From positions 2,124 through 66,123 of IMG/VR virus record IMGVR_UViG_3300010218_000003: a DNA stretch of 64,000 nt; one strand, given 5' to 3'. Below the pieces are notes generated by a model. It saw only the letters and a list, made by a program, of their open reading frames with translations. It was not told where the DNA came from and did not search any database. Made by a program: the position numbers and the translations under genes. This document shows, one piece after another, positions 1 to 64,000 of this stretch; positions within the stretch are counted from its first letter, which is position 1; the number at the start of each line of letters is the position of its first letter. Source of the stretch: a virus (taxonomy: Duplodnaviria; Heunggongvirae; Uroviricota; Caudoviricetes).

Positions 1-783
1 GATGGGGAGGACGACAGCCTTGGCATCGTCGCGGAGCGCTATAAGGTCGTTCAGAACGAAGATCTTTTCGGCTTCGGTGACGGCATCCTCGCTGGTGGTG
101 GCACGTGGGAGACTGCCGGTTCTATCAAGGATGGTACGCAGGTCTTCGGATCTCTGCGTATCGGCCGTGAGGTGCTGGTGGGTGACGAGGATGTCACGAA
201 CATGTATCTCCTCGTGAACACCTCTCACGACGGTTCCCTTGCGGTACAGGCGAGCGTCACTCCGGTCCGTGTCGTGTGTCAGAACACCCTGAACTTCGCA
301 CTCCGTAACGGTGTGAAGCAGACGTTCAAGATGCGCCACACTCAGACCATCGAGGGTCGCATGGCTGCCGCGCGTGAGGCGCTGAACATCACCTTCGCGT
401 ACGCGGATGAGTTCGAGCGTGAGATGAACGAACTGTTCCGCACTCAGTGCACGAAGGATCAGTTCGATGAGCTGATCAGCACGGTCTACGGTGAGCGTCC
501 GGCCGAGAACGTCAAGGGTTCTCAGGTCAAGTGGGAGAACAAGCGTGACCTGCTGATGGGCATCTTCACCGACACGGGCGACGGTCCCAAGACCACTCAG
601 TCTCTGGCCGGTACCATGGCCGGTGCGCTGAATGCTCTGACGGAGCGTCTGGACTGGTACCGCATGCCCCGTAAGGGCGAGGTTGACAACCTGTTCGCGG
701 CTGCGAGTGGCTTCGACCCGGTTATCAACTCCGAGAAGAACAAGATCCGTAAGGCTGTCCTGAGCATGTCTCTGGCTGCCTGA
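1..783 (+). CDS. DUF932/TIGR03299-like phage-plasmid protein (5' partial; frame open from nt 1)
   Basis: frame 1 open from window start to TGA 781-783; NSHDGS-containing region; plus-strand codon usage. Confidence 0.6.
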   Translation, partial: DGEDDSLGIVAERYKVVQNEDLFGFGDGILAGGGTWETAGSIKDGTQVFGSLRIGREVLVGDEDVTNMYLLVNTSHDGSLAVQASVTPVRVVCQNTLNFALRNGVKQTFKMRHTQTIEGRMAAAREALNITFAYADEFEREMNELFRTQCTKDQFDELISTVYGERPAENVKGSQVKWENKRDLLMGIFTDTGDGPKTTQSLAGTMAGALNALTERLDWYRMPRKGEVDNLFAAASGFDPVINSEKNKIRKAVLSMSLAA

Positions 784-785
784 GT

Positions 786-816
786 CAACGGCCCCCGCTT
801 CGGCGGGGGCTTTTGG
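786..816 (+). terminator. rho-independent terminator
   Basis: GCCCCCGC-TTCG-GCGGGGGC hairpin followed by TTTT directly after stop codon. Confidence 0.7.
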
Positions 817-893
817 CCGCCCCGGTTATTTTGGCCCGGTGGTAGACATGTCCCTTGTACTCTGTTAGACTAGTATCAACGAAGGGACAGAAC

Positions 894-1097
894 ATGACTC
901 GCACTGTGACTGTGATCGTTCTCGAAGAGGGTATCCGAAGGGAGCTGGAGTTCACAGGCATCATGGACAATGGCATCGAGTTCGATGTCAAGACTGGCAC
1001 TCTCACTCTGTGGGAGGAGAAGGGAAAGCTTCTGAACTCCCGTTGGGTCGTGCCGTTCGTCTCGCACTACAACGTCACTGACGAATTGCAGTGGTGA
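894..1097 (+). CDS. hypothetical protein (68 aa)
   Basis: ATG at 894 with GAAGGGA RBS 7 nt upstream; inside longer listed ORF 855..1097. Confidence 0.45.
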   Translation: MTRTVTVIVLEEGIRRELEFTGIMDNGIEFDVKTGTLTLWEEKGKLLNSRWVVPFVSHYNVTDELQW

Positions 1098-1431
1098 TTG
1101 ACACAGAGCAATGACCTTGTTACACTATTGTAGTGAGGTCATAAGGTGTGTTCCTGGGTCCCCTGTCAGTCCATTCGGGCAAGGGGTTAAATAGCAGAAG
1201 GTCGGCTGCAACCCAGGGACCTTTCAATTTCTAACCGCCCCGGTTCATTGCTTACCCTAACTAACATGATGACTGTACATCTAGATTTTGATTTGTCCGT
1301 CATGTCCGATTTTTCGCCCTTTACGATAGGGGCCAAAATCCCCGGAAGATCTTGAAGCGCATTTACGAATGGGCCGAAATTCCCCGGATGATTTTCAATT
1401 TCAAATTCAAGACAGTTAGTTCGGTCTGTCT

Positions 1432-1605
1432 TATATAAGACATGAAACAAAGCCTCCCGTCTTTATTGGGAGGCTTCTTCTGTTTTACGATATAAGACAT
1501 AGGATACACAAGGATGATTGGCCGGTGGCATTAGGTGTCCTTGTACTATATAAGACATAGAGAACCAACCAATACTCCACCGGGTCAATTCTACATATAA
1601 GACAT
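1432..1605. repeat. four direct repeats (T)ATATAAGACAT(A)G spaced ~57 bp (iteron-like)
   Basis: copies at 1432, 1489, 1547, 1595; noncoding region. Confidence 0.7.
1449..1490 (+). terminator. hairpin plus T-rich tail (possible terminator)
   Basis: GCCTCCC-N9-GGGAGGC followed by TTCTTCTGTTTT. Confidence 0.45.
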
Positions 1606-2261
1606 AGCACAATCAATCTGTCTTGGCTGACTAAGCAGGCTGTATAGCCATGGCTGCATAATCTGGCTGTCTATCATGGCTGACTTACGAATTGAAGGCA
1701 AAATAGGCATGCATGGCTATGATTCTAAGGTTTATCTGGCATGCCCTTTACGAATGCATCAAAAAATGTGCAGAAATGCTGTGTTTTCGCAGGTTTTGGG
1801 CCGATTATTGCCAGTTTTCATAGGTTTTGGGGCTATTTTTGATTGTTTTAAGAGGCCGTCTGAGCCCTTGAATCGACATTTTATTAGGCTGGCTGCATAT
1901 GTTGGCTGTGAATCGAAGGCTGGAACCCCATTCTGACCTTAGAAATGAAGATATGGCTTACGATCTGCCTTCGATTTCCTGCACCATTACACACTAACTT
2001 TTCGTTAGTATCTCTATATCAAGATAATTACTAATCTCAGAAAGTTATCCACAGGTAAGCACACAGGTTGTGGATAACTATGTCTCGATGTCAAGATACT
2101 TTGATGATTCAAGCCTGCTACAGCACTGTTCATACGTCTTCTATCAAGGCTTCTGACGTGTCTACGTTCGCTTCTCGTAATGCTTTAATTGATTGGTGTC
2201 TCTGAGCACCATGTCTTTATTACAAAGGCATACAGAGGTTTCTGTCTGCTCTGTCTTATCT

Positions 2262-2300
2262 ATCTAGTCTTATATGGTTATGTCTTATGAGTCTTATATG
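2262..2300. repeat. three inverted copies (GTCTTATAT/GTCTTATGA) of the 1432-1605 repeat motif
   Basis: reverse complement of ATATAAGAC present 3x within 40 bp. Confidence 0.6.
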
Positions 2301-2330
2301 TATGAGGGAACTCTGACCACCGGGCTTTTT

Positions 2331-2389
2331 CTGACTAAAAATCCATCGAACTGATTCGTGACTAAAAAATCGGACTCTGACTAAAAATT
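2331..2389. repeat. three direct repeats (C/G)TGACTAAAAAT
   Basis: copies at 2331, 2358, 2377. Confidence 0.65.
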
Positions 2390-2402
2390 CAGCAAAACGG
2401 AA

Positions 2403-2428
2403 AAGGACTACCAAATCGGTAGTCCTCG
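2403..2428 (-). terminator. rho-independent terminator for minus-strand block
   Basis: GGACTACC-N5-GGTAGTCC hairpin followed by TTTT on minus strand, just past stop of ORF 2444..2722. Confidence 0.55.
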
Positions 2429-2443
2429 TCCTCATCCCAGTCG

Positions 2444-2722
2444 TCAGTCAAGACCACTTCTCCGAACCACATCTCTAAACCGGGAGGCATTACTAGTAGC
2501 ACTTCCATATAGCTCCTCGTCCTTACTCTCATTGAAAGAAGGATCAAATCGTGATGCCCACGCTAGCCAGTCTGTATTTTCCATTATGCAGCAGAGTACA
2601 CATTGCTTCTGTGGTCTAGTTGCAAGGGCTGCTCTTATATGGTCTGCTTCATGGTGTCTACCTGCTTTACGATGGACTTCCATACGCCGGGCCAAATATC
2701 GCCAGGCCATTTTCTCCAGCAT
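2444..2722 (-). CDS. hypothetical protein
   Basis: ORF track; adjacent to 2723..2959 in minus block. Confidence 0.45.
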   Translation of the reverse strand: MLEKMAWRYLARRMEVHRKAGRHHEADHIRAALATRPQKQCVLCCIMENTDWLAWASRFDPSFNESKDEELYGSATSNASRFRDVVRRSGLD

Positions 2723-2959
2723 TCATTCCCCTTGAAATGCTGAATCATCTAGATCTTCAATGCTCTCGTTGCCTGGCAATTCGTATTCGAACCGGCTACT
2801 CACATTCGCTTCATTGAAGGAGTCCTTGATGAACTCAGCTTTGAATTCGGATGAATGGCGGAAGACTACTTTGTCAACCTTAGTATCAAGGATGCACCAG
2901 TTGTAGCCTTCCACCACCCGGCCTCTTTTAAGAGGCTCCTTTACGATTGTATATCTCAT
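2723..2959 (-). CDS. hypothetical protein
   Basis: ORF track; tiles minus-strand block. Confidence 0.45.
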   Translation of the reverse strand: MRYTIVKEPLKRGRVVEGYNWCILDTKVDKVVFRHSSEFKAEFIKDSFNEANVSSRFEYELPGNESIEDLDDSAFQGE

Positions 2960-2994
2960 AATGTTCTTATGCTAGATCAGAACACATGGATTTG

Positions 2995-3429
2995 TCAATC
3001 AGTCTCTTCTGGTCCGCCGTTCAGACGCTCTAGATCCTTGCGAATTGCCTCGTTGCATTCTTCTGAATCACAGAAGTAACCGTGAAAGTCAATGTCAATT
3101 CTGTTTGTCAGCTTCCTGCACATGAAACATTCGCCAGGCTCATCGGAATGCATACCGCTTGGATCGTACCAGTAGGTTCCGTAACCATCGCGCATTGGGT
3201 ATTCATTGTGTCGAATGTCCACTGCCATGTCCTGTGCCTCTCTGAATGCATTGAAGGAATTAGCAGCGCTCTCCGCCACCGGGCCTAATTGTTGCATTCG
3301 CTGTCGTAGCTGTGAGAACTCACCAGCCACCCGTTCCCATTGTGCCTGAGCTAGCCGGAAGTCGTCCTCAGACAGATATCCAGCTAGCTCCCAATCACTC
3401 TCCCGCCAGCTTTGCACGGTTACCAGCAT
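2995..3429 (-). CDS. hypothetical Cys-rich protein
   Basis: ORF track 144 aa; CxxC...C..EEC motifs. Confidence 0.55.
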   Translation of the reverse strand: MLVTVQSWRESDWELAGYLSEDDFRLAQAQWERVAGEFSQLRQRMQQLGPVAESAANSFNAFREAQDMAVDIRHNEYPMRDGYGTYWYDPSGMHSDEPGECFMCRKLTNRIDIDFHGYFCDSEECNEAIRKDLERLNGGPEETD

Positions 3430-3892
3430 CCTCCAGGATCTTTAGAATCTCTGCAAGGGTACGGCGAGGATCGTTGTTCCAGTAAATGAAATTGTACTTC
3501 TGCGCATCGCCATTCTTCCGACGAACTTCATCGTGAAGCCACTGAGCGGCAATGTCGCCGTCTTCCTGATGGAAATAGCCCTTACGATAGAGCCACACCA
3601 TTGCGCCACGAAGACACAGCCTTCCTTCATCGTCCCGAAGAACTCCCTGTGCCCATCCCATCTTCCAGATGGCTGCACGCATTGCAAGAAGGATCTGTGA
3701 AGGAACGAGCTGTCCCTTCTTTCTCTTAATCTTACCGACCCGCACAGAGGCGATAGAAGCTGTGCCAGGATCACCCTTGCTCTTGTTACTCTTAGCAAGA
3801 TCCTTTGCATAGCCTTCGACAAGACCCTTGAATCTGTTTGAGATCTCACCATCAGTCATGCGAGCGAGATCAGTCATCAGTGCCATTAGCAC
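3395..3892 (-). CDS. hypothetical protein
   Basis: ORF track 165 aa. Confidence 0.55.
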   Translation of the reverse strand: MLMALMTDLARMTDGEISNRFKGLVEGYAKDLAKSNKSKGDPGTASIASVRVGKIKRKKGQLVPSQILLAMRAAIWKMGWAQGVLRDDEGRLCLRGAMVWLYRKGYFHQEDGDIAAQWLHDEVRRKNGDAQKYNFIYWNNDPRRTLAEILKILEDAGNRAKLAGE

Positions 3893-3895
3893 CTC

Positions 3896-4393
3896 TCAGA
3901 ATTTGATTGAATCCATCTCTGACCAGTAGTAGAAGCCTCTTAGTTCCATTAGTATAGAACCAAGGACATTACCACCCTTACCGTTACACCGGCCCCAGAA
4001 TGTATCTCCCCAGTCATTACCTTCGACTAGCAAAGCTGCACCTGTTGCCATGAGCTTAATCTTTAGATCCTCGTTCTGATCGAACTTAGCTCTTACGGTG
4101 TCTCTCATACAACGTACCTTGATTTGCTCCCACTTGTCAAGGTCAATGTCTACCTGCTTGCCAAGCTTCTTAGTCTCACCGGGCGTTTCACAATCAAGAA
4201 TAGCAGCGATGTATGCGTACTGCTCTTGCTGAGTGCCAGTCATCGCACGATACTTTGACGCCTGAAAGGCAGCTTCATTAGTCTTGAATGTCAGATTGCC
4301 CAGCTTTACGGGGGCTGAATAGAAATTGGAGAGGTAGTAATCCTCACCAACGAACTTCACGATTGGACTTGTTCTCACGTTCACGCCTCTCAC
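3896..4393 (-). CDS. NADAR/YbiA-like (DUF1768) protein
   Basis: 165 aa; GTG start; YbiA/NADAR-like motifs (EAAFQASKY..., GND/W..FWG). Confidence 0.55.
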   Translation of the reverse strand: MRGVNVRTSPIVKFVGEDYYLSNFYSAPVKLGNLTFKTNEAAFQASKYRAMTGTQQEQYAYIAAILDCETPGETKKLGKQVDIDLDKWEQIKVRCMRDTVRAKFDQNEDLKIKLMATGAALLVEGNDWGDTFWGRCNGKGGNVLGSILMELRGFYYWSEMDSIKF

Positions 4394-4770
4394 TGACTAC
4401 GTAGAACCACCTGCAAATAAAAAGAATTAGAAGGAGCCATACTATGACCCCTCCTATTAAAACAATTCTCATGCCATCATTCCGAAGAACCATGCAGCCC
4501 TGTGGGCTACACTACAGAAGAACAGTCGTCGCATCTTGTCACCGAATGTTTCGAAACAGATACTTTCGTCGCATTCCCCACCACACGCAGCACACGTCAT
4601 ATGATCATCCCCTTCGATCAGTAATGTGGCTTGTCAACTCATATGAGTAGTGACCGATGGCCACTCCGACAACGCCTAGAATCAAACCAATTACCTGTGC
4701 TATGTAAACGTTCATGGTTAAACGATACTCTCGTGCTGGTTATCTGTCAAGGTACGGCAAAGGCCGCTGA

Positions 4771-5073
4771 TTACTCAGCGGCCAGTTCCGTCCTTAGAGC
4801 TAGGATGGTACGGCCCTTTAGTTCTCGCGTAGGTTCGCCGTTGACGAATTCATAAATGCGCGGTACTGACATGACATCGTACGTAATCCTAATTGCCTCG
4901 GCCTCGTCAATGTCCACATAAACGACAGGATAGTCAAGCTCCTCGCTTAGTGCTATGACATGCGGCGCAAGTGCACGACAAGGCGCACACCACGCCGGGG
5001 CAGAGAAAACAACTAGTGCTCTTTCCTTTACCTGCTCCTCCAGATTTGGAAGAGAGGCAACATTAACTAGAAT
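4771..5073 (-). CDS. thioredoxin-like protein (no canonical start codon found)
   Basis: manual translation ...VVFSAPWCAPCRAL...; stop-to-stop frame 5076-4771; no in-frame ATG/GTG/TTG near 5' end. Confidence 0.5.
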   Translation of the reverse strand: MLVNVASLPNLEEQVKERALVVFSAPAWCAPCRALAPHVIALSEELDYPVVYVDIDEAEAIRITYDVMSVPRIYEFVNGEPTRELKGRTILALRTELAAE

Positions 5074-5076
5074 TGC

Positions 5077-5496
5077 TTACCTCCTCATTGCTCGGAATGA
5101 CGGAGCAAGGCGCTCAACAGCCTTAGCAATGTCTTCCGGATTTCCATTGACGTAAATGTTAACAGTCACATTCACATCGCCGGACTTCTCTTCGACAGAG
5201 TTGAACTCAGGATGCATCTCAAGAGGCTTCTTGTCCTGTAGTTTGTAGAACTTAACTCTGTCACCCCAGCCCTGTGAATTGTACTGCCCCTTGATGTATC
5301 GGTTGTAGTAAACTCCAACACTCAGGGCAGAATGCAGACGATTGAACTCGTCCTCACTCACACCGCTGTAAACCTGTACATCTCCACGATTGAAAAGAAC
5401 AGCAAGCTTCTGCTCGTCCTTATTGAAGTAGACACCCTCAATGACGCTGCTGTTTGCAGTGAAGTGACTGGTGTATGGGAACTCGTACTGATTCAT
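5077..5496 (-). CDS. hypothetical protein
   Basis: ORF track 139 aa. Confidence 0.55.
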   Translation of the reverse strand: MNQYEFPYTSHFTANSSVIEGVYFNKDEQKLAVLFNRGDVQVYSGVSEDEFNRLHSALSVGVYYNRYIKGQYNSQGWGDRVKFYKLQDKKPLEMHPEFNSVEEKSGDVNVTVNIYVNGNPEDIAKAVERLAPSFRAMRR

Positions 5497-5517
5497 TTAA
5501 TTCCTTCGTAGATGGCT

Positions 5518-5790
5518 TTACGGAGTCTGTTGATCAGCGTCCGCATTTTCTTCTTCAATTGTTCCATGATGAGCATAAACGTCTAGCTTGCCCTCCGCAT
5601 CCTTTACGACAATCAGACGACCAACGTAAACCCATGTACCCACCGGCTCATCCTTGAGTTTACCTTTGATCTTATCCAGAGTGTCTTCTAGATCGCGGAC
5701 TGTTGGCTTCTTAAGCCTTCCGTTTACTCTCCAGCGATACTGCTTTTCATCAAACAGCTTTCGCAATTCCTGAGCAAGTTCGATCACCAT
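5518..5790 (-). CDS. hypothetical protein
   Basis: ORF track 90 aa. Confidence 0.5.
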   Translation of the reverse strand: MVIELAQELRKLFDEKQYRWRVNGRLKKPTVRDLEDTLDKIKGKLKDEPVGTWVYVGRLIVVKDAEGKLDVYAHHGTIEEENADADQQTP

Positions 5791-5993
5791 TCACCATGTC
5801 TCTCAAGGTACATAGCGACAGCATCATGAAGTTGTGCTGATACGATGAACGCCTGCTTTGTGTAGTGATCTGGATCTTCGATCTGCTCTGTCAAAATGGA
5901 GAGGAGCAGTCCGAAACCCTTATTAAGACTGGCAATTGCCGCCTTGTCTGAGTCTAGAACTGCCCCTTCCACAGTAAGTCTGTATTCGTCCAT
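5784..5993 (-). CDS. hypothetical protein
   Basis: ORF track 69 aa. Confidence 0.45.
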   Translation of the reverse strand: MDEYRLTVEGAVLDSDKAAIASLNKGFGLLLSILTEQIEDPDHYTKQAFIVSAQLHDAVAMYLERHGEW

Positions 5994-6230
5994 GTCTTCC
6001 TTTCAACTACCTCTATAGTAGTTGATTAACTGACCACCGTCAAGCTGTTTAGTGGCCAGACAAACTTGTTCATGCCGTTTCCATCGGGCCTAGGGCTTAA
6101 TGGAGAAAGCCATACGAGGTCTTGTCCCCTCTTATTTAGAACCTTTGCCCTAAAGCCGTTCCATGGCCCCTCGTGGTACAACTCTACGGTGCTGTTGCCA
6201 TAGATGGTGTTGCCCGCCATGTCCTTCAAA

Positions 6231-6476
6231 TTACGCCCTCTTCTCGTGAAGGTGGAGATACTGAGTCGGAATGTAAACAATTCGCTGGTCATAGTCTGCT
6301 GGCCTGCTCTGCTCAATTGAAAGAAGAACTGTGCCATCAGGAAGAGGAACACTCATCACCATACAGATGACATTGTTCCACTTCTTAAGGTTGCGAGGTG
6401 CACCCTTAATCTTGACGTAATCGACCTTGTTTACAGGCTTGCCCTTGGGATCATTGAAGCTGAACTGTACAGCCAT
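6231..6476 (-). CDS. hypothetical protein
   Basis: ORF track 81 aa. Confidence 0.45.
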   Translation of the reverse strand: MAVQFSFNDPKGKPVNKVDYVKIKGAPRNLKKWNNVICMVMSVPLPDGTVLLSIEQSRPADYDQRIVYIPTQYLHLHEKRA

Positions 6477-6661
6477 TACTTCCTCTTCGCTCGCTTGGCG
6501 TCCTCACGGGACTTGGTCAGGTCTCTGATGAAATTGTCACAGTCAATGTCATCAACTGTGAATGAACTTAGCAATCTTCCCTTGAAGTAAAGTTCAATGG
6601 TGACGTGGCCTTCATTTCCCCACGCGAATCTATATTTGTCAAACCTCATTTGACCTCCCAT
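6476..6661 (-). CDS. hypothetical protein
   Basis: ORF track 61 aa; ATGA overlap with upstream gene. Confidence 0.45.
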   Translation of the reverse strand: MGGQMRFDKYRFAWGNEGHVTIELYFKGRLLSSFTVDDIDCDNFIRDLTKSREDAKRAKRK

Positions 6662-6667
6662 AGAAAG

Positions 6668-6747
6668 CTCCCCAGGTAGGATTCGAACCTACGTCGCTAA
6701 TCCTGATTCAAAGTCAGGCGGCCCCTGCCAAACAGAGCAACTGGGGA
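6668..6747 (-). tRNA. tRNA-Gln (anticodon TTG)
   Basis: acceptor TCCCCAG/CTGGGGA, anticodon loop CTTTGAA, T-arm GTAGG-TTCGAAT-CCTAC; fills intergenic gap. Confidence 0.75.
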
Positions 6748-6768
6748 ATAGCCCCGAAGGGCACTGGA

Positions 6769-7212
6769 TCAATCAGTCATCAGACTTTCAAGAGTCCAGA
6801 AGAACTCGTTGGAATCAATGTCAATTCCATCAGGCCGAGGTCCGTCGAGCTTAATCCGAACCTTGTCGTTGACGGGCTTACGAGTCGTACGACCAGTGAG
6901 ACCCTGCCACTTCTCAAGATAGGGGTTCTTGTGCAACTCTTCGTAAGTATTGACAATCATCACCCGCGTACCAACGGGCATTGATTCATTAACCTTTTCT
7001 GGTGTAGTGGCACCATCGATAACCATCTGAGTACGCTTCCAGAAGAACGGTGAACGCTTGAATCCATCAGGACGATCACTCTCAGGCTTCACCCAGACAT
7101 ACCCATTTCTGAATTCGTCAGGCTCAACGACTTCACATCGAATACCTGCCCATCCCGCTCCAGCGTCAGGATCGTTCTTGAGAATGACGATGCTACCAAC
7201 TTCGAGATTCAT
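6769..7212 (-). CDS. hypothetical protein
   Basis: ORF track 147 aa. Confidence 0.55.
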   Translation of the reverse strand: MNLEVGSIVILKNDPDAGAGWAGIRCEVVEPDEFRNGYVWVKPESDRPDGFKRSPFFWKRTQMVIDGATTPEKVNESMPVGTRVMIVNTYEELHKNPYLEKWQGLTGRTTRKPVNDKVRIKLDGPRPDGIDIDSNEFFWTLESLMTD

Positions 7213-7222
7213 TTTGCCTCCA

Positions 7223-7438
7223 TCAAGTGGCTTCGTTACAAGGATACTCTCTGCATCGCTCGATTGTCAACGTGCCCTGCGGATGCAGCAGCTCGTGAAA
7301 TTTCTGAGCAATGGAGAAGTCGAGACCGATCGCCTCTGCCCTCTGCCTTACATGTTCATCATACTCGCCGTCGCGTAGTGCGTCAAGGAAGCCTTCCTCG
7401 AATTCCTCTTCATCTACCCATACTTCGATGTAACCCAT
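7223..7438 (-). CDS. hypothetical protein
   Basis: ORF track 71 aa. Confidence 0.45.
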   Translation of the reverse strand: MGYIEVWVDEEEFEEGFLDALRDGEYDEHVRQRAEAIGLDFSIAQKFHELLHPQGTLTIERCREYPCNEAT

Positions 7439-7441
7439 TGA

Positions 7442-7633
7442 TCATCCGATCTCGTCTGTGAAGTCTAGTAGACTCCATCCCTTTACTTCAAGTGATTGCT
7501 TGTATTGCTTGCCATGATGCCCGCAGAACAGAAGAACAAGATCTTCCTTCTCTGCAATTACGAATGCTTGAGCGCCGCACTTATCGCAACGATCTTCTGT
7601 CTTATTCAGCGGACGTTCCGCAACTGTTTGCAT
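7442..7633 (-). CDS. hypothetical zinc-ribbon protein
   Basis: 63 aa; CDKC...CGHH. Confidence 0.45.
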   Translation of the reverse strand: MQTVAERPLNKTEDRCDKCGAQAFVIAEKEDLVLLFCGHHGKQYKQSLEVKGWSLLDFTDEIG

Positions 7634-7664
7634 AGTGCTCCTTACTTAGCACAACACCCCTAGC

Positions 7665-7967
7665 TTATGGGCCAGGGGGTTGATTGTTTTGTAGCTGCCT
7701 CATGGCTGCTTCTAGTTCACTCTTTACCTTGATGAAGTTGTCCATCAATTCGTAATACTTTCCACGCCACTTGTCTAGGTCGGCTTCAACATTGTTCAGC
7801 TCTTGCTTTAGACCCTGAATCTCGGTCCTTAGTTCACTTCTGAGCTGAGCGGCAGTATCGTCCCGAACCTTGCTACGACTGAGCCAGTGTTCGACAAACT
7901 TAAGTCCAACCCCACCCAGCACTGTACCAATCAAGGCAATCCAAGCCGTAGTAATCTCGGGCATCAT
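7665..7967 (-). CDS. membrane/coiled-coil protein
   Basis: 100 aa; N-terminal TM then coiled coil. Confidence 0.5.
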   Translation of the reverse strand: MMPEITTAWIALIGTVLGGVGLKFVEHWLSRSKVRDDTAAQLRSELRTEIQGLKQELNNVEADLDKWRGKYYELMDNFIKVKSELEAAMRQLQNNQPPGP

Positions 7968-8371
7968 CTCAGCAACCTTATCCTAAAGTATAGGAATGCC
8001 ACGATGAGCATAAGAGTAAGGCTGAATACCCATGTTAGAGGTACAAACCCAATTGTTAGCCATCTGAGCAATGTCATGAATCCATAGCTCAATGATGCCA
8101 TAAATAGACCAGTTGCCTCTAGTGTTCGCTTCGCTCTCTTAGCACCGGCCATAATAGCCAGCGCCGTTGAAGCATAGAAGGCACCAATAATCATTCTCAC
8201 GTAGGTTGAATCAATTGCCTGTCCCAAAGGTGTCGTGGCACTAGGCTGATACAACCAACTCATCGTATACAATCCGGAGACCAAAAGACCAACAGCTATT
8301 ATCACCTCGATAATCACGAGGGGATGGGCGTAAGCCTTGACTAGAACTGCTGATATCTTGGACATATGCAA
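7964..8371 (-). CDS. integral membrane protein
   Basis: 135 aa; several hydrophobic helices. Confidence 0.55.
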   Translation of the reverse strand: MHMSKISAVLVKAYAHPLVIIEVIIAVGLLVSGLYTMSWLYQPSATTPLGQAIDSTYVRMIIGAFYASTALAIMAGAKRAKRTLEATGLFMASLSYGFMTLLRWLTIGFVPLTWVFSLTLMLIVAFLYFRIRLLR

Positions 8372-8396
8372 ATTGTAATCATTGATGAGTTAAAAG

Positions 8397-8645
8397 TCAA
8401 TCAATCAAGTCTTCAACAGCTTCCGCAACTTCCTGTGCGAGCCAAATCTCAGTCTCAGTGAGTGTTGTCATTCTTTTAACTTGATACCTATTAATGTATA
8501 GGCGCAAAAATTGGGCCTTTTCAGCGGCACCAGAGATCTCTTCTGGAGTTGCTTCTGATCTTAGCACAAGCTTAATGGTGATCCAGATGCTCTTCGTAAG
8601 ATCCTTTATGCATTCTGCTGTTGAATACTCGTCATCAAAGTACAT
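8397..8645 (-). CDS. hypothetical protein
   Basis: ORF track 82 aa. Confidence 0.45.
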   Translation of the reverse strand: MYFDDEYSTAECIKDLTKSIWITIKLVLRSEATPEEISGAAEKAQFLRLYINRYQVKRMTTLTETEIWLAQEVAEAVEDLID

Positions 8646-8672
8646 TATCCTCCCGTCAAGGGGATTTTATTG

Positions 8673-8728
8673 CGGCCGGTAGGGATTCGAACCCCATAGT
8701 TCCCTAGTCTTGGCTAGTATACCCGGCC
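8673..8728 (-). ncRNA. minimal tRNA-like element (acceptor GGCCGG/CCGGCC + CTAG hairpin + T-arm, no anticodon arm)
   Basis: minus strand TGGGG-TTCGAAT-CCCTA T-arm; exactly fills 8646-8735 intergenic gap. Confidence 0.35.
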
Positions 8729-8735
8729 TGATGGC

Positions 8736-8966
8736 TTAATTCAAATGGTCCTCTGTGATGGCTCCACCGACGTAAAGCTCATTATCTAGCCATCTGCTTA
8801 CGTCGGTGCCTGAACGAGCCATCAGAATTATAAGCCACCTAGGCTCTCGTTCGTTTGCCGCACATTCGGAGCAAACCACGAAATCCATATCTGGATTCAG
8901 CCGTGACTTGTAATTCACCAGTGAATTTCTCTGCTTGTCACAGATCTGACAAACCAGTTCGCTCAC
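8736..8966 (-). CDS. zinc-ribbon protein
   Basis: 76 aa; CQIC...CSEC. Confidence 0.45.
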   Translation of the reverse strand: MSELVCQICDKQRNSLVNYKSRLNPDMDFVVCSECAANEREPRWLIILMARSGTDVSRWLDNELYVGGAITEDHLN

Positions 8967-9101
8967 TCCTCTTCATATCCAATCTCTCCAATGACCTCAA
9001 GGTCATCGTTTTCGAAATACTCGTTGAACTCAATTCCGCCTACAGAATACTGAACCTTACACATATAGCTGTGTACCTCAGTGATTATTCCGTAGACACC
9101 T

Positions 9102-9440
9102 TCACTGACTACCAGAACCACTTGGCTTTCCCGGTGCATCATGGACCTCCAAAATACAGTTTACACCAAGAGAACGGATCTTTTTAATCAGGTCGCTGAT
9201 CTGCTCGGTGATCAACATCCTGTTATGTTCAGAAAGGTGATCGAAGGTACTGCTGTAGGCTCTCAGAGCGAAGTTAGGAACGTCATGCTGCGTTGCAGGG
9301 TATTGAACAAGGTCACATGTGAATCCTGTGCCAGGCTCAAACCTGAATTCCCTGAACGCCTTTCTGGCGTTGTCTATGGCCATGAGTGCAAAGGCGTTCT
9401 CTACACTCATTCGCTCAGCCTCTCCTTGATTCTTTCCCAT
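9102..9440 (-). CDS. hypothetical protein
   Basis: ORF track 112 aa. Confidence 0.45.
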   Translation of the reverse strand: MGKNQGEAERMSVENAFALMAIDNARKAFREFRFEPGTGFTCDLVQYPATQHDVPNFALRAYSSTFDHLSEHNRMLITEQISDLIKKIRSLGVNCILEVHDAPGKPSGSGSQ

Positions 9441-9718
9441 GTTTCCGGAGTCTTGTGAGCATTGCGATACTTATCTACTCTAGCAGCGTTCCAATAAACG
9501 CCGCCCCAAACTCCGAAGCCTGAGTTCTCCTTGGCTGCCATTGCGCATTGCTTCATGACTGGACAGCGAAGGCACATTTCATCTACGTATCGGGCAGAGA
9601 TTTTATCCTCTTCGTAAGTCTCGAAGAAGAAGGAAGTGGGAAGACCACGACATAGAGCCAAGTCTTCCCACTGTACTTCATCCGGACTTATGCCCCTCTG
9701 TTCAAGAATTCCGGACAT
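9407..9718 (-). CDS. whiB: WhiB-like transcription factor (start uncertain, 9718-9805)
   Basis: 4 Cys (C...CLRC...C) and G(F)GVWGG motif typical of WhiB family. Confidence 0.6.
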   Translation of the reverse strand: MSGILEQRGISPDEVQWEDLALCRGLPTSFFFETYEEDKISARYVDEMCLRCPVMKQCAMAAKENSGFGVWGGVYWNAARVDKYRNAHKTPETWERIKERLSE

Positions 9719-9941
9719 TGCGAGAAGGTACCCTCCACTTCCCATCATTGTCCACCGCGATGCGAGTCTCAAAACCCCAGTTGCCATTACGGTAAGCGCC
9801 TTCACGCTTGTTCCAACCGAGATTCTTACGACTCTTGCGGAAGAATACTAGTGTCCAGCCTTCCCATCGAACGTCGTTGCTTAGCTTGCGCTGCTCGGTG
9901 ACGAACGTATCGGCTGAATTGTAATCCAGAACAACAGACAT
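9702..9941 (-). CDS. hypothetical protein
   Basis: ORF track 79 aa. Confidence 0.4.
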   Translation of the reverse strand: MSVVLDYNSADTFVTEQRKLSNDVRWEGWTLVFFRKSRKNLGWNKREGAYRNGNWGFETRIAVDNDGKWRVPSRNVRNS

Positions 9942-10032
9942 GTTTTTCCTTAGATAGTGCTTATTTGTTTGTAAGATACAAAAGAACAGGAAGGAAATAT
10001 TCCCTCCTGTTCAATTGTACTACAAAGTCTGA

Positions 10033-10383
10033 TTACTTGCTTGATCTACGAGTAGAGGTAGAATCTGACTTCTGCTCTGCCTTCTTATCAGTTGCCTGAT
10101 CAGTGGTAACAACTCCACCACCGGTTAGTTCGTCGTCCTTTACAGAGCGACGGAATGCAGCGTCTTCAAACTTCCAACCTGCCTCACGAGCACGACGAGC
10201 CGCTAGGGTCTCAACGTCTGGGCGAGATTCGTAGTTCTTTAGAGCCTCTTCGTAGTCAACGTATGCGGAGTCCTTAACTCCAGCTTCCTCAGCACGCTTT
10301 GCATCCTCGTCCGCTAGTGGGTCAAGGTGTGGTGCAACAACGTCCTGTGAAGACTTGTACTGGTAATCCTTGTTATCTGCCAT
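10033..10383 (-). CDS. hypothetical acidic protein
   Basis: ORF track 116 aa. Confidence 0.5.
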   Translation of the reverse strand: MADNKDYQYKSSQDVVAPHLDPLADEDAKRAEEAGVKDSAYVDYEEALKNYESRPDVETLAARRAREAGWKFEDAAFRRSVKDDELTGGGVVTTDQATDKKAEQKSDSTSTRRSSK

Positions 10384-10469
10384 TATTTACTTTCACCTCC
10401 TTGTCTTCAAGTCTGCGCATTCTTGAAGAATTCTCTAAAAGAATAGCACAGACTTGTTTATAAGGCGGA

Positions 10470-11240
10470 TCAAGATGGCAACTCGTTGACCTTACCGGTA
10501 GCAGTCTGAACAGACAGGTTGTCAGTGTCAAGAACACAGTAGTTGTAGAACATGCCATTCATCTCAAGGCCGTAAACGCTAGCGTCTCCGAGCTGATGGG
10601 CGAATGGGTAATTCTCCATCCACGTGTGATAGTGACCATGAAACCAAAGTGTAGGCCGAACAACTCGACCAACCCTGTCCATAAGCTGACGATGAGCCGT
10701 TGAATCCGGATCATCCTTCAACCGGAAACCGAATGGAGCGTAAGTCGGACAGTCATGAGTCAGAAGAATATCAGACTGATTACCTTGAATCTCAAGACTC
10801 TTAACCACTCGCTCCGGAACAGCCTCCTGCTTCCACCAAGTCTTACCGAGTGTACGCCGATTCTTGTCAATTGAAACGGCACCACCAACAGCCTGGAACC
10901 ACCTGTCATCAAATCGCCACCGGTTAACTCGACCAGTATAACGAATGTGACTACGGATGATTGTCAAACCATTGTAAGTCTTAGGGTTGTTCTTCTCCAA
11001 CCAATCGAGCCGGTCCCAATTCTCGTGGTTACCAGCAACGAAATAAACCTTGATTCCGTACTTCCGGCACTCCTCATTCAGAGCGTCAAGGTAGTTGAAG
11101 CCGTCCGCCTCATGCTCCCAGTAACCGAAGTCACCAACCTGCATGATCTTACGAGCGCCCATGGCATCCGCACGTCGGACAGTTTTACGAGCATGCATTG
11201 TATCCCCATGCCAGTCACCAGCGATCATGATCTTAGCCAT
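10470..11240 (-). CDS. calcineurin-like metallophosphoesterase
   Basis: GDWHG, GDFG, GNHE motifs. Confidence 0.8.
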   Translation of the reverse strand: MAKIMIAGDWHGDTMHARKTVRRADAMGARKIMQVGDFGYWEHEADGFNYLDALNEECRKYGIKVYFVAGNHENWDRLDWLEKNNPKTYNGLTIIRSHIRYTGRVNRWRFDDRWFQAVGGAVSIDKNRRTLGKTWWKQEAVPERVVKSLEIQGNQSDILLTHDCPTYAPFGFRLKDDPDSTAHRQLMDRVGRVVRPTLWFHGHYHTWMENYPFAHQLGDASVYGLEMNGMFYNYCVLDTDNLSVQTATGKVNELPS

Positions 11241-11293
11241 GTCGTTCCCTTCGTCGTTGTTAGTACAACATTAACACAGTGCTGATCACTTCG

Positions 11294-11662
11294 TCAACAT
11301 GTGTAGATGACACGCTTGATGCCAGCAAGCTGGATTGCCCTGTCACAGGCTTCACAGGGCTTTGAGAAAACGGCTTGGCCGTCCTTGTTGCGTGCGATAT
11401 AAATAATTGCTCCAGCGGCCTTCTTGCACCGGGCAATGGCCATTGCTTCGGCATGCACAGAGCAGAAACGCTCAATGTGCTCATCACTGACGTTGTTAGG
11501 ATCGTTCTTCAACGTGTTCCAGCCTCGGGACAGAACCCTACCAGACCTAACAATCACAGCTCCATGCTTCTGCTTCATGTTAGAATTGGCAGACAACTCC
11601 ATCGCCAGAGACAGGAATGACCGGTCCTTCTTAGAAAGACCGGTCGATTCTCCGTTAGCCAT
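11294..11662 (-). CDS. dCMP/cytidine deaminase (start moved to MANGES to relieve overlap)
   Basis: HAEAMAI and PCEAC zinc-binding motifs; ATGGCTAA coupling with upstream small ORF. Confidence 0.8.
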   Translation of the reverse strand: MANGESTGLSKKDRSFLSLAMELSANSNMKQKHGAVIVRSGRVLSRGWNTLKNDPNNVSDEHIERFCSVHAEAMAIARCKKAAGAIIYIARNKDGQAVFSKPCEACDRAIQLAGIKRVIYTC

Positions 11663-11822
11663 TGCGCTCCCACTCACCAGCGTAATACCTGTCAAGTGTT
11701 TCAGGGTGTCCATTGCTGTCTACGATGACGAACTTGCCACCCTCAACCTTTGCAACAATTGCCGTACGACCAGTTTCCCGGTGCTTAATCGGCATGTCTC
11801 GCTTTAGCTCACTGTATCTCAT
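11655..11822 (-). CDS. hypothetical small protein (55 aa)
   Basis: manual ORF MRYSELKRDMPIKH...; translationally coupled to deaminase. Confidence 0.4.
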   Translation of the reverse strand: MRYSELKRDMPIKHRETGRTAIVAKVEGGKFVIVDSNGHPETLDRYYAGEWERNG

Positions 11823-11851
11823 CAATTTCCTTTACGAATCTTTGCTCTGCC

Positions 11852-12064
11852 TCATTCAGCGCAATCATCAGTGCCACATTGCTCAGCACTCCGATTGCTA
11901 TCAAGATGGTCAGCAGCAGAACGACCCGTGATCTCATAGATGATTCTTTCTGCATTGCATTGTGGGCAGAGATTCTTGTCATAACCATTATAGGTGCGAA
12001 GGTGGCCGGTTAGCTTATTCCGACCACACTTACACTTACCTAAGTTCCGCTGCCTCGTCCTCAC
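11852..12064 (-). CDS. zinc-finger protein
   Basis: 70 aa; CKC...CPQC. Confidence 0.45.
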   Translation of the reverse strand: MRTRQRNLGKCKCGRNKLTGHLRTYNGYDKNLCPQCNAERIIYEITGRSAADHLDSNRSAEQCGTDDCAE

Positions 12065-12299
12065 TCAATTCCTCAAGGTAGTCAGGATCGTTCTTCAACT
12101 CACCGTACCCGTCAATATCGTACTTGACAAGCAGGTTGAAGTAAGCAGACTCATCTACTGTATCCCAGTCGCCATCTCTGATGGTTCGATACAGCTTCTC
12201 GATGACTTCCTTGCGCTTGTCTTCTGGGACATACTCTAGCATGAGGTCTAGAGGACCGTCAAAGAACTCTGTTCCACCGGCCCATCCCATTACCAGCAC
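12036..12299 (-). CDS. hypothetical protein
   Basis: ORF track 87 aa. Confidence 0.45.
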   Translation of the reverse strand: MLVMGWAGGTEFFDGPLDLMLEYVPEDKRKEVIEKLYRTIRDGDWDTVDESAYFNLLVKYDIDGYGELKNDPDYLEELSEDEAAELR

Positions 12300-12580
12300 A
12301 CCTCAATCAGATACTTGCCAGAAGGAAGAACCTCTCGCTTGACAAGTTCACCAACGATGTTACGTGCGGAAGCGTATCGCATCCCTTCGGCATCTTCGGT
12401 GCCATCTTCACCAAGACCATCAAGATCAGGATGAATCACGTGAGCAGTGTCATTGCTGCATTCCTCCGCAGCAACAAAATCCCATGGGGTGCCGAATTCC
12501 TTTTCGACAAGCTCATTGAGATCGAATGCGTCCATCGTGTAATAGACTTCGCGCTTCGGGTTAAACATTGTCACCACCAA
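12290..12580 (-). CDS. hypothetical acidic protein (paralog of 12571..12954)
   Basis: 96 aa; shared C-terminal GKY.I.V.W motif. Confidence 0.5.
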   Translation of the reverse strand: MVVTMFNPKREVYYTMDAFDLNELVEKEFGTPWDFVAAEECSNDTAHVIHPDLDGLGEDGTEDAEGMRYASARNIVGELVKREVLPSGKYLIEVCW

Positions 12581-12954
12581 ACGATAATGCGGTACTTGCC
12601 CGCAGGAATGTGACCTTCATGACAAAGCCAGTTCAGCATCAGTTCAGCGCCAGGATCAGCATACTCTTCCCGAGGCATTCCCTCAGCCTTGAACTTCTCG
12701 ATCAAAGCCTTGGCCTGATCGTAGGTATGCCCTTCGTCCATCCAAAGAGCGTTTACCTCTTCACCTTCATCATTGAGACCATCGTACACCTCTCCGCCAT
12801 TGACGTCAAAGTCATGGTAGGTGTCCTGAGCAGGGAAGCCCATAGCGGCTCCACCTTCCCACTTCTGGCCGTAAAGATTCCGAATGAACTCTTCCATGTC
12901 GATGTAATGCCACTCAAGACGAGTAACCTCTTCGGGGAGAACGCTATGAATCAC
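12571..12954 (-). CDS. hypothetical acidic protein
   Basis: 127 aa. Confidence 0.5.
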   Translation of the reverse strand: MIHSVLPEEVTRLEWHYIDMEEFIRNLYGQKWEGGAAMGFPAQDTYHDFDVNGGEVYDGLNDEGEEVNALWMDEGHTYDQAKALIEKFKAEGMPREEYADPGAELMLNWLCHEGHIPAGKYRIIVWW

Positions 12955-13157
12955 TTCTTATCCTTTGGTAGATTCGGGTCCTTCATAATCTTGCTTACTT
13001 CTAGAAGTTCCTTCTCGCCGCGCTTTGTTCTTCCCTTGGCATGCAGGAGTAGCGCTAGCAATAGGGCTTCACCAGTGTGGACATTGCCACTCTTGTCATA
13101 CATGTAAGCCCGGTCCATCACACGATTGCCAGGCTTAATCCACTTCTTTTGACTCAT
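12951..13157 (-). CDS. hypothetical protein
   Basis: 68 aa. Confidence 0.45.
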   Translation of the reverse strand: MSQKKWIKPGNRVMDRAYMYDKSGNVHTGEALLLALLLHAKGRTKRGEKELLEVSKIMKDPNLPKDKK

Positions 13158-13272
13158 ATAGTCCCAACTCCTCAGTAATTTCTACAAGGAGACAGGGAGC
13201 ACAGACGCCATCTTCCATGTAGTCGTCTTCACTGTAGTGCGGTCCACAACGAGTGCATACGGTATAGAACAT
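13136..13272 (-). CDS. small zinc-ribbon protein (45 aa)
   Basis: manual ORF MFYTVCTRCGPH...CAPC; TGATG overlap with upstream gene. Confidence 0.35.
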
Positions 13273-13616
13273 CAGCCCTCCGTGTCTTGCTCTGTCTTGT
13301 AAGAATCATACAGGGCTTGAGCGTCCTGTGTCAACCCCTCCTTGTCCATCAAATGACCAATGCCCTTCGCTAGAGCGTTCAGCTTCTCGTTCGTTGCATC
13401 TTCAAAGCGCTGCTGTGTGTTTTGCAGCAATGCAACAAGCAGGAAGGTGATGATAGTTGTCAGGGTATTGATTATTAGCTGCCAGGTGTCAATGTTTCCT
13501 ACTATGAAGAAACTTGGTACCCACAGCAAAACGATAAGAACGCAGGCAGCAAAGAAGGCCGCATGAGAAACCACACGGCCTATCTTGTCTGCGAACTTAT
13601 TGAACCATGCATTCAT
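13272..13616 (-). CDS. membrane protein (start trimmed to MNAWFNK to avoid tRNA)
   Basis: hydrophobic segments; listed ORF 13272..13718 would overlap tRNA-Ser. Confidence 0.5.
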   Translation of the reverse strand: MNAWFNKFADKIGRVVSHAAFFAACVLIVLLWVPSFFIVGNIDTWQLIINTLTTIITFLLVALLQNTQQRFEDATNEKLNALAKGIGHLMDKEGLTQDAQALYDSYKTEQDTEG

Positions 13617-13633
13617 GATTCCAGTATAACACG

Positions 13634-13724
13634 CGGAAGTGACAGGATTCGAACCTGCGGAGCTACTTAATTCGCTCACATCATTAGCAGTGATGCGCCT
13701 TAAACCGGACTCAGCCACACTTCC
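13634..13724 (-). tRNA. tRNA-Ser (anticodon GCT), long variable arm
   Basis: acceptor GGAAGTG/CACTTCC, loop CTGCTAA, T-arm GCAGG-TTCGAAT-CCTGT. Confidence 0.85.
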
Positions 13725-13730
13725 AATGTC

Positions 13731-13958
13731 TCACTTAAGAGACTGACGCAGGCTTTCTTCCATTGATGTAATGAAGGACTGCGTATCCTTTTCCTTATTC
13801 GTGGGCACGAACACCCCACGACGCTCAACAAACTTGCCATTCTTGGTTACGATGATGCCCCAAGTTTTGCCGTCACGACCCATGAAAAGCGGATCTCCGT
13901 CAGCAGACTCAAGTGACCATTCGTAACCACTCGGTGCCTTACCTATTGTATATGCCAT
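13731..13958 (-). CDS. hypothetical protein (start at MAYTIG)
   Basis: ORF track trimmed to avoid tRNA overlap. Confidence 0.45.
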   Translation of the reverse strand: MAYTIGKAPSGYEWSLESADGDPLFMGRDGKTWGIIVTKNGKFVERRGVFVPTNKEKDTQSFITSMEESLRQSLK

Positions 13959-13959
13959 G

Positions 13960-14033
13960 TAGCCCTGATGGGAGTCGAACCCACATTGACGCGGTGTTTG
14001 AGACCGCCGCATATACCATTCTGCTACAGGGCC
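13960..14033 (-). tRNA. tRNA with anticodon CAA (Leu codon UUG) but short variable arm (class I)
   Basis: acceptor GGCCCTG/CAGGGCT, anticodon stem GCGGT/ACCGC, loop CTCAAAC, T-arm GTGGG-TTCGACT-CCCAT, A73. Confidence 0.65.
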
Positions 14034-14054
14034 AGGGCCTTTCGGCCTTACTTC

Positions 14055-14273
14055 TTAGTCATCAATATACTTGAGATCGCTTACGTTGTCAACACAGGCG
14101 TCCTCACCCCAGATCTTGCCAGAAGCAATACACTTCTGAGCAGTCTGACTCTTGAGATAATCACTGTAGTTGACGCTGAATCCGACTGCCGCAAACAATG
14201 CAATGAACACTGATGCGACAATGAGAGCGACCTTTACGTCATTCTTATCCATCACCACTCTCCAGTGGTGCAC
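14055..14273 (-). CDS. membrane protein
   Basis: 72 aa; TM helix. Confidence 0.45.
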   Translation of the reverse strand: MHHWRVVMDKNDVKVALIVASVFIALFAAVGFSVNYSDYLKSQTAQKCIASGKIWGEDACVDNVSDLKYIDD

Positions 14274-14446
14274 ATCTTGTTGATGCGCTCATTCAGTGCA
14301 TCCATTTGCTCAATGGTTGCATTTGGATTCTGTGAAGAAAACCAAATCATTTCCTTTGCTGACTTCTCGATCCACTCATATGGAGCATCAGGGTGAACAA
14401 GGGCGATGCTTGCCGCAGCAATATCAATGAGACTAGGCATTTGCAA
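14252..14446 (-). CDS. hypothetical protein
   Basis: 64 aa. Confidence 0.4.
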   Translation of the reverse strand: MQMPSLIDIAAASIALVHPDAPYEWIEKSAKEMIWFSSQNPNATIEQMDALNERINKMCTTGEW

Positions 14447-14918
14447 TCCAATCTACTCGCTTTTGGTGAACGGCACAAACAAGGACTCTACCTCGCGCCG
14501 GTCGTCGGTAACGTGTTCCAGCCGTATGACCAGTAGGACAAACAGCCTTCCACTTAGGCGTAGCAGGCTTATAGTTTTCACAGGTATTACCCGTGCAACC
14601 AATCTCAATTGCCTTAGCTCGCCAAACTGCATTGTGACCATGCCCCGGCCCAACCAGAGCGTGTGCAATTTCATGTCTGATTACGTTGTCTACCTGAGAC
14701 TCAGTGAGATTCGGAGTGCAGGTCTTTGACAGCTTAATCATCTTCTGAACGTGGTAAGTGGTTCCGTATGTCTTCACCATACGATTCCACCCAAATTCCC
14801 ACCCTCGTGCGAGCAGGCCATAATCCCACATTAGATCGCGCGCAAGGCGCTCGGCTCGAATGAGATTCACTTGAAACCCTTCGGTCGATGGAGTACCCAC
14901 TAAGAGAATTGAACTCAT
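14433..14918 (-). CDS. SprT-like zinc metalloprotease domain protein
   Basis: HEIAH (HExxH) motif; 161 aa. Confidence 0.65.
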   Translation of the reverse strand: MSSILLVGTPSTEGFQVNLIRAERLARDLMWDYGLLARGWEFGWNRMVKTYGTTYHVQKMIKLSKTCTPNLTESQVDNVIRHEIAHALVGPGHGHNAVWRAKAIEIGCTGNTCENYKPATPKWKAVCPTGHTAGTRYRRPARGRVLVCAVHQKRVDWIANA

Positions 14919-14964
14919 GTCTCCTGCGTGTCGAGCAGGCGCTCTACCATTGAGCTAAGCGGGC
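14894..14964 (-). tRNA. degenerate tRNA-like sequence (possible pseudo-tRNA, anticodon region GAC?)
   Basis: D-arm GCTC/GAGC and T-loop TTCAATT but C33 and mismatched T-stem; overlaps SprT start. Confidence 0.25.
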
Positions 14965-14990
14965 TGGAGGAGTGTTGCCACTCCCATTGT

Positions 14991-15212
14991 TTAAACCGTC
15001 AGACGCTTCTTTACGCCGTTGTAGAGAACCTTCCAGTCCTCTTCTGTCTTGACCTGACCTCGTTGCTCTTCAAACAAGGAGATATAGGCTTCGGCAGCCT
15101 TTCGCTGAGCCATATCAGCCTTACGAGCAACAAGCAAAAGCTCGATGACATCAAGAGTCATACTGCCAAGCTTCTTGCCAGTGTCAATGAGCTTCTTAAA
15201 TTCCTGATCCAT
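14991..15212 (-). CDS. hypothetical protein
   Basis: 73 aa. Confidence 0.45.
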   Translation of the reverse strand: MDQEFKKLIDTGKKLGSMTLDVIELLLVARKADMAQRKAAEAYISLFEEQRGQVKTEEDWKVLYNGVKKRLTV

Positions 15213-15334
15213 GTGAACCTTTCAGAGAGTCCATCGTCCGGGTGCCTTTGCCACTCGCATCATTGCCCATACAAAGACACCGAAACCTGCGAGTCCGATT
15301 GAACCGAGAACAATCAGAACTATTACCCACCAGC

Positions 15335-15538
15335 TCATTTAACCTCCCGATTAGGCGGATCGTAGGCCACGATCTTCTTTGTTGGAATCTTTACCCAGTC
15401 ATACTTACCATCAAAATCTAGTGTGACAGATTTTCTGGTAAGCAACACCACTCTACCATACTTGTTTTTGTAGTTTATTGGCCCGATCCAATGATCTTCT
15501 ACAACCATTGCCCAGCCGCCTACTCTTAGATATGCCAC
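15335..15538 (-). CDS. hypothetical protein
   Basis: 67 aa. Confidence 0.45.
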   Translation of the reverse strand: MAYLRVGGWAMVVEDHWIGPINYKNKYGRVVLLTRKSVTLDFDGKYDWVKIPTKKIVAYDPPNREVK

Positions 15539-15539
15539 G

Positions 15540-15621
15540 TACGCCCACCGGGAGTCGAACCCGGACGCTCATTCGAGCCTAGAGTCTCAGTCTAGTGTGT
15601 CTGCCATTCCACCATGGGCGC
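15540..15621 (-). tRNA. tRNA-Leu (anticodon GAG), long variable arm
   Basis: acceptor GCGCCCA/TGGGCGT, loop CTGAGAC, T-arm CCGGG-TTCGACT-CCCGG. Confidence 0.85.
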
Positions 15622-15647
15622 AATGCTCACCGAAGTGAGCCAGGATT

Positions 15648-15782
15648 TTACTCCTGAATTTCTTTCTGTGAAGCATTCACTCGCTTACCGTTGAGCTGTT
15701 CGATAGTGTAGTTAACCTTTCCGAACACCTCACTCTTAGCGATTACCTTGCCAAGCATCTTGGTCTTCTTCACGGTAACCAT
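15648..15782 (-). CDS. small KOW-like protein (44 aa)
   Basis: manual ORF MVTVKKTKMLGKVIAK... Confidence 0.35.
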   Translation of the reverse strand: MVTVKKTKMLGKVIAKSEVFGKVNYTIEQLNGKRVNASQKEIQE

Positions 15783-15792
15783 GTCACCGAGT

Positions 15793-15978
15793 TTAGCCAA
15801 CCTTTTTCACATCCTCTGGGTTACAGTATACATCTCCACCCTCGTTCAAGTCAACAAGCAACTTGCCGTGAGCAGTGACGAATGAAACCTTACCTCTTTT
15901 ACCGTCGAGCTTACCGCGAGTAAACTCGACCCTATCACCCTTTTTATACATCAGTCGAAGGTAAATCCTGTAGAGCAT
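15793..15978 (-). CDS. small KOW-like protein
   Basis: 61 aa; KKGDRVEF..GK.GKV motif. Confidence 0.5.
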   Translation of the reverse strand: MLYRIYLRLMYKKGDRVEFTRGKLDGKRGKVSFVTAHGKLLVDLNEGGDVYCNPEDVKKVG

Positions 15979-16349
15979 TCCTTGATGATGCGGTCTTCCA
16001 GCTCTTGGAGCTGCTTACCAGTCAGATAACTCTTCGGACGCTTGTCCGTGATCTGGCCATTGTAGTAGTAATAGATTTGATTGGCGCGAGTTCCGTGCTT
16101 GGTGTACGGAATCTTGTTGATTCGCGTCTTCTTGACAAACACGTACTCCATATACACGTATCCATCTGGATTGGTGCCGATATAATGTGACTTATACCTG
16201 TCAGCAATCTCCATGCGTACGTAATATGGAGTGTTTAGCTTGCACCGATTGCATGCCCACCGAAGTGCTTCAACTTCAAGCTTGCGACCGGCGCGTGAAG
16301 TGGCGCTAAGCGGATTACCAACGCCACTAAGGAAGTTCATGATTCCCAT
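15951..16349 (-). CDS. hypothetical protein
   Basis: 132 aa. Confidence 0.5.
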   Translation of the reverse strand: MGIMNFLSGVGNPLSATSRAGRKLEVEALRWACNRCKLNTPYYVRMEIADRYKSHYIGTNPDGYVYMEYVFVKKTRINKIPYTKHGTRANQIYYYYNGQITDKRPKSYLTGKQLQELEDRIIKECSTGFTFD

Positions 16350-16353
16350 TTAA

Positions 16354-16728
16354 TCAGTCCTCGTCAAAGAGTTCCTGGCCGTCCTTGACACAAACCCACT
16401 CGTTGTCGTGGCTCTTGTGACTCTTGGAATGGCCCTTCTTGTTCTTCTTAGACTTCTTGTCCTTGTTCTTGCCACCGCCGAAAAGGCTTCCGAGACCAGA
16501 AGACTTCTTACCAGACTTCTTAGACTTTGAAGGCTTTGACTTTCCAGCAACAAAAGCCATCGGAGCCATGCTCAGATCTTCGAAGTCATCCTCTCGCATG
16601 ACCTTGCCGTGAGCCTTGTCACACCGGCTCTGGAAGTCAGAAGGAGCAGTGTCCTTACAACCAACCAGACCGAAGGCAAGACCCCCGACGACAACGGATG
16701 AGACAGCGATGTTAGTCAGCTTGTTCAT
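16354..16728 (-). CDS. lipoprotein with Lys-rich tail
   Basis: signal peptide + lipobox LVGC. Confidence 0.55.
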   Translation of the reverse strand: MNKLTNIAVSSVVVGGLAFGLVGCKDTAPSDFQSRCDKAHGKVMREDDFEDLSMAPMAFVAGKSKPSKSKKSGKKSSGLGSLFGGGKNKDKKSKKNKKGHSKSHKSHDNEWVCVKDGQELFDED

Positions 16729-16769
16729 TTCGACCCTTCGTCGTTGTTGTTGGTACTACTCTATCGTGC

Positions 16770-17003
16770 TCAGTCTGTGCTGTCAAGGTACTCGAACTCG
16801 GGACCATCAAGGTACCGAGGGAACATGTGCTCCCTGACGTACTTCTCAAGATACACGTTCAGCCAAGCTTGCGCAAGAGCTTCGCTCTTAAAGCCAGACT
16901 TAATAGTCTCTTGACCGTTGTACATAACGCCGATGACTCGCCACTCTGTCATGCTTGCGCGCCATGCGACGATGTTTGCAAACTTTTCTGGATTGGGCAA
17001 CAT
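16770..17003 (-). CDS. hypothetical protein
   Basis: 77 aa. Confidence 0.45.
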   Translation of the reverse strand: MLPNPEKFANIVAWRASMTEWRVIGVMYNGQETIKSGFKSEALAQAWLNVYLEKYVREHMFPRYLDGPEFEYLDSTD

Positions 17004-17191
17004 CAGTTCACCGTCACTTGAATGTCAGATCCTACTACGATCCACCAGAGCCATATCCATCCAGCAGACCATGCCAATGCAATTATTCTTTGCACCGGGG
17101 TCATCTCTGCCGGGATAAAATTTATTGCAATTCCCATGAGCGCCAGCCAGCCAAACAACAGCGTGACTGTGATCATTCCTATGATTTCCAT
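17003..17191 (-). CDS. small membrane protein
   Basis: 62 aa, two TM. Confidence 0.45.
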   Translation of the reverse strand: MEIIGMITVTLLFGWLALMGIAINFIPAEMTPVQRIIALAWSAGWIWLWWIVVGSDIQVTVN

Positions 17192-17202
17192 ACTTCTCCA
17201 AA

Positions 17203-17231
17203 CAGAAGAAGGGGGCCGAAGCCCCCTTCTA
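17203..17231 (-). terminator. hairpin terminator after PNKP gene
   Basis: GAAGGGGGC-CGAA-GCCCCCTTC followed by T-rich run on minus strand. Confidence 0.5.
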
Positions 17232-18122
17232 TCAGAAGTTTCCGGGTGCTACCTGGAAACAGTCTATGCCCATCGCACGCCACATGTCAACAACCTGCTG
17301 ACGATCATCGTACACAGCCACAACATCGTAGATGCCACGAATGTGCTCATCGAACAGCTCTTGCTTGACGATGGAATCCTTGCGCATGTCCCCCTCAGAA
17401 CGCATGTGCAATTCTGAGAAAGGAATGTCGTACAGCTCCAGCCAAGCGATTGTTTCATTACGACATGAGCCGTCTCGTCCGCTCATAACGATGATCTTGT
17501 ATCCTGCCTTCGCGTGAGCCTGGGCAGTCAGAACAACCTGTCGTCGCGGATCATCGTCGCCAACACCCTTCCAGTAGAAAGGATCACGCTCATTCATCTC
17601 AGCAAGGGTTCCGTCGATGTCAAAGAGGTAAACCTTCTCTGCACCTTCGGGACGCTCGTAAGGATGAACAGCCGTGACACTCGTGTGGAAATCAGTGAAG
17701 ATTCCACTAGACTTCATGGACTGATGCATCTTACGAATGACAGACTCAGGGACGTCTCGACCACCGAGCGCAGCACGCACAGTGTTTCGCTGAATTGCCG
17801 TCTCTAGAGAAACGTCAAACTGCTTAACTGAAACACTAGCTCCGTGACGCTGGCCGATCTTAACGAATTCCTTGATGTACTTGTGTCGGATGTTCGTGTC
17901 ATCTACGACCACGGAGTAGCCCTTTGACAGAGCGCCATCGACCATTCCGTGCTCAATTCGAGTAACAAGCTCCTCGTCTACTCCGGTCTCCCGGCCAAAG
18001 AGCTGCATACGAATGTCGTCACGATTGACTCGAACACCATTCGGGTTTTCCTTGAGCCAAACATCATGCGCCCAAGTGCTCTTACCACAACCGGGAATTC
18101 CCCGGAGAATCAGAAGCTGCAT
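17232..18122 (-). CDS. pnkp: polynucleotide 5'-kinase/3'-phosphatase (T4 Pnk-like)
   Basis: N-terminal P-loop GIPGCGKST; C-terminal HAD phosphatase DIDGTLAE. Confidence 0.85.
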   Translation of the reverse strand: MQLLILRGIPGCGKSTWAHDVWLKENPNGVRVNRDDIRMQLFGRETGVDEELVTRIEHGMVDGALSKGYSVVVDDTNIRHKYIKEFVKIGQRHGASVSVKQFDVSLETAIQRNTVRAALGGRDVPESVIRKMHQSMKSSGIFTDFHTSVTAVHPYERPEGAEKVYLFDIDGTLAEMNERDPFYWKGVGDDDPRRQVVLTAQAHAKAGYKIIVMSGRDGSCRNETIAWLELYDIPFSELHMRSEGDMRKDSIVKQELFDEHIRGIYDVVAVYDDRQQVVDMWRAMGIDCFQVAPGNF

Positions 18123-18307
18123 TACTTGCCTTTCTGTTCCTTCTTGTAAGCTCGTCGGTTCTTCCAGTCTTCGATAAGACCCATCTTAGGCGGTCCGTCG
18201 ATGTCTGTCAACCCCTCGACCAAGCCCCATAGTAGAGCGAAGCAGCCGATCAAGAAACCTAGCACCAGACCGGCCACTACACCTATTCCAATTCCTATCC
18301 AGATCAT
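18122..18307 (-). CDS. small membrane protein
   Basis: 61 aa. Confidence 0.45.
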   Translation of the reverse strand: MIWIGIGIGVVAGLVLGFLIGCFALLWGLVEGLTDIDGPPKMGLIEDWKNRRAYKKEQKGK

Positions 18308-18388
18308 TACTTACCTTGGTTGTTTGGATGCCATGGACATGTAGGCTGATGATTGGGGAACGGAGTTCCACAATCCATGCAGAGGAAA

Positions 18389-18670
18389 TCACTCACCTAG
18401 CATCGCCTCAAATCTGTCTTGGCAAGACTGGCATAGACCTGAAATCTTATACTCTCGCTTTGACAGCTCGTCTCGGAAATCATTCTCTGAAACTGACTGT
18501 CCGCATCCTATTGGAAGTCCAGCAAGACTTACACACTTACCCTTGGCAACTGCTGCTTGCGCCTTCTTTCGCGCCTCGTTCATCCGATCCAGAATCCTAG
18601 AACAAAGAACACTACGGCATAAATAACTGGATGCTTTGCAACAAACTCTGTCACTCTGCTCCTTCACCAA
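18389..18670 (-). CDS. hypothetical Cys-rich protein
   Basis: 93 aa. Confidence 0.4.
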   Translation of the reverse strand: MVKEQSDRVCCKASSYLCRSVLCSRILDRMNEARKKAQAAVAKGKCVSLAGLPIGCGQSVSENDFRDELSKREYKISGLCQSCQDRFEAMLGE

Positions 18671-18944
18671 ATGCGGCCATATTGCCGATTAGGGTTTCTG
18701 TAGGATTGTTGTAGTGATTATACTTACGCCGGGCCGTTTCGATATCAGCAGCAAAACTCATGGCTCGATATCCATTGGCAGCGTTTGGAATTTCTTCCTT
18801 AGTCTCCTGAATCATTCGGAGACTTCTCTGTGCACGTTCAAGATCTTCTGTCATCATCAGGTACAGCCGGGCACGCTTCTTACAAAGGTGCCCGGCCAAT
18901 GACCTACGACGAGGATCTTTACGCCACTCCTCGTTAGCCTGCAT
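18651..18944 (-). CDS. hypothetical protein
   Basis: 97 aa. Confidence 0.45.
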   Translation of the reverse strand: MQANEEWRKDPRRRSLAGHLCKKRARLYLMMTEDLERAQRSLRMIQETKEEIPNAANGYRAMSFAADIETARRKYNHYNNPTETLIGNMAAFGEGAE

Positions 18945-20028
18945 TGGTAGGGTGTACGTCCTCTCGCTTGGCCTCCGGCTTGATCTGCTTCCAGATTAGC
19001 TCACTGATGCTGTCCCCGTCAAGCAGGTTGAACATGTGGCTTCTGTACAGATCGATTCGGTTTGCAGCCATAGCGAAGTCACGACGACCCTCACGAGTAG
19101 CAGGATCGAAGCCCTCGGGCATTGAAGAAAGAAGGTTGTGGAAGATCCCACGCACCTCAATCTCAATTCGCTCGTACTCCTCCAGAAGCTTCCCACCAAC
19201 ATCCTTCACAAAACTATGGAACTCGTCAGGCAGAGCCTCACAAATCTCCAAGATTGTGTAACCTTCGGTGAGCTGCTTCCATACAGAGCGCTCAGACAGC
19301 ATAGAGATCATGCGGTGCAGCTCGACGTAATCTGCCTGCTTGATCTTAACCATCTTGTTGCCAGATCGAACTACGAAACCCTCTGCGTTCTTACGGTACT
19401 GCGCGTGTGCAGCCTCACGCAATGACTTGTAATTGAAAACCTCCGTCACCGGCCCGTCCCAATTAACAATTGCCTGAGACTCCAGAGGGCCACAGACGTA
19501 CCCATGCTCCTTGTGAACTGCACCCAAGAGAATAAGGTCATCCATTGAACCGTAGTCCAGAACGATCCTGTTCTCAGGGTAAACAATCTCAAAGATGAAT
19601 GTGTAGTCTGAGACGAACTGAATGTGGCTGTAACGCTCGTTAAGAACACGAGTTGCGTGAATCGCCTGATCTGACATGAATGAACCGCGAGTCGCAATCG
19701 CCAACTGACCACCGTAGGAGTACAGGACTCCCATTGATCCATCCTTCTTGTCCGTAACCTCAACCGGAGCATCCCAGTCAAGCTGTGCAGACTGAGAGTC
19801 ACCCAAATTGAAGAACTTCATGAAAGGACGAGCAATCAGGTTGCCATCAAAGTCAACGATTGTACCGCGACAGTTAAGAGTGCACTCGTTCCACTTTCCA
19901 GCGAACTGAGTCTTCTCTGAGTAGTTAAGAATCTTTAGGGGCAGGACCGGATGAGTTTGCGCCCGGACATAGCCCTCTGAGATCATCTCGTCAAGAAGCT
20001 CCTGTGAGAAGATCTTGGTGAACTGCAT
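18934..20028 (-). CDS. RNA ligase, T4 Rnl1-like (tRNA repair)
   Basis: CRGTIVDFDG...ARPFMKFFNL and KKDGS motif I match T4 gp63/Rnl1 N-terminal region. Confidence 0.85.
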   Translation of the reverse strand: MQFTKIFSQELLDEMISEGYVRAQTHPVLPLKILNYSEKTQFAGKWNECTLNCRGTIVDFDGNLIARPFMKFFNLGDSQSAQLDWDAPVEVTDKKDGSMGVLYSYGGQLAIATRGSFMSDQAIHATRVLNERYSHIQFVSDYTFIFEIVYPENRIVLDYGSMDDLILLGAVHKEHGYVCGPLESQAIVNWDGPVTEVFNYKSLREAAHAQYRKNAEGFVVRSGNKMVKIKQADYVELHRMISMLSERSVWKQLTEGYTILEICEALPDEFHSFVKDVGGKLLEEYERIEIEVRGIFHNLLSSMPEGFDPATREGRRDFAMAANRIDLYRSHMFNLLDGDSISELIWKQIKPEAKREDVHPTNAG

Positions 20029-20040
20029 CGGTCCTCCAAA

Positions 20041-20256
20041 TTACATGTTGTTAATTGCGTTGGTCGCTTCCTTAATTGAAAGGAAGTCATGAGAGCTGAT
20101 CTGAATCTTACCATCAGTCTCTCTGATCAGTCGAGAATACCCATATGCATCTCGCCAGATCTCAATGTCATTGATGGTGTTTACCCGAACTGCTTTCTTC
20201 TTCTTGAAGTATTCCACAGCTTCGGGAGCTGCGTCAAGCCAGTACCACATCATCAC
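20041..20256 (-). CDS. hypothetical protein
   Basis: 71 aa. Confidence 0.45.
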   Translation of the reverse strand: MMMWYWLDAAPEAVEYFKKKKAVRVNTINDIEIWRDAYGYSRLIRETDGKIQISSHDFLSIKEATNAINNM

Positions 20257-20513
20257 AATCCCAATCGATTAGCAAGGCGCTGACTCTTCATCCCGCCTCG
20301 CGGACCATTGATCCATACAGAAGCAAAATCGGCCGGAACAAGAGTTCTGCCGATGCGCTTCTCAACGTGCTCAATACAGAGCATACCCTTGTGCCCAAGT
20401 CCTGTCAAGGACCAGACCTCGTTGATCAGAAAGAAGTGTTCGCCAATCTTGCCAGTGTCAATACCACAGTCAAGACAGAGCCACTTGCTTCGGCTGTTCT
20501 TGTTACCGGCCAA
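20253..20513 (-). CDS. zinc-binding protein
   Basis: 86 aa; CLDC...C.EH. Confidence 0.45.
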   Translation of the reverse strand: MAGNKNSRSKWLCLDCGIDTGKIGEHFFLINEVWSLTGLGHKGMLCIEHVEKRIGRTLVPADFASVWINGPRGGMKSQRLANRLGL

Positions 20514-20515
20514 TT

Positions 20516-20701
20516 TTATCCACTCACCTTGATGACAAAGATCTTCAATGGAAGATCAGGATTGTCGGCCTTTGCTCGTTCCAGATATGGAACCAGAGTC
20601 TTATGATCAGGCCAGAATGGTTGGTTAGTGTACTTGCCTGTGTAGCAGTTTTTGATAGCTTCTGCTTGGTCACAGGCAATCGCGTACATCTTGAGTTGCA
20701 T
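20516..20701 (-). CDS. hypothetical protein
   Basis: 61 aa. Confidence 0.4.
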   Translation of the reverse strand: MQLKMYAIACDQAEAIKNCYTGKYTNQPFWPDHKTLVPYLERAKADNPDLPLKIFVIKVSG

Positions 20702-20997
20702 CAGTTACCCCAGTTGTAGTCGTCCTCCCACTTTCGCTCAACGAAGTCGAAGTCGTCTCGAACAATGGGGAAGTAGAATTCCTTGCTGCACTTGAGACAC
20801 TTGTAACCGTGACGCCAGGTGTACTTGTTGTACAGAGCGAGAGTGTGCTTACGACCCTCCTTGCCCTTGCACCACTTACGAGTGTTCTTCTTCTTAGCCT
20901 TGCCAACCTTGTCACGCTCGACAAAGTTACGAGCGCTGCGACGAGTCGCCTTGCTCATGTTCCACTTGTCGGTGCCGCGTTCCTTGATGGTAGCCAT
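20701..20997 (-). CDS. hypothetical basic protein
   Basis: 98 aa. Confidence 0.45.
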   Translation of the reverse strand: MATIKERGTDKWNMSKATRRSARNFVERDKVGKAKKKNTRKWCKGKEGRKHTLALYNKYTWRHGYKCLKCSKEFYFPIVRDDFDFVERKWEDDYNWGN

Positions 20998-21048
20998 ACA
21001 TCACATCCTAGTTGTAGTGTAGCAGCTTGTCAAGCTACTTAACCAGGG

Positions 21049-21258
21049 TCATACTTCTGACAACTCAATGTCGATTTCAACTCCGTAGATGATATATGCA
21101 CCCTTGAACATGATGTTGTACTCTTCTGCACTTTCAAGGGTTTCCCACAGCTTAGCCTCAAACGGGTCACCAGTCAAGTACGGGTAGCCACCGGAAGCCT
21201 TGTCAAGAGCAACGAACTTGCCCTGATCCCTGTCCTGGAGAATAAATCCGTGCTTCAT
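21049..21258 (-). CDS. hypothetical protein
   Basis: 69 aa. Confidence 0.45.
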   Translation of the reverse strand: MKHGFILQDRDQGKFVALDKASGGYPYLTGDPFEAKLWETLESAEEYNIMFKGAYIIYGVEIDIELSEV

Positions 21259-21268
21259 TTTGTGCCTC

Positions 21269-21613
21269 TCATTTGAAGTTCTTGCCGGACCAAGGAAGCT
21301 TCAACCCATCTCCTCGACGCCGGGGCACTACGTGCATGTGCAGATGAAAGACGCTTTGAGTAGCAATCTTCCCAGCGGAGGTAATGAGGTTTGATTCCTC
21401 GTTGATGGTACTAGCATAGTATGAAGCGGCTGCTGCTGTCAAGCCAGTTACAGTTGGATCTTCACGGTAGTCCATCACATGCACCTTTGGGACAATTAGA
21501 GTATGTCCAGGCGTCACCGGCTCCAGAGGCTTAAAAGCAATTACGTGTTCCCACTCCTGAACCATTTGGACAGGTGCTTCGCCTCGTACGATCTTGCAGA
21601 AAATGCAATCCAT
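21269..21613 (-). CDS. HIT (histidine triad) family protein
   Basis: HLHMHVVP histidine-triad motif. Confidence 0.8.
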   Translation of the reverse strand: MDCIFCKIVRGEAPVQMVQEWEHVIAFKPLEPVTPGHTLIVPKVHVMDYREDPTVTGLTAAAASYYASTINEESNLITSAGKIATQSVFHLHMHVVPRRRGDGLKLPWSGKNFK

Positions 21614-21630
21614 TGTGATCCTTAATTGGG

Positions 21631-21680
21631 TGCCAGGGGCAGGAATCGAACCTGCAACCTTTCTTCTCTGTCATCCTAGC
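21631..21680 (-). ncRNA. minimal tRNA-like element / tRNA fragment (T-arm + acceptor only)
   Basis: GCAGG-TTCGATT-CCTGC T-arm, CCCTGGC-A 3' end; no D/anticodon arms. Confidence 0.3.
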
Positions 21681-21810
21681 AGCGCTACTAAGAGGTGTCA
21701 AGACATCGTGCACAATGAGATGACACTATAGAGGAGACTGTTATTACCAAATAACTTCCCCGGCATGCGACAGCCAGCTTAACATTACATCAAGCTGGCT
21801 GTCAAGGTGT

Positions 21811-22251
21811 TTAGCCTTCTACTACTGGACCAGATGGCTCATCTGGTGTTGGCTCGCTTGGCTGCTCTGGCTGCGCGATAGAGTTTAGACGTGCAGTTTC
21901 TGCACTGATCTCATCGGCTGCACTTGATGCATTAGCTAGAGCGGCATCTGTGGCCGCCTGAGCGTCCGCTAGAGCCTGGTTCTGAGCAACGTCCTCAGCA
22001 TCTTCTGCTGCTGCAAGGTCTGCTGCTGCCTGACGCTCTGTTGCTAGGGCATCCTGTGCCTCTCTAACGGCATCCGTAAGTGGTCCAACAAGTGCGTCGA
22101 CACGTGCACTGACACCGCTTACTGCCTCACGGAGGTTTGCAACCTCTGCTGTTAGGTCTGCCATTTGTTCCTCCAATCCCTGCTGGCCTACTCGGATTTC
22201 CGTCAGAAGGTCAGAGAGATATTGGTAGCCCAAATGTTCTACAAAATCCAT
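21811..22251 (-). CDS. Ala-rich coiled-coil protein
   Basis: 146 aa. Confidence 0.5.
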   Translation of the reverse strand: MDFVEHLGYQYLSDLLTEIRVGQQGLEEQMADLTAEVANLREAVSGVSARVDALVGPLTDAVREAQDALATERQAAADLAAAEDAEDVAQNQALADAQAATDAALANASSAADEISAETARLNSIAQPEQPSEPTPDEPSGPVVEG

Positions 22252-22328
22252 ATTTCAATCCTCCTGCCTCTGATGAATTAGGCAGTATCAGTATATCAGG
22301 AGGATTGTTATGAAGTCTAATTGACTTG

Positions 22329-22398
22329 CTGTCACAGTTGGATTCGAACCAACAACATCCTTGGCCTAGGATTGCTTTGCCAATTAAGCTACGTGACA
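22329..22398 (-). tRNA. tRNA-like with non-standard 6-nt anticodon loop (AGGCCA)
   Basis: acceptor TGTCACG/TGTGACA, D-arm GCTT/AAGC, perfect ATCCT/AGGAT stem, T-arm GTTGG-TTCGAAT-CCAAC. Confidence 0.5.
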
Positions 22399-22407
22399 TA
22401 GGGCCTT

Positions 22408-22653
22408 TCAGCCCGTTACGATTTCAAGGTAGAGTCTATTGAACATCTGCTTGAATTGGTTATCACTACATGTACCGTCTAGACCGTCAATTGCTTCCAT
22501 CACCGCCGCGCGTTTTGTGTCCTCTAGAACGAGCCTAGCAACACCGTGACGAAGGCGGAAATAGAATGGCTCCCCGTTGTACAGGAAGCCATCTACAATT
22601 ACCGGACAGGCGTAGCAGGAGTAATCCCAACTCTTGACAACCCTGTCAAACAT
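22408..22653 (-). CDS. hypothetical protein
   Basis: 81 aa. Confidence 0.45.
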   Translation of the reverse strand: MFDRVVKSWDYSCYACPVIVDGFLYNGEPFYFRLRHGVARLVLEDTKRAAVMEAIDGLDGTCSDNQFKQMFNRLYLEIVTG

Positions 22654-22659
22654 CTTACC

Positions 22660-22878
22660 TCACTTAGAGAAGCGCTCCTTAGCGAACGTCTCGAAGTCCT
22701 TCTTGGTGCCAGTGAAGTCCTCGAAGTTACGCTTTGAGCCGTGGACTCGGTAGTTGGTCTTACGACCGACCTTGCTGGTCTCAACGAGACCCTTCCAAAC
22801 ACCAGCGACGTAAAGGTTGAAGAAGTTGTCACGGTCGGTGGAACGAAGCTCAAGAGCCTTGACACGCTTAGCCATTTT
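22660..22878 (-). CDS. hypothetical basic protein (start at MAKRVK)
   Basis: trimmed to avoid overlap. Confidence 0.4.
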   Translation of the reverse strand, partial: KMAKRVKALELRSTDRDNFFNLYVAGVWKGLVETSKVGRKTNYRVHGSKRNFEDFTGTKKDFETFAKERFSK

Positions 22879-22885
22879 GGGCCTT

Positions 22886-23290
22886 TCAGTAAAGTGAATG
22901 AGAAGCACGGACAGTAATCTTGTCTTCGTGCTTGCGGAAGAATGCACGACTCTTTGGGTCATGCGGCATAACTACAGGGCTTGGAGCAAACTTCCTGACG
23001 TGGAAGATCAGACGGCTTCCATAGCCCATGTTCCTGAACTTCACCCTAGTGTAATACTGAGTGATGAAGTTGTCACCAGAGTTGTTTGGATATGCGAGAC
23101 ACCAAGCAATAAGCATCTCTGTCTCAGCGTCTTTGATCATTACCACTCGGGCCTGCTTTGGAAAAGCCTTCTTTGCCCAGGGAAGATCATACATCATACA
23201 GCCATCGTAGCGGAAGTTCAGAGACTTACACTGACTGTACTCTTTTTGTGTGAGATTACGCACCAGCTTGGTAACTGTTTTGGTACGCAT
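22886..23290 (-). CDS. possible GNAT acetyltransferase
   Basis: 134 aa; GYGSRL-like motif. Confidence 0.4.
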   Translation of the reverse strand: MRTKTVTKLVRNLTQKEYSQCKSLNFRYDGCMMYDLPWAKKAFPKQARVVMIKDAETEMLIAWCLAYPNNSGDNFITQYYTRVKFRNMGYGSRLIFHVRKFAPSPVVMPHDPKSRAFFRKHEDKITVRASHSLY

Positions 23291-23341
23291 GTTAGTCCTT
23301 ACGTTGCTCGATCTTGCGGATGGTGTCCATCCACTTCTTCA

Positions 23342-23566
23342 TCAGGCTATCATAGTCCAGAGCCATGTGGCAAGCTCCCAGAGTCCATAAGCTGCACCGC
23401 CAAAAGCGGCAATTACAATCAGAAGCGGAAGAAATACACATCCGCCAACTACAATTCCCTTGGCAAGCGGACCTTCGTCACCGTAGCCGTTCTCAAAAGC
23501 TGAACCAACTCGGTATCCTAGGGACACGTCCTTGCGCGTTGCGGGAAGTCTCATCCAGTTCGGCAT
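23342..23566 (-). CDS. small membrane protein
   Basis: 74 aa. Confidence 0.45.
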   Translation of the reverse strand: MPNWMRLPATRKDVSLGYRVGSAFENGYGDEGPLAKGIVVGGCVFLPLLIVIAAFGGAAYGLWELATWLWTMIA

Positions 23567-23575
23567 GTTTACATC

Positions 23576-23890
23576 CTAGTACCAGTTGGGAGCGTTGTCA
23601 ACAACCATTTGCTCAAGCCAGTCGGGTAGATCAGGGCGAAGATAACTGTGAATAGAAACAGACTCTCGCTGCTTCATTCCAGCCTTCATTCTGTAACCTG
23701 ACACACTTACAGTGTAGTGAGGTCCAGGGTTCTTGTCAAGACCAACTGCAACGATTCCATAGGTGTAGCTGATCTGGACCCTAGTAACCTTGAGAGTCAC
23801 AGGACCAGTCTTCATACGCTTCTGGATCGTTCGAGCGTCTTGCTCTGTCAGTTGGAAGTCTACCATAGTAGACCGCGCTGTCAACCTCAT
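23576..23890 (-). CDS. hypothetical protein (start trimmed)
   Basis: ORF 23576..23965 trimmed to MRLTARS. Confidence 0.4.
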   Translation of the reverse strand: MRLTARSTMVDFQLTEQDARTIQKRMKTGPVTLKVTRVQISYTYGIVAVGLDKNPGPHYTVSVSGYRMKAGMKQRESVSIHSYLRPDLPDWLEQMVVDNAPNWY

Positions 23891-23903
23891 GTTGATCCTT
23901 AAG

Positions 23904-23945
23904 TGGAGATGGCGGGAGTCGAACCCGCGTCCTGATGCTTCAAAC
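23904..23945 (-). ncRNA. tRNA 3'-fragment-like element (T-arm + acceptor 3' strand)
   Basis: GCGGG-TTCGACT-CCCGC then CATCTCC-A; no 5' partner found. Confidence 0.25.
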
Positions 23946-24201
23946 AGTAGTCTATACACAGCCATGTGTCAAGCAGGTAAAGCATGTGTTTATCCCCACC
24001 GGGCCAAACATTCGCAACTTTCTGTTCCTAGGCAGTTGCCGCCCGGCCATCACGCCGCTAGGGCGTAGGCAGATGCAACGTTAGAGTTGGCATTTATAGG
24101 TTTGAGGCTTTTTAAAGACATCTCCTCAATGTCTGGCTGCAAACTAAAGTCATCCACCCCAGTCGAAACCAAGGCATCCCCTAGGCCCCGAAGGGCTGTT
24201 C

Positions 24202-24402
24202 TTACTTTCCGTGCTCTGTCTTGACGTGAGTATTCATTAGACCATGAACACGGACGTGCTCTTTGTCCCACTGCTTCTCTGTGTAGCACCTCTTGCTGAC
24301 AATCATATGTCCGCAAACTCGGCAGTGCACTGAGAAGTCACCAGGCCACTTCTCAATAGCCTTCTCAAAAGCCCTGTCTATGAGACCCATATCACTTCCC
24401 AT
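24202..24402 (-). CDS. zinc-finger protein
   Basis: 66 aa; C..C...H..H. Confidence 0.45.
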   Translation of the reverse strand: MGSDMGLIDRAFEKAIEKWPGDFSVHCRVCGHMIVSKRCYTEKQWDKEHVRVHGLMNTHVKTEHGK

Positions 24403-24787
24403 ACTTCGTTAGGAAGTTCTGAAATGATGTTACTACAAGAGGCTCCGGTGTGTCAAGACTTCCATCGTACTCAGGATACAGACTCATAGTCTGATCATGG
24501 AGGTCTGCTACCCAAAGCTTATGCTCATTGTCACCAATGAAGTTGAAGGTTAGTCCTCCACCTAGCTCTGATTCAGCCTCCATACCACCGGCTTCCATGA
24601 GACTCTGGACAAAGATTCTCTGTCCATATGCATTATCATCCCATCGCCCCTTGGCGTTGTCAAGAGACTTTGCGATTGATGCAGTGATACCAGGGAAACC
24701 CCAATGTGAGTAAACCCACAGAATCCCAAGCTTCTCATTGTCATGATAGTCACGCATCATCACGCCAACATTGGTACGATCGCCCAT
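24392..24787 (-). CDS. hypothetical protein
   Basis: 131 aa. Confidence 0.5.
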   Translation of the reverse strand: MGDRTNVGVMMRDYHDNEKLGILWVYSHWGFPGITASIAKSLDNAKGRWDDNAYGQRIFVQSLMEAGGMEAESELGGGLTFNFIGDNEHKLWVADLHDQTMSLYPEYDGSLDTPEPLVVTSFQNFLTKYGK

Positions 24788-24790
24788 TGT

Positions 24791-25348
24791 TTACCTTTCG
24801 CCGTAAGCGTCTAGATAGTTATATGCTACTTGATTCCACAGTGCATCCGCAAGGGCATTGTGCTCACTGCCTTCTTGCTCAGGCAGTGGAGGTCTTCCCT
24901 CGTTATGCCAACGCTGCTTGATGTCCATCGTATACATTGGCATGCCATCTGGCAAGTCAATCATGCGGCCAAAGAGTTGGCTCACAACTACGTGGTCATA
25001 GGCTCCATAGTATGCCCACAGCTCTGGCTTGTCAAACTCATGTGCCTCGTCGTAGTCCAGCACAAAATCTCTCCACAATCCAGCAATCGCTTCGTTGGGC
25101 AGAACCCTAGCGTAGTCAGGATGCTGAGTGTCCCAGGAGAGGCTTCCAGTGCCGTTCTGCTTAACTGGCAAATGACTGATGACGTTCTCCCTCAGCCACT
25201 TATTTTCATTTGCTCTATTGAGCACGTATAGGTTGTTGGTGATCAAGTACAGCCGTTCACCATCTTCTCTCACTGCGCCTAGACTGATGAACCTAACAGG
25301 CTCCTCCGGTCCAGTCTCATAGAACTCAGTGTCGTAAAAGATCTTCAA
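24791..25348 (-). CDS. DEDDh 3'-5' exonuclease (DnaQ/RNase T-like)
   Basis: Exo I YDTEF and Exo III HNALADA motifs. Confidence 0.7.
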   Translation of the reverse strand: MKIFYDTEFYETGPEEPVRFISLGAVREDGERLYLITNNLYVLNRANENKWLRENVISHLPVKQNGTGSLSWDTQHPDYARVLPNEAIAGLWRDFVLDYDEAHEFDKPELWAYYGAYDHVVVSQLFGRMIDLPDGMPMYTMDIKQRWHNEGRPPLPEQEGSEHNALADALWNQVAYNYLDAYGER

Positions 25349-25495
25349 TCTTGTTCCTCATCTTTCCAGACTCCACACCTACGGCATTGATCACCATAGT
25401 AGAAGTCATGTTGTTTATATTCTCTTCCGTGGAAGATGCAAGGAGTCTTTGTTGTCTTTCCTCCCTCTGTCTCCCACCGCTCTATTTCACACATG

Positions 25496-25885
25496 TTAAA
25501 TCACCTTCGCCACGCTGCGATTGTGAGTCCTAAATGCATGACAGTTAGCACAGACAACCTCACACTTGGCGATCTCCTTTTCTAGATCTGCCCACGCGCC
25601 ACCCTTGGCGCGATGTGCGATATTGAATTCCTTGTCTCCAAGGTGGTCAAAGTGCATCACGTAATACGGATACTGAATGCCACAATCAGCACAAGGCTTT
25701 TCCTTCGCCGCCCGAACTCTGTCTCTGATTTGCTCGCTATGCTTGCGAGCCTTGTCCTTGTAATACTGCTTGTTCTTCTGGTAATGCTCTCTCGTATATG
25801 CATTGTGGCACGGCTTGCATCGAGAACTTCTCTTTGGAAATGATTCAATCGCAAGCTCATTCTTGCATTCGCTACATGTCTTCAT
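25496..25885 (-). CDS. HNH endonuclease
   Basis: HFDH...N...CANCH motif. Confidence 0.8.
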   Translation of the reverse strand: MKTCSECKNELAIESFPKRSSRCKPCHNAYTREHYQKNKQYYKDKARKHSEQIRDRVRAAKEKPCADCGIQYPYYVMHFDHLGDKEFNIAHRAKGGAWADLEKEIAKCEVVCANCHAFRTHNRSVAKVI

Positions 25886-25938
25886 AACATAATAATATCC
25901 CCTACGAAGTTATTTTACAACTTCGTAGGGGATTACTG

Positions 25939-26011
25939 TCTCTCTACCCAGACTCGAACTGAGAATTCTACTTTCGTAGAGTAGCGGTTTATCCAATTAG
26001 CCTATAGAGAG
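25939..26011 (-). tRNA. tRNA-Arg (anticodon ACG)
   Basis: acceptor CTCTCTA/TAGAGAG, stem CTACT/AGTAG, loop CTACGAA. Confidence 0.8.
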
Positions 26012-26140
26012 ATAGAAGGCTTACACCTTCTTCTTGCGTGAGTTCCACCAAGCCAAAGCAAGTGGTAGGTATGGCTTAGCCTTTAGATATAGGGCCTTTA
26101 GCCGAAGCTTGAGCGTCTTCATCTAAACACATCCTTTCAG

Positions 26141-26212
26141 ATCCCCCAGTCAGAATCGAACTGACGATAGTATCTTACCAAGATACCGTGTTACCACTAG
26201 CACTATGGGGGC
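26141..26212 (-). tRNA. tRNA-Thr (anticodon GGT)
   Basis: loop TTGGTAA, D-arm GTGC/CAC, T-arm GTCAG-TTCGATT-CTGAC. Confidence 0.8.
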
Positions 26213-26304
26213 ATAAAGGCCGTTCACCTGCAACTGGCTACTAGACCGTCCTGATTCACCAGCGGTTGGTTCGGTTGCATTCTCCCCAACATGATTCCTC
26301 ATTG

Positions 26305-26379
26305 AGCCGGATATCGGTTTCGAACCGATCACCTGCTGTTTACAAGACAGCCGCTCTACACCAAATGAGCTAATCCGGC
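26305..26379 (-). tRNA. tRNA-Thr (anticodon TGT)
   Basis: acceptor GCCGGAT/ATCCGGC, D GCTC/GAGC, loop CTTGTAA. Confidence 0.85.
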
Positions 26380-26476
26380 AGAGGCACTGGAGGGAATTGA
26401 ACCCTCTAAATCGAGTAGTTTTGCAGACTACCGGCAGGAGCCATCTGCAACAGCGCCATTAACTACATTACAGTAG

Positions 26477-26731
26477 TCAGTCTTCGTTGTCAAGTTGATT
26501 GACAAGGTTGAAGATAAGCTGACCAGTTTCTCCAGCATTGAGAACGCCAATGCCTCTGTTGTATTCACCAGTGGCACGAACTACAAAGTCATCAGTGATG
26601 ACAATAAGTTCTGCGAATCCATCGTGATAGTGAAGTTCAAAGGGCTGCTTCAAGGGATTGAAGCTGTCTCCGATATAACCAACTACTGTGAATGGACCGT
26701 TGCCCTCAATGTATTCAAAACCGATCTGCAT
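26477..26731 (-). CDS. hypothetical protein
   Basis: 84 aa. Confidence 0.45.
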   Translation of the reverse strand: MQIGFEYIEGNGPFTVVGYIGDSFNPLKQPFELHYHDGFAELIVITDDFVVRATGEYNRGIGVLNAGETGQLIFNLVNQLDNED

Positions 26732-26732
26732 C

Positions 26733-27065
26733 TTATGCTCCAGGAATGATATCTTTATTTTCAGGGCAGTAGGCTGCTATTGATGCGCCTACGTAGTAAG
26801 ATGTATCGCTAGCTGTGAACTTTAGCGCCGGGCGAGTTCTGCTTACTACAACAAGGAAATTGCGCTCCTCGTCGGCAGTATTGCAGACTTGCTTGGCATT
26901 ATCAACAAGCTTCTGATCAGACATATCTCTGGTGGCTGTGATCTCTTGCCTCACAGTCTGTACAAATGCTTTGTCTCTTGTAGAGAGTTCTGTCTTCTCG
27001 TGACTACATCCTACTACAGTCAGTAGCATTAGTGCAAGACTACTTGTTACCCTTCTTCTTCGCAT
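26733..27065 (-). CDS. lipoprotein
   Basis: signal peptide + lipobox VVGCS. Confidence 0.55.
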   Translation of the reverse strand: MRRRRVTSSLALMLLTVVGCSHEKTELSTRDKAFVQTVRQEITATRDMSDQKLVDNAKQVCNTADEERNFLVVVSRTRPALKFTASDTSYYVGASIAAYCPENKDIIPGA

Positions 27066-27417
27066 TCTTCTTGGCTTCCTTCTTGATGCTCTTTAGGGCA
27101 TCCTCGTATTTGTCATAAATAGCGAGGGTTCCTTCTGCCCATTCTGCTACAGCATCACGAAGTTCCTTGACCTTCTTGCGCCGGGCGTTTAGATCCTTCT
27201 GGCGCTCATTGATCTCGTCTAGAGCCGTGGTTCCGAAGTAAAGGTATCGAAGATCGAACTCTAGATAAGCCTTGTTTGAACAGTCTGAAATTGTGAACTG
27301 AGTGTTCACAACGATTTTGCGATCATCCTGAGTGAACTCAGTAGCAAACTTGTACCAACCGTCATCACGGCTGTCTACGGGATTGAGGAAACCCTGCTTG
27401 CCCCACTTGTCTTCCAT
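27040..27417 (-). CDS. hypothetical Lys-rich protein
   Basis: 125 aa. Confidence 0.5.
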   Translation of the reverse strand: MEDKWGKQGFLNPVDSRDDGWYKFATEFTQDDRKIVVNTQFTISDCSNKAYLEFDLRYLYFGTTALDEINERQKDLNARRKKVKELRDAVAEWAEGTLAIYDKYEDALKSIKKEAKKNAKKKGNK

Positions 27418-27447
27418 GATTTTCCAATGTTAGAGGGACGTGTAGAG

Positions 27448-27520
27448 GGTGACGTACGGGAGTCGAACCCGCCAAACCTTGGGTCACAACCAAGTGCCTT
27501 AACCGCTCGGCTTACGTCAC
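27448..27520 (-). tRNA. tRNA-His (anticodon GTG)
   Basis: acceptor GTGACGT/ACGTCAC, loop TTGTGAC. Confidence 0.85.
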
Positions 27521-27522
27521 AG

Positions 27523-27594
27523 TGCATGTAGGAGGATTCGAACCTCCGAGGTAGGGCTTTACAGGCCCGCCTAGCTTGTCCCTGGCTTACATGC
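27523..27594 (-). tRNA. tRNA-Tyr (anticodon GTA), short variable arm
   Basis: acceptor GCATGTA/TACATGC, loop CTGTAAA, T-arm GGAGG-TTCGAAT-CCTCC. Confidence 0.75.
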
Positions 27595-27614
27595 ATAGGC
27601 CCGAAGGCCGTTTA

Positions 27615-27806
27615 TCAAACATTCTCGAAAAGGCAAGCGTGCCACTTGCCCCTAATCTTGTGAGCCTTAAAGACGTAGTTCTTTCTCTTGAAAGCTGTAA
27701 GCTCTCTACCCTTCATATTGCTACGAAGTTTGACACAGATTGCCCAAGCGTGTTCTTCGTCTCTAGCCTCGCCAAGATCCTTGACGAAGCGCTGTGGCAT
27801 TGTCAC
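27615..27806 (-). CDS. hypothetical protein
   Basis: 63 aa. Confidence 0.45.
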   Translation of the reverse strand: MTMPQRFVKDLGEARDEEHAWAICVKLRSNMKGRELTAFKRKNYVFKAHKIRGKWHACLFENV

Positions 27807-28009
27807 CTCACTTCTTTGCAGTCTTGCCTGTCTTAACAGGCTTACCGGTCATGATCTTGCGCGCGCGCTCTTTGCGCTGTTCGGCATTCTCTCGAATGCC
27901 ATCGGGGCGACTCATTGGTCCTGGCATTTGCACCTCCTTCTACTTTTTACGGTAGAAGGAGTTTAGTCGTATCGCATCGGTATGATGCTTCCTTTCACTA
28001 TCACGTGGG

Positions 28010-28076
28010 GGCGGACCCTGATTCGAACAGGAATACGAGATTATGAGCCTCGCGTGATACCGTTTCACTAATCCGC
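28010..28076 (-). tRNA. compact tRNA with CAT anticodon (Met/Ile2-type), paralog of next
   Basis: D-arm GTGA-AACGGTA-TCAC, stem CGAGG/TCTCG, loop CTCATAA; short T-stem. Confidence 0.55.
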
Positions 28077-28081
28077 TTTGT

Positions 28082-28151
28082 AGCTCAGCCGGGACTCGAA
28101 CCCGAAATACTTCGTTATGAGCGAAGCGTGATAGCCGTTTCACTACCGAGC
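28082..28151 (-). tRNA. compact tRNA with CAT anticodon (Met/Ile2-type)
   Basis: D-arm GTGA-AACGGCTA-TCAC, perfect stem CTTCG/CGAAG, loop CTCATAA. Confidence 0.6.
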
Positions 28152-28210
28152 CATTGCCCTTTCGGGCTTCTGTAGTAATTACTCTACAGGATCAAGCAGC
28201 GCTTGTCAAA

Positions 28211-29005
28211 TCAGACGACCAGACCAGCCTGACGCATTGCATCAATCGCTGACGGAACTTCCTCCGTCATGGCCTTGTTGAAATCGTCATCGCTGACACG
28301 AGAAGCGTTACGGATGTGCTGAGCGTCGGTGTTGTCGAAGAGACGACGACCAGGCTCGTGCTTCTCAAGATCGTCAAGGTACTCAACGAACCTCTTGCCC
28401 TGCGGGTCATCACCAACAAGGACAATCTTGATGAAGATCGGATACTCGCTCATTTCAGCAATCAGGTTGATTACTGCCTGCTGATCGTTCGGTGCACCAT
28501 CGGTGACAATGAACAGATAAACAGGGTTGTCGGCACCCTTAGCAACCTCGAAAGCCTCTCGGAGACCAGCCGCAAGGTCAGTGCCTCCCCAGCAGCCCCA
28601 AGTAGATGCACAGCCCATGACATTGGTAAGGTCGATCTCACCATGCCACTGGAAGCCATTAGCGAAACCACCGACAGGAGCCATACCGTCAGCATCTACA
28701 CCGGCCGTCCATGCAAGGACTCGCTCGGTGATGGTCTGAACAGTTCCATTGGCGAACAGGTAATCCATTGAGTAGGACTCGTCCACCAGGCCGATTACGT
28801 CGAATCGATTTGCTACGCCAGCTTCCTTCTGGAGCTTAACAGCGCTGTCAACCTTCTTCTCGAAGCTCACACCATTCTGCTTGATCAGACTGACATTCGC
28901 AGCAGGCTGACCAGAAACGATCGGCGTAAGCGTTACAGTCTTCTTGGCTGAAAGGTTCTGAGCCGGAACGAAGGTCGGCTTAATCTTACGGGAAAGGAAT
29001 CCCAT
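28211..29005 (-). CDS. von Willebrand factor A (vWA) domain protein
   Basis: MIDAS DESYSM plus downstream T and D residues. Confidence 0.8.
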   Translation of the reverse strand: MGFLSRKIKPTFVPAQNLSAKKTVTLTPIVSGQPAANVSLIKQNGVSFEKKVDSAVKLQKEAGVANRFDVIGLVDESYSMDYLFANGTVQTITERVLAWTAGVDADGMAPVGGFANGFQWHGEIDLTNVMGCASTWGCWGGTDLAAGLREAFEVAKGADNPVYLFIVTDGAPNDQQAVINLIAEMSEYPIFIKIVLVGDDPQGKRFVEYLDDLEKHEPGRRLFDNTDAQHIRNASRVSDDDFNKAMTEEVPSAIDAMRQAGLVV

Positions 29006-29227
29006 GGTGCTCCTTGAATAGGAATTTGATATTAGAAAGCGGGGAACTTGTTAGTCGTCGTTCCTCTATGAGGTTAGCATACTCAACGTTCCCCGCTTGT
29101 GTCAACAGGACTGGTCAGCCACTCGCATCCCACCGGCTTGTTTCATCCGCCTAAGCCTTGTCCGCTGTGTCCTGTTAACAGTATGACATGCCAGTCTGGC
29201 TATGTCAATAACCTCTTGGAGAGGTTG

Positions 29228-29300
29228 CCCCTCTGGAGGGATTCGAACCCCCAACCAACGACTTCGAAGACCGCTGCGCTATCCGTTGCGCCACAGAGGG
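29228..29300 (-). tRNA. tRNA, probable Arg (anticodon TCG), weak anticodon stem
   Basis: acceptor CCCTCTG/CAGAGGG, D GCGC/GCGC, loop CTTCGAA. Confidence 0.55.
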
Positions 29301-29308
29301 ATAAGGCA

Positions 29309-29467
29309 TTACGCCTTTTTCAAATGATTTTCGTGAACGTAGAATGTTCCAGAGTTTGTTCTTACAATGTAGGTCTTGCCTCCAGGAGACTTCCCTTCAA
29401 CTATGCCCGACTTACCTTTGTTCGGACCTTCGGTTATCTTCACTATATCATTCGTTTTATATGCCAC
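29309..29467 (-). CDS. small KOW-like protein (52 aa, GTG start)
   Basis: manual ORF (M)AYKTNDIVKITEGPNKGKSGIVEG...; ends 2 nt from tRNA-Lys. Confidence 0.4.
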   Translation of the reverse strand: MAYKTNDIVKITEGPNKGKSGIVEGKSPGGKTYIVRTNSGTFYVHENHLKKA

Positions 29468-29468
29468 G

Positions 29469-29543
29469 TGATTCCTCTCGGACTCGAACCGAGGACCACA
29501 ACAGATTAAAAGTCTGGTGCTCTACCAACTGAGCTAAGGAATC
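29469..29543 (-). tRNA. tRNA-Lys (anticodon TTT)
   Basis: acceptor GATTCCT/AGGAATC, D GCTC/GAGC, loop CTTTTAA. Confidence 0.85.
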
Positions 29544-29551
29544 ATGGGGCC

Positions 29552-29722
29552 TCAGCCACCGAACTGGCGCTTGAGTTCCCTGTTACGAAATTGCATCTTG
29601 CCGTATCCGTCAACATCAACATTTACATGCGTATCGTTGACGATCTCGACAACCTTTCCACTGTACTTGTTATCGTTGGACTTTACCTTGTCCCCGATTT
29701 TCCATACCTTGTTGTTAGCCAT
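29552..29722 (-). CDS. small KOW-like protein (start at MANNKVW)
   Basis: GGGGAG RBS; KIGDKVKS..GKVVEI motif. Confidence 0.5.
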   Translation of the reverse strand: MANNKVWKIGDKVKSNDNKYSGKVVEIVNDTHVNVDVDGYGKMQFRNRELKRQFGG

Positions 29723-29906
29723 AGCTCCCCAGAGTATTGAATAAATGTTGGCTGGTGGTCTCATCCCTTGTGCCTACTACAATCGCCACACTGTAGCGGT
29801 ACTCCCACCTGGCGGCCCTTCCCTTGTCTGCGCCGCTTCTATGCCGGACTAGCTTACACAGGCTTCTGGGCTAGTCGTGGGGCGTGTGCTTGCCTGCTTC
29901 CAAACG

Positions 29907-29980
29907 TGATCCAGGTGAGACTCGAACTCACATTCACAAGGGTTAAGAGCCCATTGCACAGCCAATTGTGCGACTGGATC
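29907..29980 (-). tRNA. tRNA-Lys (anticodon CTT)
   Basis: acceptor GATCCAG/CTGGATC, D GCAC/GTGC, loop CTCTTAA. Confidence 0.8.
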
Positions 29981-30052
29981 ATAAGAGAGGGCTAGACAGC
30001 AGGGTTTTATTATGTACCCTCGCCTTTTCCACTCAATTACACCATGTTGTTT

Positions 30053-30106
30053 CACCAGAGGGAATCGAACCCCAACATGATTGAGCAAGTTTGCAACCTT
30101 GCTTTG
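30053..30106 (-). ncRNA. truncated tRNA-Cys-like element (GCAAG/CTTGC stem, 8-nt loop GTTGCAAA, T-arm; no D-arm/acceptor pairing)
   Basis: TGGGG-TTCGATT-CCCTC T-arm; abuts tRNA-Lys. Confidence 0.3.
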
Positions 30107-30179
30107 TACTCCGACACGGACTCGAACCGTGGACCTGATGATTAAGAGTCAACTGCTCTACCAACTGAGCTACCGGAGC
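30107..30179 (-). tRNA. tRNA-Lys (anticodon CTT), second copy
   Basis: acceptor GCTCCGG/TCGGAGT (2 GU), D GCTC/GAGC, loop CTCTTAA. Confidence 0.75.
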
Positions 30180-30441
30180 TTGTGTAACCTCACCAATGAG
30201 TGCCAACTTCATCAGCGGTTACTCCTATTAGGCTAGGCTTGAGGCTTAGCGCATAGCGCGTCAGTTCCTCCATAAAAGCTAGGTCGGGGTGACTAACCCT
30301 TCGCCGCATAAGAACCATGCTAGCACATGTAGTCTGTTCTTTGCAAGGGGTATACACGGGCTATTACCTTGCACCCAATATCAGCCTGCTAGAGCTGACC
30401 CGCATGGTTACTATCACCTCTGTGAAGAACCATTAAAAGAG

Positions 30442-30514
30442 TGGAGAAGATGGGACTCGAACCCACAACCTTCTGCATGCCATGCAGATGCTCTTCCAAT
30501 TGAGCTACAACCCC
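30442..30514 (-). tRNA. tRNA-Ala (anticodon GGC), G3-U70 present, two U-U mismatches in acceptor
   Basis: D GCTC-AATTGGAA-GAGC, stem TCTGC/GCAGA, loop ATGGCAT. Confidence 0.65.
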
Positions 30515-30757
30515 AGGGCCTTTCGGCCTTACTTCGCTTCCCATTCTGTGATCTCAGCGTACTTGAACTTCTCTCCGCTGTCAACAAACTTCTTGGCTTT
30601 CTCTTCGGTTGAAAAGACTTCCAAGATTTCTTCGCCACAGCAGCAGATGTCCGTCGTTACGATCCAGACCTTCATTTGACCTCCAGTGTAGTGTACTCCA
30701 AGACGCTCACTGTCGATCTGTTAACTACTCTACCCTCACCGGGCCGATCTGTCAACG

Positions 30758-30829
30758 TGTCCCCACCCGGATTCGAACCGGGATTAGTTGCTTAGGAGGC
30801 AACCGTTCTGTCCATTAAACTATGGAGAC
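30758..30829 (-). tRNA. tRNA-Arg (anticodon CCT)
   Basis: acceptor GTCTCCA/TGGGGAC, loop CTCCTAA, T-arm CCCGG-TTCGAAT-CCGGG. Confidence 0.85.
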
Positions 30830-30848
30830 TAGGCCCGAAGGCCGATGA

Positions 30849-31238
30849 TCAGCCTCGCACCTGACGGCGCTCGACCACACCAAACTTACGATTCCCTGAA
30901 ACCTTCTCGATCTTGATTCCAGTTGAAGAGATGAATGAGATCTGATACACATTCTTCTCAATCGGGTCCTTCTTGCACTCAGACACCTGACCAAGAACAG
31001 TCATGTCACCAGGACGAAGGGCAGATGCCTTCTTGTCGCCAGGCTTCATAGGCTTATTCTTCATGTCCTTGCCCTGAGCGTAAAGATACTTTACACCGGC
31101 TCGGAATGCAGGGTAGCCCTTTTCCTTGGAAAACTTCCAGGCAGCCTCAGCGGCTACGCGCTTCCAAGACTTGCCAGCAGCGACCTCAGCCTCAGCTTCG
31201 CCCGCAATTTCCTTGGCAATGTCGTCTTCGATGCTCAA
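30849..31238 (-). CDS. hypothetical protein with KOW-like C-terminus
   Basis: 129 aa. Confidence 0.5.
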   Translation of the reverse strand: MSIEDDIAKEIAGEAEAEVAAGKSWKRVAAEAAWKFSKEKGYPAFRAGVKYLYAQGKDMKNKPMKPGDKKASALRPGDMTVLGQVSECKKDPIEKNVYQISFISSTGIKIEKVSGNRKFGVVERRQVRG

Positions 31239-31241
31239 TTT

Positions 31242-31445
31242 TTATCCTTTGTTAGTCCGAACGATCTTATACTTTTTAATGTAAACGTTCTCGCTCTGTT
31301 CTGCAATCGTTAGCTGAACAGTGTTGTTAGTCCATAGTAGCTGATTGGCGACGATCCGTCCATATGATGTTACGTCACCAGGCTTTAGATTCTTAGCAAA
31401 CTTAAGCATGCACGGCTCCTTTAATTGTGTACTAAAGGATACCAT
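31242..31445 (-). CDS. small KOW-like protein
   Basis: 67 aa; LKPGDVTSYGRIV. Confidence 0.45.
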   Translation of the reverse strand: MVSFSTQLKEPCMLKFAKNLKPGDVTSYGRIVANQLLWTNNTVQLTIAEQSENVYIKKYKIVRTNKG

Positions 31446-31518
31446 ACTTTCTGCTTGCTCGCTTAGTTACTACTGTACTAGAGGCAAGGAGTGGTGTCAA
31501 CATCTCTCACACCGGGCC

Positions 31519-31553
31519 TCTAACTGCCAAAAGCCGCCCCGAGGGGCGGCATG
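31519..31553 (-). terminator. rho-independent terminator after SPFH gene
   Basis: GCCGCCCC-GA-GGGGCGGC hairpin followed by TTTT on minus strand. Confidence 0.65.
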
Positions 31554-31556
31554 ACA

Positions 31557-32429
31557 TTACTTGTTGGTGACGGTGAACGGAACGCCCAGGTTGCCACAGC
31601 CGAAGCCAGCGGCAGGAGCCGGACCGTTCTTCTTGACATCCCACTTATCCATGACAGTCAGGCACTTATCTGCCAGACCACCTTCGGAAAGGTTACCAGC
31701 CTTCTGCTTGATCTTAAGCGTCTCAGCATCGATCTTTGCACGCTCTTGCTCAGCCTTTGCGCGCTCAATATCGTTGTTAGCCTGGACGATCTTGTCTAGA
31801 GAAGACTGAGTACGGTCGTCAAGCTTGATATCCTTAATGCTGATGGAGTCGATCTTAATTCCATCGTCAGTAAGGGTCGCAGCCAGATCTGCTTCTACCT
31901 CACGAGTGATCTCACGAACATTCTCACGAGCCTCATTCGGAGTGTAACCAGTAAGCACAGCTCGGAAGGAATCCTTCACTGAGGAACGTACAAGCTGCTC
32001 CTGAACATTGTCAAAAGTCTTGTACTTGTTCCAGAGCTTACCAGCAGAATCCTCGTCAATCTTCCAACGAGGAGTCGCAAAGACAACACCACGACCGCCG
32101 CCCTTAAAGGTAACAGGTGCTCCATCGGACCACTTCTCGCCATCAAGGTCAAGGTACTGAATACGGGTGGTAAAGTCTTCGTGCTCTGTCCACGGAGCCG
32201 TTAGCTGGAAGCCACTGTGAAGTGTTCCCTGGTATCGGTTAAATGAAGTCTGGATACCAACGCTACGACTATCAACGCTAGTGATGGACCAAATCAATGA
32301 TACAGCACCTAGCACCGCTACGCCACCAACAGCTACTAGTACACCTAGCTTATCCCTAGTGAAGAGGAATGTTCCTACACCGCCGAGGATAACAACCATC
32401 ATGATGATGGCGAATACCAGATATGCCAT
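31557..32429 (-). CDS. SPFH/band-7 (prohibitin/HflK-like) membrane protein
   Basis: N-terminal TM segment + SPFH-like core + coiled-coil tail; 290 aa. Confidence 0.7.
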   Translation of the reverse strand: MAYLVFAIIMMVVILGGVGTFLFTRDKLGVLVAVGGVAVLGAVSLIWSITSVDSRSVGIQTSFNRYQGTLHSGFQLTAPWTEHEDFTTRIQYLDLDGEKWSDGAPVTFKGGGRGVVFATPRWKIDEDSAGKLWNKYKTFDNVQEQLVRSSVKDSFRAVLTGYTPNEARENVREITREVEADLAATLTDDGIKIDSISIKDIKLDDRTQSSLDKIVQANNDIERAKAEQERAKIDAETLKIKQKAGNLSEGGLADKCLTVMDKWDVKKNGPAPAAGFGCGNLGVPFTVTNK

Positions 32430-32457
32430 TTGTTTCCTTTGTTAGCCATTGTTGGAG

Positions 32458-32530
32458 CTGACCTAACAGGACTCGAACCTGTACCAGATTGGGTAACAAC
32501 CAACCGCTCTGCCAATTAAGCTATAGGCCA
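32458..32530 (-). tRNA. tRNA-Asn (anticodon GTT)
   Basis: acceptor TGGCCTA/TAGGTCA, D GCTT/GAGC, loop TTGTTAC. Confidence 0.75.
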
Positions 32531-32730
32531 TAGTCGGATGCAGCACTCCCTCTTTGAGCGAGGTCTCTTGCTCTAAGCTGTCCGTCAGCTTTTTAACTCT
32601 TGCACGACCACCTTCAACGGCTTCCTCTTAGGTGGGTATGGCCGCTAAGCCATTCTTCATCTCCGCTCCCAAGATTTAAAAAGCCGTAAAACCAAGGGTA
32701 CACGAGAGAATCTACGTGCTGTGAGTTAAG

Positions 32731-32898
32731 TCAGTCAGGAATAACGATATACTGTGGCTTCTGGAGAGCCCACTGGCCTCCGTCAATCTTAAACCAAACC
32801 CAGATTTCGTTATTCGCCACTACAGCCTCTTCACGATAGAGGCCCTTCCAGGTGGGAACACCTTCGATGTTGAGAAGCCAAGCTTCGATCTCGTTCAT
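32731..32898 (-). CDS. hypothetical small protein (55 aa)
   Basis: manual ORF MNEIEAWLLNIEGVPTW... Confidence 0.35.
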   Translation of the reverse strand: MNEIEAWLLNIEGVPTWKGLYREEAVVANNEIWVWFKIDGGQWALQKPQYIVIPD

Positions 32899-33065
32899 GT
32901 TTCCATCCTAGTGTCTGATAGCTAGTGTGTCAAGTGGTTGGCCGGTGCAGGGCTTGTCTCCCTGTTTCGCATCTACTCTCACGTAAGCCTGTTCTAGAAT
33001 ACTTACGCTACCATCCATGCATATCCTTGCCCAGAGTAGCTATCTCTCCAAGCTTTGGCGGCCAG

Positions 33066-33141
33066 CTCCGGTGGCAGGAATCGAACCTGCTGGGTGACGA
33101 GTTAACAGCTCGTTGCAACTGCCAAAAGTTGCCCCACCGGA
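33066..33141 (-). tRNA. tRNA-Asn (anticodon GTT), second copy
   Basis: acceptor TCCGGTG/CACCGGA, perfect stem ACGAG/CTCGT, loop CTGTTAA. Confidence 0.85.
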
Positions 33142-33163
33142 ATAGCCCTTACGGGCGTTGTAC

Positions 33164-33382
33164 TTATGGTAGCAGAAGATCAGTCACGAAGTCAATCACT
33201 CCGTCGATGATGCCACCAACAGAATCTCCGCTTGACTTGCCCCTGCTTGTAGTACCTACTCTAGCAGATCGGCAGCTCTTACACAAGGCCCTCGCGTTGC
33301 CGGTCGTTCCGAAATCACTGTTAGGCTTGTCCTTCTTACAGCCCAGGCAGTTCTTCTTCATATCGTTGGTCCATTCCAACAT
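33164..33382 (-). CDS. small Cys-rich protein
   Basis: 72 aa. Confidence 0.4.
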   Translation of the reverse strand: MLEWTNDMKKNCLGCKKDKPNSDFGTTGNARALCKSCRSARVGTTSRGKSSGDSVGGIIDGVIDFVTDLLLP

Positions 33383-33926
33383 AGGTTAGATCACCAGGAG
33401 TGACCTTCTGAGGTAGTCTACCATCTTCAAACAGATGCACGCCAGCTCTCTTGTAAACTTCATCTGCTAGCTGGGAACAGATCATGTGCTTAGTAGAAGC
33501 AACATAGTCTTCCAGACGCTTCCACTTGACACCGAATCTCTCCAGAGAAAGAGCAACGTAGTCAAGGAAGCTGTAAGGCGTTCCTACGAGCTGTCTAGCT
33601 TCCTCTACGATACGTGCTCGCTGCTCTGCTGTCAACTTGATGTCGAGGTAGGCAGCTAGAGGGCTACCATACTTGGTAGTTCCTTCATACTTAGACAGAG
33701 GACTGATGATCGCTCCGCCTGGCATGGCTTCGATGACTTCGTTGTTGTCCAATACGACAAACACGTGGGTGTATCGGCTTGCGTCTCTAATGATAAATTG
33801 ACCTAGACCTACTAGGACTCCTGTGAGACCACCAATACGAGTGAGCCCAATGTCACCGGGCCTTGGTGTGTACTTCTTTGGTGTAGTCATACAAACTATT
33901 GTAACATAAAAAGAAACCCTATCCAC
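33336..33926 (-). CDS. possible permuted papain-fold peptidase (YiiX/C92-like)
   Basis: 196 aa; conserved GDIG...H.F and C-S-QL segment; weak. Confidence 0.45.
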   Translation of the reverse strand: MDRVSFYVTIVCMTTPKKYTPRPGDIGLTRIGGLTGVLVGLGQFIIRDASRYTHVFVVLDNNEVIEAMPGGAIISPLSKYEGTTKYGSPLAAYLDIKLTAEQRARIVEEARQLVGTPYSFLDYVALSLERFGVKWKRLEDYVASTKHMICSQLADEVYKRAGVHLFEDGRLPQKVTPGDLTYVGMDQRYEEELPGL

Positions 33927-33946
33927 AAGGGATAGGGTGGTTTATG

Positions 33947-34021
33947 TACTCCAGGTCGGATTTGAACCGACATCCACACGGATTAAGAGTCCGTTGCACG
34001 ACCAGATTGTGCGACTGGAGC
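33947..34021 (-). tRNA. tRNA-Lys (anticodon CTT), third copy
   Basis: acceptor GCTCCAG/CTGGAGT, D GCAC/GTGC, perfect stem ACGGA/TCCGT, loop CTCTTAA. Confidence 0.8.
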
Positions 34022-34178
34022 AAGTGCTGGTCCCTAACCCTCGGGCAAAGGATACGATGGGGTTCGTATCGGCCAGCCAATTCTATTACAGAATCCAAAT
34101 AATGAGTAGTACGATGAGTACCACAGCTAGAACAGTTCCTAGTGGATACATTTTACCACCTCCTGCGCAGGAAGTTGT

Positions 34179-34250
34179 GGACAATAGGGGACTCGAACCC
34201 CTCCTATCTGCTTGCAAAACAGACGTGCTTCCACTAACACTAATCGCCCA
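34179..34250 (-). tRNA. tRNA-Ala (anticodon TGC), G3-U70
   Basis: acceptor GGGCGAT/ATTGTCC, loop TTTGCAA, T-arm AGGGG-TTCGAGT-CCCCT. Confidence 0.85.
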
Positions 34251-34570
34251 TTGGCCTTTCAGCCATCAGCCTCTGTGATCCTGCATGTTTCACAGCTTGG
34301 CATTGGTACTACTGTACCAGGTCCAACCTCTACTGTCAACTCTGTAGTTGCTGGTTCTGGACAGAATGTACACTTGAGTAAGAACTCTACATCTTGAACC
34401 ATGTTAGAGATCGTATTGAAATCAAGACTCAAGGATCTCAACTTCTACATCTTTAACATCTAGTCCGCAGAACTCTCCAACATCAAATGCATCGCGGACT
34501 GCTTCTCTTGCATCTGACTCATCGGGTGCTTCCACTGTAACCAATAGGCTTACAGCTACTTCGTATGTAT

Positions 34571-34756
34571 TCATGGCTCCATTGTATCACCATCTAGGTC
34601 GGCGTCAATCTCCGCCGCCTTCATGTGTACATAGAGATCATAGTTGTATTCACGAAGAACATCCCAATTGATCTTTATCAGAGCTTCGCCATTTGACTCT
34701 ACGCCATGATGCTCAATGACACCGGCTAGAAACAGCTCAGTCATCGTTACAGGCAT
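34571..34756 (-). CDS. hypothetical protein
   Basis: 61 aa. Confidence 0.4.
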   Translation of the reverse strand: MPVTMTELFLAGVIEHHGVESNGEALIKINWDVLREYNYDLYVHMKAAEIDADLDGDTMEP

Positions 34757-34776
34757 GCTGCCTCCAATGTAGAAAG

Positions 34777-34849
34777 TACCCCGGACAGGAATCGAACCTG
34801 CCTATAACTGTTTAGAAGACAGCCGCGTTATCCACTACGCTACCGGGGC
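34777..34849 (-). tRNA. tRNA-Arg (anticodon TCT)
   Basis: acceptor GCCCCGG/CCGGGGT, D GCGT/ACGC, loop CTTCTAA. Confidence 0.85.
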
Positions 34850-34854
34850 AAGAG

Positions 34855-34925
34855 TCCCGCAGACGAGAATCGAACTCGCGCCACAACCTTGGCAAGGTCG
34901 CATGATACCATTTCACCACTGCGGA
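34855..34925 (-). tRNA. tRNA-Gly (anticodon GCC)
   Basis: acceptor TCCGCAG/CTGCGGG, loop TTGCCAA, T-arm GCGAG-TTCGATT-CTCGT. Confidence 0.8.
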
Positions 34926-34956
34926 TTGCTGAATAAGCCTATGCGCCATACACTAA

Positions 34957-35060
34957 CCCGGGAAACACGGAATCGAACCGTTCCTGACTTATTCATTGTG
35001 GTCCCTGACGGTATCGCACCGACCTCTAAAGCTTTTCAGGCTATCGCTAATCTATCTCAG
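34957..35060 (-). ncRNA. unassigned structured element with tRNA T-arm (AACGG-TTCGATT-CCGTG) and long hairpins
   Basis: no foldable acceptor/D arms; lies in 1-kb noncoding tRNA region. Confidence 0.25.
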
Positions 35061-35209
35061 CTAAAGGACCAAGCACGGTTTAATTATGAGGAAAACCGTG
35101 AAAGACTCTCACCTTATTGGTAGACGGACCTAGCTAGGCACCTTTCCCGAATGCCCTTCGGGCCTGCGCAAGCCCTAGGGGACCTACATCGGATCGTCAT
35201 CTCAGGCTA

Positions 35210-35290
35210 GCGGAGCGACGGGATTCGAACCCGCAACTGCTACTCTGTTACCTACTAACAGCGTAAGTGCTGCTTTCGGCATTGCATTTC
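35210..35290 (-). ncRNA. tRNA-like element with aberrant body (6-bp CTGTTA/TAACAG hairpin, 5-nt loop)
   Basis: GCGGG-TTCGAAT-CCCGT T-arm and CGCTCCG 3' end, no 5' acceptor partner. Confidence 0.25.
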
Positions 35291-35371
35291 GCCGTTTGAC
35301 CTATTAAACTACACCCCTCATATCAGGAGCGACCTGATATGCATTTGACGGCATCGCGTTTACCATCAAAG

Positions 35372-35452
35372 TAGGCCCGGTGAGACTCGAACTCACAATC
35401 CTTTCGGCACCAGTTCCTAAGACTGGCGTGTATACCATTCCACCACGAGCCC
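35372..35452 (-). tRNA. tRNA-Leu (anticodon TAG), long variable arm
   Basis: acceptor GGGCTCG/CGGGCCT, perfect stem CCAGT/ACTGG, loop CTTAGGA. Confidence 0.85.
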
Positions 35453-35464
35453 ATCAATTATACG

Positions 35465-35538
35465 TACGCCCGGTCGGATTCGAACCGACACTACCAAGGG
35501 TCTAAGCCTTGTGCCTCCTGCCGTTGGGCTACGAGCGC
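35465..35538 (-). tRNA. tRNA with anticodon TAG (Leu codon CUA) but short variable arm (class I)
   Basis: acceptor GCGCTCG/CGGGCGT, perfect stem CAAGG/CCTTG, loop CTTAGAC, A73. Confidence 0.7.
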
Positions 35539-35559
35539 ATACGATGAATATATCATCTG

Positions 35560-35640
35560 TGGATCTGGTGGGAGTCGAACCCACTATCCGTTACCGTTCC
35601 ATTGTCGGCTTTCAGTAACGTCACACCTGTCAGACCCAAA
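35560..35640 (-). ncRNA. tRNA-like element with aberrant body (CGTTAC/GTAACG long hairpin)
   Basis: GTGGG-TTCGACT-CCCAC T-arm; no acceptor pairing. Confidence 0.25.
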
Positions 35641-35745
35641 TTTGACGGAGAGTCCGGCTTCGACCCCGGCATAAGGTTGGTGAGACCTTGATGTAAAACG
35701 TTCCTACTGAGTGACCAACTTTTCGGAACTCTTAACTCTCCTGCG

Positions 35746-35818
35746 TACGGGTGAGAGGACTCGAACCTCCGATTACCTGCTTGTAAGGCAGGAGCCTTTG
35801 CCGCTAGACGACACCCGC
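35746..35818 (-). tRNA. tRNA-Val (anticodon TAC)
   Basis: acceptor GCGGGTG/CACCCGT, stem CCTGC/GCAGG, loop CTTACAA. Confidence 0.85.
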
Positions 35819-35894
35819 ATAATGGCACTTTCAGACGCACTAGTAACGCCTTGATAGTATTTAACTTGCGCATCAGACAGGACCACTTTATACG

Positions 35895-35969
35895 TACCCC
35901 GTGTCGGATTCGAACCGACGTTCACACGGATTGAAAGTCCGGTATCCTAAACCACTAGACCAACGGGGC
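35895..35969 (-). tRNA. tRNA-Glu (anticodon TTC)
   Basis: acceptor GCCCCGT/ACGGGGT, D GTCT-AGTGGTTTAGG, loop CTTTCAA. Confidence 0.85.
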
Positions 35970-35986
35970 ATTGCCCTTACGGGCTG

Positions 35987-36226
35987 TCAGATTGACTGAC
36001 CAGAATCCCAGCGTTCACCATCACACATGAAGTAATCAGAGTGATCGCCGTGAATTTCTTCTGCGAACGGATCAGGACCCCAAGTCTGTATGCCATCGCA
36101 TACCATGCTGTAGTCTTCCCGTTCGTATCCCCAAGCCTTGCTCTTGTAAGGCGGAATATCGTACTTTCCGCAGAACTGGCACTGCTCGTCTTCTGTGTAC
36201 AGTTTGCTGTACTTATCGTAATTCAT
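35987..36226 (-). CDS. hypothetical Cys-rich protein (start at MNYDKYS)
   Basis: ORF track trimmed. Confidence 0.45.
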   Translation of the reverse strand: MNYDKYSKLYTEDEQCQFCGKYDIPPYKSKAWGYEREDYSMVCDGIQTWGPDPFAEEIHGDHSDYFMCDGERWDSGQSI

Positions 36227-36268
36227 CGTACCTCCTCGTGTCAACATCTCTTGTGACTTCGTGAGGAT

Positions 36269-36520
36269 TTACTCTGGCTTACTTGTACTACTGTAGCTTG
36301 GTTGAACTATTCTGTCAAGTGGCTTCCTGCACTCAGGGCCACCGGGCGCGTTTACCCATTCCATGTTCTTACCAACACAAGCTTTCATCTTGCTTGTTTC
36401 ATTGCCCTCAGCGATACATCCCATTAACAGTACGCTTGCTAGTAGTGCGCCTATAATTCCACTAAGAATGGCCACTACTAATCTTGCTTCTATCTGGGTT
36501 GGTATCTTTGGTGCTGGCAC
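36269..36520 (-). CDS. small membrane protein
   Basis: 83 aa. Confidence 0.45.
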   Translation of the reverse strand: MPAPKIPTQIEARLVVAILSGIIGALLASVLLMGCIAEGNETSKMKACVGKNMEWVNAPGGPECRKPLDRIVQPSYSSTSKPE

Positions 36521-36521
36521 G

Positions 36522-36597
36522 TACCCCGAACGGGATTTGAACCCGTGATTTCCAGATTGAGAGTCTGGCGGATTGGACCGGACTATCCTACCGGGGC
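36522..36597 (-). tRNA. tRNA-Glu (anticodon CTC)
   Basis: acceptor GCCCCGG/TCGGGGT, D GGAT/ATCC, perfect stem CCAGA/TCTGG, loop CTCTCAA, T-loop TTCAAAT. Confidence 0.8.
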
Positions 36598-36660
36598 ATG
36601 AACGGATTTAGCGCTCCGTTCTGCGCTGTATAGCTAGTCTATCTGAACTGACCTAACCTG

Positions 36661-36966
36661 TCAAGCTGGAGGCCAAGGATTCTCAGGAACAACTGATGGA
36701 TCTTGCCCAAGAGTTCTTCCCAGGATACTTGGTGCAACATTTCCATCGACTGATCCTGGATGGTATTCACCAATCTTGTTTGTACCAGCGTCAAGGAATA
36801 TTTCAGCCTCAAACGTTTCTGTTGGAATATCTCCAGGAAGAGTTTCGTATTCAGGAGTTTCGTCTAGGGGCAAAGCAAACTGGATACGAATATTCTTTGT
36901 GTCAGAATCGTAATAGAACTCTGAGATTTTATAGAAAGTCATTTTCACCTCTCTTTCATTAGCCAT
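36661..36966 (-). CDS. hypothetical protein
   Basis: 101 aa. Confidence 0.5.
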   Translation of the reverse strand: MANEREVKMTFYKISEFYYDSDTKNIRIQFALPLDETPEYETLPGDIPTETFEAEIFLDAGTNKIGEYHPGSVDGNVAPSILGRTLGQDPSVVPENPWPPA

Positions 36967-36995
36967 TATATATGACTAATGATTATGAAAGAGGC

Positions 36996-37181
36996 TTAGT
37001 CACTTTCGACAGTTAGATAGAAGATCTTTCTCTTCTCGTCGTCGTCAGTCACGGTAACCTTCAAGGTTTCGCCGTCATGACTTGCTGATACATAACACTC
37101 TAGACCATCGTTCCAGTCCCCGTCAACATGGCTGGTCAGAACATCTAGGATGCGTTCAGCGTCGATCTTGTCAATTGACAT
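36996..37181 (-). CDS. hypothetical protein
   Basis: 61 aa. Confidence 0.4.
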   Translation of the reverse strand: MSIDKIDAERILDVLTSHVDGDWNDGLECYVSASHDGETLKVTVTDDDEKRKIFYLTVESD

Positions 37182-37189
37182 GTAACTCC

Positions 37190-37729
37190 TCAGTAGCCGC
37201 AGTCGTAGAAGCTTACCTCAAAACCTTCCGGTGTGGCAACAACTTCTGCCGGGTCACCAAATGTCCTATTCATCCAGACATCATGGCGACCACCTTCAAC
37301 ACAACCTGCGAAGTTTGATAGTAGCTCATTGATCTCAGTCGTGTCAACCCCGCCAACCTTGTAGATCTTAGGCTGGTCCCAGTCGATCTGACCGTTTTCC
37401 TTGCGAGGATACTCATACATATCATACTCGCTTAGCCAGACTTCGTCACCATCTTCATAGTGATCACGCTCTGTCTCAAGACCTTCATCACCTAGCTCAA
37501 GGTCAGTTAGACAGACTTCTGGTGAATGACCATCAAAAGTACATGGCTCACCGTCGTTAAAGCCTGGTGTGTACTGAGTCCATCGTACAGCCTTCACACG
37601 AGGATGTGCAAGTAGTGCATCCATTGCGTCAATAAAGAGCTGTGTATTTGCCTGTTCCACCATAGAGGTATTCTCAGGACGATCTCCTGTCACCGGGCGT
37701 CCGGTGAACTTATCTGTTCTATCGCTCAC
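37190..37729 (-). CDS. hypothetical acidic protein
   Basis: 179 aa. Confidence 0.55.
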   Translation of the reverse strand: MSDRTDKFTGRPVTGDRPENTSMVEQANTQLFIDAMDALLAHPRVKAVRWTQYTPGFNDGEPCTFDGHSPEVCLTDLELGDEGLETERDHYEDGDEVWLSEYDMYEYPRKENGQIDWDQPKIYKVGGVDTTEINELLSNFAGCVEGGRHDVWMNRTFGDPAEVVATPEGFEVSFYDCGY

Positions 37730-38118
37730 TTAGCATCCTTAACTACGTTGTTTAGAACGTCCTCGCGTCCTAGAAACTTCTTGATCTTTCCGCCCATCCA
37801 GGTCTTCAAAGTCATGCACTCCAGCCAGTCAGCAAGGCTAGGGATACGCCCTAGATCCTCGAAAACGTGCTGCTCTGCAATTTCCCTAACAGGAACCTGA
37901 TGGGAGCCCATGCCGTTTTTCTTCATTACTGTGAGGGTCGGTCCAAAGACTCGTTCAGCTTCCCAACATCCTTCTGTGTGATGACGCAAAGCGCGGTGAC
38001 GAGCGTCACCAAAATGAGCCTTTGATCCATCAATCCACTCATGGATGTGAAGATAATCTTCTGGCTTTCCACCCCACTTTCGTGAGCTGCTTACAGCATG
38101 AAACCAGCTATTAGACAT
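37726..38118 (-). CDS. hypothetical protein
   Basis: 130 aa. Confidence 0.55.
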   Translation of the reverse strand: MSNSWFHAVSSSRKWGGKPEDYLHIHEWIDGSKAHFGDARHRALRHHTEGCWEAERVFGPTLTVMKKNGMGSHQVPVREIAEQHVFEDLGRIPSLADWLECMTLKTWMGGKIKKFLGREDVLNNVVKDAK

Positions 38119-38357
38119 CAGTCCTCCAGCTTATAGAACTTTCGGTATTGCCACGGAGTGGCTACCGTTCTTCTACCGTACTTTGATTTGGGTCCGTTGT
38201 CAACACGAACTGAAATGACTCCGGAGTCCTGGCTGATCTTAACTATTGTTCCTGAGTCTAGCATGCCTCCCTTGGAGTTTCCTCCTTGAGGCCGCGCGAA
38301 AATGACACGATCGCCCACATTAAGTGGACGACCAGTCATGTCAGTAAACGTTTGCAT
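38118..38357 (-). CDS. small KOW-like protein
   Basis: 79 aa; NVGDRVIF...GTIVKI. Confidence 0.5.
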   Translation of the reverse strand: MQTFTDMTGRPLNVGDRVIFARPQGGNSKGGMLDSGTIVKISQDSGVISVRVDNGPKSKYGRRTVATPWQYRKFYKLED

Positions 38358-38658
38358 ATCCTCTGTTTACGACCTTTGAAATTGTAGTTGCTGATACACC
38401 ATATTGACTTGCTATCTCGGTGTAAGGAGTATTCCATTCTGCAAGAAGCCTGACCTCAGTTACCTGAGCATCTGTTAGCTTCCTTAGCTGAACTGTCTTT
38501 GAGCGAAGCTCTCGACCCTCGTTAAAGTCGTTCTTTTTCCGTCTGGCCATCGAGAGCCTGCAATCACGACACCACTTGTAGAACTTGGCAGGATTAGTGA
38601 TCTGTCTGCCAAACTCATCAAGTTCCTTGTCCTTACCGCAGATTGGGCATTCCTTCAT
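38341..38658 (-). CDS. zinc-ribbon + helix-turn-helix DNA-binding protein
   Basis: CPICGK...CRDC; C-terminal HTH YGVSATTISKVV. Confidence 0.55.
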   Translation of the reverse strand: MKECPICGKDKELDEFGRQITNPAKFYKWCRDCRLSMARRKKNDFNEGRELRSKTVQLRKLTDAQVTEVRLLAEWNTPYTEIASQYGVSATTISKVVNRGYANVY

Positions 38659-39004
38659 TTGGCACCTTTACTACGATTGCTGACCATTCATCTCCGTCCC
38701 ACTCTACATCAAGACCAAGGCTTCTGGCAACCTCTGCGAACTTCTCGCCGCCGCCGTTTCCATGGTAAATGTAGATGTGAGGCACAGGAGATCGGCTGTC
38801 TGCATAGACAACTGAATCTCCATCAAACCGAAGCCGAGAACCCTGACCAGCGTATGTGTAAACATACGGATCGTTATTGGATTGCATTCCCAGCTTTTCC
38901 TTGTTGATGCAGCCTCTGCAACACTCAACAACCTGCATCTTGGCAGTTACGCCAACCTTGCGAGTATTGCTGAAAGCCTTCTTGAAACTCTGTTCAAATG
39001 TCAC
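38633..39004 (-). CDS. hypothetical protein
   Basis: 123 aa. Confidence 0.5.
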   Translation of the reverse strand: MTFEQSFKKAFSNTRKVGVTAKMQVVECCRGCINKEKLGMQSNNDPYVYTYAGQGSRLRFDGDSVVYADSRSPVPHIYIYHGNGGGEKFAEVARSLGLDVEWDGDEWSAIVVKVPNEGMPNLR

Positions 39005-39213
39005 TTAAGCCTCCGCTTAGTGCTTTCTACCGCTGACTCGAATCGCTCCATAGAAGGAGTGTCACCAAAAACCTCAAAGAAGTGAGACTTCTTGATAATT
39101 CCTGTCGTTGTGCGCTTGCTCACTCGAAGCTGATACTTGATCGCAAGCATGGCGACTTCATCAGCAAGCTTCATGGAACCAGAGAATCGATACGTACGAG
39201 TCTCGTAATTCAT
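39001..39213 (-). CDS. hypothetical protein
   Basis: 70 aa. Confidence 0.45.
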   Translation of the reverse strand: MNYETRTYRFSGSMKLADEVAMLAIKYQLRVSKRTTTGIIKKSHFFEVFGDTPSMERFESAVESTKRRLK

Positions 39214-39395
39214 TGCTCCCCCAGTTTAGAGTAGAGTTCTTTGATGTAGGGACACATATGCCCTACGTTGACATTGTACTTAGTCTTACAATGACCACAA
39301 GTAGACTCTTTGATCGCCGGGCGCTCCTTGACAGATCTATTGAAGATCATGCGGAACAGGCTGGAGAGCGTTACTCCTGGCTCGTCCTCGTTCAT
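39210..39395 (-). CDS. small zinc-binding protein
   Basis: 61 aa; CGHC...H.C. Confidence 0.4.
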   Translation of the reverse strand: MNEDEPGVTLSSLFRMIFNRSVKERPAIKESTCGHCKTKYNVNVGHMCPYIKELYSKLGEQ

Positions 39396-39579
39396 GTCTC
39401 TAAGCTATCGCATCCTGCCGAGTCTGTCAACGTATGAAGTTGACGTACACCAGAATGATGAGAGTGGCAGAAGCAATAACCATCTGGAACAGGCTCGTCA
39501 CAGTCCTTACAAGTTCTGCCTTGGATCTTGCAAGCTTTAGTTCTTTTCTTTCTTCTTTACTTATCATCTATCTAGTATA

Positions 39580-39606
39580 GCAAAAAACCCCTCCGAAGAG
39601 GGGTTC
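39580..39606 (-). terminator. rho-independent terminator after rsr
   Basis: AACCCCTC-TTCG-GAGGGGTT hairpin followed by TTTTTT on minus strand. Confidence 0.7.
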
Positions 39607-39610
39607 TTGC

Positions 39611-41239
39611 TCAGATTCGACCTGCGGAGAAGTTGGCTAGGACACGTGGAGCGTTGCTATCAAAGCCAACGAAGTCCATCATTCCACTATCGCTTGGGTC
39701 AGCAATAGTGAATGGCGTTGAAGCGACTCCTAGAACAGCAAGTCGTGCATCAATACCCATGTCCTTACGGTACTTCTTTAGAGCCTGGAATGGGTGAATC
39801 TTGCCAGCCCACGTCTCGTTATCAGTGATAACGACGAAGGTGTCAACCTCAATTCCATTCTCAAGAGCCCACGTCATTGGCAGTGAGCAGTCTGTACCGC
39901 CCCAGTTTACTGAACGCATTGCACTCATTGCCTGAGCAAGAGAGCTGCGACCAGTAATCTTTAGTTCGGTCATACCGCTGTCACGCCAGTTGTACCCCAC
40001 GCTGGAGAAGCCGCGAAGAATGTGAGCTGGCTCTGTACGCGCAATGGTCATCGCCATAGCACCAGCAACTTGTGCACAGCTTAGGTCGAGACCCATAGCC
40101 ATAGCACTCATTGATCCGGAACAGTCGATGGCTAGCATCGTCCTCTTACCGGCTGGCTCAATGGTCTTGAATGACTTGTGGAACGCCTCATCGATTGCAT
40201 CGACAATAACGGCCTCAGTCTCCCAGTTCTTTACACGTCCGCCGTAGTAGTTCTTTCGATCCACCTGGCCTTCTGCGTAAACAACAGCAGCGTTGAGGAA
40301 GTTAATTGGGTGCAGTCGAGACTGACGAATCAACTGTTCATTCGTTAGCTGACCAGCGAAGCTTGCAGCAAACTGCATGTCCTTGAAAGCACCAATACGC
40401 GCGAGGCGAGTGATGTTTCGAACAGCAGCCTGACCACGAAGCTGACCATTAGCGAAGAGCCGCTTCCAGACACTAGCATCCGTGAGGAACTGTGTTGGAA
40501 TTGTCTCCCAAGAAAGCATCTCGTAATCCCGCAGAACTGCGTGAACAGCCTCTACGGACTCCGCCTTCTGCATAAGCTTGAAGCCCTCGATAACCCGAAG
40601 GTCATCTACAGCGTCATGCTCCTTGCCTAGGACGAAATCAGCAACAGACGTGTTAACGTTCTGTGGGTGAGCCTTTCGCATTACGTCTCGCAGCGTCCAG
40701 GTGTTTCCACCGAACTTACGTGAACGATACTTGACTGCCTGGTAAGCGAGCTTATCAGCGTCCTTATCGAACCAGCTAGCTACGATCTCACGCTTTGCGC
40801 GACCCCATCCGCCAAGCTCGTTAAGATAGTTAACTACCTCGTAGAGGTGAGTAGCAGTCCTAACGACCTTGTTGAATACAGCCTTGACCGCCTGCTTATC
40901 CTTGCCGTTGACAATGACAGAGGCTAGAGCGAACAGGGCTGGACTCTGCTTATACGCACGACCATTGACAGATACATCAACGATTGTGTTCAGTACAGAG
41001 GCTTCGTCACGAGCAATGAACTCATTGAGGAAGCTTACGTTGCTCTGGGTGTGGTTAACCTCAGATACGTAATACGTTCCTCCGTCAGTTCCCAGAATCA
41101 GGAAGCGCTCAAGGCGAGACTGATCAGAAACCTGGAAGACGAATCCACCAGCGTTGTTCTTGACCTGCCCGTCCTTAGCCTTCATGGACTGAGAAGTCTT
41201 GTTGGTTGCCTTTGCGGCATTAGTTAGTGCGTTGGACAT
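39611..41239 (-). CDS. rsr: Ro60/Rsr ortholog (TROVE domain + C-terminal vWA/MIDAS)
   Basis: 542 aa; N-terminal TROVE-like region; C-terminal DCSGSMS MIDAS, same TROVE+vWA architecture as Ro60. Confidence 0.75.
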   Translation of the reverse strand: MSNALTNAAKATNKTSQSMKAKDGQVKNNAGGFVFQVSDQSRLERFLILGTDGGTYYVSEVNHTQSNVSFLNEFIARDEASVLNTIVDVSVNGRAYKQSPALFALASVIVNGKDKQAVKAVFNKVVRTATHLYEVVNYLNELGGWGRAKREIVASWFDKDADKLAYQAVKYRSRKFGGNTWTLRDVMRKAHPQNVNTSVADFVLGKEHDAVDDLRVIEGFKLMQKAESVEAVHAVLRDYEMLSWETIPTQFLTDASVWKRLFANGQLRGQAAVRNITRLARIGAFKDMQFAASFAGQLTNEQLIRQSRLHPINFLNAAVVYAEGQVDRKNYYGGRVKNWETEAVIVDAIDEAFHKSFKTIEPAGKRTMLAIDCSGSMSAMAMGLDLSCAQVAGAMAMTIARTEPAHILRGFSSVGYNWRDSGMTELKITGRSSLAQAMSAMRSVNWGGTDCSLPMTWALENGIEVDTFVVITDNETWAGKIHPFQALKKYRKDMGIDARLAVLGVASTPFTIADPSDSGMMDFVGFDSNAPRVLANFSAGRI

Positions 41240-41275
41240 TTCTTTCCTTTCCGGCCCTTTTAGGGCATTTAATTC

Positions 41276-41611
41276 TTAGAGAGTCTTTACGTCATTCCAC
41301 TCAACAGTGGTAACGACCTTCTCTACTCGTTCTAGCAGATAGACATCATCGTCTTCGTACATATTCTCTTGCATCTCTGTCTTACCGCTATCCCAGCGTA
41401 CTCCGACAAAGACACCTTCGTCAACCTCAACGATGTCTAGCATGTGATCCATCCAGCGAGAAGTAGCCTCTTCGACTGTCTCTACATGCTTTAGCTTGAA
41501 CTCATCTTCACCGAGTTCTTCGTTGATTTCATCAACGATATCTTCTGCCCAATAGCTCTGACCAGATGACCACAGCTCCTTGAAACGTGCAATGCGCGCT
41601 TCGGTGTCCAA
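41276..41611 (-). CDS. hypothetical acidic protein
   Basis: 111 aa. Confidence 0.5.
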   Translation of the reverse strand: MDTEARIARFKELWSSGQSYWAEDIVDEINEELGEDEFKLKHVETVEEATSRWMDHMLDIVEVDEGVFVGVRWDSGKTEMQENMYEDDDVYLLERVEKVVTTVEWNDVKTL

Positions 41612-41639
41612 CCTTTGATCCTTTCGTAGACATGAAAAG

Positions 41640-41712
41640 ATCGGGCAAGTTGGTAGGAATCGACCTTATATTTGCAGTGTAAGATAACCGATTCCATTCG
41701 GCCCGATATAAA
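41640..41712 (-). ncRNA. structured element A: nested stems ATCGGGC/GCCCGAT and GGAATCG/CGATTCC, 26-nt apical loop; carries GGGCCGAATGG...CGGTTATC core
   Basis: perfect 7-bp outer and inner stems on minus strand; member of 4-copy family. Confidence 0.35.
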
Positions 41713-41759
41713 GTTGTATGGGTAAGTTGTTGACATCGACCGTAAACCTAGCGCCAAAG

Positions 41760-41830
41760 CAATCCACGGATTCGAACCGTGTTTCGGTCTGTTTCATAGA
41801 CAGATAACCGATAGTCATTCGACCCAAAAG
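41760..41830 (-). ncRNA. tRNA-like element B: GGGTCGAATG core, D-loop-like CGGTTATC, GTCT-ATGAAAC-AGAC hairpin, perfect T-arm CACGG-TTCGAAT-CCGTG, no acceptor pairing
   Basis: immediately 3' of tRNA-Asp on minus strand. Confidence 0.35.
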
Positions 41831-41901
41831 TCCCGACGAAGGGAATCGAACCCTCGATAATACGCTGACAACGTATCGTGTTTCCATTACACTACGCCGG
41901 G
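41831..41901 (-). tRNA. tRNA-Asp (anticodon GTC)
   Basis: acceptor CCCGGCG/CGTCGGG, D GTGT/ACAC, perfect stem ATACG/CGTAT, loop TTGTCAG. Confidence 0.85.
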
Positions 41902-41920
41902 CTAGCCCCGAAGGGCAATA

Positions 41921-42145
41921 TTAGTTCTTGAGCTTCCTCTGAATTTCAGCCTCAGAAATAGGCTTTGAACTGCTCACTGAGAGCTTAGTGCCTCGCGGCA
42001 CGCCGTAATACTGAGACTTTGATTCGAATTCCTTCTTTGCAAACTTCTCTGCTGCTGAGGCGGAAGATGCAACATAAAGATTGGCGAACTCGTGTGTCTT
42101 GTTGCCGACCTTATATGATCCAAGAACCTCAAATGTCTTTGCCAT
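41921..42145 (-). CDS. hypothetical protein
   Basis: 74 aa. Confidence 0.45.
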   Translation of the reverse strand: MAKTFEVLGSYKVGNKTHEFANLYVASSASAAEKFAKKEFESKSQYYGVPRGTKLSVSSSKPISEAEIQRKLKN

Positions 42146-42375
42146 CAGGCTCCTTCTGTCGCCTTTAGATTACGAAGATTCTTATAACCGTCCTGCGGAC
42201 GCTCTCTGATCATTTCCTTGAAGAACTTGTAAGCCTGCCTCAAAGCATCAGCCTTATCCTTTGCAAGGAAGCTCATGTTGAAGTTCAGAACGACATACTT
42301 CTTGTTATTGCGAGCATCACGAGCATCGTACTTTCCCGTGACATTCCAATTGGGCTTCTTGCCAGCTAGAGACAT
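42145..42375 (-). CDS. hypothetical basic protein
   Basis: 76 aa. Confidence 0.45.
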   Translation of the reverse strand: MSLAGKKPNWNVTGKYDARDARNNKKYVVLNFNMSFLAKDKADALRQAYKFFKEMIRERPQDGYKNLRNLKATEGA

Positions 42376-42566
42376 TACTCTACCACGATCTCCATAAAGT
42401 CGGGACGAGCTAGTTCCTTTAGCTCAGCGGCAAATTCCTCAGACGCCAGTTCATGTGTCCAAACTGGACGACCAGCAAGCTCCTCAATATACTCATGCAT
42501 ATCTGAGAAGTCACCGACAAGGATTCCAGTAAACACTGCTACGATAGCAGCTTCGCGCTTGGTCAT
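42375..42566 (-). CDS. hypothetical protein
   Basis: 63 aa. Confidence 0.4.
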   Translation of the reverse strand: MTKREAAIVAVFTGILVGDFSDMHEYIEELAGRPVWTHELASEEFAAELKELARPDFMEIVVE

Positions 42567-42597
42567 TAAACCTCGCTATTATCTTGTTGTTTTGAAG

Positions 42598-42674
42598 CGA
42601 CCCCTACGGGAATCGAACCCGCCTGATGTCTGCCTTGACAGGGCAGTGACCACAACCTAGCAGTCCCAGAGGCC
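42598..42674 (-). tRNA. tRNA-Asp (anticodon GTC), second copy
   Basis: acceptor GGCCTCT/AGGGGTC (GU pairs), perfect stem CTGCC/GGCAG, loop CTGTCAA. Confidence 0.7.
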
Positions 42675-42739
42675 AAACGGTGGCGGGCCGATTCGGATTT
42701 TGTAACCCTTACGACTGACCACCTATAACTACAGTAGCA

Positions 42740-42904
42740 TCAAGGTGAGGGCTTGTCAAACGGCCCGTACTCTCGTACTTCACCGTCCTCGAACTCAACC
42801 GTTACACCTTCTGCAAATGCTTCACGGATCTTTTCTTGTTCTTCTTCCCACTGTGCCATACCCTTGTCAACCATGTCAAGGAAGGCACCAAAGCCAGTGA
42901 ACAT
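42740..42904 (-). CDS. hypothetical acidic protein (54 aa)
   Basis: manual ORF MFTGFGAFLDMVDKGMAQWEEEQEK... Confidence 0.35.
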   Translation of the reverse strand: MFTGFGAFLDMVDKGMAQWEEEQEKIREAFAEGVTVEFEDGEVREYGPFDKPSP

Positions 42905-42912
42905 CTTAATCC

Positions 42913-43164
42913 TTAAGATCCAACTGGTGCTGACTGATAGCCTGCCCAGTAATCGTCATCTTCTAGCCATACTACACGAGTGTTGCCGTTGTGTCCATGA
43001 ATCGCTTCCAGAGTCTCAATGTCTGGATACAAGGCGACTGATGTCCACTGAGACAACCATGACATGGCACACTGCCCGTTGTCAAATTCTACGCCCTGAG
43101 CGACGATGCCTGTACCGCTGACTCCTGATGAGTCGATGTCTCTATGTAGTTCGAACAGTCTCAT
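42913..43164 (-). CDS. hypothetical protein
   Basis: 83 aa. Confidence 0.5.
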   Translation of the reverse strand: MRLFELHRDIDSSGVSGTGIVAQGVEFDNGQCAMSWLSQWTSVALYPDIETLEAIHGHNGNTRVVWLEDDDYWAGYQSAPVGS

Positions 43165-43350
43165 ATATACTATCCTATATTATTATCTAGTATCGATTTC
43201 CAAACCGATTTCACTTACTCTTTTTCTTTTCTCTTCCCAGTATAATTTACCTTAACAGGTCTCTGTCGTTCTGTCAACTCCCTCCTTGTATCCTTTAGAT
43301 ATATGGAGAACCGCAAAGACGTAACCCCTCCGCACCGGGCCGCCGCGCCC

Positions 43351-43490
43351 GTGACAAATGAAAAAAGTGTCACGTGACAGAGTGACACCGTGACATTCTT
43401 CAATGCGTGACAACGTGACAGAGGCCGTGACAGAAGTGTCACTGTCACCATGACATGTCACCTCGATGTCATGACAGTCGTGACATGACA
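43351..43490. repeat. dense array of GTGACA/TGTCAC hexamers (at least 8 direct + 3 inverted in 140 bp), several at 8-bp spacing
   Basis: copies at 43351,43374,43382,43390,43407,43415,43427,43480 and inverted at 43437,43443,43456. Confidence 0.75.
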
Positions 43491-43500
43491 AAAGCCACCC

Positions 43501-43893
43501 TCAGATGTAGAGGATGGCTAGTGTATTGATAGCAATATGAATAGTGTTGTCAGCGATGATCATCAGCCACGTGGTAAGCCACACTGGTGCGTCATCTCTG
43601 TACCCCGTCTTGCTACCTTCGGCCCAGGAGTACCTAAACTCGCGCGGAGCCAATTGGTTTTTTGCCCAGACTACATGACGAGCCAGGCGATAATGGTCAA
43701 TTACGATATGCGTTCCGATGATGACTAGCAAGGCTAGCCATGACTGCGTGACAAAAAGAAATGGAGCACCATATGTCACTCCGTGAAGAATGGCCGGTGC
43801 CCATCTCTTTGTCTTCAATTGAGCCATCCAATCCGTCTGGATTAGATAGTCACCAACAAAGTGCAGTAGAACGCCGATGAGTACGGCATTCAC
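43501..43893 (-). CDS. integral membrane protein
   Basis: 130 aa, multiple TM. Confidence 0.55.
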   Translation of the reverse strand: MNAVLIGVLLHFVGDYLIQTDWMAQLKTKRWAPAILHGVTYGAPFLFVTQSWLALLVIIGTHIVIDHYRLARHVVWAKNQLAPREFRYSWAEGSKTGYRDDAPVWLTTWLMIIADNTIHIAINTLAILYI

Positions 43894-44078
43894 TTCTTCT
43901 TACGTCGTTCCTTTCCCTGCCATAGTTCAACCTGCTCCCAACGCTGAATGTCAGTCCAGCACTGGCACTTTCGAGGATTCTCGGTCTGACAGATTGAACA
44001 CCAGAACTCGATCTTGTTCTTTTCAAGGAACTCGATGAAGTCCTTCTTGTTATTTCCCTTTGGGAATTCCTTAGCCAT
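43890..44078 (-). CDS. zinc-binding protein
   Basis: 62 aa; CSIC...C.C. Confidence 0.45.
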   Translation of the reverse strand: MAKEFPKGNNKKDFIEFLEKNKIEFWCSICQTENPRKCQCWTDIQRWEQVELWQGKERRKKK

Positions 44079-44226
44079 TCCTGTCCTTTGGTGGAAGTGA
44101 TGGTAGAAACCTCTTGCAGTCGTAGCAATAGGCTCTGTTGAATCCGGCTGCTATAATCTCGTCTCCGTAGATCTTTCTTACATTGACGTGATAGCAGTCC
44201 TTCTGCTTCTTTCCTTTTCCTAGCAT
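44071..44226 (-). CDS. small Cys-rich protein (51 aa)
   Basis: manual ORF MLGKGKKQKDCYH...; ATGGCTAA coupling to downstream gene. Confidence 0.4.
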   Translation of the reverse strand: MLGKGKKQKDCYHVNVRKIYGDEIIAAGFNRAYCYDCKRFLPSLPPKDRNG

Positions 44227-44378
44227 ACTGCTCCTATGAAAAAGTCCGGCACATTACGCGCCGGACAATTGGTATGCAGGTGGCCCTACCTAAAAGGTTT
44301 TCTCAGCCATCGCCTAGGTTCAGTCTATATGGCCACTCAGACTCATCCATCATAAGCTATCGTTTCAAGACCTGCAAG

Positions 44379-44466
44379 CGGAGGCGGAGAGATTCGAACT
44401 CTCGCGGCGTATCCCTACACCGTAGGCCGTTCAAAGACCTTCCACACTGCCAACGTTAACGCCTCC
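44379..44466 (-). tRNA. tRNA-Ser (anticodon TGA), long variable arm
   Basis: acceptor GGAGGCG/CGCCTCC, loop TTTGAAC, T-arm GAGAG-TTCGAAT-CTCTC. Confidence 0.85.
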
Positions 44467-44475
44467 ATAAAGCTG

Positions 44476-44700
44476 TCAGCTATCACTGACAACTTCAAGA
44501 TCAGTTTCATTGAAGCCACCCATGACACCAAAGATCTTGTCATTGAGTGATCTGTCGAAGAACTTGATCTCATATTCTCCAGCACCAGCTATCTTGAGCA
44601 TTCTGCTGCGAAGATGAACGGTGCCTTCCTTCCCATAATACTCAGGAAGGATCTTTGGGTTTCCGTGCTTTACCTTTACCCTAGTTCCACACAGTATCAT
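44476..44700 (-). CDS. small KOW-like protein
   Basis: 74 aa; GTRVKVKHG...GKEGTV. Confidence 0.5.
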   Translation of the reverse strand: MILCGTRVKVKHGNPKILPEYYGKEGTVHLRSRMLKIAGAGEYEIKFFDRSLNDKIFGVMGGFNETDLEVVSDS

Positions 44701-44711
44701 TTTACCTCCAG

Positions 44712-44796
44712 CGGAGAGCCCCAGGATCGAACTGGGCCGGGCTGCAACACCCTTAGCGCCTTTCCAAGACGCCCGCTAACCAATCGCTTACTCTCC
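44712..44796 (-). tRNA. tRNA-Ser (anticodon GGA), long variable arm
   Basis: acceptor GGAGAGT/GCTCTCC, stem GCGTC/GGCGC, loop TTGGAAA, T-arm CCCAG-TTCGATC-CTGGG. Confidence 0.8.
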
Positions 44797-44824
44797 AATA
44801 GCCTGAGTGTATCAGGCCCCGTGC

Positions 44825-45004
44825 TTACTTGTCAAGCTTGATCTGCTTAAGAACGACAAGCATAACCTGTCCCTCCCAAGCGCCTTCCTTCATCAGAACC
44901 TTGACAAGAGTAGGATTAGTTCCGAGTTCCCAGATCTCACCCTTCTTCTTGTCAGAGCCAACAATGACCTTGGTGCCGACTTCCAGCTTATCCTTGTTGT
45001 CCAT
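44825..45004 (-). CDS. small KOW-like protein (59 aa)
   Basis: manual ORF MDNKDKLEVGTKVIVGSDKKKGEI... Confidence 0.45.
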   Translation of the reverse strand: MDNKDKLEVGTKVIVGSDKKKGEIWELGTNPTLVKVLMKEGAWEGQVMLVVLKQIKLDK

Positions 45005-45023
45005 TTTGCCTCCAAATAGGGAG

Positions 45024-45097
45024 TGCTCCCAGTCGGACTCGAACCGACACTTTAAACGGGTTTAAGCCGTTCGCCTCTGCCTTTGGGCCACAGGAGC
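45024..45097 (-). tRNA. tRNA with anticodon TAA (Leu codon UUA) but short variable arm (class I)
   Basis: acceptor GCTCCTG/TGGGAGC, perfect stem AACGG/CCGTT, loop CTTAAAC, T-arm GTCGG-TTCGAGT-CCGAC, A73. Confidence 0.7.
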
Positions 45098-45105
45098 TTA
45101 GGCCA

Positions 45106-45279
45106 TCAGGCCCTTTGAACCATTTCATCACTCACACCATACAGCGGTGTTCCTTCTCTTTCAAGGATGACAATCTTGTGATCGCCGCCCACAAGAGTAA
45201 CCTTGCCATACTTGTTCTTGTAGGAACCACGAGTAACCTTTACCCGAGTCCCCACGGGAAATAGCTTTGAAAGAGCCAT
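45106..45279 (-). CDS. small KOW-like protein (57 aa)
   Basis: manual ORF MALSKLFPVGTRVKVTRGSYKNKYGKVTLV... Confidence 0.45.
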   Translation of the reverse strand: MALSKLFPVGTRVKVTRGSYKNKYGKVTLVGGDHKIVILEREGTPLYGVSDEMVQRA

Positions 45280-45305
45280 TTCGATCCCTTCGGTTGATTA
45301 CAAAG

Positions 45306-45379
45306 TACGCCTGGCAGGATTTGAACCCGCTTTCTCCAGTTTATAAGACTGGCGCATCAACCACATATGCTACAGGCGC
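45306..45379 (-). tRNA. tRNA-Ile (anticodon TAT, AUA-reading)
   Basis: acceptor GCGCCTG/CAGGCGT, D GCAT/ATGC, perfect stem CCAGT/ACTGG, loop CTTATAA, T-loop TTCAAAT. Confidence 0.8.
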
Positions 45380-45427
45380 TCGGTCCGAAGACCTTTAGCT
45401 ACAGCTTACAACGTGTCAGTCTGTCTG

Positions 45428-45643
45428 TCAACCGCTGACGCTGTTGAAGATACTGACGATGGCGTCCCATGCACCGTTGAACAGGTTAAAAACGCTGTCT
45501 ACGGTTTGCGGGAATAGCTTGGCGACAATGAGTCCACCGAGAATTCCCCAAATTAGATCTGGCCACTGCCTACCCTTCTTCTTCACTAGATAGAGAGTGA
45601 CCAGAACCCAAAGGAACACCGGGCCAACCATCAACATTTCCAT
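45428..45643 (-). CDS. small membrane protein
   Basis: 71 aa. Confidence 0.45.
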   Translation of the reverse strand: MEMLMVGPVFLWVLVTLYLVKKKGRQWPDLIWGILGGLIVAKLFPQTVDSVFNLFNGAWDAIVSIFNSVSG

Positions 45644-47454
45644 TACTGCTCCAGTTGCTTCTCGATGTTCTTCCTAAAGTAACCGGCAACCTTGTACTTA
45701 GAGCCTTCCCATACTCGGCTCTCCCGACCGGTGTTACCTAGAATCTCATGTAGCTGACGAGCTGTCAAGATGTGTCCGTAGCCTCGGAGTTCCTTGGTCA
45801 AGATGCTAGCTGGCAGCCAGTCATGTTCATCAAAGTTCTCAAAGATGTCCAGAACGTCTTCGAGCAGTCTTCTGTCTGTTACATCTGTGACTGTTATATC
45901 TAGATAGGTATCCTTATCTAGTTCAACAATCCCTTCACCGGCTCGTTCATCACCGATTTCAATTGCCTCTTCTGGATCAATTGGGAATGCCTTGTATAGA
46001 TATGGCTCTCTTGAGCCACCACCCATAATGTAGCACTTACCTGCGTCCTCTGGATCTTCTCCAGATGCAGGGTGAAGCTTATCTGGCCTCCAGCCTTGGC
46101 TGAGCGCTCCCTCTCCAAATACCAAAGGAACGTCGGCGTGACGTGAGGCGAACATTACCTTAATTGATACGGCGTCTGCAATAGCTGCTCCAAGCTGATC
46201 CTTGGTTGCCTGCTGTGCAGCTAGAATGACTGTGATTGCTGACTTTCTACCATTACGGATGATGTCAACAGCCAACTCCTTGCACTTCTTGTTTAGCTGA
46301 ATGAACTCGTCAATGAAGATTACTAGCGCTGGATGCTCTCTGGTTGGCTGCCAGTTATCACCCATACGTAGCTTGGTTAGCTTCTTTGCACGAATCTTAG
46401 TGTACTCCAGAGCCTCGGTTAGCATTTCTTCAATTTCAGCTTCTGTTCTACCTCTACGTGCAACGGCATCACCAAATACTTCAAGACCATTTCCACCGGG
46501 ATCAATGTCCCAAGTTACACAGTCACGACAGCTAGTAGTGATGTCTGCTAGTGTTCTCATGAACATAGACTTACCACCACCAGGCGCGGCGATAATGACT
46601 GCGTGATTTCTCAATAGAGACATCTCAAGGAACTGTCCGTCCATTCGCTGAGCAACCCTGTACTTGTTCTTAATTGAACGAGAAAGAGGCTCTACTCTTC
46701 CCTGTCCAGTCATATCAGCAAATGGGTCAGACTGCATAAGACGAATGATTACTTCGGCTCTGAAACGAGTGGCTGCTACAAGCATTCCATCAGCAGGAAG
46801 TCTCATCAAAGTTTCCATATCCTTGGTCTTAGCCATTACATCATCAGGCGTTCCCTTACGAAGAATGACTGGGAATTCCCAACCCCAATTGTATCGAGTT
46901 GGTTCAAGGATAGTCCTCGGTGTGATTCCTTCTGCTAGCAATGCTCTGCGAAGACACTCTGTTGCTTCTTCTCTATTACGAGCATCAGCAATTGGGAATG
47001 GAGCCATAGCGTCCTCTTCCTGATCTTCTGCTTCCTCACCAAAGATGTAAGTCTTGTTAGTTACTCCTACTATGGCAAAGAGGATCAAGAGGCTTACTGC
47101 CACCGCGCCAAACGTCACGGCTCCGAATGAACTAGTGAGCCATGCTGTGACGGCTAGAGAGGCCGCTACGCAAATGAAGAATCTCTTCCTGCGTGGTTGT
47201 GCGTGCGTCTGTTGTTCCATTCGCAGCTTGCGAGCCTTCTCATGATTGCCTTCGTGTCGAGCCTTAGCAATCTCAATCTTATAGTCTGCAACAGTCAACC
47301 AGTCAACGAGATTCTTCATACTTAGGCGTGCCCCTCCTGAGACATGCTTAAGCGCTCCCTGACTGGAAAGCCTAAAAGACCTAGAGCTAAGCTCTAGGTC
47401 TGAGTCAGGGATTTTCACAAGTTCTTTTGAATGCTTCTTGTCGAAATCCACCAT
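45643..47454 (-). CDS. P-loop DNA-translocase-like ATPase (FtsK/HerA/TraG superfamily) with N-terminal TM segment
   Basis: Walker A AAPGGGKSMFMRT, Walker B VIFIDEF; 603 aa. Confidence 0.65.
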   Translation of the reverse strand: MVDFDKKHSKELVKIPDSDLELSSRSFRLSSQGALKHVSGGARLSMKNLVDWLTVADYKIEIAKARHEGNHEKARKLRMEQQTHAQPRRKRFFICVAASLAVTAWLTSSFGAVTFGAVAVSLLILFAIVGVTNKTYIFGEEAEDQEEDAMAPFPIADARNREEATECLRRALLAEGITPRTILEPTRYNWGWEFPVILRKGTPDDVMAKTKDMETLMRLPADGMLVAATRFRAEVIIRLMQSDPFADMTGQGRVEPLSRSIKNKYRVAQRMDGQFLEMSLLRNHAVIIAAPGGGKSMFMRTLADITTSCRDCVTWDIDPGGNGLEVFGDAVARRGRTEAEIEEMLTEALEYTKIRAKKLTKLRMGDNWQPTREHPALVIFIDEFIQLNKKCKELAVDIIRNGRKSAITVILAAQQATKDQLGAAIADAVSIKVMFASRHADVPLVFGEGALSQGWRPDKLHPASGEDPEDAGKCYIMGGGSREPYLYKAFPIDPEEAIEIGDERAGEGIVELDKDTYLDITVTDVTDRRLLEDVLDIFENFDEHDWLPASILTKELRGYGHILTARQLHEILGNTGRESRVWEGSKYKVAGYFRKNIEKQLEQ

Positions 47455-47493
47455 GATTTAGTTTTTCTGCTATTGTCTCTCCAAGGAGACCAG

Positions 47494-47570
47494 TTGGGAC
47501 GGTGGGAGTTGAACCCACATGTGACCACTTAACCTTTCAACTGTTTATCAGACAGAGGGTATACGCCCCA
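47494..47570 (-). ncRNA. D-arm-less tRNA-like element (anticodon-like loop CTGATAA = GAT, 20-nt extra region)
   Basis: acceptor TGGGGCG/CGTCCCA, T-arm GTGGG-TTCAACT-CCCAC; no D-arm. Confidence 0.3.
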
Positions 47571-47579
47571 GTGGTGGGA

Positions 47580-48101
47580 TCATATCCACCGGCCGACCTC
47601 ATCAATTAGAGCGTCGAACACGGCATCATACTTTCCCGCGTCTCCGACAGATGCATTGATAATGATCTTATCCATTGCATCCAATCGAGGATTGAACTTT
47701 CCAAACTCCAAAGTGTGACCAAGGTTCAGCAGCAATCGCACTGCGTGCTTCTTCTGCTTTACTCCATCACCCTTAGCGAAGTTAAGGGCAGTTCTTACGT
47801 ACACATCCTTCATCTTGGCGCGGTTCACTCGATATTGAGTCCGGAATTCGTGGATCTTATCGATCTCAGCGACCGGCGTCCATAGCGCTTCAAGTGCTTG
47901 AGGTACGCAATCATCAACCATCTTCATAAATGTTGACATATCAACCGTCGTCTTGTCAACACCATTCGCAATGGTTTGCTTAATGTTTCGCTTACGCTTC
48001 GTGCGATTGGTTGCAATTACTTCGTAAATGTCCTTATCGCTGCCTGCGTGAGCGAGGCCATACAGATGGCTTCCGTGGATAGTCCTAAGAAGTACCGTCA
48101 T
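47580..48101 (-). CDS. nucleotidyltransferase-fold (Pol beta-like NTase) protein
   Basis: hGSxxYGxxxxxSDxDh motif: IHGSHLYGLAHAGSDKDIY. Confidence 0.55.
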   Translation of the reverse strand: MTVLLRTIHGSHLYGLAHAGSDKDIYEVIATNRTKRKRNIKQTIANGVDKTTVDMSTFMKMVDDCVPQALEALWTPVAEIDKIHEFRTQYRVNRAKMKDVYVRTALNFAKGDGVKQKKHAVRLLLNLGHTLEFGKFNPRLDAMDKIIINASVGDAGKYDAVFDALIDEVGRWI

Positions 48102-48194
48102 AATAAGTCCTTTAGGTATAAGGCGGGAACGGAGAGTGTGTAGTCCTTAATGTCATCCTACCACACACAATCTAAGATGACTTGTATCTACCGA

Positions 48195-48262
48195 GCGAAC
48201 CCAGCGATAGGAATCGAACCTATTATCCATTGAGTGATAACCGTTACCCATTCGACCCAAAT
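48195..48262 (-). ncRNA. tRNA-like element C: GGGTCGAATG core, GGGT-AACGGTTA-TCAC D-arm-like, T-arm ATAGG-TTCGATT-CCTAT, no anticodon arm
   Basis: immediately 3' of tRNA-Pro on minus strand. Confidence 0.35.
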
Positions 48263-48264
48263 TG

Positions 48265-48339
48265 TCGGGATGACAGGATTCGAACCTGCGACTTCACCGC
48301 CCCAAACGGCGCGCTCTGACCAAGCTGAGCTACATCCCG
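48265..48339 (-). tRNA. tRNA-Pro (anticodon TGG)
   Basis: acceptor CGGGATG/CATCCCG, D GCTC/GAGC, loop TTTGGGG. Confidence 0.85.
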
Positions 48340-48362
48340 ATAGACTGCTTTTGCAGTCCGAG

Positions 48363-48434
48363 TCTGGCACCCCGGAATCGAACCGGGTTTCTTACGCTTC
48401 CAAAGCGAATGGATTACCATCTTCCCCGTGCCAG
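48363..48434 (-). tRNA. tRNA-Pro-like (anticodon TGG), second copy, weaker D/anticodon stems
   Basis: acceptor CTGGCAC/GTGCCAG, loop TTTGGAA, T-arm CCCGG-TTCGATT-CCGGG. Confidence 0.65.
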
Positions 48435-48657
48435 ATAGCAGCGTTGTCGCTGCGTTGTACTTAATACTAACAGACCCCGTAGCGTCTGTCAAGCTGAACC
48501 TTTTGGCCTTCTGCGACTAGGTGCACATCCCAATCCATCAAGATTCTTGTGCTTGTTGCAGACCATTACAGTCTTGTTGTAGTACCTAATTCGATGAATT
48601 GGCTTGTTGCTGCATCGCTGAAACCAGCAGGTATCTCCTGGTCCAGACAGCGCCATC

Positions 48658-49104
48658 TCAATCCTTAGATAGTCCCTTAAGCTCCGCTAGCCTGTTCTCA
48701 AGATCCTTGATAGTGGCTTGAAGCTCTGCCTTCTTCTGTGCTCTGTACTTCTCTTCTACAGTATCGTTGACTGGAAGCACTTTGTCAAGGTCTGGGATGT
48801 CGTAGACGATCTTACCTTGTACCTTGACAACCTTACCGTTTCTTACCCAAGCCTTCCACAGATCACCGGGCTCCTCGCCTTCTCCACTTAGCGCAAAGAG
48901 GACGTTCGGCCAATCCTTTGACAGACTTGCCATGTCGCTTTCCCAGTCGTACCACTTCATCGTATCATAGTTGCCGTTGAGCAGTCTAGACAGATTCAGA
49001 TCGTAGCTTCCAGGGATGGTGACAGTATCAGCAGCGTTGATGAGATCCTTAGCTCTTTCACTGTCTCTTATGATCTCTAATTCAAATCGAGTGTAGTATC
49101 CCAT
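48658..49104 (-). CDS. hypothetical protein (start trimmed to MGYYTRF)
   Basis: ORF 48658..49170 trimmed to avoid HNH gene. Confidence 0.45.
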   Translation of the reverse strand: MGYYTRFELEIIRDSERAKDLINAADTVTIPGSYDLNLSRLLNGNYDTMKWYDWESDMASLSKDWPNVLFALSGEGEEPGDLWKAWVRNGKVVKVQGKIVYDIPDLDKVLPVNDTVEEKYRAQKKAELQATIKDLENRLAELKGLSKD

Positions 49105-49111
49105 ATTGCTC

Positions 49112-49498
49112 CTAAACTTCCTCAGCAAACTCACTCGGGAAGAGGAAGTATGCTTCCTTATAGTACCCAAATTGAGCAGACGTTCTCTTTGCGTGACAAT
49201 TGGCGCATAGAACTCTACACTTCTCTATCTCTTCTTTGATTCTTTCAATGGAGAGTCCGTCAGCAACCAGTCTGTTGATGTTTGCAGACTTGTCACTGGG
49301 ATCGAGATGATCAAATTCTAGGCATCTAATGTCTCCCTCGCCACATGGGCAAGAGTTATTTCTTAGATATCTAACTATAAAAAGTTGATTCCTGGCTACT
49401 CGCTGCATCTTTGAAGCAGCATACTTAGCTTTGTTGGCTTCGTAATACTTCTTCTTTGCAGCCTTAGCTCTTTCGTCATTTGGATCTGTATATGCCAT
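49112..49498 (-). CDS. HNH endonuclease
   Basis: CPCGE...EFDH...N...CANCH. Confidence 0.8.
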   Translation of the reverse strand: MAYTDPNDERAKAAKKKYYEANKAKYAASKMQRVARNQLFIVRYLRNNSCPCGEGDIRCLEFDHLDPSDKSANINRLVADGLSIERIKEEIEKCRVLCANCHAKRTSAQFGYYKEAYFLFPSEFAEEV

Positions 49499-49553
49499 AT
49501 GGCAATTGTAAAGGGATACAAACCTTATGTCAAGTTTTGTATCCCTTTATGAG

Positions 49554-49624
49554 CATGTCCTGTAGGAGTTGAACCCACGCTTGAAGGGTTGGAGCCTTCC
49601 GTGCTACCGTAACACTTAGGACAT
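49554..49624 (-). tRNA. tRNA-Trp (anticodon CCA)
   Basis: acceptor ATGTCCT/AGGACAT, D GTGT/GCAC, loop CTCCAAC, T-loop TTCAACT. Confidence 0.8.
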
Positions 49625-49855
49625 ATAGTTGCTTGGGCGTGACCCCTTTGAATTCAAACAATGGACGGCGTAAGCGCCTAACCCAGGGAGATCCATTGTT
49701 CTATTCTGGCCTGCAACTAGGCCACAAATTGTCGGTCCGAGGAGGTTTTACCCATCGCTTCCCGCATATTTCCCTTCGCCATTCCTCACTTTTACCATGG
49801 TTATTATGTGAGTTCCGGTTCCGTTATATCCGCCGATATCGTAAAGTCGGACCAG

Positions 49856-49927
49856 CTCCCCAACCTAGATTCGAACTAGGAATTACAGATTCAGAGTCTG
49901 TTGTGTTGCCAGTTACACCAAAGGGGA
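49856..49927 (-). tRNA. tRNA-Gln (anticodon CTG), acceptor with two U-U mismatches
   Basis: D GTGT/ACAC perfect, stem ACAGA/TCTGT perfect, loop CTCTGAA, T-arm CCTAG-TTCGAAT-CTAGG. Confidence 0.6.
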
Positions 49928-50059
49928 ATGTGTTACCCTGCCAGTTAAAGAGCCTGGCGCTCTCATAACATATCCGGGTCAGATACCGAGATGCATTCTA
50001 GACTACATCTCGCCGGTAGCATATCACAAAAGATGACAGAGGCGAATCCGGGTCTTTGG

Positions 50060-50130
50060 AGCGGATGAGGAGAATCGAACTCCCGTCGTCTGCTTGGAAG
50101 GCAGGGGTTTTACCATTAAACTACATCCGC
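50060..50130 (-). tRNA. tRNA-Gly (anticodon TCC)
   Basis: acceptor GCGGATG/CATCCGC, D GTTT/AAAC, loop CTTCCAA. Confidence 0.85.
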
Positions 50131-50140
50131 ATATGTGGAT

Positions 50141-50225
50141 AAGTGTTGGGAGTCGGGTGGCCAATTTAATGACCTTTCTATTTCCAATGTAAGATAACCG
50201 ACCGAGCCCTTCGACCCACATTTAC
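50141..50225 (-). ncRNA. element D of GGGTCGAA(G/T)G...CGGTTATC family (degenerate T-arm)
   Basis: immediately 5' of tRNA-Gly on minus strand; shares core with A, B, C. Confidence 0.3.
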
Positions 50226-50237
50226 TACTTTAGCAGC

Positions 50238-50858
50238 TTAGTCTTCGTCTGTCAAGCCAGAGGCTGTTGCCCTGTCCTGATCAGTAAATTCTGCTGCCTT
50301 ACCCTCACGGTAGTTGGTGACGTACATGTCCATGGTAGCACCCATGCCACGCACACCAGCAGGACTAGCCGCAAAGGTCAAACTTGAAGCTGTTGGAATA
50401 CCCATCTGAGCACCAGTTGCAATTGCATCCTGGTTAGCGGCAAGGAAGATGAACTCGTAGCCCAACTCCCTTGACTCGCTAATCAGCTTGTTAACTGTAT
50501 CTAGCTTCCACTCCTGAGAGACATTCTCAAGACCATCGGTGAGAATAACGACGAGTCGCTTATCCACCGGCATATGATCCATCGTCTGCCTGAATTCTGT
50601 CACAGACTTGCCGATTGCGTCAAGCAGTGCAGTCATTCCGCGAGGAACAATCTTAATCTCAGGAGCGTTTTCTAGAGCAACTGGACCAAATAGGTCTTCT
50701 ACTTCACCATCGAACTGAACGACCTTGATTCCACATCGTCCCTCAACAGCCTTCTGCTTGTCAAGGAAGTCATTCAGCGCTTGCTCCGCTTCCATCTGGA
50801 TACTAGACATGCTACCAGATCGATCAACGATGAGCAACATTGCTGTAGTAGTAGACAT
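50238..50858 (-). CDS. von Willebrand factor A (vWA) domain protein
   Basis: MIDAS DRSGSM; 206 aa. Confidence 0.75.
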   Translation of the reverse strand: MSTTTAMLLIVDRSGSMSSIQMEAEQALNDFLDKQKAVEGRCGIKVVQFDGEVEDLFGPVALENAPEIKIVPRGMTALLDAIGKSVTEFRQTMDHMPVDKRLVVILTDGLENVSQEWKLDTVNKLISESRELGYEFIFLAANQDAIATGAQMGIPTASSLTFAASPAGVRGMGATMDMYVTNYREGKAAEFTDQDRATASGLTDED

Positions 50859-50867
50859 TTAATCCTT

Positions 50868-51395
50868 TCACGCCGGGTCTATCCCCGGCTCACCGCCATT
50901 AAAGACGTACTTACTTGCTGGTTGTCTTTGAATGATACCAGACATGCAGCACCAGCACCACCAGATGCCTTCGTGCGTACACTCGTTTGGCTTCATCTTA
51001 GACCACTGAGGGTATGTTGGTGGCATAGGACCACTTCCACACTGCTCACACTCTTCATCTGGACCGAGCAGTCTACCAGACTGACAACGTTCACAAACTA
51101 CTGGGCGAGCTGCACGCTTAACAGCGCGATCAACCCTCTGCTTCTTTTGTACCACAGGAAGCGTACCGTCGTCAAGCGGGATCTTGTCTCCCTTGGCAGC
51201 GTTACACTTTTGGTGCATGAGAACTAGGTTAGTTAGCTCCCACGTTCCACCAGCACTCAATGGTAACCAGTGGTCAATAGTAGCAGGCTTCTCCTTAGTG
51301 AATGGTAACCCACAATCGGGGTGACGACATAGGTTACCATCACGCACTAGGAGAGTCTTGACAATTTCCTTACGGTTCTGCTTTAAAGCAGGCAT
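50868..51395 (-). CDS. HNH endonuclease
   Basis: CRHPDCG...DHWLP...N...HQKCN. Confidence 0.75.
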   Translation of the reverse strand: MPALKQNRKEIVKTLLVRDGNLCRHPDCGLPFTKEKPATIDHWLPLSAGGTWELTNLVLMHQKCNAAKGDKIPLDDGTLPVVQKKQRVDRAVKRAARPVVCERCQSGRLLGPDEECEQCGSGPMPPTYPQWSKMKPNECTHEGIWWCWCCMSGIIQRQPASKYVFNGGEPGIDPA

Positions 51396-51409
51396 GGCAT
51401 GACCTTCCT

Positions 51410-53233
51410 CTAGATAATTTCTAGCTTCGTGAGATATTCCTGAATGTCATCAGGCATCTCACGCCTCTCACGAGGAGCTATAATCACATTATCACGTTCT
51501 CGCTGACTGTCAACCTCTTCCTGACGAGCCTGAATCTCTGCACGTCGAAGAGTCTGATACGTCTGAACCTCAATAACAGCATTTTCTTCACGAGGCGTAT
51601 ATGTGATCGCATTATGCACCGCACCACAAGTTGCGTCAGCCAAGTCCTTTGATCCGGTTCTTGGGTGATCAACCTTGTCGTTCGGCATGATTCTCAACTG
51701 TAGCAGCTCTCTGCGAAGAACACCAGCATCAGGACCAATGAGTCTTTGATCATATACTACCCAGCTCAAGTCCTCGTAATGCTTCTTTGCTACAGACAAA
51801 ACCTCTGAATTGATTCCGACTCCTCGCAGATACTTCATCTGGTCATTAGAGTTCCATCGGTCAAAGGTTACAAGCCTTAGATCAAATCCTCTTCGCTTCA
51901 ATCCTACAATATACTCTCGGACATCAGCAAAGTCAATGTCTTGTCCTGGCTTTGGTGTCCACCATCTTACAGCATCAACTACGACGAAGGGAAGAACTTC
52001 GTTCAATTGTCCACCGATTTTCTTCTGGACAAACTTCTCCACATGTGCTAGCGCTACTGCACAACGGTCATGCTTCTGCGCAAGGTCAACATGGACATAG
52101 TATCGAACGCCTTCCTTCGCCACGAAATCAGGGCTGTATGTTCCATCTTCATCAATTGGATTTGGACGACAGAATGCCGCTTCAACCTTCTCCTTATCCT
52201 TGAAGAAGGCGTCAATTGCGTCAGGTGGCATACATGCAAATCGAGACAATGCATCAACAGGGTCAGTAAAGAAGGCTGTGGTAAAGTCCTCAATCTTACG
52301 TGTTGGATTTACTTCCCATGTAGGACGCTTCAATGCGTACACACGTGGGATATTGTAAGAAATGATGTGGTCTTCTTCCCACCTGATGCTGAACTTATTC
52401 TCTTCGATTTCATCTGGGAGATCAGGGTCAAGCTTGAAAGTATGACTTCTCTCAATCACCTGCTTTTCTGCAACGACTGCTTCGTATCTCTGTGAGATAA
52501 AGTCGTTCTTGAAACGAGGGAATGATAGAAGAACTACCTTACCTTCTGCTGGGAATCGAGAGTCCACTGATGCTCGATACATCTTATAGACAGCATCGGC
52601 AGTCTTGGCCTGTTCGTTACCTGATGTTGAGTCTAGTGCAAAACCAGAGATCTCGTCAAGGACGCAATAGATCAGGTTATAACCCTCCCAGGCTTCACGC
52701 TCTGAGTGGCCTGAGTACACGTTCACGTTTTTATCAAATGCGATGTGGCCAGCCTTAGTCGTGAACTTTCCTACAAACCAGGGAGAGCCATCGATACGGC
52801 TCTTGAAGCCCTTGAAGAAGACGTTGTTGGCCTGTGCTGCGTTGATAGCAATATTTAGAATGTCAATGGAGTCTCCAGCAGGCTTGCCGAAATACTTAGC
52901 TGGATTACGTAGACATAGCAAAAGGTACACGATATATGCACAGGCGATAGTTGACGTGAAGTCCTTACCGCTACCCTTACCAAGACAGGCAATGACTTCG
53001 TTACAAGTCTCCTGCCATCTCTGCCGGGCCTTATGCACCTCGTAAATGTTGTAAAGAGTGCTCTCCTTATAGATCTGACTGGAGGCACGAATTAGCTGAT
53101 ACTGATATTCGGACAGATGAGGCATTCCCAAGTAGTCGGGACTCTGAACGAAAGTCTCAATATCAACGGGAATCTCTTCAAAGTCCTCGTCAGAGAGAGC
53201 GTTGAAAAACTCAGTAAAGTCTGTTGACATCAA
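51410..53233 (-). CDS. terL: terminase large subunit
   Basis: 607 aa; ATPase N-domain and nuclease C-domain organisation; adjacent to small-subunit-like HTH protein. Confidence 0.65.
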   Translation of the reverse strand: MMSTDFTEFFNALSDEDFEEIPVDIETFVQSPDYLGMPHLSEYQYQLIRASSQIYKESTLYNIYEVHKARQRWQETCNEVIACLGKGSGKDFTSTIACAYIVYLLLCLRNPAKYFGKPAGDSIDILNIAINAAQANNVFFKGFKSRIDGSPWFVGKFTTKAGHIAFDKNVNVYSGHSEREAWEGYNLIYCVLDEISGFALDSTSGNEQAKTADAVYKMYRASVDSRFPAEGKVVLLSFPRFKNDFISQRYEAVVAEKQVIERSHTFKLDPDLPDEIEENKFSIRWEEDHIISYNIPRVYALKRPTWEVNPTRKIEDFTTAFFTDPVDALSRFACMPPDAIDAFFKDKEKVEAAFCRPNPIDEDGTYSPDFVAKEGVRYYVHVDLAQKHDRCAVALAHVEKFVQKKIGGQLNEVLPFVVVDAVRWWTPKPGQDIDFADVREYIVGLKRRGFDLRLVTFDRWNSNDQMKYLRGVGINSEVLSVAKKHYEDLSWVVYDQRLIGPDAGVLRRELLQLRIMPNDKVDHPRTGSKDLADATCGAVHNAITYTPREENAVIEVQTYQTLRRAEIQARQEEVDSQRERDNVIIAPRERREMPDDIQEYLTKLEII

Positions 53234-53291
53234 AAAATCCTATATCCTTTCATATGGAATAGTATATCATGAAAGGATATAGGATTATTGA

Positions 53292-53816
53292 TCAGGGGAC
53301 GACAATAGTTTCTGTCTTGCCCGTTACGCTGGAAAGCCTTCGAGCAACCTCTACCTTGCAGTGCGGGCAGTCGGAGGTTACTTCACGTAGAATTCCGATA
53401 AGGATCTCGTGCTTCTTCTCCATCTCGATTACTTCATCACCAATTTGCTGGTTATCGAGAAGTCCTGCCTTCTGCAAGAGGTCAACCCTCTTACCTTCAA
53501 CATCTGCGAGAGCCTTTAGAACAGTGGCCTTTAGCTTGAAGTCGTTATTCAAGTCAGCCTGTTCCATTGTTTCCCACAACTCACGAATGATCATATTGTA
53601 ATGCTCATCCATTGAGGTCAATGCCTCAGTCGCCCGTGCTTGAATAGTCTTATTGTTTTGGGCGACTACGCGCCACTCTTCAATATATTCAAGCACCTCG
53701 GCGCGCTTAAGCCCAGTGATCTTGGCAATCTGAGTAGGATTGTCGCCCTTAAGATATGCAGTAACGACATCATTCATTCGCTCAATTCTGTCGATCTGCT
53801 CTAATTCTTTAGGCAA
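53292..53816 (-). CDS. terS: terminase small subunit-like HTH protein
   Basis: N-terminal HTH NPTQIAKITGLKRAEVLEYI; 174 aa; directly upstream of large terminase. Confidence 0.5.
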   Translation of the reverse strand: MPKELEQIDRIERMNDVVTAYLKGDNPTQIAKITGLKRAEVLEYIEEWRVVAQNNKTIQARATEALTSMDEHYNMIIRELWETMEQADLNNDFKLKATVLKALADVEGKRVDLLQKAGLLDNQQIGDEVIEMEKKHEILIGILREVTSDCPHCKVEVARRLSSVTGKTETIVVP

Positions 53817-54129
53817 CCTTTCTCCTTCTGCGTGAACGCTTAGGCTTTACCAGTCCCTTTAGCCGCTCCACATAGAAAGACTTCCATTCTCCTGTGTCCG
53901 CATTGATGCAGTCAATCCAGGTCTTTCCAGTCTTTACGTTTGTGGCAATGCATCGAAACTTATAAGTGCCTCGCGTGTTCTTAAACTTGATGAGTGCCTT
54001 TGGCAGAATCACTTCCCCATCAAGCTCGAATTCAAACGCGGGAACGATATGATCAATTCCAAGGTAGGCTTGCTGCCACCATGCGTCAGGGTTCTTTACC
54101 TTGGAACGTCTTCTAGTAGGTGTTCCCAT
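53809..54129 (-). CDS. hypothetical basic protein
   Basis: 106 aa. Confidence 0.5.
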   Translation of the reverse strand: MGTPTRRRSKVKNPDAWWQQAYLGIDHIVPAFEFELDGEVILPKALIKFKNTRGTYKFRCIATNVKTGKTWIDCINADTGEWKSFYVERLKGLVKPKRSRRRRKVA

Positions 54130-54150
54130 ATCTCCTCGCTTTCAAGATTA

Positions 54151-54774
54151 TTATAGCAGACCATTGCCGAAACGGCGCATGTACTGCTTCTCTGCTTCTG
54201 CGTATAGTTCCTGAATCTCTTCGATGAGCCATTCTACTCGCTCATCTGGTGATACATCTGGAACTGTCAGATAGGGAACATTCAGCATTTCTAGAGCCTG
54301 AATTACATAGTCGTCAATACGTACACGATATGCTTCATCTGGATCTCTTACACCATCCTCTTCCACCGCCCAATATACTGGGAAGTAAAGAACGAAGTGA
54401 TATGACTGCATGTGCATTTCTGTAAGCCTTCGAGTGACGTTCTCGATCAATGCACCATCTTCCCAGACGTGCTCATTCTGGTAATAGGTGTATGCGAGTG
54501 AGTCAATCAGAGTTCTGTCAGAGATGAGTCCCTGCTTATACAGAGTGTTTTGTGGGCTGGTCATGGTTTCCCACTCATCAACCATTCTGAGAACTGGAAC
54601 AAGGATCTGACTTAGCTCTGTGGCTTCCCTGTTGATGGGATAGCCGTATTCCTTGATCTGCCTAGCTGTTGATGGAACAAGGACGAAATCCTTGAACGCC
54701 GGGCTGTTTACCATGGCCTGAGCCATTGATGTTTTTCCAGTGCCATGAGCACCAGTCATTCCGATCTTAATCAC
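54151..54774 (-). CDS. P-loop NTPase (AAA_28/NadR-kinase-like)
   Basis: Walker A GMTGAHGTGKTS. Confidence 0.6.
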   Translation of the reverse strand: MIKIGMTGAHGTGKTSMAQAMVNSPAFKDFVLVPSTARQIKEYGYPINREATELSQILVPVLRMVDEWETMTSPQNTLYKQGLISDRTLIDSLAYTYYQNEHVWEDGALIENVTRRLTEMHMQSYHFVLYFPVYWAVEEDGVRDPDEAYRVRIDDYVIQALEMLNVPYLTVPDVSPDERVEWLIEEIQELYAEAEKQYMRRFGNGLL

Positions 54775-55562
54775 TTGTTGTTTTCCACCACAATCATTCG
54801 TAGTTCCTTCAAGCCTAGCAGGCCGTCTAGATCCAGCTCCCTGGCTGTACCATCGTACTCTATCAGGCTTACCTTACCACTGTCAACAAGCTTCTCACCG
54901 AATGACTTATCGTATCGACTGATATCCCATTCCATGAATAGAACCATTGACCTCTGTCGCCAGCACCACTTCATTCCTTCGAAGATCTCTGGCTCCGCGC
55001 CCTCTGCATCAATCTTTACATAAATTGTGCCATCATAATCACGAGGAATAGGAACTGCACTGTCGAAGCTCTGAACGTACATATGCTGCATTGTGTAATT
55101 TCCACTAGCGCCATACATGTTGGCTCCGCCAGAATGACCTTCTGGAATATAAAGGACTCGTTCTACTGGCTCCCAGCTATTGCCAAGAGCCACGTGACCC
55201 TGATACACCTTTACATCATTCAGTCTCTTGGCATGGAAAAGATTCATCCATAGATCTTGGTTTGGTTCATATGCCATTACATTGCATCCGTGCTTGGCAG
55301 CCCACAAGGAGTAGTAGCCTAGATTAGCACCAACATCTACGAATACTGATCCTGGTTCCACTCTTTGAGAAATATAAGCTGTAACCCATGATTCCCAATA
55401 GCACCGGCCCGCTGCGAAATGCGGAGTCATCGCATAGTCATCATCTTCGGCATACATCCAGAAGCTATCTAGCATCCAGTATCTAGTGCCAAAGTCATCT
55501 GTTTCACTCTTTGCGCCGCGCTCTCCAGCACGTTCGACTTCTTGACGAGAGTTATATCTCAT
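54771..55562 (-). CDS. FkbM-family SAM-dependent methyltransferase (start at MRYNSRQ after AGGAGG RBS)
   Basis: VFVDVGANLGYYS SAM-binding motif; AGGAGG 5 nt upstream of ATG 55562. Confidence 0.7.
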   Translation of the reverse strand: MRYNSRQEVERAGERGAKSETDDFGTRYWMLDSFWMYAEDDDYAMTPHFAAGRCYWESWVTAYISQRVEPGSVFVDVGANLGYYSLWAAKHGCNVMAYEPNQDLWMNLFHAKRLNDVKVYQGHVALGNSWEPVERVLYIPEGHSGGANMYGASGNYTMQHMYVQSFDSAVPIPRDYDGTIYVKIDAEGAEPEIFEGMKWCWRQRSMVLFMEWDISRYDKSFGEKLVDSGKVSLIEYDGTARELDLDGLLGLKELRMIVVENNK

Positions 55563-55684
55563 CGGCTCCTCCTGATTGGAATATTGTGATATTTGAGCCA
55601 CCGAGCGATTGTCTTTTCAGTAACTCCGCAAATCTCTGCAATTTGAAGCGCAGTCTTTGTTCGATATCTTTCCTGCAACCACAC
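55559..55684 (-). CDS. small helix-turn-helix protein (about 41 aa, GTG/TTG start)
   Basis: manual frame ...TALQIAEICGVTEKTIARWLKYHNIPI...; ATGA overlap with methyltransferase start. Confidence 0.35.
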   Translation of the reverse strand: MWLQERYRTKTALQIAEICGVTEKTIARWLKYHNIPIRRSR

Positions 55685-55700
55685 CTTGCTTTCATATAGC

Positions 55701-56207
55701 TTAGCCAAGCTTCGTCACCTCCCTCATTAGAGGGTCAATGATAATTCCTGGCTTTCCCTTGCGGGATGCATACTTAACGCAATTGTACGTTCCGCCAGTT
55801 CTTCCAGCTTCCAATACTGCCAGATAGGCATCAGCGTTGTCAACCATGAATCGGTTTCGCTCATCATACACCCACGCTCCAGGGTAGCTGTCATAGTTGG
55901 TAACATTGACAACCTCATCTGCGTAGTGAAGCGCTCGACCGTAGTCATATTCATCTGCTCTACGAGGCTTGTGGCCCCTCCACGGCTTTGCAGCAATGAA
56001 AGGGATACCTAGACCCCAAGAGATTTTAGCCAATAGGAGATCAGCTCCAGAGGCCATGCCGACATAAACAAGAGAGGCCCCCATATCAATGAGGGCCTTC
56101 TCCATTTGGCCAGCAATCCAGTCACGGTCCCTCAGATCTCGATGTCCAGTTCCCGCTACTATCATGTCAGCTCCTTCTAGTTTTATTCTGCACTGCCCAC
56201 CAGCCAA
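55701..56207 (-). CDS. SLOG/DprA-like Rossmann-fold protein
   Basis: 168 aa; GTGHRD...SGADLLLA...GGT motifs; weak assignment. Confidence 0.4.
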   Translation of the reverse strand: MAGGQCRIKLEGADMIVAGTGHRDLRDRDWIAGQMEKALIDMGASLVYVGMASGADLLLAKISWGLGIPFIAAKPWRGHKPRRADEYDYGRALHYADEVVNVTNYDSYPGAWVYDERNRFMVDNADAYLAVLEAGRTGGTYNCVKYASRKGKPGIIIDPLMREVTKLG

Positions 56208-56742
56208 TTCCTAGTGAGTCAGCTACGTTATCGCTTTCTAGCTCGATGCCAAATTTATCCTTGGCAAAGGTGATGGTTCGCTGCTTCCTGATCAGTCTGC
56301 CCTTATTCTGATACCAGCTTGCAGACTTCCCAGGGAACTCAGCCTTGATTGCATCCTTCTCAGCTTTAGTCAGAATCTTGTTTCCAATAAATGACTGCCA
56401 GCTCATAGGAGGAACTTCAATAACCTTCGCTCCATTCTTGAGCAGAGCTGCGATTACTGCACCAAACACATAGGCCATCTTAATAGCCACTGATGTGCTT
56501 CGAACCATAATCGCCGCTTCGATTGCTACAAAGTCGGGAGTGAATTCTTCGAATAGTGCTAAAGTCTTTACGTGAGCGTCATAAGTTCTCTCAAAAACTG
56601 TTGAACCGGTGAAGTTAACCTCTCCACATCTGTAGAAGTTTTCTCCGTCGAAGATTGTAAATGCAATAGACTTAGTTGAGCAGTCGATACCCATTACCTT
56701 CTGAGCCTTCGTCTTGTGAAGGTCAGAAAGAGGCACTACCAA
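56167..56742 (-). CDS. RuvC-like Holliday junction resolvase
   Basis: MGIDCSTKSIAF N-terminal catalytic Asp motif. Confidence 0.6.
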   Translation of the reverse strand: MVVPLSDLHKTKAQKVMGIDCSTKSIAFTIFDGENFYRCGEVNFTGSTVFERTYDAHVKTLALFEEFTPDFVAIEAAIMVRSTSVAIKMAYVFGAVIAALLKNGAKVIEVPPMSWQSFIGNKILTKAEKDAIKAEFPGKSASWYQNKGRLIRKQRTITFAKDKFGIELESDNVADSLGIGWWAVQNKTRRS

Positions 56743-57004
56743 TCAACTCCAAAAGTTCGGCTCTCTCATCCCGCCGATTCTTTCCCTGGCAACTCTCGCA
56801 CTTCTCTGAACTGTTATATCGGGAAAGAACTGTCGGGCACGCTGAACATGTTCGCACTTTTCCTCGCTTGCGATCACGTCTTGCGTAGTATTTTTCCATA
56901 ATTCGTGCGTTGGTCGCCTTACGGCAACATGCTGAACTACAAAACTTCTGATTATGAGTCTTGGGTTCAAACATGTTGCCGCACTCTCCATAGGCGCAAA
57001 TCAA
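56723..57004 (-). CDS. zinc-finger protein
   Basis: 93 aa; multiple CxxC. Confidence 0.45.
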   Translation of the reverse strand: MICAYGECGNMFEPKTHNQKFCSSACCRKATNARIMEKYYARRDRKRGKVRTCSACPTVLSRYNSSEKCESCQGKNRRDERAELLELIGSASF

Positions 57005-57787
57005 TTACTTCTTCACCTCCAATGGTGCCTTAGTAATGTCGCCCTCTGGAGATTCGTTCCAACACAGATTGAATAGCGCGCATGACTTGCATGCCTTATT
57101 CTTCTGACTGAATGGACGCTTAGGAAGCGTTTCCTCTTCCCACAGCTTTCGAACTTCGTTCATCCAGTTGAAGATGTAGTCCGTATATTCGGCATTCGCT
57201 TCGTCCATGATAACAGGGACAAGGAATAGCTCCTGCGTGTTCTTGTTCTCGTAGAGAAGGAATCCCTCATCAAGACCGAGTACGCGCATATAAATAAGGA
57301 CCTGAACCTTGTGGTAATCGATAGGCGTTCCAGTTGTCTCACGATGAATGTAAGACTCCTGTCGAGTTGTCTTAAACTCTCCGACTACACGCTTTCCCTC
57401 AAAGTTCACGATAACATCAACAAATCCCCTGATTGGGGGATTATGATGTGTGATTTCACGCTCTGCTTCTTCCAGCACTCCAGCGTCAGCAAATAGCTTT
57501 TCAATTCTATCGTGAGCTGCTGTGCCATTAGCCATATTGGCGACACTGAGTCCGTCGAAGGTATTCTCAAATTCTCCACCTGTAAAGGCTAGGTACCAAT
57601 ACCTTGGACAAGTACCGGCACCATAGCCTACAGAAGATGGAGAAAAGGAAACCTTCTTGGAATACTTACTCTTCGGCCGTGAGTTGACATAAGCCTGCTC
57701 AACAACAGAAAGAAACTTCTTAGTGTCGAAAGACAGCTTCTTTCCTAGCCGTACTGTTTTAATTAGTCCTGTAGACATAGTATCCAT
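57005..57787 (-). CDS. PD-(D/E)XK nuclease with C-terminal Cys cluster (Cas4/RecB-like exonuclease)
   Basis: GFVDVIV...EFK nuclease motifs; CKSCALFNLC. Confidence 0.55.
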   Translation of the reverse strand: MDTMSTGLIKTVRLGKKLSFDTKKFLSVVEQAYVNSRPKSKYSKKVSFSPSSVGYGAGTCPRYWYLAFTGGEFENTFDGLSVANMANGTAAHDRIEKLFADAGVLEEAEREITHHNPPIRGFVDVIVNFEGKRVVGEFKTTRQESYIHRETTGTPIDYHKVQVLIYMRVLGLDEGFLLYENKNTQELFLVPVIMDEANAEYTDYIFNWMNEVRKLWEEETLPKRPFSQKNKACKSCALFNLCWNESPEGDITKAPLEVKK

Positions 57788-57810
57788 TTCTCTTAACGAA
57801 TATCATTGTA

Positions 57811-58155
57811 TCATACTTGAGTCTTGAATGAATACTTCAAGGACTGAACAACCTTATCCAGTTCGGCTGCGGCTGTGTAGTAAATGTTCTTCTTCATTCC
57901 ATTGGTTGTTCCACCACGATCCTTCTTGATTGTTGAATAAATCGTAGCCATCATGGCGAACTTAGCTGCATATGCTTGTAGCTGAATAATGAGTTGCTGT
58001 GCTGCCACCGGGTTTTTTACGTCCGGCTTCATCATTAGCTTGATCACATAATGAAGCGCTCTGTCGAGATCTTCGTCGTCCATGAATTCGTGAACTTCTT
58101 GGAATTCTGAAATCCTTGAAATGAGGACGAGAGGATTTTCCTCAGTCGTCATCAA
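57811..58155 (-). CDS. hypothetical protein
   Basis: 114 aa. Confidence 0.5.
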   Translation of the reverse strand: MMTTEENPLVLISRISEFQEVHEFMDDEDLDRALHYVIKLMMKPDVKNPVAAQQLIIQLQAYAAKFAMMATIYSTIKKDRGGTTNGMKKNIYYTAAAELDKVVQSLKYSFKTQV

Positions 58156-58324
58156 CTACCTCCAAATATGTCTCTGGCCATGTATCAGATGACCATGTAT
58201 CCCAGAAGTCTTCCTCCTCCCATTCCTCATGTGGTTCAGCCATCATTTCACGATAGCGCTCCGCAACATAATCAGGAATGTCATATTCGAAGACTTGTTC
58301 AGGAACTCTGATTATCAGCTTCAT
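58142..58324 (-). CDS. hypothetical acidic protein
   Basis: 60 aa. Confidence 0.4.
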   Translation of the reverse strand: MKLIIRVPEQVFEYDIPDYVAERYREMMAEPHEEWEEEDFWDTWSSDTWPETYLEVVDDD

Positions 58325-58511
58325 CTGATTCCTTTACTAGATCCATACTGAATGGTTCGGTATTGGTTTCACCGAAAGCATTTGCAAGGAGTTGACGGGC
58401 CTCTGCATATCCCACCGGGCCTCCCTGTTCTGCTCCATCTTCAAACTTCTCGTAGACCATCCATCCGCCGTTATCACGACGAATGAACTCAAGCCTCATT
58501 AGTTTCGCCAT
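58299..58511 (-). CDS. hypothetical protein
   Basis: 70 aa. Confidence 0.4.
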   Translation of the reverse strand: MAKLMRLEFIRRDNGGWMVYEKFEDGAEQGGPVGYAEARQLLANAFGETNTEPFSMDLVKESDEADNQSS

Positions 58512-58809
58512 ACTTTTCCTCCCAGGCTTCTAGCATCTCGTGGAACATATTGTCTCCAATAACCCACACTCGGGTCTTCGCATCGCCAGCTCCTAGAACC
58601 AGCTTTAGTGCCGGTACCATCCTACCAGATCGGAAGGCGTCCGTGCAAACCTTCCCCCAGACATCCTTAGAGACACTAAAGGAATTAGCATACTCCTTGA
58701 TGTCATAGCAGAATGGACCTAGCTTCGCGTCACCCTTTTGAATCTTTCCACGGCCGGAATTCTTTTGAGCCTTTCCGCCGTCTCTCTTAATTTCATTTAG
58801 TTCAGTCAT
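58489..58809 (-). CDS. hypothetical protein
   Basis: 106 aa. Confidence 0.5.
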   Translation of the reverse strand: MTELNEIKRDGGKAQKNSGRGKIQKGDAKLGPFCYDIKEYANSFSVSKDVWGKVCTDAFRSGRMVPALKLVLGAGDAKTRVWVIGDNMFHEMLEAWEEKYGETNEA

Positions 58810-59021
58810 TACGCTCCTAGATTAAAGTTCTCAATCAAGGACTTATGCCCTTCGGAGCAGAGCCAGCCGAGAATCTTATCGACTGGCAAATACTCCGCTT
58901 CGTCAACTACTTCACCACAGGTCATACAGGAGAAGCTTCCATCAATTAGGATTCCTGGTTGAACTGGCTTCTCCTGCGCCGGGGTTTCTTCGAAAGGGTT
59001 ATACACTTTCCACCTCCCCAA
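58809..59021 (-). CDS. zinc-ribbon protein
   Basis: 70 aa; CMTC...C.EGH. Confidence 0.45.
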   Translation of the reverse strand: MGRWKVYNPFEETPAQEKPVQPGILIDGSFSCMTCGEVVDEAEYLPVDKILGWLCSEGHKSLIENFNLGA

Positions 59022-60003
59022 TCAGCTTGGTGGATAGCTCCTCGCTTGCACGTAGAACAGCCGTGAATCCAGCCTTACCGTTTTCCTTAATGTCCTGGTA
59101 GTACAACCAGTTGCCCTTCTTTTCTACAATTCCCAGAGCGATAGCCAAATCGATTGCCTCGCCAAGATTGTCGATCCCGATGAATGAACCATCGTAGAAT
59201 AGGTTGTAACTGCCAGTCTTGTTGGGAGGGCCAAGCTTATTCTTGTCAATACTCCAAGTGACTTCTCGTCCGATAGGCTCCTTTAGGATCATGTCTCCAT
59301 TGAAGACCTCTCCCTGAATCTGATCGGCTTCACGAGCGGATGACCACAGCTTAATGACTGTAGAACTAAAGAAGTCAACAGCGTGACCACCAGTAGCCTG
59401 ATGCATTGCGCCATAAGTTGTAATCTTGTTACGAACCTGTGAAATTAGTAGTAGAGCCGTGTTCTTGTTGGCGTAGTTAAGCATCTTTACACCATTTGCA
59501 AGTTCACGAGCCTCTGAACCAATCTGCTTAGTTCCGCTTAGATCCTTTAGTTCGTCACCCTTCTTGTCCTTCTCAAAGTATGCAGATGACAGAAGTGCTG
59601 AGATTGAGTCTACGGTTACTACGTCAATGCCAGCCTTCATAAACTCGACACCGGCTCCAACCATATCTTCAATCGTCTTAACGTCTGTGTAGATAAGCTT
59701 TCTTGTATCGACTCCCAGTCTTTCAGCCCATGATGGATCAAAGGACTGCTCTGAGTCAATGAACGCTACCTTCTTACCGGCTGCCTGCGCAAGACCTAGT
59801 GTTCCTAGACAGAACGTTGACTTACCGGCTGATTTGCTTCCCCAGATTAGGGTTTGACGGCCATAGCCGATGCCTCCACGCAATGCAGCATTAAGTCCGG
59901 TGCTTGGGGTCGGCTGCTTTTGAAGAATTACTTCTGAGCCCATCTTCGCCCTTGCTAGCACCTTCGGGCTTAGCTTTGCCAGGATCTCCTCTTCGATTTC
60001 CAT
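58999..60003 (-). CDS. RecA-superfamily ATPase/recombinase
   Basis: Walker A GSKSAGKST; RecA-like core; 334 aa. Confidence 0.65.
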   Translation of the reverse strand: MEIEEEILAKLSPKVLARAKMGSEVILQKQPTPSTGLNAALRGGIGYGRQTLIWGSKSAGKSTFCLGTLGLAQAAGKKVAFIDSEQSFDPSWAERLGVDTRKLIYTDVKTIEDMVGAGVEFMKAGIDVVTVDSISALLSSAYFEKDKKGDELKDLSGTKQIGSEARELANGVKMLNYANKNTALLLISQVRNKITTYGAMHQATGGHAVDFFSSTVIKLWSSAREADQIQGEVFNGDMILKEPIGREVTWSIDKNKLGPPNKTGSYNLFYDGSFIGIDNLGEAIDLAIALGIVEKKGNWLYYQDIKENGKAGFTAVLRASEELSTKLIGEVESV

Positions 60004-60191
60004 ATTCTCTTAGGTTCCATTCCTCTTCAAGTTTTTGTGCCATTGCCTTTATTTTCTTATCGCGGCAGGCGGCCAACCGCTTAATGATAAACAAAATTTC
60101 CTCCGGGTCATCGCCTCGGAATACCAATAGGTGTTCTTCTTCGACTCCCCGGAGGAAATATGCTTCTGTGCTCATGGAGCAAGTATATCAG

Positions 60192-60551
60192 TTATCGGTT
60201 GTCTCCGCTACCTGAGATAACCCCACGAGCCTGCCGAGACTTTAGCTTCTGTAGATTCTGCTTTGCGATCAGCTCCAGTGGATAACCCAGCTCATTGGCC
60301 AGATTAGCAACATACCAGAGAACGTCTCCAAGCTCAGCGGCTAAAGCCTGAGCCTTTTCAGCAGTTACTACGCCATTCTCATCTCGGATGGACTTCTTAA
60401 ATCCATTGGCGATTTCACCAGCTTCACCCACAAGGCCAAGTACGGTGTAACCAATAGCCTCTGTAGTGGCTTCGCCATGCCCAGGATAGATGCCAGTTTC
60501 AGCAGCAGCCATCTGGTAATCAGTCATTGACAGGTCGTTCATCGTTTCCAA
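60192..60551 (-). CDS. mazG: MazG-like nucleotide pyrophosphohydrolase
   Basis: GLVGEAGEI and ELGDVLWYV motifs. Confidence 0.8.
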   Translation of the reverse strand: METMNDLSMTDYQMAAAETGIYPGHGEATTEAIGYTVLGLVGEAGEIANGFKKSIRDENGVVTAEKAQALAAELGDVLWYVANLANELGYPLELIAKQNLQKLKSRQARGVISGSGDNR

Positions 60552-60717
60552 TCAGGTGAAATGTGAATTCCTTCTTAAGTGGGTCGTGACTCAGACCCAC
60601 TGAATAACGTGTGCGATCATTGACCGCTCTTTCAAGCTCCTCTGCGGTGATTACGATATCACCCTTTGAGAGGAGCAGAAGGCGGAGAAGATCCTCCGCC
60701 TTTACTGCCTCTTCCAT
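60520..60717 (-). CDS. hypothetical protein
   Basis: 65 aa. Confidence 0.4.
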   Translation of the reverse strand: MEEAVKAEDLLRLLLLSKGDIVITAEELERAVNDRTRYSVGLSHDPLKKEFTFHLIGNDERPVND

Positions 60718-60724
60718 TTTACTC

Positions 60725-63700
60725 CTAGAGAATGTTGTCGTAGAAGAATGAGCCTTCTTGGGTTTGCTTCAATACAGGGTCGATCACTGCACCAGGCTTA
60801 CACTTGCCATAAGCCTTGTGGAATGTAGTCGGAAAGGCCATCACAGGAAGCAGAGCCTTATCAGAGTCTGCAAGGATAGTGTAAGCCATCATCTTCCCTG
60901 CCTTTGTCTTGTATGGCATGAAGCTCAGAACCTTGTACATTCCCGGAGGAATATCGCTATAGTCCTTAGCATACAGATACTCGACAAATGGTGTGTCGAT
61001 CTTGCCGATCAACTCATCCATCGTAGCATACCTGTGGACTCGGTTGTCAGATACCAGGATAGCATACATCTGGCCTGCTTCGATAGGAGTTTCCTTATCG
61101 GTGAACACACCAGCCGTACCTGTTTCGTCAACCATTTCCACCCGCGCCCATCCCTCACCTCTTCGAACATCCTTGACCATTGCCAGGACTGCAAAGGCTC
61201 CAGTGCCAGAATACTCGTCCAAGGTTCTGAACTGATTCATGACCCTAGGAATGACCTTCTGAGTTCCGAACGCCGGAATCATTAGATATTCATAGAAGTT
61301 GTCACGCTCATGTCCGGTACGTGGATTGTCATCAAATGCTGCACCACCAATAGCGTTCAATGCGGTGAGCACTCGAACTGTTAGTCCACTGCCCTTCTCG
61401 TTAACCTTGTCGTAAAGCTCCTTGTAGTTGGCGTACGGAGCGTGCTCCAGAAGCCTCTTACCCGTGTTTCCACGAATGTACTTTACGTTGGTGATACCGA
61501 ACCTGATTGCGTTTTCTTCAATGCTGAACTCCTCCTTAGAAGCGTTCACGTGAGGAAGAAGGATCTTGATCCCCAGACGCTTAGCCTCGATGAGATAGTC
61601 AGTCAGCTTTGAAGTCTTCTTACTTGTGTCCTTTTCGTTCCTGAGCAGAGCGCACATGAACTCCAGAGGATAATGCTTCTTCAACCAAGCAGTCCAGTAC
61701 GTGATCATAGAGTATACAACCGCGTGGGACTTGTTGAATGAGTAACCTGCGTGCTGCTCGAAGTCGTGCCATAGCTTTTCAGCTACAGCTCGGTGAACCT
61801 TCGTGCTGGCTCCCTCAATAAACCTGTCCTTGTACTGCTCGAATTCCTTTGCGTCTCGCTTCTTACCGATGATCTTACGAACCTTGTTTGCCTCTGTCAT
61901 TGACATTCCGGCAAGCTCAGTCATCGCAAGCATGACCTGCTCCTGATAAATGATGAGACCAAGAGTTTCCTCTGTGTGTCTCTTCATAATGAAGTGGTCA
62001 TACTCAACCTTCTCCTTGCCCTTCTTCCTAGCCTTATAGCTAACACCAACAGTGTTAAGAGGACCAGGACGGGCGATAGAGGTACCAATGACTAGATCGT
62101 TGAATTCACTAGCACCGGCCTCAAGAATCCACTTGGTGAAGGTATTTCCCTCCGCCTGGAATACACCAAGAGTGTAACCATCTGCAAGCATCTGGTATAC
62201 GCTACGGTCTTCCAGATTGATCTGATGAAGATCAATATCCTTACCAGTACGATCCTTGATCATCGCAAGGGCGTCATCGATAACAGTCAGAGTCTTTAGA
62301 CCAAGGGCGTCAAGCTTGATAAGCCCAATGTCCGCCGCCTCATTCATGTCATAAGCGACAATAGGAAGTCGTGGTGCATTTGCGTCGTTGGGGTCCTTAG
62401 CCGTCTCGATTGGAGCGTAGCGAGCAATTTCTTCCTTCGCTACTACGATACCGGCAGGGTGCTTACCCATTGACTGAATACGACCACTGAGGTGATGAGC
62501 AAGCTCAAGAACCTCTGGATACTTCTCGGTGAACTTCTTTCCCTTATCAGACTTGCCAAAGAGATCGAAGAACAGGTCAGGCTTATCAGCAGGTGCATCT
62601 ACATCCTTAGTAGCAGAGTTGACCTCTCCCACCGGGACTCGGAATACACGAGCAGCAGCCTTTACGGCAGCCTTACCCTGGAACTTGTTAATCGTAGCAA
62701 TCTCAGCCACGTGCTTATACTGACGACGAAGATACTGCTTGACCTTATCACGATCACGGTCAGCAAAGTCAACGTCGATGTCAGGCCAGTCATCACGGCC
62801 GATGTCGATAAATCGGAAAAACAGCAGGCCCCACTTGATCGGATCTACTTCTGTAATTCCCAGTGAGTAGCACACAAGGCTTCCAGCAGCAGAACCACGG
62901 CCAGGACCGACACGAATACCCTGATCCTTGGCCCACTTGATCATGTTGCCTACAATGATGAAGTAGACAGAGAAGTCCTTCTGCTTGATGATGCTTAGTT
63001 CTTCTTCTAGACGAGCAACGTATTCAGCGTTCCCATCAAGACCAAGATTCTTTAGACCAGCACGAGCCTTCTTTTCGAGAAGTGCCTGTGGGTCTTCGTT
63101 CTTAGGCTTAGGAAGAAGGTCAAGACCAGCGTGATATGGATAGTCACCGATCATATCTGCAACGAGATTCGTATTGGTGATGATATCAGTTCGGTCAATA
63201 CCCTGCTCAAGGAACGCGTTGCGCTGTTCCTCGGCAGACCGGAGATAAATTTCAATCTCCTGGAACGTCATAGTCCTGTTTGGATAGAGGTAATTAAACC
63301 TCTCCATGATTTCCATCTTCTGAGACTTAGCCATGTTGAACTCGCCATCCTTGATGCTCTTAGGATTGGTGGAGAGGATCAACATTGCTTCTTCAATCCA
63401 CAGGTCTTCTTTACGAGCATAGTGACAGTCACTCGTTACCACCGGGCGAATACTGAGAGAATCTGCAATGTGCAGAAGTCCCTGATTCATTTCCAGCGGA
63501 TTGTGAGCCTGCACCTCGATGAAGAATCGCTCACCGAAAATGTCCTTGAATCGCTGAGCAATCTTAATAGCCTTTTCGGCATTGCCAGCTTCAAGAGCCT
63601 TGCAGATGAGTCCATTCAGGCATCCGGAAAGAACGATCAGCCCGTCATTGTGCTCCTCAAGAACCTCCATGTCAATACGTGGCTTGTAGTAATATCCTTC

Positions 63701-64000
63701 GCGCCACGCAATTTCATTAATGGTCTGTAGGGTCTTGAGTCCAGTCTCATTCTGAGAAAGGATGATGAGGTGATTGTAGACGCTGGTACCGTCTGTCCTC
63801 TTGTTCTTGGCAGTCTTATCGAAGCGACCAGTCTCAGAGATATAAGCCTCTACACCAAGAATGGGCACAATGCCTGCATCCTTAGCTGCCCGCTGAAAGT
63901 CTCGATGCCCTGCCAGTGTTCCGTGGTTAGTCTGAGAAAGATGTGTCATTCCCAGCTCCTTGGCCCGAGCCATGTACTCATCGGGGGAATTCAATCCATC
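60725..64000 (-). CDS. dnaE: DNA polymerase III alpha subunit (DnaE-type), N-terminus runs past window end
   Basis: PHP domain LGMTHLSQTNHG...GVEAYI near the window edge; >1089 aa; frame open to window end. Confidence 0.85.
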   Translation of the reverse strand, partial: DGLNSPDEYMARAKELGMTHLSQTNHGTLAGHRDFQRAAKDAGIVPILGVEAYISETGRFDKTAKNKRTDGTSVYNHLIILSQNETGLKTLQTINEIAWREGYYYKPRIDMEVLEEHNDGLIVLSGCLNGLICKALEAGNAEKAIKIAQRFKDIFGERFFIEVQAHNPLEMNQGLLHIADSLSIRPVVTSDCHYARKEDLWIEEAMLILSTNPKSIKDGEFNMAKSQKMEIMERFNYLYPNRTMTFQEIEIYLRSAEEQRNAFLEQGIDRTDIITNTNLVADMIGDYPYHAGLDLLPKPKNEDPQALLEKKARAGLKNLGLDGNAEYVARLEEELSIIKQKDFSVYFIIVGNMIKWAKDQGIRVGPGRGSAAGSLVCYSLGITEVDPIKWGLLFFRFIDIGRDDWPDIDVDFADRDRDKVKQYLRRQYKHVAEIATINKFQGKAAVKAAARVFRVPVGEVNSATKDVDAPADKPDLFFDLFGKSDKGKKFTEKYPEVLELAHHLSGRIQSMGKHPAGIVVAKEEIARYAPIETAKDPNDANAPRLPIVAYDMNEAADIGLIKLDALGLKTLTVIDDALAMIKDRTGKDIDLHQINLEDRSVYQMLADGYTLGVFQAEGNTFTKWILEAGASEFNDLVIGTSIARPGPLNTVGVSYKARKKGKEKVEYDHFIMKRHTEETLGLIIYQEQVMLAMTELAGMSMTEANKVRKIIGKKRDAKEFEQYKDRFIEGASTKVHRAVAEKLWHDFEQHAGYSFNKSHAVVYSMITYWTAWLKKHYPLEFMCALLRNEKDTSKKTSKLTDYLIEAKRLGIKILLPHVNASKEEFSIEENAIRFGITNVKYIRGNTGKRLLEHAPYANYKELYDKVNEKGSGLTVRVLTALNAIGGAAFDDNPRTGHERDNFYEYLMIPAFGTQKVIPRVMNQFRTLDEYSGTGAFAVLAMVKDVRRGEGWARVEMVDETGTAGVFTDKETPIEAGQMYAILVSDNRVHRYATMDELIGKIDTPFVEYLYAKDYSDIPPGMYKVLSFMPYKTKAGKMMAYTILADSDKALLPVMAFPTTFHKAYGKCKPGAVIDPVLKQTQEGSFFYDNIL

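Follow-up and report, generated by a model that had tools for sequence, protein, structure and literature searches.

Why a phage should carry a polynucleotide kinase-phosphatase (Pnkp) gene and an RNA ligase gene in the midst of its tRNA genes is the question raised by this locus. The window, i.e., the whole stretch of 64,000 nucleotides that was analysed, comes from a cluster-BE-like Streptomyces phage. No identical record was present among those searched, and its repair locus is about 86-88% identical in nucleotide sequence to that of sequenced cluster BE Streptomyces phages. The first-pass annotation had read the two genes as a T4-like tRNA repair pair accompanying about forty tRNA genes. 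Both reading frames proved to be exactly placed, both lie on the minus strand, and all the motifs quoted for them were found; the matches obtained for either protein go well past what chance would give. The pair and its immediate surroundings comprise the following features.

17207..17230, minus strand: intrinsic-terminator-like hairpin of 10 bp (7 GC) with a T-rich tail, beginning 2 nt past the Pnkp stop
17232..18122, minus strand: predicted Pnkp, T4-type polynucleotide 5'-kinase / 3'-phosphatase, 296 aa (Pfam, PDB and PHROG matches)
18122..18307, minus strand: predicted membrane ORF, 61 aa, with its TAA stop and the ATG of Pnkp overlapping as TAATG
18389..18670, minus strand: CxxC-containing ORF, 93 aa (phrog_19722)
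18651..18944, minus strand: ORF of 97 aa between ligase and Pnkp, overlapping the ligase stop by 11 nt
18934..20028, minus strand: predicted Rnl1-type ATP-dependent RNA ligase, 364 aa (Pfam, PDB, PHROG and Foldseek matches)
20380..20408, minus strand: candidate sigma-70-type promoter, TTGACA-17-TATGCT, 5' of the ligase (consensus match only)

The predicted product of 17232-18122 is a full-length T4-type Pnkp in which every tested T4 catalytic residue is retained. It consists of a P-loop kinase domain (residues 3-137), with GIPGCGKST at residues 8-16, and a HAD phosphatase domain (residues 163-296), with FDIDGT at residues 167-172. The protein is matched by the Pfam profiles AAA_33 (2e-25) and HAD_PNKP (5e-51, covering 2-143 of 143 positions). 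In a PDB sequence search, its residues 3-296 were collinear with 4-301 of T4 PNK (1ltq, E 3e-42); the best solved-structure match was Capnocytophaga Pnkp1 (4xrp, E 1e-45, full length), and the T4 phosphatase domain structure 5uj0 was also recovered (5e-27). T4 PseT is 33% identical over 313 columns, and phrog_505 (E 3e-102) spans both proteins end to end. In the alignment, the kinase residues K14, S15, D35, R38, and R116 correspond to T4 K15, S16, D35, R38, and R126. The phosphatase residues D168, D170, R179, R216, D249, D272, and D273, whose T4 counterparts are D165, D167, R176, R213, D254, D277, and D278, are all kept. The possibility of a P-loop kinase devoid of a phosphatase is answered by this collinear HAD domain with all of the T4 catalytic residues. 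Enzymes of the T4 type are homotetramers which act as 5'-kinase, 3'-phosphatase, and 2',3'-cyclic phosphodiesterase.

The second gene (18934-20028) encodes, by its sequence, an Rnl1-type RNA ligase. The motifs CRGTIVDFDGNLIARPFMKFFNL and DKKDGS are present, and the Pfam profile RNA_lig_T4_1 is matched at 3e-16 (60.3 bits, passing the gathering score of 28.3). T4 Rnl1 is the sole PDB sequence match (E 8e-15) and a full-length member of phrog_562, to which the window ligase also belongs (residues 4-356, E 1.5e-82). In the Foldseek search T4 Rnl1 is again the top match (E 4e-17, 379 columns), followed by fungal Trl1 and archaeal Rnl3; DNA ligases come at E values of at least 4e-4, and a placement of the enzyme with them is contradicted by this order.

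The catalytic apparatus of the ligase is well conserved. R54, K71, F73, K94, D96, G97, E147, E216, G217, K228, and K230 are invariant across 39 homologs, and those from K94 onwards correspond to T4 K99, D101, G102, E159, E227, G228, K240, and K242. K94 is the predicted adenylylated lysine, within motif I (K94-K-D96-G97). The only nucleotidyl-transfer residue that is altered is T4 K119, conservatively replaced by R114, which is itself invariant in the family alignment. In the Rnl1-type N-terminal subdomain, R54, K71, F72, and F73 correspond to T4 R54, K75, and F76/F77, which contact ATP (PMC6379707). Conversely, the C-terminal domain is strongly diverged and only weakly similar to that of T4 Rnl1. 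Judging from its profile score, the ligase is a diverged subfamily outside the NCBI “equivalog”: against TIGR02308 (“T4 RnlA family RNA ligase”, NCBIfam) it reaches 83.9 bits, below the equivalog cutoff of 242.25. Appended domains define the clades of RNA ligases, and tRNA specificity in T4 Rnl1 comes from its all-helical C-terminal domain. A preference for sealing breaks in the tRNA anticodon loop would be expected of an Rnl1 family member.

Ligase and Pnkp appear to be one transcription unit. A single operon is argued for by the overlapping or abutting reading frames, by the TAATG junction between the 61-aa ORF and Pnkp, which suggests translational coupling, and by the strong terminator right after Pnkp; the hairpin at 17207..17230 likely marks the end of the unit. 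A GGAGGA Shine-Dalgarno sequence lies 5 nt 5' of the ligase ATG, and sigma-70-type promoter sites number 13 in the region versus 4.9 expected, nearly all of them on the minus strand. Between the two enzymes, the 97-aa ORF, which gave no Pfam or PHROG match, is kept in close relatives only, and the 93-aa ORF in BE-like loci only. A sub-threshold Rfam match to istR at 17205-17349 (27 bits versus 45), overlapping the terminator hairpin, was taken as chance. In IMG/VR, a Pnkp gene lies within 8 kb of the ligase in 39 of 80 ligase loci; the strand is always shared, and Pnkp stands downstream in 35 of these 39, often with a gap of less than 60 nt.

The operon lies within a much larger array of RNA genes.

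6667..50130, minus strand: tRNA island of 43 tRNA genes and a tmRNA gene (23901-24181), with small ORFs interspersed; contains the repair pair

ARAGORN detected 41 tRNAs and the tmRNA in the window, and Rfam added tRNA-Phe(GAA) at 34999-35070 and tRNA-Tyr(GUA) at 27523-27594, which bears out the array of about forty noticed at first. The 43 tRNAs serve all 20 amino acids and share the strand of ligase and Pnkp; one of them has a 6-nt anticodon loop according to ARAGORN. At least eight tRNA genes are found within 8 kb in 24 of 60 homologous ligase loci. Codon compensation, as raised in PMC5764925, may be an alternative reason for the array; the GC content of the phage is 48%. The four tRNA-Lys genes (three CUU, one UUU) were also considered as replacements of a PrrC-type target; the idea was dropped because AAG makes up 93% of the phage Lys codons, and the demand of the phage itself accounts for the copies.

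The reading that best answers the opening question, held at a probability of roughly three in four, is that ligase and Pnkp constitute a T4-style RNA heal-and-seal pathway encoded in one operon, which likely keeps tRNA usable under host nuclease attack. It draws on homology, domain architecture, catalytic-residue conservation, the linkage of the two genes, and their association with tRNA genes in the genome. A metal-independent ribonuclease would cut RNA, most likely in the tRNA anticodon loop, leaving 2',3'-cyclic-phosphate and 5'-OH ends. The 3' or cyclic phosphate would be removed by the HAD domain of Pnkp, with D168 of D168-x-D170-G-T as the nucleophile, and the 5'-OH would be phosphorylated by the P-loop kinase domain (K14, S15, D35, R38, R116). 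The ligase would then adenylylate itself at K94, pass the AMP on to the 5'-phosphate, and seal the break. What the phage likely gains is a tRNA pool that stays usable when, in the course of infection, tRNA is attacked by a nuclease of a host defence or toxin system. The enzymatic activity of the pair, its tRNA substrate, and the existence of the host nuclease are each presumed.

Restriction and repair of tRNA in phages presuppose a host anticodon nuclease which leaves cyclic-phosphate and 5'-OH ends and restricts repair-deficient phage. For T4 it is established how this repair works and that it counters PrrC (PMC3025547; PMC10264068). The first-pass proposal that the pair heals and seals tRNAs cut by such nucleases gains support from the T4-like order and linkage of the genes, from their recurrence in other phages, and from the frequent embedding of homologous ligases in tRNA arrays, the physiological role in this phage being assigned by analogy only. 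Its mention of a nuclease of the “RloC type” was imprecise, because RloC excises the wobble nucleotide and so pre-empts repair by kinase-phosphatase and ligase (PMC3710099). A literature search returned no report of PrrC or RloC in Streptomyces.

Two further features of the island deserve description.

35210..35318, minus strand: conserved tRNA-like non-coding RNA of 109 nt, without an anticodon loop
39611..41239, minus strand: Ro60/Rsr ortholog with TROVE and vWA domains (Pfam vWA_Ro60 3e-60, TROVE 4e-34)

The Ro60/Rsr gene reaches 457 bits against the NCBIfam Rsr model, below the 900-bit cutoff. The tRNA-like RNA is almost unannotated, contains a Ro60-binding-type motif (GNCGAA) and about 37 extra nucleotides, and lies 4.3 kb from the phage Ro60 gene. 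It is a candidate Y-RNA-like Ro60 partner; no Rfam match to Y RNA was obtained. An exact-pattern scan of viral contigs recovered the element in Mildred21 only, and further orthologs were taken singly from the phage collection. Its interpretation as an intron-containing tRNA spliced by the pair was rejected, because the introns called by ARAGORN disagree between orthologs (Cys/15 nt versus Phe/20 nt), because no canonical anticodon arm is left, and because the real tRNA-Tyr is sited elsewhere.

An unlikely but still arguable alternative is that the pair belongs to a broader RNA-damage and quality-control island, mending tRNA, tmRNA, rRNA, and mRNA without specificity for the anticodon. Its partners would be Ro60/Rsr, the Y-RNA-like tRNA mimic, an RNase-AS-like 3' exonuclease, and an RlaP-like nucleotidyltransferase; the whole would function like the rsr-yrlBA-rtcBA operon by which bacteria repair RNA, but with 5'-phosphate ligase chemistry. 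The island does carry Ro60/Rsr, the tRNA-like RNA with its GNCGAA motif, an RNase AS-like gene adjoining the tmRNA, and a weak RlaP match at 47580-48101; in two other loci (L026 and L031) Rnl1 and Pnkp are abutted by RlaP-like genes, and the diverged C-domain of the ligase leaves its substrate range open. A precedent exists in Salmonella, where Ro60, Y RNA, and a ligase are encoded in one operon (PMC4201824; also PMC7790460). However, a distance of 5-28 kb separates the Ro60, RNase AS, RlaP, and tRNA-like RNA genes from the pair, whose operon does not include them; this amounts to an association by neighbourhood only, and the RlaP match stands at threshold (23.4 bits versus a cutoff of 23).

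A more integrated version seems improbable: the pair would be one arm of a phage RNA damage-response island, in which Ro60/Rsr and the tRNA-shaped Y-like RNA at 35210-35318 sense or triage damaged tRNAs and Pnkp/Rnl1 heal and seal them. The Y-like RNA would here be a non-permuted, previously unrecognised form, with the anticodon arm turned into a long arm that bears the GNCGAA Ro-binding-type motif. If true, the island would be to a virus what the rsr-yrlA-rtcBA operon is to bacteria, though built on the other ligation chemistry.

It is very doubtful that the pair serves to mature the phage's own RNAs, for instance by Trl1-like joining after protein-catalysed excision of an intervening sequence from an unusual tRNA-like transcript. 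The chemistry would be that of fungal Trl1, the second-best structural relative of the ligase, and odd tRNA-like genes do occur in the island, namely, the 109-nt element and the tRNA with the 6-nt anticodon loop. Nevertheless, the 109-nt element without its variable hairpin yields no canonical anticodon arm, the intron calls are inconsistent across its orthologs, its flanking blocks are conserved as structured-arm sequence motifs, the scanned ORFs include no recognisable splicing endonuclease, and T4 has these enzymes without such a role.

T4 Pnkp acts on DNA ends in vitro too. A non-RNA role, with Pnkp healing DNA ends and the ligase assisting virion assembly like T4 gp63, whose second activity is tail-fibre attachment and whose name RefSeq and PHROGs pass on to ligase genes, is scarcely credible, given that the pair is placed in the tRNA island rather than with the structural genes, that BE phages, being siphoviruses, have no long tail fibres of the T4 type (PMC5764925), and that the invariance of the ligase catalytic residues in 39 homologs argues for selection on catalysis.

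The heal-and-seal reading of the pair is correct but ordinary. The annotations “RNA ligase” and “polynucleotide kinase” already stand on the best 20 of 86 matching relatives, and both genes are so labelled in BE phages such as LukeCage, Wofford, Spilled, and StarPlatinum; the pairing of Pnkp with RNA ligase in actinobacteriophages has been proposed as a counter to RNA-cleaving host defences. Novelty is low because the relatives are annotated and the anti-tRNase idea is published. What the pair confirms is the conservation of T4-style tRNA heal-and-seal repair in large Streptomyces phages. Rnl1-type ligases often sit within phage tRNA arrays, which supports the published idea that arrays and repair enzymes together answer host defences targeting tRNA. 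The importance would rise if a target nuclease were found in Streptomyces, since none is known, or if the diverged C-domain of the ligase specified a different RNA substrate. The tRNA-like RNA by the phage Ro60 gene is maybe the more useful lead, since it offers a candidate Y-RNA architecture that would be new and can be tested.

Among known systems, Trl1, the fungal and plant tRNA ligase of the Rnl6 clade, ranks second among the structural relatives of the window ligase (8rbj, 6n0t) and shares the heal-and-seal chemistry of the pair. It differs in being a single trifunctional polypeptide which needs a 2'-phosphate and has a distinctive C-domain of its own (PMC6379707). The Pnkp1-Rnl-Hen1 complex of Capnocytophaga gingivalis (4xrp/4xru) is also a heal-and-seal system (PMC4411300). 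The 4xrp/4xru chains fall outside the top 50 fold matches of the window ligase, which matches T4 Rnl1 instead, and a Pfam scan of 30 window ORFs detected no Hen1-like methyltransferase domain. Closer in host range, the mycobacteriophages Omega and Cjw1 encode Pnkp (Zhu, Yin and Shuman 2004, as cited in PMC3025547), and Microbacterium cluster ED phages encode an RNA ligase and PNK pair (PMC7302621). Set beside the window by their descriptions, these phages have T4-type end-healing enzymes as it does but, unlike it, no island of 40-plus tRNAs. Cluster BE phages share both the synteny and the tRNA/tmRNA island; their ligases are 86-91% and their Pnkp up to 97% identical to those of the window, which carries an extra HIT-family gene (21269-21613) that phage Spilled lacks. 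The T4 pair, Pnkp (PseT) and Rnl1 (gp63/RnlA), has in common with the window the two-domain Pnkp with all its catalytic residues and the adenylyltransferase domain type of the ligase, including T4 R54, K75, and F77. The lengths are also similar (296 versus 301 aa for Pnkp, 364 versus 374 aa for the ligase), and the T4 arrangement rnlA-alc-pseT.3-.2-.1-pseT repeats, on a single strand, the order of ligase, a few small ORFs, and Pnkp.

The first-pass annotation described a T4-like tRNA repair pair, and both of its ORFs are present on the minus strand, Pnkp (the kinase-phosphatase) at 17232-18122 and the Rnl1-type ligase at 18934-20028, with every quoted motif in place. A Pfam profile search of the kinase ORF found the P-loop kinase and the phosphatase.

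Pnkp residues 3-137: AAA_33 kinase domain, Pfam 2e-25
Pnkp residues 163-296: HAD_PNKP phosphatase domain, Pfam 5e-51, full profile

In a search of solved structures, Capnocytophaga Pnkp1 (1e-45) and T4 polynucleotide kinase (3e-42) align with the protein end to end. Its identity to T4 PseT (from NC_000866) is 33%, and phrog_505 matches both proteins over their full length. By residue mapping, the T4 kinase residues K15, S16, D35, R38 and R126 correspond to K14, S15, D35, R38 and R116, and the phosphatase residues D165, D167, R176, R213, D254, D277 and D278 to D168, D170, R179, R216, D249, D272 and D273. By every feature checkable in silico, the protein is predicted to belong to the T4-type Pnkp family.

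The ligase is matched by Pfam RNA_lig_T4_1 (3e-16), and among solved structures its sequence matches T4 Rnl1 alone, in three entries (about 1e-14, over residues 49-258). An AlphaFold model of the ligase built with 39 homologs (pLDDT 91) gave T4 Rnl1 as the best Foldseek match (E 4e-17, 379 aligned columns), followed by fungal Trl1, archaeal Rnl3, Naegleria Rnl5 and T4 Rnl2. DNA ligases appear in that list only at E values of at least 4e-4, so that the enzyme is not placed with them. Residue mapping shows that T4 R54, K75, F77, K99, D101, G102, E159, E227, G228, K240 and K242 are kept, T4 K119 being replaced by Arg (R114); in the family alignment, the mapped T4 catalytic positions are invariant.

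The C-terminal domain is the weak point of the ligase assignment. Appended domains define RNA ligase clades, and the C-domain of T4 Rnl1 confers anticodon-loop specificity (PMC6379707). The hhalign alignment of the ligase family profile with T4 Rnl1 ends at residue 258, and just 25 residues align when a C-domain-only profile is used; a model of this domain alone (pLDDT 90) had no match in Foldseek. The family phrog_562 spans ligase residues 4-356 and T4 Rnl1 residues 1-374, that is, through the C-domain, and TIGR02308 aligns with residues 45-335 but scores 83.9 bits, short of its equivalog cutoff of 242. We conclude that the enzyme belongs to a diverged subfamily within the Rnl1 family; the T4 substrate specificity is not transferable to it.

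The two genes are closely linked. The ligase is preceded by the ribosome-binding site GGAGGA and followed on the same strand by three small ORFs of 97, 93 and 61 aa. The ligase overlaps the first of these and the first overlaps the second; an 81-nt gap then precedes the third, whose stop overlaps the Pnkp start (TAATG). A GC-rich 10-bp hairpin with a T-rich tail begins 2 nt past the Pnkp stop. The T4 genes are arranged in the same way, in the order rnlA, alc, pseT.3, pseT.2, pseT.1, pseT and on a single strand. Of 80 IMG/VR loci that carry a ligase homolog (34-91% identity), 39 also encode a Pnkp homolog no more than 8 kb away. It shares the ligase strand in every case and lies downstream in 35, often at a spacing of 60 nt or less. 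Since only close relatives share the small ORFs in between, these are unlikely to be core components.

Homology, residue conservation and linkage argue for a heal-and-seal pathway, whose activity, substrate and trigger we infer by analogy with T4 (PMC3025547; PMC10264068). The HAD domain of Pnkp would take off the 2',3'-cyclic or 3' phosphate and the kinase domain would add a phosphate to the 5'-OH, after which the ligase would close the break via a K94-AMP intermediate. The first-pass annotation had named nucleases of PrrC or RloC type as the source of the breaks. The RloC part has to be withdrawn, because nucleases of the RloC type cut out the wobble base and thereby defeat the Pnkp/ligase route (PMC3710099); the wording should be "PrrC type or other cyclic-phosphate-forming tRNases". 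Literature searches turned up no anticodon nuclease from Streptomyces.

Around the pair (16300-22500, minus strand), sigma-70-like promoter matches are in excess (13 against 4.9 expected), and 7 of the 13 have a perfect TTGACA -35 hexamer with a spacing of 17-18 nt. The pattern suggests that the host housekeeping sigma factor reads many short transcription units here. A HIT-family (HinT-like) gene at 21269-21613 (-) is missing from phage Spilled, the closest full-length relative. Directly upstream of it lies a 50-nt remnant resembling a tRNA 3' half (21631-21680, -; T arm and acceptor strand; sub-threshold in Rfam at 21 bits), and a promoter-like site, TTGACA-17-TAGGAT, overlaps the remnant.

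The tRNA array estimated at about 40 genes comprises 43, covering 20 of 20 amino acids. ARAGORN called 41 tRNAs and one tmRNA, all on the minus strand, and Rfam added the two that it missed.

34999-35070 (-): tRNA-Phe(GAA), Rfam 44 bits
27523-27594 (-): tRNA-Tyr(GUA), 72 nt, atypical D arm, Rfam 35.5 bits

One tRNA (22328-22398, -; Rfam 43.7 bits) has a 6-nt anticodon loop, for which ARAGORN gives the 2-nt "anticodon" gc; the call is repeated in two loci resembling actinobacteriophage cluster BE (L004, L005), and Spilled labels the gene tRNA-OTHER (Ala|Gly). Rnl1-type ligases of diverse viral contigs (L002-L079, 35-68% identity) often lie inside tRNA arrays, several with a tmRNA. At least eight tRNA genes occur within 8 kb of the ligase in 24 of the 60 IMG/VR loci scanned, which are phylogenetically non-independent; despite this kinship, the association supports a tRNA-related role.

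Codon compensation is a possible alternative explanation of the array. The GC content of the window is 48% (GC3 50%), and the codons preferred by the phage include the A/T-ending GCT, GGT, GTT, ACT and CGT, a class that is rarely used in high-GC Streptomyces. The GC of BE phages lies about 20 percentage points below that of their hosts, and the BE1 announcement gives both explanations, codon compensation included (PMC5764925). In the 82 minus-strand ORFs of the window, 93% of Lys codons are AAG although GC3 is just 50%; the three copies of tRNA-Lys(CUU) agree with this usage by the phage itself and carry no diagnostic weight. TTA makes up 3% of Leu codons, and a tRNA-Leu(UAA) is encoded at 45023-45097. 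In Streptomyces the tRNA for TTA, bldA, is developmentally regulated, and the phage copy could relieve dependence on it.

A further rival, put forward as a hypothesis only, is an "RNA damage-response island" that would include Ro60, a Y-like RNA and the repair pair. It is motivated by a candidate Y RNA that shares the strand of the Ro60 gene and lies 4.3 kb downstream of it.

39611-41239 (-): Ro60/Rsr ortholog, TROVE and Ro60 vWA domains, NCBIfam Rsr 457 bits over full length (cutoff 900)
35210-35318 (-): tRNA-like non-coding RNA, canonical D and T arms, 6-bp acceptor stem

Spilled annotates the former as "Ro-like RNA binding protein". The RNA has about 58 nt where a tRNA would have 22, and it is kept in 83 BE phages. 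Annotation over it is lacking in 37 of the 40 records listed; the annotated exceptions among these include a tRNA-Tyr call in Mildred21 and a small CDS placed across the element in Bmoc. In a 14-phage alignment, 322 of 322 pair cells are standard, against 31-61% in slid controls, and six pairs with compensatory changes support the D arm, T arm and acceptor stem. In place of an anticodon arm, the RNA carries a long, irregular one whose conserved strands are GCGAAAUGC..UGYCGAA and AGUAGAUAWCAGAGUAGC; a hairpin of variable length and sequence caps it. G(U/C)CGAA, which is invariant, fits GNCGAAN0-1G, the site at which Rsr is proposed to bind the YrlA Y RNAs of bacteria and phages. These are tRNA mimics encoded about 4 kb or less from Ro60 on the same strand (PMC4201824). 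YrlA is permuted, whereas this RNA is not and has its ends at the acceptor stem; purely as a hypothesis, it is a candidate non-permuted Y RNA. No Rfam Y-RNA family match occurs within 3 kb of the Ro60/Rsr gene. Two vWA proteins beyond Ro60, one TerF-like and one generic, are encoded in the tRNA island (28211-29005 and 50238-50858, both -).

Besides the HIT-family gene, two other genes of the island are related to RNA.

24791-25348 (-): RNase AS-like 3'-exoribonuclease (polyadenylate-specific, Rv2179c-like), NCBIfam 130 bits (cutoff 200)
47580-48101 (-): RlaP-like nucleotidyltransferase, 173 aa, Pfam RlaP 23.4 bits (cutoff 23)

The first adjoins the tmRNA (23901-24181) and is labelled a "DnaQ-like" DNA exonuclease or polymerase subunit in related phages, which may be a misannotation. 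Pfam RlaP denotes an "RNA repair pathway DNA polymerase beta family", and tblastn places homologs directly between or beside Rnl1 and Pnkp in two unrelated viral contigs (L026, ~3686; L031, ~7435), a placement hinting that repair has a third component.

Among known phages, 86 Streptomyces phage records match region 17000-20300, the best-covered ones at about 86-88% nucleotide identity, and a 24-kb query gave the same outcome; no record among those searched is identical to the window. The best match is Spilled (Karimacvirus, Stanwilliamsviridae), and several matching phages, CeilingFan and Riptide among them, are described as cluster BE. BE1 phages are siphoviruses of about 130 kb and about 50% GC with 43-48 tRNAs and one tmRNA (PMC5764925). 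The closest ligase proteins are a JGI metagenome protein (90% identity) and that of phage Wofford (86%). "RNA ligase" and "polynucleotide kinase" are annotated under the match in all of the best 20 of the 86 records, an actinophage RNA ligase and PNK pair has been proposed to counter RNA-cleaving defences (PMC7302621), and mycobacteriophage Pnkp enzymes have been characterised (Zhu et al. 2004, as cited in PMC3025547). The repair-pair reading is thus correct, yet already known from these systems.

Follow-up and report, generated by a model that had tools for sequence, protein, structure and literature searches.

The window, a 64,000-nt stretch of DNA, derives from a Streptomyces cluster BE phage ~94% identical to KentuckyRacer. 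A gene for a Ro60/Rsr orthologue lies on its minus strand together with four candidate Y RNA genes (Table 1), in the same island as 42 tRNAs, a tmRNA, a nucleotidyltransferase of the RlaP family, and a vWA-domain protein, with an RNA ligase, a polynucleotide kinase, and a band-7 protein also assigned to the island by homology to KentuckyRacer.

The ORF at 39611–41239 encodes a full-length Ro60/Rsr orthologue, and its identity is unambiguous. An earlier note, made from the sequence alone, had proposed the Ro60 architecture for this protein, and profile searches match both of its parts, with TROVE (PF05731, 3.5e-34, 119 bits against a cut-off of 23) covering residues 26–326 and vWA_Ro60 (PF25045, 3.2e-60) covering residues 366–537. 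The Rsr of Deinococcus radiodurans (2NVO) aligns over the full length (3.8e-101, residues 13–541), followed by human Ro60 (9NEN, 2.5e-85) and Xenopus Ro60 (1YVP, 1.9e-84), and the MIDAS motif is conserved, with LAIDCSGSMS in the phage protein and LALDVSGSMT in Rsr. PHROG 850, an RNA-binding protein family, also matches the ORF (5e-108), which is already annotated as “Ro-like RNA binding protein” in relatives. The terminator proposed for the gene itself is borne out by a terminator-like hairpin, CCTCTTCGGAGGGG, followed by TTTTTT directly past the stop codon and also visible in alignments.

Between the elements and the Ro gene there is, as described earlier, one small ORF, whose acidic 111-aa product matches PHROG 13073 (unknown function) and has no Pfam match. 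By tblastn this ORF is found in cluster BE loci only, and its absence from other Ro-encoding phages led us to reject it as a conserved partner of Ro or of the Y RNAs. On the other side, the elements adjoin tRNA-Asp(GUC) as had been noted, with the discriminator base of this tRNA 4 nt upstream of the element 1 stem. The nucleotidyltransferase that follows element 3 was assigned by Pfam RlaP (PF10127, 5.6e-5, 23.4 bits against a cut-off of 23) and PHROG 388 (4e-21). Matches in a sigma-70 promoter scan were no commoner than in shuffled sequence.

Table 1. Coordinates of the Ro60 gene, the four candidate Y RNAs, and adjoining features in the window.
Feature	Position	Strand	Basis
Terminator-like hairpin and T-run past the Ro stop codon	39588..39601	(-)	Consensus scan
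Ro60/Rsr orthologue, 542 aa, TROVE/HEAT ring and vWA with MIDAS motif DCSGS	39611..41239	(-)	Pfam, PDB, PHROG, annotation of relatives
Acidic ORF, 111 aa, between the Y RNA elements and the Ro gene	41276..41611	(-)	PHROG 13073
Candidate Y RNA element 2 (element A of the earlier note), plain hairpin	41635..41709	(-)	Model R1, Rfam sub-threshold, MFE, covariation among orthologues
Candidate Y RNA element 1 (element B of the earlier note), T-arm type	41719..41826	(-)	Model R1, covarying stems in orthologues
T-arm of element 1, perfect: CACGG-UUCGAAU-CCGUG	41765..41781	(-)	Sequence; GGTTCGAATCC match at 41768-41778
tRNA-Asp(GUC), no encoded CCA	41830..41901	(-)	ARAGORN; Rfam tRNA 60.6 bits
Nucleotidyltransferase, RlaP (RNA ligase-associated Pol-beta) family, 173 aa, directly downstream of element 3	47580..48101	(-)	Pfam, PHROG
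Candidate Y RNA element 3, T-arm type with long 3' extension, starting 3 nt past tRNA-Pro	48111..48261	(-)	Motif match, R1
Candidate Y RNA element 4, plain type with inner hairpin, ending 3 nt ahead of the first base of tRNA-Gly(UCC)	50134..50220	(-)	Motif match, R1
vWA-domain protein, 206 aa, directly upstream of element 4	50238..50858	(-)	Pfam VWA_2 1.2e-6, VWA 2e-5

Structure of the four elements

Elements 1 and 2 lie 400–590 nt upstream of the Ro gene, and elements 3 and 4, two further copies missed by the earlier note, lie ~7 and ~9 kb upstream of it within the tRNA island, each 3 nt from a tRNA; all four are on the same strand as Ro. They share a module consisting of a 5–7 bp terminal helix, an invariant bulged C, the motif GNCGAANG, an upper stem, and GGUUAUC. 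In each of them GA pairs with UU, as a G.U wobble beside an A-U pair, and an asymmetric internal loop is combined with an invariant G-UUA(U/C)C. In all four elements the 5' end is base-paired with the 3' end to form a stem of the Ro-binding type, with the motifs GUCGAAUG, GCCGAAUG, and GUCGAAGG.

Element 2 had been described as a nested 7+7 bp stem-loop, and this description holds, with a lower stem of 7 bp (AUCGGGC/GCCCGAU) carrying the bulged C at 41700, followed by GAAUG, an upper stem of 7–8 bp (GGAAUCGG/UCGAUUCC), GGUUAUC, the 3' strand ACCAACUU, and a UCUUUU tail. The pairing of the ends of element 1 had gone unnoticed; these form the lower stem UGGGU/ACCCA with a bulged C at 41821, and with GAAUG, an upper stem, and GGUUAUC they give the same bulged-C module as in element 2. 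The anticodon-like hairpin (41788–41804, with a 7-nt loop), the perfect T-arm, and the lack of acceptor pairing of the tRNA kind that had been ascribed to element 1 all stand, whereas the D-loop-like segment does not, and is probably the GGUUAUC 5' of the hairpin, an invariant motif of the family rather than a D-loop.

A T-arm with a tRNA-like UUCRANY loop is present in elements 1 and 3 and absent from elements 2 and 4. As to the suggested tRNA mimicry of the YrlA type, the T-arm is there, an acceptor-like stem-loop is found neither in element 1 of the window nor in any BE orthologue, and the D arm of element 1 is degenerate, with just a 2–3 bp stem around UUUGGC. The reduced tRNA-like domain of element 1 thus retains a T-arm together with a hairpin resembling a variable arm and a weak hairpin with a GG loop. 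In the BE1 orthologues the D-like hairpin covaries, as GCCC-AAGGCAC-GGGC or GGCC-AGGGCUA-GGCC.

Conservation, model matches and distribution

The pattern CGAANG-N2-14-GGTTATC occurs four times in the window against 0.03 expected, which excludes chance. A covariance model of the terminal module, R1, was seeded with plain hairpin copies only, elements 2 and 4 included, and scores these two at 75.8 and 67.5 bits; of the copies outside the seed, element 1 scores 43.1 bits (E 1.3e-8) and element 3 scores 27.2 bits (E 1.3e-4). Over the 64-kb window R1 finds nothing beyond the four elements better than E 0.35, the score of a possible fifth copy at 11987–12050(+) (13.6 bits) that lies antisense within minus-strand ORFs and was set aside as a chance match.

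The structure is conserved by compensatory change. RNAalifold recovers the 7-bp lower stem with compensatory changes at six of its seven pairs, and in an alignment of 19 sequences the 18-pair structure is paired in 88.9% of cells, compared with 33–46% in slid controls, with both sides changing in 13 of the 18 pairs and none of 500 shuffles reaching the observed values. In the alignment of 69 distinct sequences the paired share is 90.8%, 295 cells show double changes, and the bulged C is invariant (69/69), as are G27, U29, U30, and A31 of the G-UUA, the apparent conservation being inflated by the fitting of this larger alignment to the model and by the fetching of IMG/VR loci with a pattern containing the motif. 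The T-arm stems of elements 1 and 3 vary in sequence yet keep their pairing in orthologues and paralogues, and the upper stem and inner hairpin of element 4 covary among orthologues. The helix of the Ro-binding type with a bulged C that the earlier note had put forward for checking is present in both elements 1 and 2, and covaries.

Minimum free energy folds of the single sequences contain both the lower and the upper stem for each of the four elements, with a z-score of -2.8 for element 2 and unremarkable values for elements 1 (-0.4), 3 (-0.7), and 4 (-1.2). As the fold of the whole 236-nt spacer has z = -1.0 and only element 2 stands out singly, stability alone is uninformative. Elements 1 and 2 are 94–100% identical to those of close relatives (94–99% for element 1), compared with 85–87% for the adjacent ORF.

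The Rfam YrlA model (RF02553), with which the earlier note had proposed a search, matches none of the four even at E<=10. Its gathering threshold is 69 bits, and known or canonical phage YrlAs also fall below this, with 36.1 bits for Spud, 52.1 for Boopy, and 39.8 for element 5 of Jay2Jay. The last of these, from the BE1 relatives, is a full-length YrlA match (E 9e-8) with the same terminal module, and in Spud the R1 match encloses the YrlA match; an acceptor-like hairpin is present in BE1 element 5, Cece, and Boopy. Element 2 scores 33.9 bits (E 1.4e-5, GA 38) against the sbRNA model RF01656 and 19.2 bits (GA 38) against the Y_RNA model RF00019. A general resemblance of actinophage Y RNAs to metazoan ones, as judged by Rfam, was rejected, because element 4 and the Spud Y RNAs give no match to the sbRNA or Y_RNA models.

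In the examined phages of Mycobacterium, Rhodococcus, Gordonia, and Microbacterium, and in those of Streptomyces cluster BK, R1 matches cluster just upstream of Ro, while in Boopy they flank Ro on both sides. Eight non-BE IMG/VR contigs matching R1 (seven distinct, two being identical in sequence) each have Ro immediately downstream on the same strand. The proposal of Y RNAs beside Rsr gains support from the covarying module and from the Ro-adjacent copies in unrelated phages. Orthologues of element 3 are found in Wofford, Yaboi, Mildred21, Jay2Jay, and others, and are absent from Tomas. A LAGLIDADG insertion is present in Sollertia, BoomerJR, and Genie2; its reading as an intron inside a Y RNA was rejected for Sollertia, the one of the three that was read, because the endonuclease gene stands alone there, with tRNA-Asp on one side and an intact element 1 on the other. 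In KentuckyRacer an endonuclease gene lies between element 3 and the nucleotidyltransferase.

A proposed ribonucleoprotein module and its alternatives

We consider it likely that the region encodes a phage Ro60–Y RNA ribonucleoprotein module, with binding and function inferred from sequence. One T-arm and one hairpin Y RNA upstream of Ro fit the known pairing of a tRNA-like with a hairpin Y RNA. The elements would be transcribed inside long tRNA/ORF transcripts, with the RNA ends probably generated by tRNA-processing enzymes, as elements 1 and 3 begin 3–4 nt past a discriminator base and 3 nt separate the end of element 4 from the 5' end of a tRNA. As with other Ro–Y RNA pairs, contact with the outer face of the Ro60 ring is probably made by the lower stem and bulged C, and the distal modules, by analogy with the Deinococcus and Thermus-phage complexes, would link Ro60 to an effector (host PNPase, for example) and control entry to the Ro cavity. 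During infection, the likely role would be to survey or repair structured RNA that is damaged or misfolded.

A more speculative and rather unlikely proposal is that the four Y RNAs are non-redundant, forming a graded set, matured by tRNA-processing enzymes, that steers the single phage Ro60 to different partners in a phage-encoded RNA-repair and counter-defence machine. The grades would run from plain hairpin to T-arm only, to T plus D, and to the full T-acceptor-D arrangement of the BE1 relatives, with the RlaP nucleotidyltransferase (by element 3), the vWA protein (by element 4), the RNA ligase, the polynucleotide kinase, and host PNPase as candidate partners. Such a machine would serve to restore tRNAs, of the phage or of the host, that had been cleaved by host anticodon nucleases. 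As a side implication, the shared signature of helix, bulged C, GA.UU, GGUUAUC, and CAACUUG would point to true homology with the Y RNAs of metazoans and with sbRNAs, and not to convergence on a common binding site.

The elements could instead be cis-acting processing or regulatory structures unrelated to Ro, either tRNA-like “punctuation” for RNase P, Z, or E or the 5'-UTR or terminator of the following ORFs. All four are intergenic, lying within 3–4 nt of tRNAs or immediately ahead of ORFs. In element 3 the 3' strand reaches into the ribosome-binding site that serves the RlaP ORF, the U-run of element 2 ends ~25 nt ahead of the 111-aa ORF, and a consensus scan marks the T-arm of element 1 as terminator-like. 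However, the invariant bulged C, GAA, and GUUAUC fit a Ro-binding motif and no RNase signal (PMC4201824), and the family stands directly upstream of Ro in the non-BE contigs. Placement is also variable, with endonuclease genes intervening in Sollertia and KentuckyRacer and with Tomas keeping the nucleotidyltransferase ORF without element 3, and we regard a purely cis-acting role as improbable.

Slimmer still is the chance that these are real small RNAs whose main partner is not the phage Ro60. In that case they might serve as sponges or decoys, with host tRNA-binding enzymes, anticodon nucleases, or host Rsr as targets, or play a replication role linked to UUAUC. Elements 3 and 4 sit beside other genes 7–9 kb from Ro, T-arm mimicry could titrate tRNA-recognising enzymes, and metazoan Y RNAs and sbRNAs depend on UUAUC for their activity in DNA replication (PMC4726728). 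Against this, the Ro-binding-type module is present in all copies, even those without a tRNA-like part, the family co-occurs with Ro in every phage lineage examined, and experiments show that a phage Ro60 binds Yrl RNAs encoded upstream of it (PMC12135203).

That element 1 and its paralogues are decaying, functionless tRNA pseudogenes and element 2 a chance hairpin is hardly credible, for although the 42-tRNA array and the perfect T-arm would suit such an origin, and the element 1 orthologue is filed as a 70–72 nt tRNA-Ser(tga) in at least two RefSeq records and scores 25.5 bits against the tRNA model in Mildred21, neither the tRNA covariance model (even at E<=10) nor ARAGORN calls any of the four window elements, the acceptor pairing supposed for the annotated “tRNA-Ser” breaks down in Paradiddles while an alternative hairpin covaries (GCCC/GGGC vs GGCC/GGCC), the elements are more conserved than the adjoining coding sequence, the family recurs beside Ro elsewhere, and the maintenance of terminal, upper, and T stems by compensatory changes largely refutes decay.

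Comparison with known Ro60–Y RNA systems

A Ro60–Y RNA module remains the preferred reading of the locus, and among its closest parallels are the YrlA and YrlB of M. smegmatis and cluster C mycobacteriophages (PMC4201824; RF02553). These likewise lie upstream of rsr on the same strand, carry GNCGAAN0-1G near the 5' end, and pair a tRNA-like Y RNA possessing a T-arm with a long-hairpin Y RNA. In contrast to them, the window elements give no RF02553 match, lack an acceptor-like stem-loop, have a degenerate D arm, and number four, two of them 7–9 kb off and flush with tRNAs, with the Ro protein ~39% identical to that of the mycobacteriophage. The distance of elements 3 and 4 from Ro exceeds the ~2 kb seen in bacteria.

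The Ro60 of Thermus phage phiLo has been shown experimentally to bind two upstream-encoded Yrl RNAs, Yrl1 and Yrl2, and host PNPase (NAR 2025, PMC12135203). Like the present locus, phiLo has two Y RNA-like genes immediately upstream of a phage Ro60, and a CGAA motif in a stem-bulge-stem fold served to recognise them. The phiLo system differs in host and phage lineage, and neither a tRNA-like module nor a tRNA-array context is reported in the accessible part of that paper.

The D. radiodurans Rsr-Yrn1-PNPase complex (RYPER), which contains the closest solved structure to the phage Ro (2NVO), offers a model in which the Y RNA couples Ro to an exoribonuclease and controls entry to the Ro cavity, and by analogy the phage RNAs may recruit PNPase. 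Deinococcus Yrn1 differs in the arrangement of its T- and D-like arms (PMC4201824).

In vertebrates the Ro site consists of a 7-bp helix in which one C is bulged (PMC4726728), and element 2 resembles metazoan Y RNAs and nematode sbRNAs in its 7-bp lower helix, single bulged C, and GA/UU pairs (PMC4726728), in GGUUAUC atop the upper stem, in its U-tail, and in the 3' strand ACCAACUUGCCCG (sbRNA consensus CACCAACUUGACCG). Element 2 scores below the thresholds of these families, element 4 and the mycobacteriophage Y RNAs are unmatched, and a Pol III context is absent. A shared Ro60-binding site may be all that the resemblance reflects.

Y RNAs are unannotated in more than 100 genomes of Streptomyces BE-cluster phages, and the Rfam YrlA model misses them, while R1 finds the BE Y RNAs and multi-copy Ro-adjacent clusters in many other actinophages and in contigs of uncultivated viruses. 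The BE phages form a natural series of progressively reduced tRNA-like domains, and with hosts and phages readily obtained (SEA-PHAGES collection) they provide a practical system for two questions, namely the purpose of the tRNA-like module of bacterial Y RNAs and the use of Ro60 to a virus, the latter deferred to a future infection model in the 2025 Thermus-phage study (PMC12135203).

The combination of Ro60 and Y RNAs in a phage is less notable than the earlier note had supposed, with more than 350 phage records carrying an annotated Ro and phage Y RNAs published in 2014 (Chen et al., PMC4201824) and demonstrated in 2025 to be bound by phage Ro60 (PMC12135203). As pairs of Ro60 and Y RNA have been described in phages before, the locus is a new and somewhat unusual example rather than a new type of system.

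A Ro60 orthologue preceded by candidate Y RNAs

The 542-residue product of the ORF that the earlier note proposed as a phage Ro60/Rsr orthologue (hereafter Ro) matches the Pfam TROVE (3.5e-34) and vWA_Ro60 (3.2e-60) models and aligns from end to end with D. radiodurans Rsr (2NVO, 3.8e-101) as well as with the Ro60 proteins of human and Xenopus (~1e-85), with the MIDAS motif DxSGS retained. The proposal is correct yet was known before, with the gene already annotated as "Ro-like RNA binding protein" in relatives; the ORF also matches PHROG 850, "RNA-binding protein". A hairpin and T-run lie 3′ of its stop codon. By tblastn, Ro is present in 358 phage records, 212 from Mycobacterium and 115 from Streptomyces phages, with Gordonia, Microbacterium, Rhodococcus and Agrobacterium among the remainder.

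The 218-nt spacer between tRNA-Asp (41830–41901) and the 111-aa ORF preceding Ro is unannotated in close relatives, and on the minus strand consists of two units with an identical end layout, elements 1 and 2. Both start with the motif GNCGAAN0-1G, where Rsr probably binds bacterial Y RNAs according to Chen et al. (PMC4201824), and their ends share the layout of the vertebrate Ro60 site, a helix of seven base pairs bearing one bulged cytidine (PMC4726728). Element 2 bears out the nested 7+7 bp stem-loop noted previously, with a 7-bp lower stem and an upper stem; in element 1 the anticodon-like hairpin and perfect T-arm stand, and the supposed D-loop-like segment is probably the GGUUAUC stretch 5′ of that hairpin, an invariant motif of the family. 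The window has four instances of CGAANG-N2-14-GGTTATC, where 0.03 would be expected; two of them mark further copies, elements 3 and 4. Folded singly, each of the four elements forms both stems, with unusual stability in element 2 only.

Features of the window discussed in the text
Feature	Coordinates	Strand	Remarks
tRNA-like gene	22328–22398	-	2-nt "anticodon" (gc)
tmRNA	23903–24181	-	Tag peptide ANSNVASAYALAA; Rfam 94.5 bits; already annotated in relatives
tRNA	27523–27594	-	Called by Rfam only
tRNA	34999–35070	-	Called by Rfam only
tRNA	35210–35318	-	Called by Rfam only; 109 nt
Ro	39611–41239	-	542 aa
111-aa ORF	41276–41611	-	Between element 2 and Ro
Element 2	41635–41709	-	Plain type (no T-arm); lower stem AUCGGGC/GCCCGAU, single bulged C, then GAAUG; upper stem GGAAUCGG/UCGAUUCC, loop opening with GGUUAUC; 3′ strand ACCAACUU, tail UCUUUU
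Element 1	41719–41826	-	T-arm type; lower stem UGGGU/ACCCA, bulged C, then GAAUG; upper stem UGAC-U-AUCGG/UCGAU-GUCA, then GGUUAUC; distal 7-nt-loop hairpin, perfect T-arm CACGG-UUCGAAU-CCGUG, weak hairpin with GG in loop; 3′ strand AACAACUU
tRNA-Asp(GUC), second copy	42597–42674	-	78 nt; unusual cloverleaf; ARAGORN call
RlaP-family (RNA ligase-associated) nucleotidyltransferase	47580–48101	-	Directly 3′ of element 3
Element 3	48111–48261	-	T-arm type; begins 3 nt 3′ of tRNA-Pro, ends inside the next ORF's ribosome-binding site
Element 4	50134–50220	-	Plain type; final base 3 nt 5′ of tRNA-Gly
vWA-domain protein	50238–50858	-	Directly 5′ of element 4

Covariation and linkage to Ro

Nineteen plain-type elements, comprising cluster BE orthologues of elements 2 and 4 and copies from one mycobacteriophage, one Gordonia phage and one Microbacterium phage, were aligned with MAFFT. 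RNAalifold recovered the 7-bp lower stem in these 19 sequences, with compensatory changes in six of seven pairs. The 18-pair structure (lower stem, GA/UU pairs and upper stem) is paired in 88.9% of cells, compared with 33–46% when the 3′ partners are slid, with two-sided changes in 13 of 18 pairs and the observed covariation reached by none of 500 shuffles; the conserved helix with a bulged C sought by the earlier note is present and covarying. R1, the covariance model built from this alignment, was run on the window with filters off, and beyond its two seed members detects element 1 (43.1 bits, E 1.3e-8) and element 3 (27.2 bits, E 1.3e-4), the next-best match having an E-value of 0.35. That match, considered as a fifth copy at 11987–12050(+) and antisense to coding sequence, was dropped. 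Across 69 distinct R1 matches from many phages, in an alignment fitted to R1 with some members fetched by a motif-containing pattern, both of which raise the apparent conservation, 90.8% of cells are paired, 295 are double-change cells, and neither the bulged C nor the G-UUA of GGUUAUC varies.

R1 clusters lie directly upstream of Ro in Mycobacterium phage Spud (3), Rhodococcus phage Trina (6), Microbacterium phage Cece (3) and Streptomyces BK-cluster phages, with eight matches flanking Ro on both sides in Gordonia phage Boopy. In an IMG/VR survey by motif scan, then R1, then tblastn with Ro, Ro directly follows the R1 matches, on the same strand, in eight non-BE contigs (L022, L023, L029, L034, L044, L053/L072, L066 and L087; L053 and L072 are identical in sequence); L035 and L047, whose ends lie too near the R1 matches, were left out of this count. 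Covariation and Ro adjacency in other phages support the Ro60–Y RNA interpretation offered previously, in which Ro would bind these RNAs. Five to eight Y RNA-like elements surround Ro in some actinophages and uncultivated contigs, such as Trina (L012 466–1404), Boopy (L013, 8) and L118 (five R1 matches spread over 7 kb), with part of the Trina cluster annotated as a 209-nt pseudo "tRNA-OTHER".

That elements 1 and 2 are instead decayed tRNA pseudogenes lacking a covarying helix, as the earlier note had allowed, is contradicted by this covariation, by their high conservation (94–100% identity with close relatives, compared with 85–87% for the 111-aa ORF and 86–96% for Ro), and by pairing maintained in distant relatives despite divergence of the element 1-type sequence, with T stems of CACGG/CCGUG, ACAG/CUGU, GCAGG/CCUGC, AUAGG/CCUAU or GUAGG/CCUAC and a following hairpin of GCCC/GGGC or GGCC/GGCC. 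RefSeq files the element 1 orthologue as a 70–72 nt tRNA-Ser(tga) in Mildred21 (L006 2886–2957) and Paradiddles (L008 2888–2957); it scores 25.5 bits, under the tRNA model threshold, and the covarying hairpin clashes with the proposed acceptor stem. This "tRNA" is probably a misannotated Y RNA. In Sollertia (L138 286–753), a free-standing LAGLIDADG homing-endonuclease gene separates tRNA-Asp from an intact element 1, and BoomerJR and Genie2 carry an insertion of equal size; KentuckyRacer has an HNH endonuclease between element 3 and the nucleotidyltransferase.

The tRNA island

Some 25 Streptomyces phages of cluster BE (Karimacvirus, Stanwilliamsviridae), siphoviruses of ~130 kb with >40 tRNAs and a tmRNA (PMC13191466, PMC5764925), share 91–94% identity with the 3.3-kb stretch around Ro and the elements, with KentuckyRacer the top match. 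The window (G+C ~48%) holds 42 tRNA genes and one tmRNA, all on the minus strand (ARAGORN, Rfam). The second tRNA-Asp falls below the Rfam tRNA threshold (best match tRNA-Sec, 25.4 bits, with a 9-bp acceptor and 6-bp D-stem style), and is kept in all BE relatives and annotated there as tRNA-Asp. Orphan T-loop motifs lie outside called tRNAs at 2783, 8683, 21642, 30061, 34969 and 35571, and in Jay2Jay (L016 4958–5038) and Paradiddles (L018 4046–4126), of subcluster BE1, an unannotated tRNA-like piece, UAGCCCC...GGUUAAAUUCC...GGGGCUC, sits between tRNA-Pro and element 3.

Homology with KentuckyRacer places a band-7 protein, an RNA ligase, a polynucleotide kinase and the tmRNA in the same island; the three proteins, together with the RlaP nucleotidyltransferase and vWA protein, look like an RNA-repair toolkit. 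RlaP and Ro/TROVE are discussed among phage RNA-repair systems (PMC7824862).

Relation to known Y RNAs

Scanned alone, the spacer gives matches of element 2 to the metazoan families sbRNA (nematode stem-bulge RNA, RF01656, 33.9 bits, E 1.4e-5, gathering score 38) and Y_RNA (RF00019, 19.2 bits), with a lower helix, bulged C, GGUUAUC and CAACUUG(A/C)CCG in common. Vertebrate Y RNAs and sbRNAs are known to conserve UUAUC (PMC4726728), and Chen et al. (PMC4201824) make no mention of it. This likeness, below threshold and confined to element 2, is treated as a putative common Ro-binding signature, not family membership.

The Rfam YrlA model (RF02553), which the earlier note suggested searching with, finds no match among the window elements; positive-control phage YrlAs likewise fall short of its gathering score, 69 bits. 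The Rfam YrlA match of Spud falls within that phage's middle R1 match, and an extra Jay2Jay element following tRNA-Ile(UAU) (L016 8034–8152) combines the same ends with a canonical T-arm/acceptor-like/D-arm domain and matches the full YrlA model (39.8 bits, E 9e-8). Hence the window elements fall into one superfamily with the experimentally defined YrlA and YrlB. The BE1 phages Paradiddles, EGole and NootNoot also carry the extra canonical YrlA; element 2 is missing from BE1 phages, and the window phage has element 2 and lacks this YrlA.

With element structure, homology and Ro association shown, the locus is best read as a phage Ro60–Y RNA particle that would serve surveillance or repair of structured RNA in infection, with the Y RNAs presumably transcribed with tRNAs and freed by tRNA-processing enzymes; they would bind Ro and may tether it to an effector. 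A Thermus phage Ro60 is reported to bind host PNPase as well as two Yrl RNAs encoded upstream of it (PMC12135203), and the module described here is a known type of system, embodying no new principle; what it adds are RNAs left without annotation or wrongly annotated, copies dispersed over four sites, a tRNA-like domain in reduced form and a search model that works. YrlA is ordered as variable-arm hairpin, T-arm, acceptor-like stem-loop and D-arm (PMC4201824); BE1 element 1 shares the hairpin, T-arm and a D-like arm (4-bp stem, 7-nt loop with GG) but lacks the acceptor-like stem; in the window only 2–3 bp of the D-like stem are left, and elements 2 and 4 lack the tRNA-like part. The T-arm and plain elements agree with the published rule that a species has a single tRNA-like Y RNA and a single long-hairpin one (PMC4201824), to which the window and BE1 elements add a series of stepwise reduced tRNA-like domains.

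Follow-up and report, generated by a model that had tools for sequence, protein, structure and literature searches.

The 64,000-nt stretch analyzed here (hereafter the window) belongs to a cluster-BE-like Streptomyces phage, ~92% identical to phage Karimac, and contains 42 tRNA genes. Besides tRNAs, the phage also encodes a tmRNA, an RNA ligase, Pnkp, and a nucleotidyltransferase. The minus strand carries rsr, whose product matches the TROVE (3.5e-34) and vWA_Ro60 (3.2e-60) domains of Pfam, D. radiodurans Rsr (2NVO, E 3.8e-101), and Ro60 (1YVP, E 1.9e-84), and which is annotated in Karimac as a 'Ro-like RNA binding protein'; on these sequence matches it is a full Ro60 ortholog. Four elements, A to D, lie on the same strand upstream of it, A and B at 0.4–0.6 kb, C at 6.9 kb, and D at 8.9 kb, a gap of 400 nt separating A from the downstream rsr:

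39611..41239, minus strand: rsr, Ro60 ortholog of 542 aa, presumed partner of the four RNAs
41640..41707, minus strand: putative Y RNA A, 68 nt, minimal type
41717..41828, minus strand: putative Y RNA B, 112 nt, with a tRNA-like T-arm
41830..41901, minus strand: tRNA-Asp(GTC), directly upstream of B
47580..48101, minus strand: small nucleotidyltransferase gene, RlaP-like ('RNA repair pathway' family), directly downstream of C
48111..48261, minus strand: putative Y RNA C, 151 nt, the most YrlA-like of the four
48264..48339, minus strand: tRNA-Pro(TGG), directly upstream of C
50057..50130, minus strand: tRNA-Gly(TCC), directly downstream of D
50134..50220, minus strand: putative Y RNA D, 87 nt, minimal type plus a second small hairpin

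The nucleotidyltransferase scores 23.4 bits against Pfam PF10127 (cut-off 23) and is annotated in relatives as a nucleotidyltransferase or tRNA nucleotidyltransferase; for the Y RNA question it is context only.

An earlier note on this DNA had reported a core shared by four minus-strand copies, and the core is indeed present at those places, on the minus (gene-coding) strand only. The string CGGTTATC occurs six times in the window against 0.86 expected (none of 100 shuffles reaches six), and four of these sites, at 41704, 41825, 48258, and 50217, lie 5–8 nt downstream of GGGYCGAAKG. A fifth near-match to this first half-motif, at 43616, is inside an ORF, lacks UUAUC, and was judged a chance occurrence. 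Each of the four copies has an exact UUAUC, as do most of the seed relatives; in a few relatives UUACC stands in its place. At RNA positions 5–12 the copies display the motif GNCGAAN0-1G as GCCGAAUG (A), GUCGAAUG (B and C), and GUCGAAGG (D). Bacterial Y RNAs are marked by this very motif, through which Rsr recognizes them, and, in YrlA, by YUAY after the stem (Chen et al. 2014, PMC4201824). A Y RNA reading is supported by this agreement: GYCGAA(N)G equals the published recognition motif and UUAU equals YUAY.

The core constitutes the 5' strand of a stem-bulge-stem that pairs with distal 3' sequence, rather than a tRNA D-arm. The shared fold comprises a 7-bp lower stem formed from the 5' and 3' ends, a CGAA(N) bulge facing a ACCAACUU-like 3' run, and, above this internal loop, an upper stem of ~9 bp followed by the invariant UUAUC and a copy-specific apical domain. 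Because the 3' strands pairing with the core lie downstream, B and C are longer than first drawn, reaching 41717 and 48111. It was correctly noted that no copy has an acceptor stem, but every copy is closed by the 7-bp terminal stem with distal sequence. The parts map as follows, all on the minus strand:

A: lower stem 41707-41701 with 41646-41640; CGAA 41700-41697
A: upper stem 41695-41688 with 41663-41656; UUAUC 41687-41683
A: 3' loop UACCAACUU, 41655-41647
B: lower stem 41828-41822 with 41723-41717; CGAA 41821-41818; UUAUC 41807-41803
B: apical parts, namely a small stem-loop UCUGU/ACAGA, the T-arm 41781-41765 (perfect hairpin CACGG-UUCGAAU-CCGUG), and after it just a short hairpin of 3 bp, its loop including an invariant GG
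B: upper-stem 3' strand 41739-41732
C: lower stem 48261-48255 with 48117-48111; CGAA 48254-48251
C: upper stem 48249-48241 with 48132-48125; UUAUC 48240-48236, which can pair with GAUAA
C: T-arm 48223-48207 (perfect hairpin AUAGG-UUCGAUU-CCUAU), then a variable hairpin, then a conserved block
D: lower stem 50220-50214 with 50140-50134; CGAA 50213-50210
D: upper stem 50209-50198 with 50156-50148; UUAUC 50197-50193

Covariation supports this fold. In a structure-blind MAFFT alignment of 19 sequences, 90.5% of the cells pair, against 31–50% when partners are slid by 1–3 columns, and 13 of the 16 pairs show compensatory changes. An alignment of 104 relatives gives 90% against 34–47% in the slid controls, with compensation at 16/16 pairs; being fitted to the model, its counts lean towards the structure, yet the structure-blind alignment gives the same picture. 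The sequences in both alignments are related to one another. Involving distant partners as they do, the compensatory changes show that selection acts on the RNA.

Among the minimal copies, the MFE fold of A reproduces its lower and upper stems (z −2.7), as that of D does its stems. For B and C, a fold computed from the single sequence has no more stability than shuffles have (z −0.8 and 0.0, respectively). For C, 97% of cells are paired across 10 orthologs, against 35–52% with partners slid, and the lower stem of B, TTTGGGT/ACCCATA in the window, is TGAGGGT/ATCCTCA in locus L003. The tRNA-like T-arm is confined to B and C, where it is perfect as the earlier note had it; the supposedly degenerate arm of A (GGUCGAUUCC) turns out to be the 3' strand of the upper stem, and that of D an unrelated small hairpin. 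The T-arm of B shows compensatory changes at three of five pairs (11 orthologs), and that of C aligns to positions 47–63 of the tRNA model. The conserved block of C ends in UGGUAG and allows two overlapping helices, each with one or two compensatory pairs. Across the family, 46 of 93 distinct sequences have a T-arm, every one of them at least 100 nt long. An acceptor-like hairpin plus D stem-loop following the T-arm (the order V-T-AS-D) was found in neither A nor D. Directly after A comes CUUUUC.

A covariance model of the family, run over the window with filters off, recovers exactly the four copies, the next match scoring 13.9 bits (E 0.56). With this model (R1), A scores 76.1 bits (E 3e-15) and D 65.3 bits (E 9e-13); B and C, both outside its seed, are still found at 48.9 bits (E 5e-9) and 26.7 bits (E 6e-4, filters off). 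Rather than being absent from relatives or diverging there without compensation, copies turned up in 29 of 39 searched viral loci that encode Rsr, giving 104 hits. Every one of these 104, like the four copies of the window, is on the rsr strand, and nearly all lie upstream of rsr. Ten of the 39 loci, mostly with Rsr 37–39% identical, gave no hit, so some phage Rsr systems fall outside the reach of the model. The core is kept among phages whose Rsr identity ranges from 98% down to 35%, while flanks and apical parts vary. Matches also occur upstream of Ro in mycobacteriophage ScottMcG (Bxz1-type), in Gordonia phage Forza, and in bacterial MAGs; tandem copies precede rsr both in these MAGs and in three viral loci with no tRNA nearby (L026, L031, and L035). 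In the reverse direction, among 80 viral loci chosen by the bare sequence motif, 13 were positive with the model, and Rsr is encoded in the stretch examined in 11 of these 13 against none of the 67 negatives. In many phages and in some bacteria, both the location and the strand of the RNA family go with those of rsr.

The copies are also closely set against tRNA genes, as the earlier note had observed for B and C behind tRNA 3' ends and for D just 5' of tRNA-Gly; the gaps measure 2–3 nt for B and C and 3 nt for D. B starts 2 nt after the discriminator plus C of tRNA-Asp and stops 9 nt short of A; C starts 3 nt after the tRNA-Pro discriminator; and orthologs of D end 3–5 nt before tRNA-Gly in 10 loci. 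Of the 49 copies in 12 representative loci, 28 have a tRNA end no more than 10 nt away (2.4 expected; at most 8 in 2000 random placements), and overall 86/109 copies adjoin a tRNA or another Y RNA. That most copies adjoin tRNA ends implies release by tRNA-processing enzymes, which would evidently set the ends of the Y RNAs. Two promoter-like sites accompany these arrays:

50227..50255, minus strand: TTGACA-17-TAAAGT with extended −10 TG, the −10 ending 6 nt before the first base of D
48464..48492, minus strand: TTGACA-17-TAGTAT (TG), upstream of tRNA-Pro-tRNA-Pro-Y RNA C, a consensus match only

At the former, both hexamers and their spacing are kept in eight orthologous loci while the spacer varies, although the −35 overlaps an ORF end and part of this conservation may be coding. 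Given the position of its −10 hexamer, D may begin a primary transcript D-tRNA-Gly-tRNA-Gln-tRNA-Trp.

We consider it very probable that A to D encode a set of paralogous Y RNAs (Yrl RNAs), one per element, which are the small non-coding partners of the Ro60/Rsr encoded by this same phage. They could instead be Y-like RNAs acting without Rsr, for instance as decoys that mimic tRNAs and draw off host nucleases targeting tRNA or host enzymes modifying it, with the Ro-type stem serving stability only. The T-arm mimicry of B and C, the embedding in tRNA arrays near RNA-repair genes, and the Ro60-independent functions of some animal Y RNAs (PMC4726728) would fit such a role; it is nonetheless a distinctly unlikely one, as A and D keep the Ro-type stem though they have no tRNA-like module, and as co-occurrence and co-orientation with rsr are strict. 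The tight, conserved junctions with tRNA ends might alternatively suggest spacers or processing elements of polycistronic tRNA transcripts (guiding, e.g., RNase P, RNase Z, or RNase E) that are unrelated to Rsr. This idea, already raised in the earlier note, fares poorly and we hold it to be highly improbable: there are four elements for 42 tRNAs, most tRNA junctions in the window have none, the conserved motifs are the known Ro60-binding motifs, and the family follows rsr and not tRNAs, as seen in the tandem copies of the tRNA-free loci and bacterial MAGs and in the reverse test.

That the elements are decayed tRNA paralogs, i.e., pseudogenes born of duplication inside the arrays with no function of their own, is scarcely credible, even though they sit among tRNA genes, B and C retain perfect T-arms, the terminal stem, at 7 bp, is as long as an acceptor stem, and the Forza family member is annotated as tRNA-Gln. 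ARAGORN and the Rfam tRNA model (RF00005) miss all four (E<=10), save for the bare C T-arm at 12.3 bits; the core persists amid changing flanks and apical parts; compensatory changes uphold a non-tRNA fold in the long-range stems, and none were found when sought in the D-arm-like local helix; and copies also occur in loci devoid of tRNAs. The likeness once seen to the D-arms of two CAT tRNAs (AACGG(C)TATCAC) is real, if short, for C and does not extend to the other copies. Finally, a fourfold repeat of some DNA-level signal (such as a promoter, an operator, or a homing-endonuclease site), which a short, conserved intergenic sequence of variable internal spacing might bring to mind, has next to no likelihood in the face of the strand-specificity of all 104 hits, the compensatory base-pair changes with distant partners, and the placement of the promoter-like hexamers outside the elements.

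Turning back to the Y RNA reading, the closest known systems include the bacterial and mycobacteriophage Y RNAs YrlA and YrlB (PMC4201824), which likewise bear GNCGAAN0-1G near the 5' end and YUAY after the stem, lie on the rsr strand upstream of rsr, several per locus and, as is proposed for the phage RNAs too, processed from a common precursor, and include a long form with a tRNA-like T-arm (comparable to B and C) beside a short form (comparable to A and D). Here, in contrast, there are four copies, two of them 7–9 kb from rsr, inside tRNA arrays and in a phage with a Streptomyces host; A and D have no tRNA-like domain, and B has the T-arm with no clear acceptor-like or D arm. By design, the published screen (PMC4201824) admitted no sequence that lay over 4 kb from rsr or that overlapped tandem tRNA genes already annotated; its <=4 kb limit, a screening rule and not a biological definition, admits A and B and leaves out C and D. 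D. radiodurans Yrn1 and Yrn2 share the conserved nucleotides of the Ro-binding stem and a T-arm-like hairpin (PMC4201824), although their tRNA-like parts are differently arranged and their locus is chromosomal and stress-induced. Yrl1 and Yrl2 of Thermus phage phiLo, found through the CGAA bulge in a stem-bulge-stem, have been shown to bind the phage Ro60 and to form a ternary complex with host PNPase (PMC12135203). As described, they are alike in being phage-coded, upstream of the phage Ro60, and in the CGAA bulge; phiLo has two RNAs against four here, and embedding in tRNA arrays is not described for it.

The resemblance reaches animal Y RNAs. No Rfam family attains its gathering score on any of A–D, yet A aligns stem for stem to the models of nematode sbRNA (RF01656, 33.9 bits) and Y_RNA (RF00019, 19.2 bits; gathering 38 for both), neither of which matches B, C, or D. 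Metazoan Y RNAs and nematode sbRNAs share the stem-bulge-stem built from the two ends and correspond to A column for column in Rfam at 5' GG(N)CCGA/GGGYCGAA, 3' (C)AACUUG(A)CC, and UUAUC at the loop base; a UUAUC opening the loop domain has been described for them (PMC4726728). They differ in that the phage RNAs have no Pol III context and that B and C possess tRNA-like modules with no equivalent in animal Y RNAs. This likeness could reflect either common descent or convergence upon the same Ro60 surface. To tRNAs themselves (RF00005), B and C are alike in T-arm sequence and structure, in neighborhood, and probably in processing enzymes; A–D have no cloverleaf, no acceptor stem with a free 3' end for aminoacylation, and no covariation-backed anticodon arm.

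Each copy is best read as a whole Y RNA and not a module of one larger RNA; the earlier suggestion of a Y-RNA-like partner for Rsr is supported by the evidence, save for its casting of the copies as modules of a larger ncRNA. The four RNA genes, previously unannotated, add new members to a known class of RNA and are not decayed tRNAs. They are presumably expressed, and by analogy with the above systems would be bound by Rsr. We propose that host-type promoters drive their co-transcription with neighboring tRNAs, whereupon RNase P cleavage at the tRNA-Gly 5' end would create the 3' end of D, tRNA 3'-end cleavage (of tRNA-Asp for B and tRNA-Pro for C) the 5' ends of B and C, and B and A would be parted within their 9-nt spacer. 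Rsr would then bind at the lower stem and bulge, on the strand carrying GGGYCGAA, as Ro60 does in animals and Deinococcus. The functional model is the D. radiodurans Rsr-PNPase complex (RYPER), in which the Y RNA serves both as a gate on Rsr and as its tether to the exonuclease; similarly, the four differing apical domains may act as gates or tethers coupling Rsr to different partners, candidates being host PNPase or tRNA-handling enzymes. The outcome would be RNA quality control or repair during infection, operating together with the tRNAs, tmRNA, RNA ligase, Pnkp, and nucleotidyltransferase that the phage encodes.

Four elements on the minus strand of the window, A-D, belong to an already-known RNA class, the Y RNAs, and lie upstream of the gene for their presumed protein partner, the Ro60 ortholog Rsr:

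41640-41707, minus strand, Y RNA copy A; lower stem AUCGGGC / GCCCGAU
41717-41828, minus strand, Y RNA copy B; lower stem UUUGGGU / ACCCAUA
48111-48261, minus strand, Y RNA copy C; lower stem UUUGGGU / ACCUAAA
50134-50220, minus strand, Y RNA copy D; lower stem UGUGGGU / AUCCACA
39611-41239, minus strand, rsr, a complete Ro60 ortholog with TROVE and Ro60-vWA domains, 400 nt downstream of A

The rsr product matches D. radiodurans Rsr with E 3.8e-101 and vertebrate Ro60 with E about 1e-85. The earlier note had described a minus-strand family of four copies with a shared core, and the copies are present as described: CGGTTATC occurs six times in the window versus 0.86 expected (none of 100 shuffles reaches six), and four of the six occurrences are copies A-D, each preceded at 5-8 nt by GGGYCGAAKG. 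A candidate fifth copy at 43616-43625 was rejected as a chance match, lying within an ORF and having neither the UUAUC motif nor a match to the covariance model described below. The bacterial Y RNAs carry GNCGAAN0-1G near the 5' end, a motif linked to the GGUCCGA strand with which Ro60 makes contact, along with a conserved YUAY (Chen et al., 2014, PMC4201824); the GYCGAA(N)G of the A-D core corresponds to the former and the UUAU that follows it to the latter.

In all four copies the lower stem is formed between the 7 nt preceding CGAA and 7 nt at the 3' terminus, and an upper stem is formed by the 7-12 nt between CGAA(N) and UUAUC, which pair just upstream of a 'ACCAACUU'-like run. The 3' strand of this upper stem in A is what had been read as a degenerate T-arm. 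Single-sequence folds of B and C are no better than those of shuffles and misfold, with the core paired to the T-loop; hence, comparative data were needed. These came from 39 viral contigs that encode Rsr, each taken with 10-kb flanks. When 19 short members from 12 sources were aligned with MAFFT blind to structure (A1), 90.5% of cells paired in a 16-pair structure, versus 31-50% in slid-partner controls, with both-sided changes at 13 of the 16 pairs, counts that are slightly lowered by the few rows MAFFT misaligned (L026d, L031b). Thus aligned with relatives, a check proposed in the earlier note, the family is kept and shows compensatory base-pair changes. A local D-arm-like helix, in which YCGA pairs with the YCGG just before UUAUC, was also considered: 85% of its cells pair, only because both sides are conserved, and with zero compensatory changes it does no better than shuffles, for which reason the long-range upper stem is preferred.

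A covariance model built from A1 (R1) and run on the whole window with filters off returns exactly four matches, all on the minus strand, namely A (76 bits), D (65), B (48.9), and C (26.7), the last two from outside the seed; the next-best window match, at 13.9 bits (E 0.56), is a trivial hairpin. Across the window and the 39 viral loci (L002-L040), R1 gives 104 matches at E<=0.1; all 104 share the strand of rsr, and almost all lie upstream of it. All 16 pairs are compensatory in the alignment of these matches, with 90% of cells paired versus 34-47% in slid controls, counts that lean towards the structure as this alignment was fitted to R1 and its sequences are related; A1 is free of that model-fit bias. 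A bare-motif scan of viral contigs recovered mostly chance matches: 13 of the first 80 loci were positive with the covariance model and 67 negative, and Rsr is encoded in the sequence stretch examined at 11 of the 13 positive versus none of the 67 negative loci; the scan was informative only with the model as a filter. In the Bxz1-type mycobacteriophage ScottMcG, R1 further detects a tandem of three RNAs immediately upstream of Ro; it also gives seven matches in Gordonia phage Forza and, in bacterial MAGs from other phyla, matches upstream of the rsr gene. The A-D family is therefore the general family of Y RNAs in bacteria and phages and not special to the phage of the window. In Forza, four of the matches (8351-8982) lie inside the tRNA array downstream of Ro, and one of these four begins directly after the tmRNA; another, at 8497-8621, overlaps an annotated 68-nt tRNA-Gln (8498-8565), probably a tRNA-like Y RNA that was misannotated.

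The T-arm hairpins of B and C are real. A tRNA reading of the copies was rejected: ARAGORN and the Rfam tRNA model RF00005 recognize none of the four, the latter even at E<=10. The ends previously given for B and C were too short, and both extend well past them. In B, the T-arm is compensatory at 3 of 5 pairs among 11 orthologs, and a short hairpin whose loop has an invariant GG comes after it. Copy C presents, in order, UUAUC (which can pair with GAUAA), a T-arm, a variable hairpin, and a conserved block in which two mutually overlapping helices are possible; with one or two compensatory pairs in each, neither helix, nor a pseudoknot, is favored. Across the family, a T-arm-like hairpin is seen in 46 of 93 distinct sequences, all 46 of at least 100 nt, and the remainder are mostly minimal RNAs of 61-90 nt, with most genomes having both kinds. 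This split mirrors the published one between the long tRNA-like YrlA and the shorter YrlB. The loops of A and D begin almost identically (UUAUCUUACAYUGSAAAUA), and only the closest relatives of the window have A-type copies, a pattern that suggests a recent duplication. More distant relatives (Rsr 77-79% identical) possess a fifth Y RNA type with no counterpart in the window, 145 nt long with a T-arm and starting 1 nt after tRNA-Ile:

Viral locus L006, 4439-4583, fifth Y RNA type
Viral locus L010, 6224-6368, fifth Y RNA type
Viral locus L037, 4187-4331, fifth Y RNA type
Viral locus L038, 4377-4521, fifth Y RNA type

Rfam leaves A-D unmatched at gathering thresholds over the whole window and at E<=10 over a 10-kb region, gives noise on the C and D segments alone, and finds only tRNA and tmRNA in seven distant loci. 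In a short-segment search, copy A aligned end to end with two families below threshold, viz., RF01656, the nematode stem-bulge RNAs (sbRNAs; 33.9 bits, threshold 38), and RF00019, Y_RNA (19.2 bits), with the 5' GGNCCGA strand, UUAUC, and the 3' CAACUUG.CC strand in register. The stem-bulge RNAs are the worm homologs of Y RNAs. The minimal forms (A and D) are similar in sequence, including UUAUC, to the Y RNAs and sbRNAs of animals (PMC4726728). From the column-for-column match of GGNCGA, UUAUC, and ACCAACUUG.CC between the phage RNAs and the nematode sbRNAs, all Y RNAs may form one ancient family, a reading at odds with the statement that no homology exists between bacterial and animal Y RNAs. 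The likeness prompts the question of whether the UUAUC motif and the AACUUG 3' strand count as universal elements related to Ro60.

The junctions of the copies with tRNA-Asp, tRNA-Pro, and tRNA-Gly had been noticed earlier and are real: B and C start 2-3 nt past the discriminator and following C of tRNA-Asp and tRNA-Pro, D ends 3 nt before tRNA-Gly, and 9 nt separate B from A. Of 109 copies across loci, 86 have a tRNA within 10 nt or another Y RNA within 25 nt. For 12 representative loci, 28 of 49 copies are within 10 nt of a tRNA; 2.4 were expected, and 2000 random placements reached at most 8. The region before D holds a promoter-like site:

Promoter-like site before D, TTGACA-17-TAAAGT with an extended -10, ending 6 nt before the first base of D

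Both hexamers and their spacing are kept in eight orthologs, though the -35 overlaps the end of an ORF. A similar site precedes the run tRNA-Pro-tRNA-Pro-C. The simplest reading is that polycistronic tRNA/Y RNA transcripts would be cut by RNase P and a tRNA 3'-end nuclease, and the tight junctions suggest such a release as a testable route of biogenesis. CCA is encoded by only 2 of the 38 Rfam-called tRNA genes in the window, consistent with 3' ends that are cleaved endonucleolytically before CCA is added. In all 38, a C directly follows the discriminator; the window tRNAs thus appear, from their genes, to carry C74 only, a pattern that hints at one particular way of cleaving or repairing 3' ends.

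The window encodes about 41-42 tRNAs and one tmRNA, all on the minus strand (ARAGORN, with Rfam in agreement). An ARAGORN tRNA at 22328-22398 (minus strand) has a two-base 'anticodon' (gc), scores 43.7 bits with Rfam, and corresponds to a tRNA-OTHER in Streptomyces phage Karimac. Three above-threshold tRNA model matches are absent from the ARAGORN calls (27523-27594, 34999-35070, and 35210-35318, minus strand), one of which, at 109 nt, may contain an insertion. The 41-51 kb region is common to 115 records of Streptomyces phages (megablast), among them Karimac and its relatives, which are about 92% identical to the window across it. The homologous stretch of Karimac, the one close relative inspected, has annotated tRNAs and small ORFs and, a short way downstream of elements B and A, a 'Ro-like RNA binding protein'; the four Y RNA positions are annotation gaps. 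Scanning the Karimac record beyond the span of the window yielded no additional copy, giving four Y RNAs per genome. An intergenic segment at 43400-43500 (minus strand), downstream of a terminator-like hairpin, is dense in direct and inverted TGTCAC/GTGACA-type repeats that could be a protein-binding array.

An RNA-repair set is encoded on the same strand as rsr:

17232-18122, minus strand, Pnkp with kinase and phosphatase domains
18934-20028, minus strand, Rnl1-type RNA ligase (PF09511)
47580-48101, minus strand, small RlaP-like nucleotidyltransferase ('RNA repair pathway'), directly downstream of Y RNA C

A tRNA-like element (47494-47570, minus strand) lies between the nucleotidyltransferase and FtsK-like genes, with a nearly absent D-arm, a long variable arm, and the anticodon GAU; it scores 30.3 bits with RF00005, just over threshold, is missed by ARAGORN, and has no annotation in Karimac. 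Y RNAs of Deinococcus, Salmonella, and Thermus phage phiLo bind Ro60 through the same stem, gate its cavity, and tether it to PNPase (PMC4201824, PMC12135203). Based on such known systems and the RNA-repair genes of the window, we think that A-D would serve the phage Rsr as adaptors for RNA surveillance or repair in the course of infection. The combination of rsr, Y RNAs, and ligase, Pnkp, and nucleotidyltransferase genes recalls the bacterial rsr-yrlBA-rtcBA operon for RNA repair. It is conceivable, if rather unlikely, that the Y RNAs are placed inside tRNA transcription units because they are part of one maintenance module for the translation apparatus. This module would comprise 42 tRNAs, tmRNA, Rsr, the four Y RNA adaptors, Rnl1-type ligase, Pnkp, and RlaP-like nucleotidyltransferase; the four different apical domains would steer Rsr, along with an exonuclease of the host, to distinct sets of tRNAs that are damaged or misprocessed, and the whole might act as a counter-measure to host anticodon nucleases and a phage analogue of the bacterial operon.

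Phage Y RNAs are already known from mycobacteriophages (PMC4201824) and, with binding shown, from phiLo (PMC12135203), and have been proposed for a Listeria phage; our literature search found no description of Streptomyces phage Y RNAs. The added interest lies in the systematic embedding of Y RNAs in tRNA arrays and in the sequence likeness of the minimal forms to animal Y RNAs and sbRNAs. Candidates that overlapped tandem tRNA genes or lay over 4 kb from rsr were dropped in the 2014 screen (PMC4201824), which would therefore miss C and D by position, and A and D for want of T and D arms. The actinophage Ro60-Y RNA systems have more Y RNAs, located farther from rsr, than that screen could see, and these include minimal forms devoid of tRNA mimicry. 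Streptomyces and its lytic phages offer tractable genetics for the roles of the Ro60-Y RNA particle in infection, beside phage RNA-repair genes.
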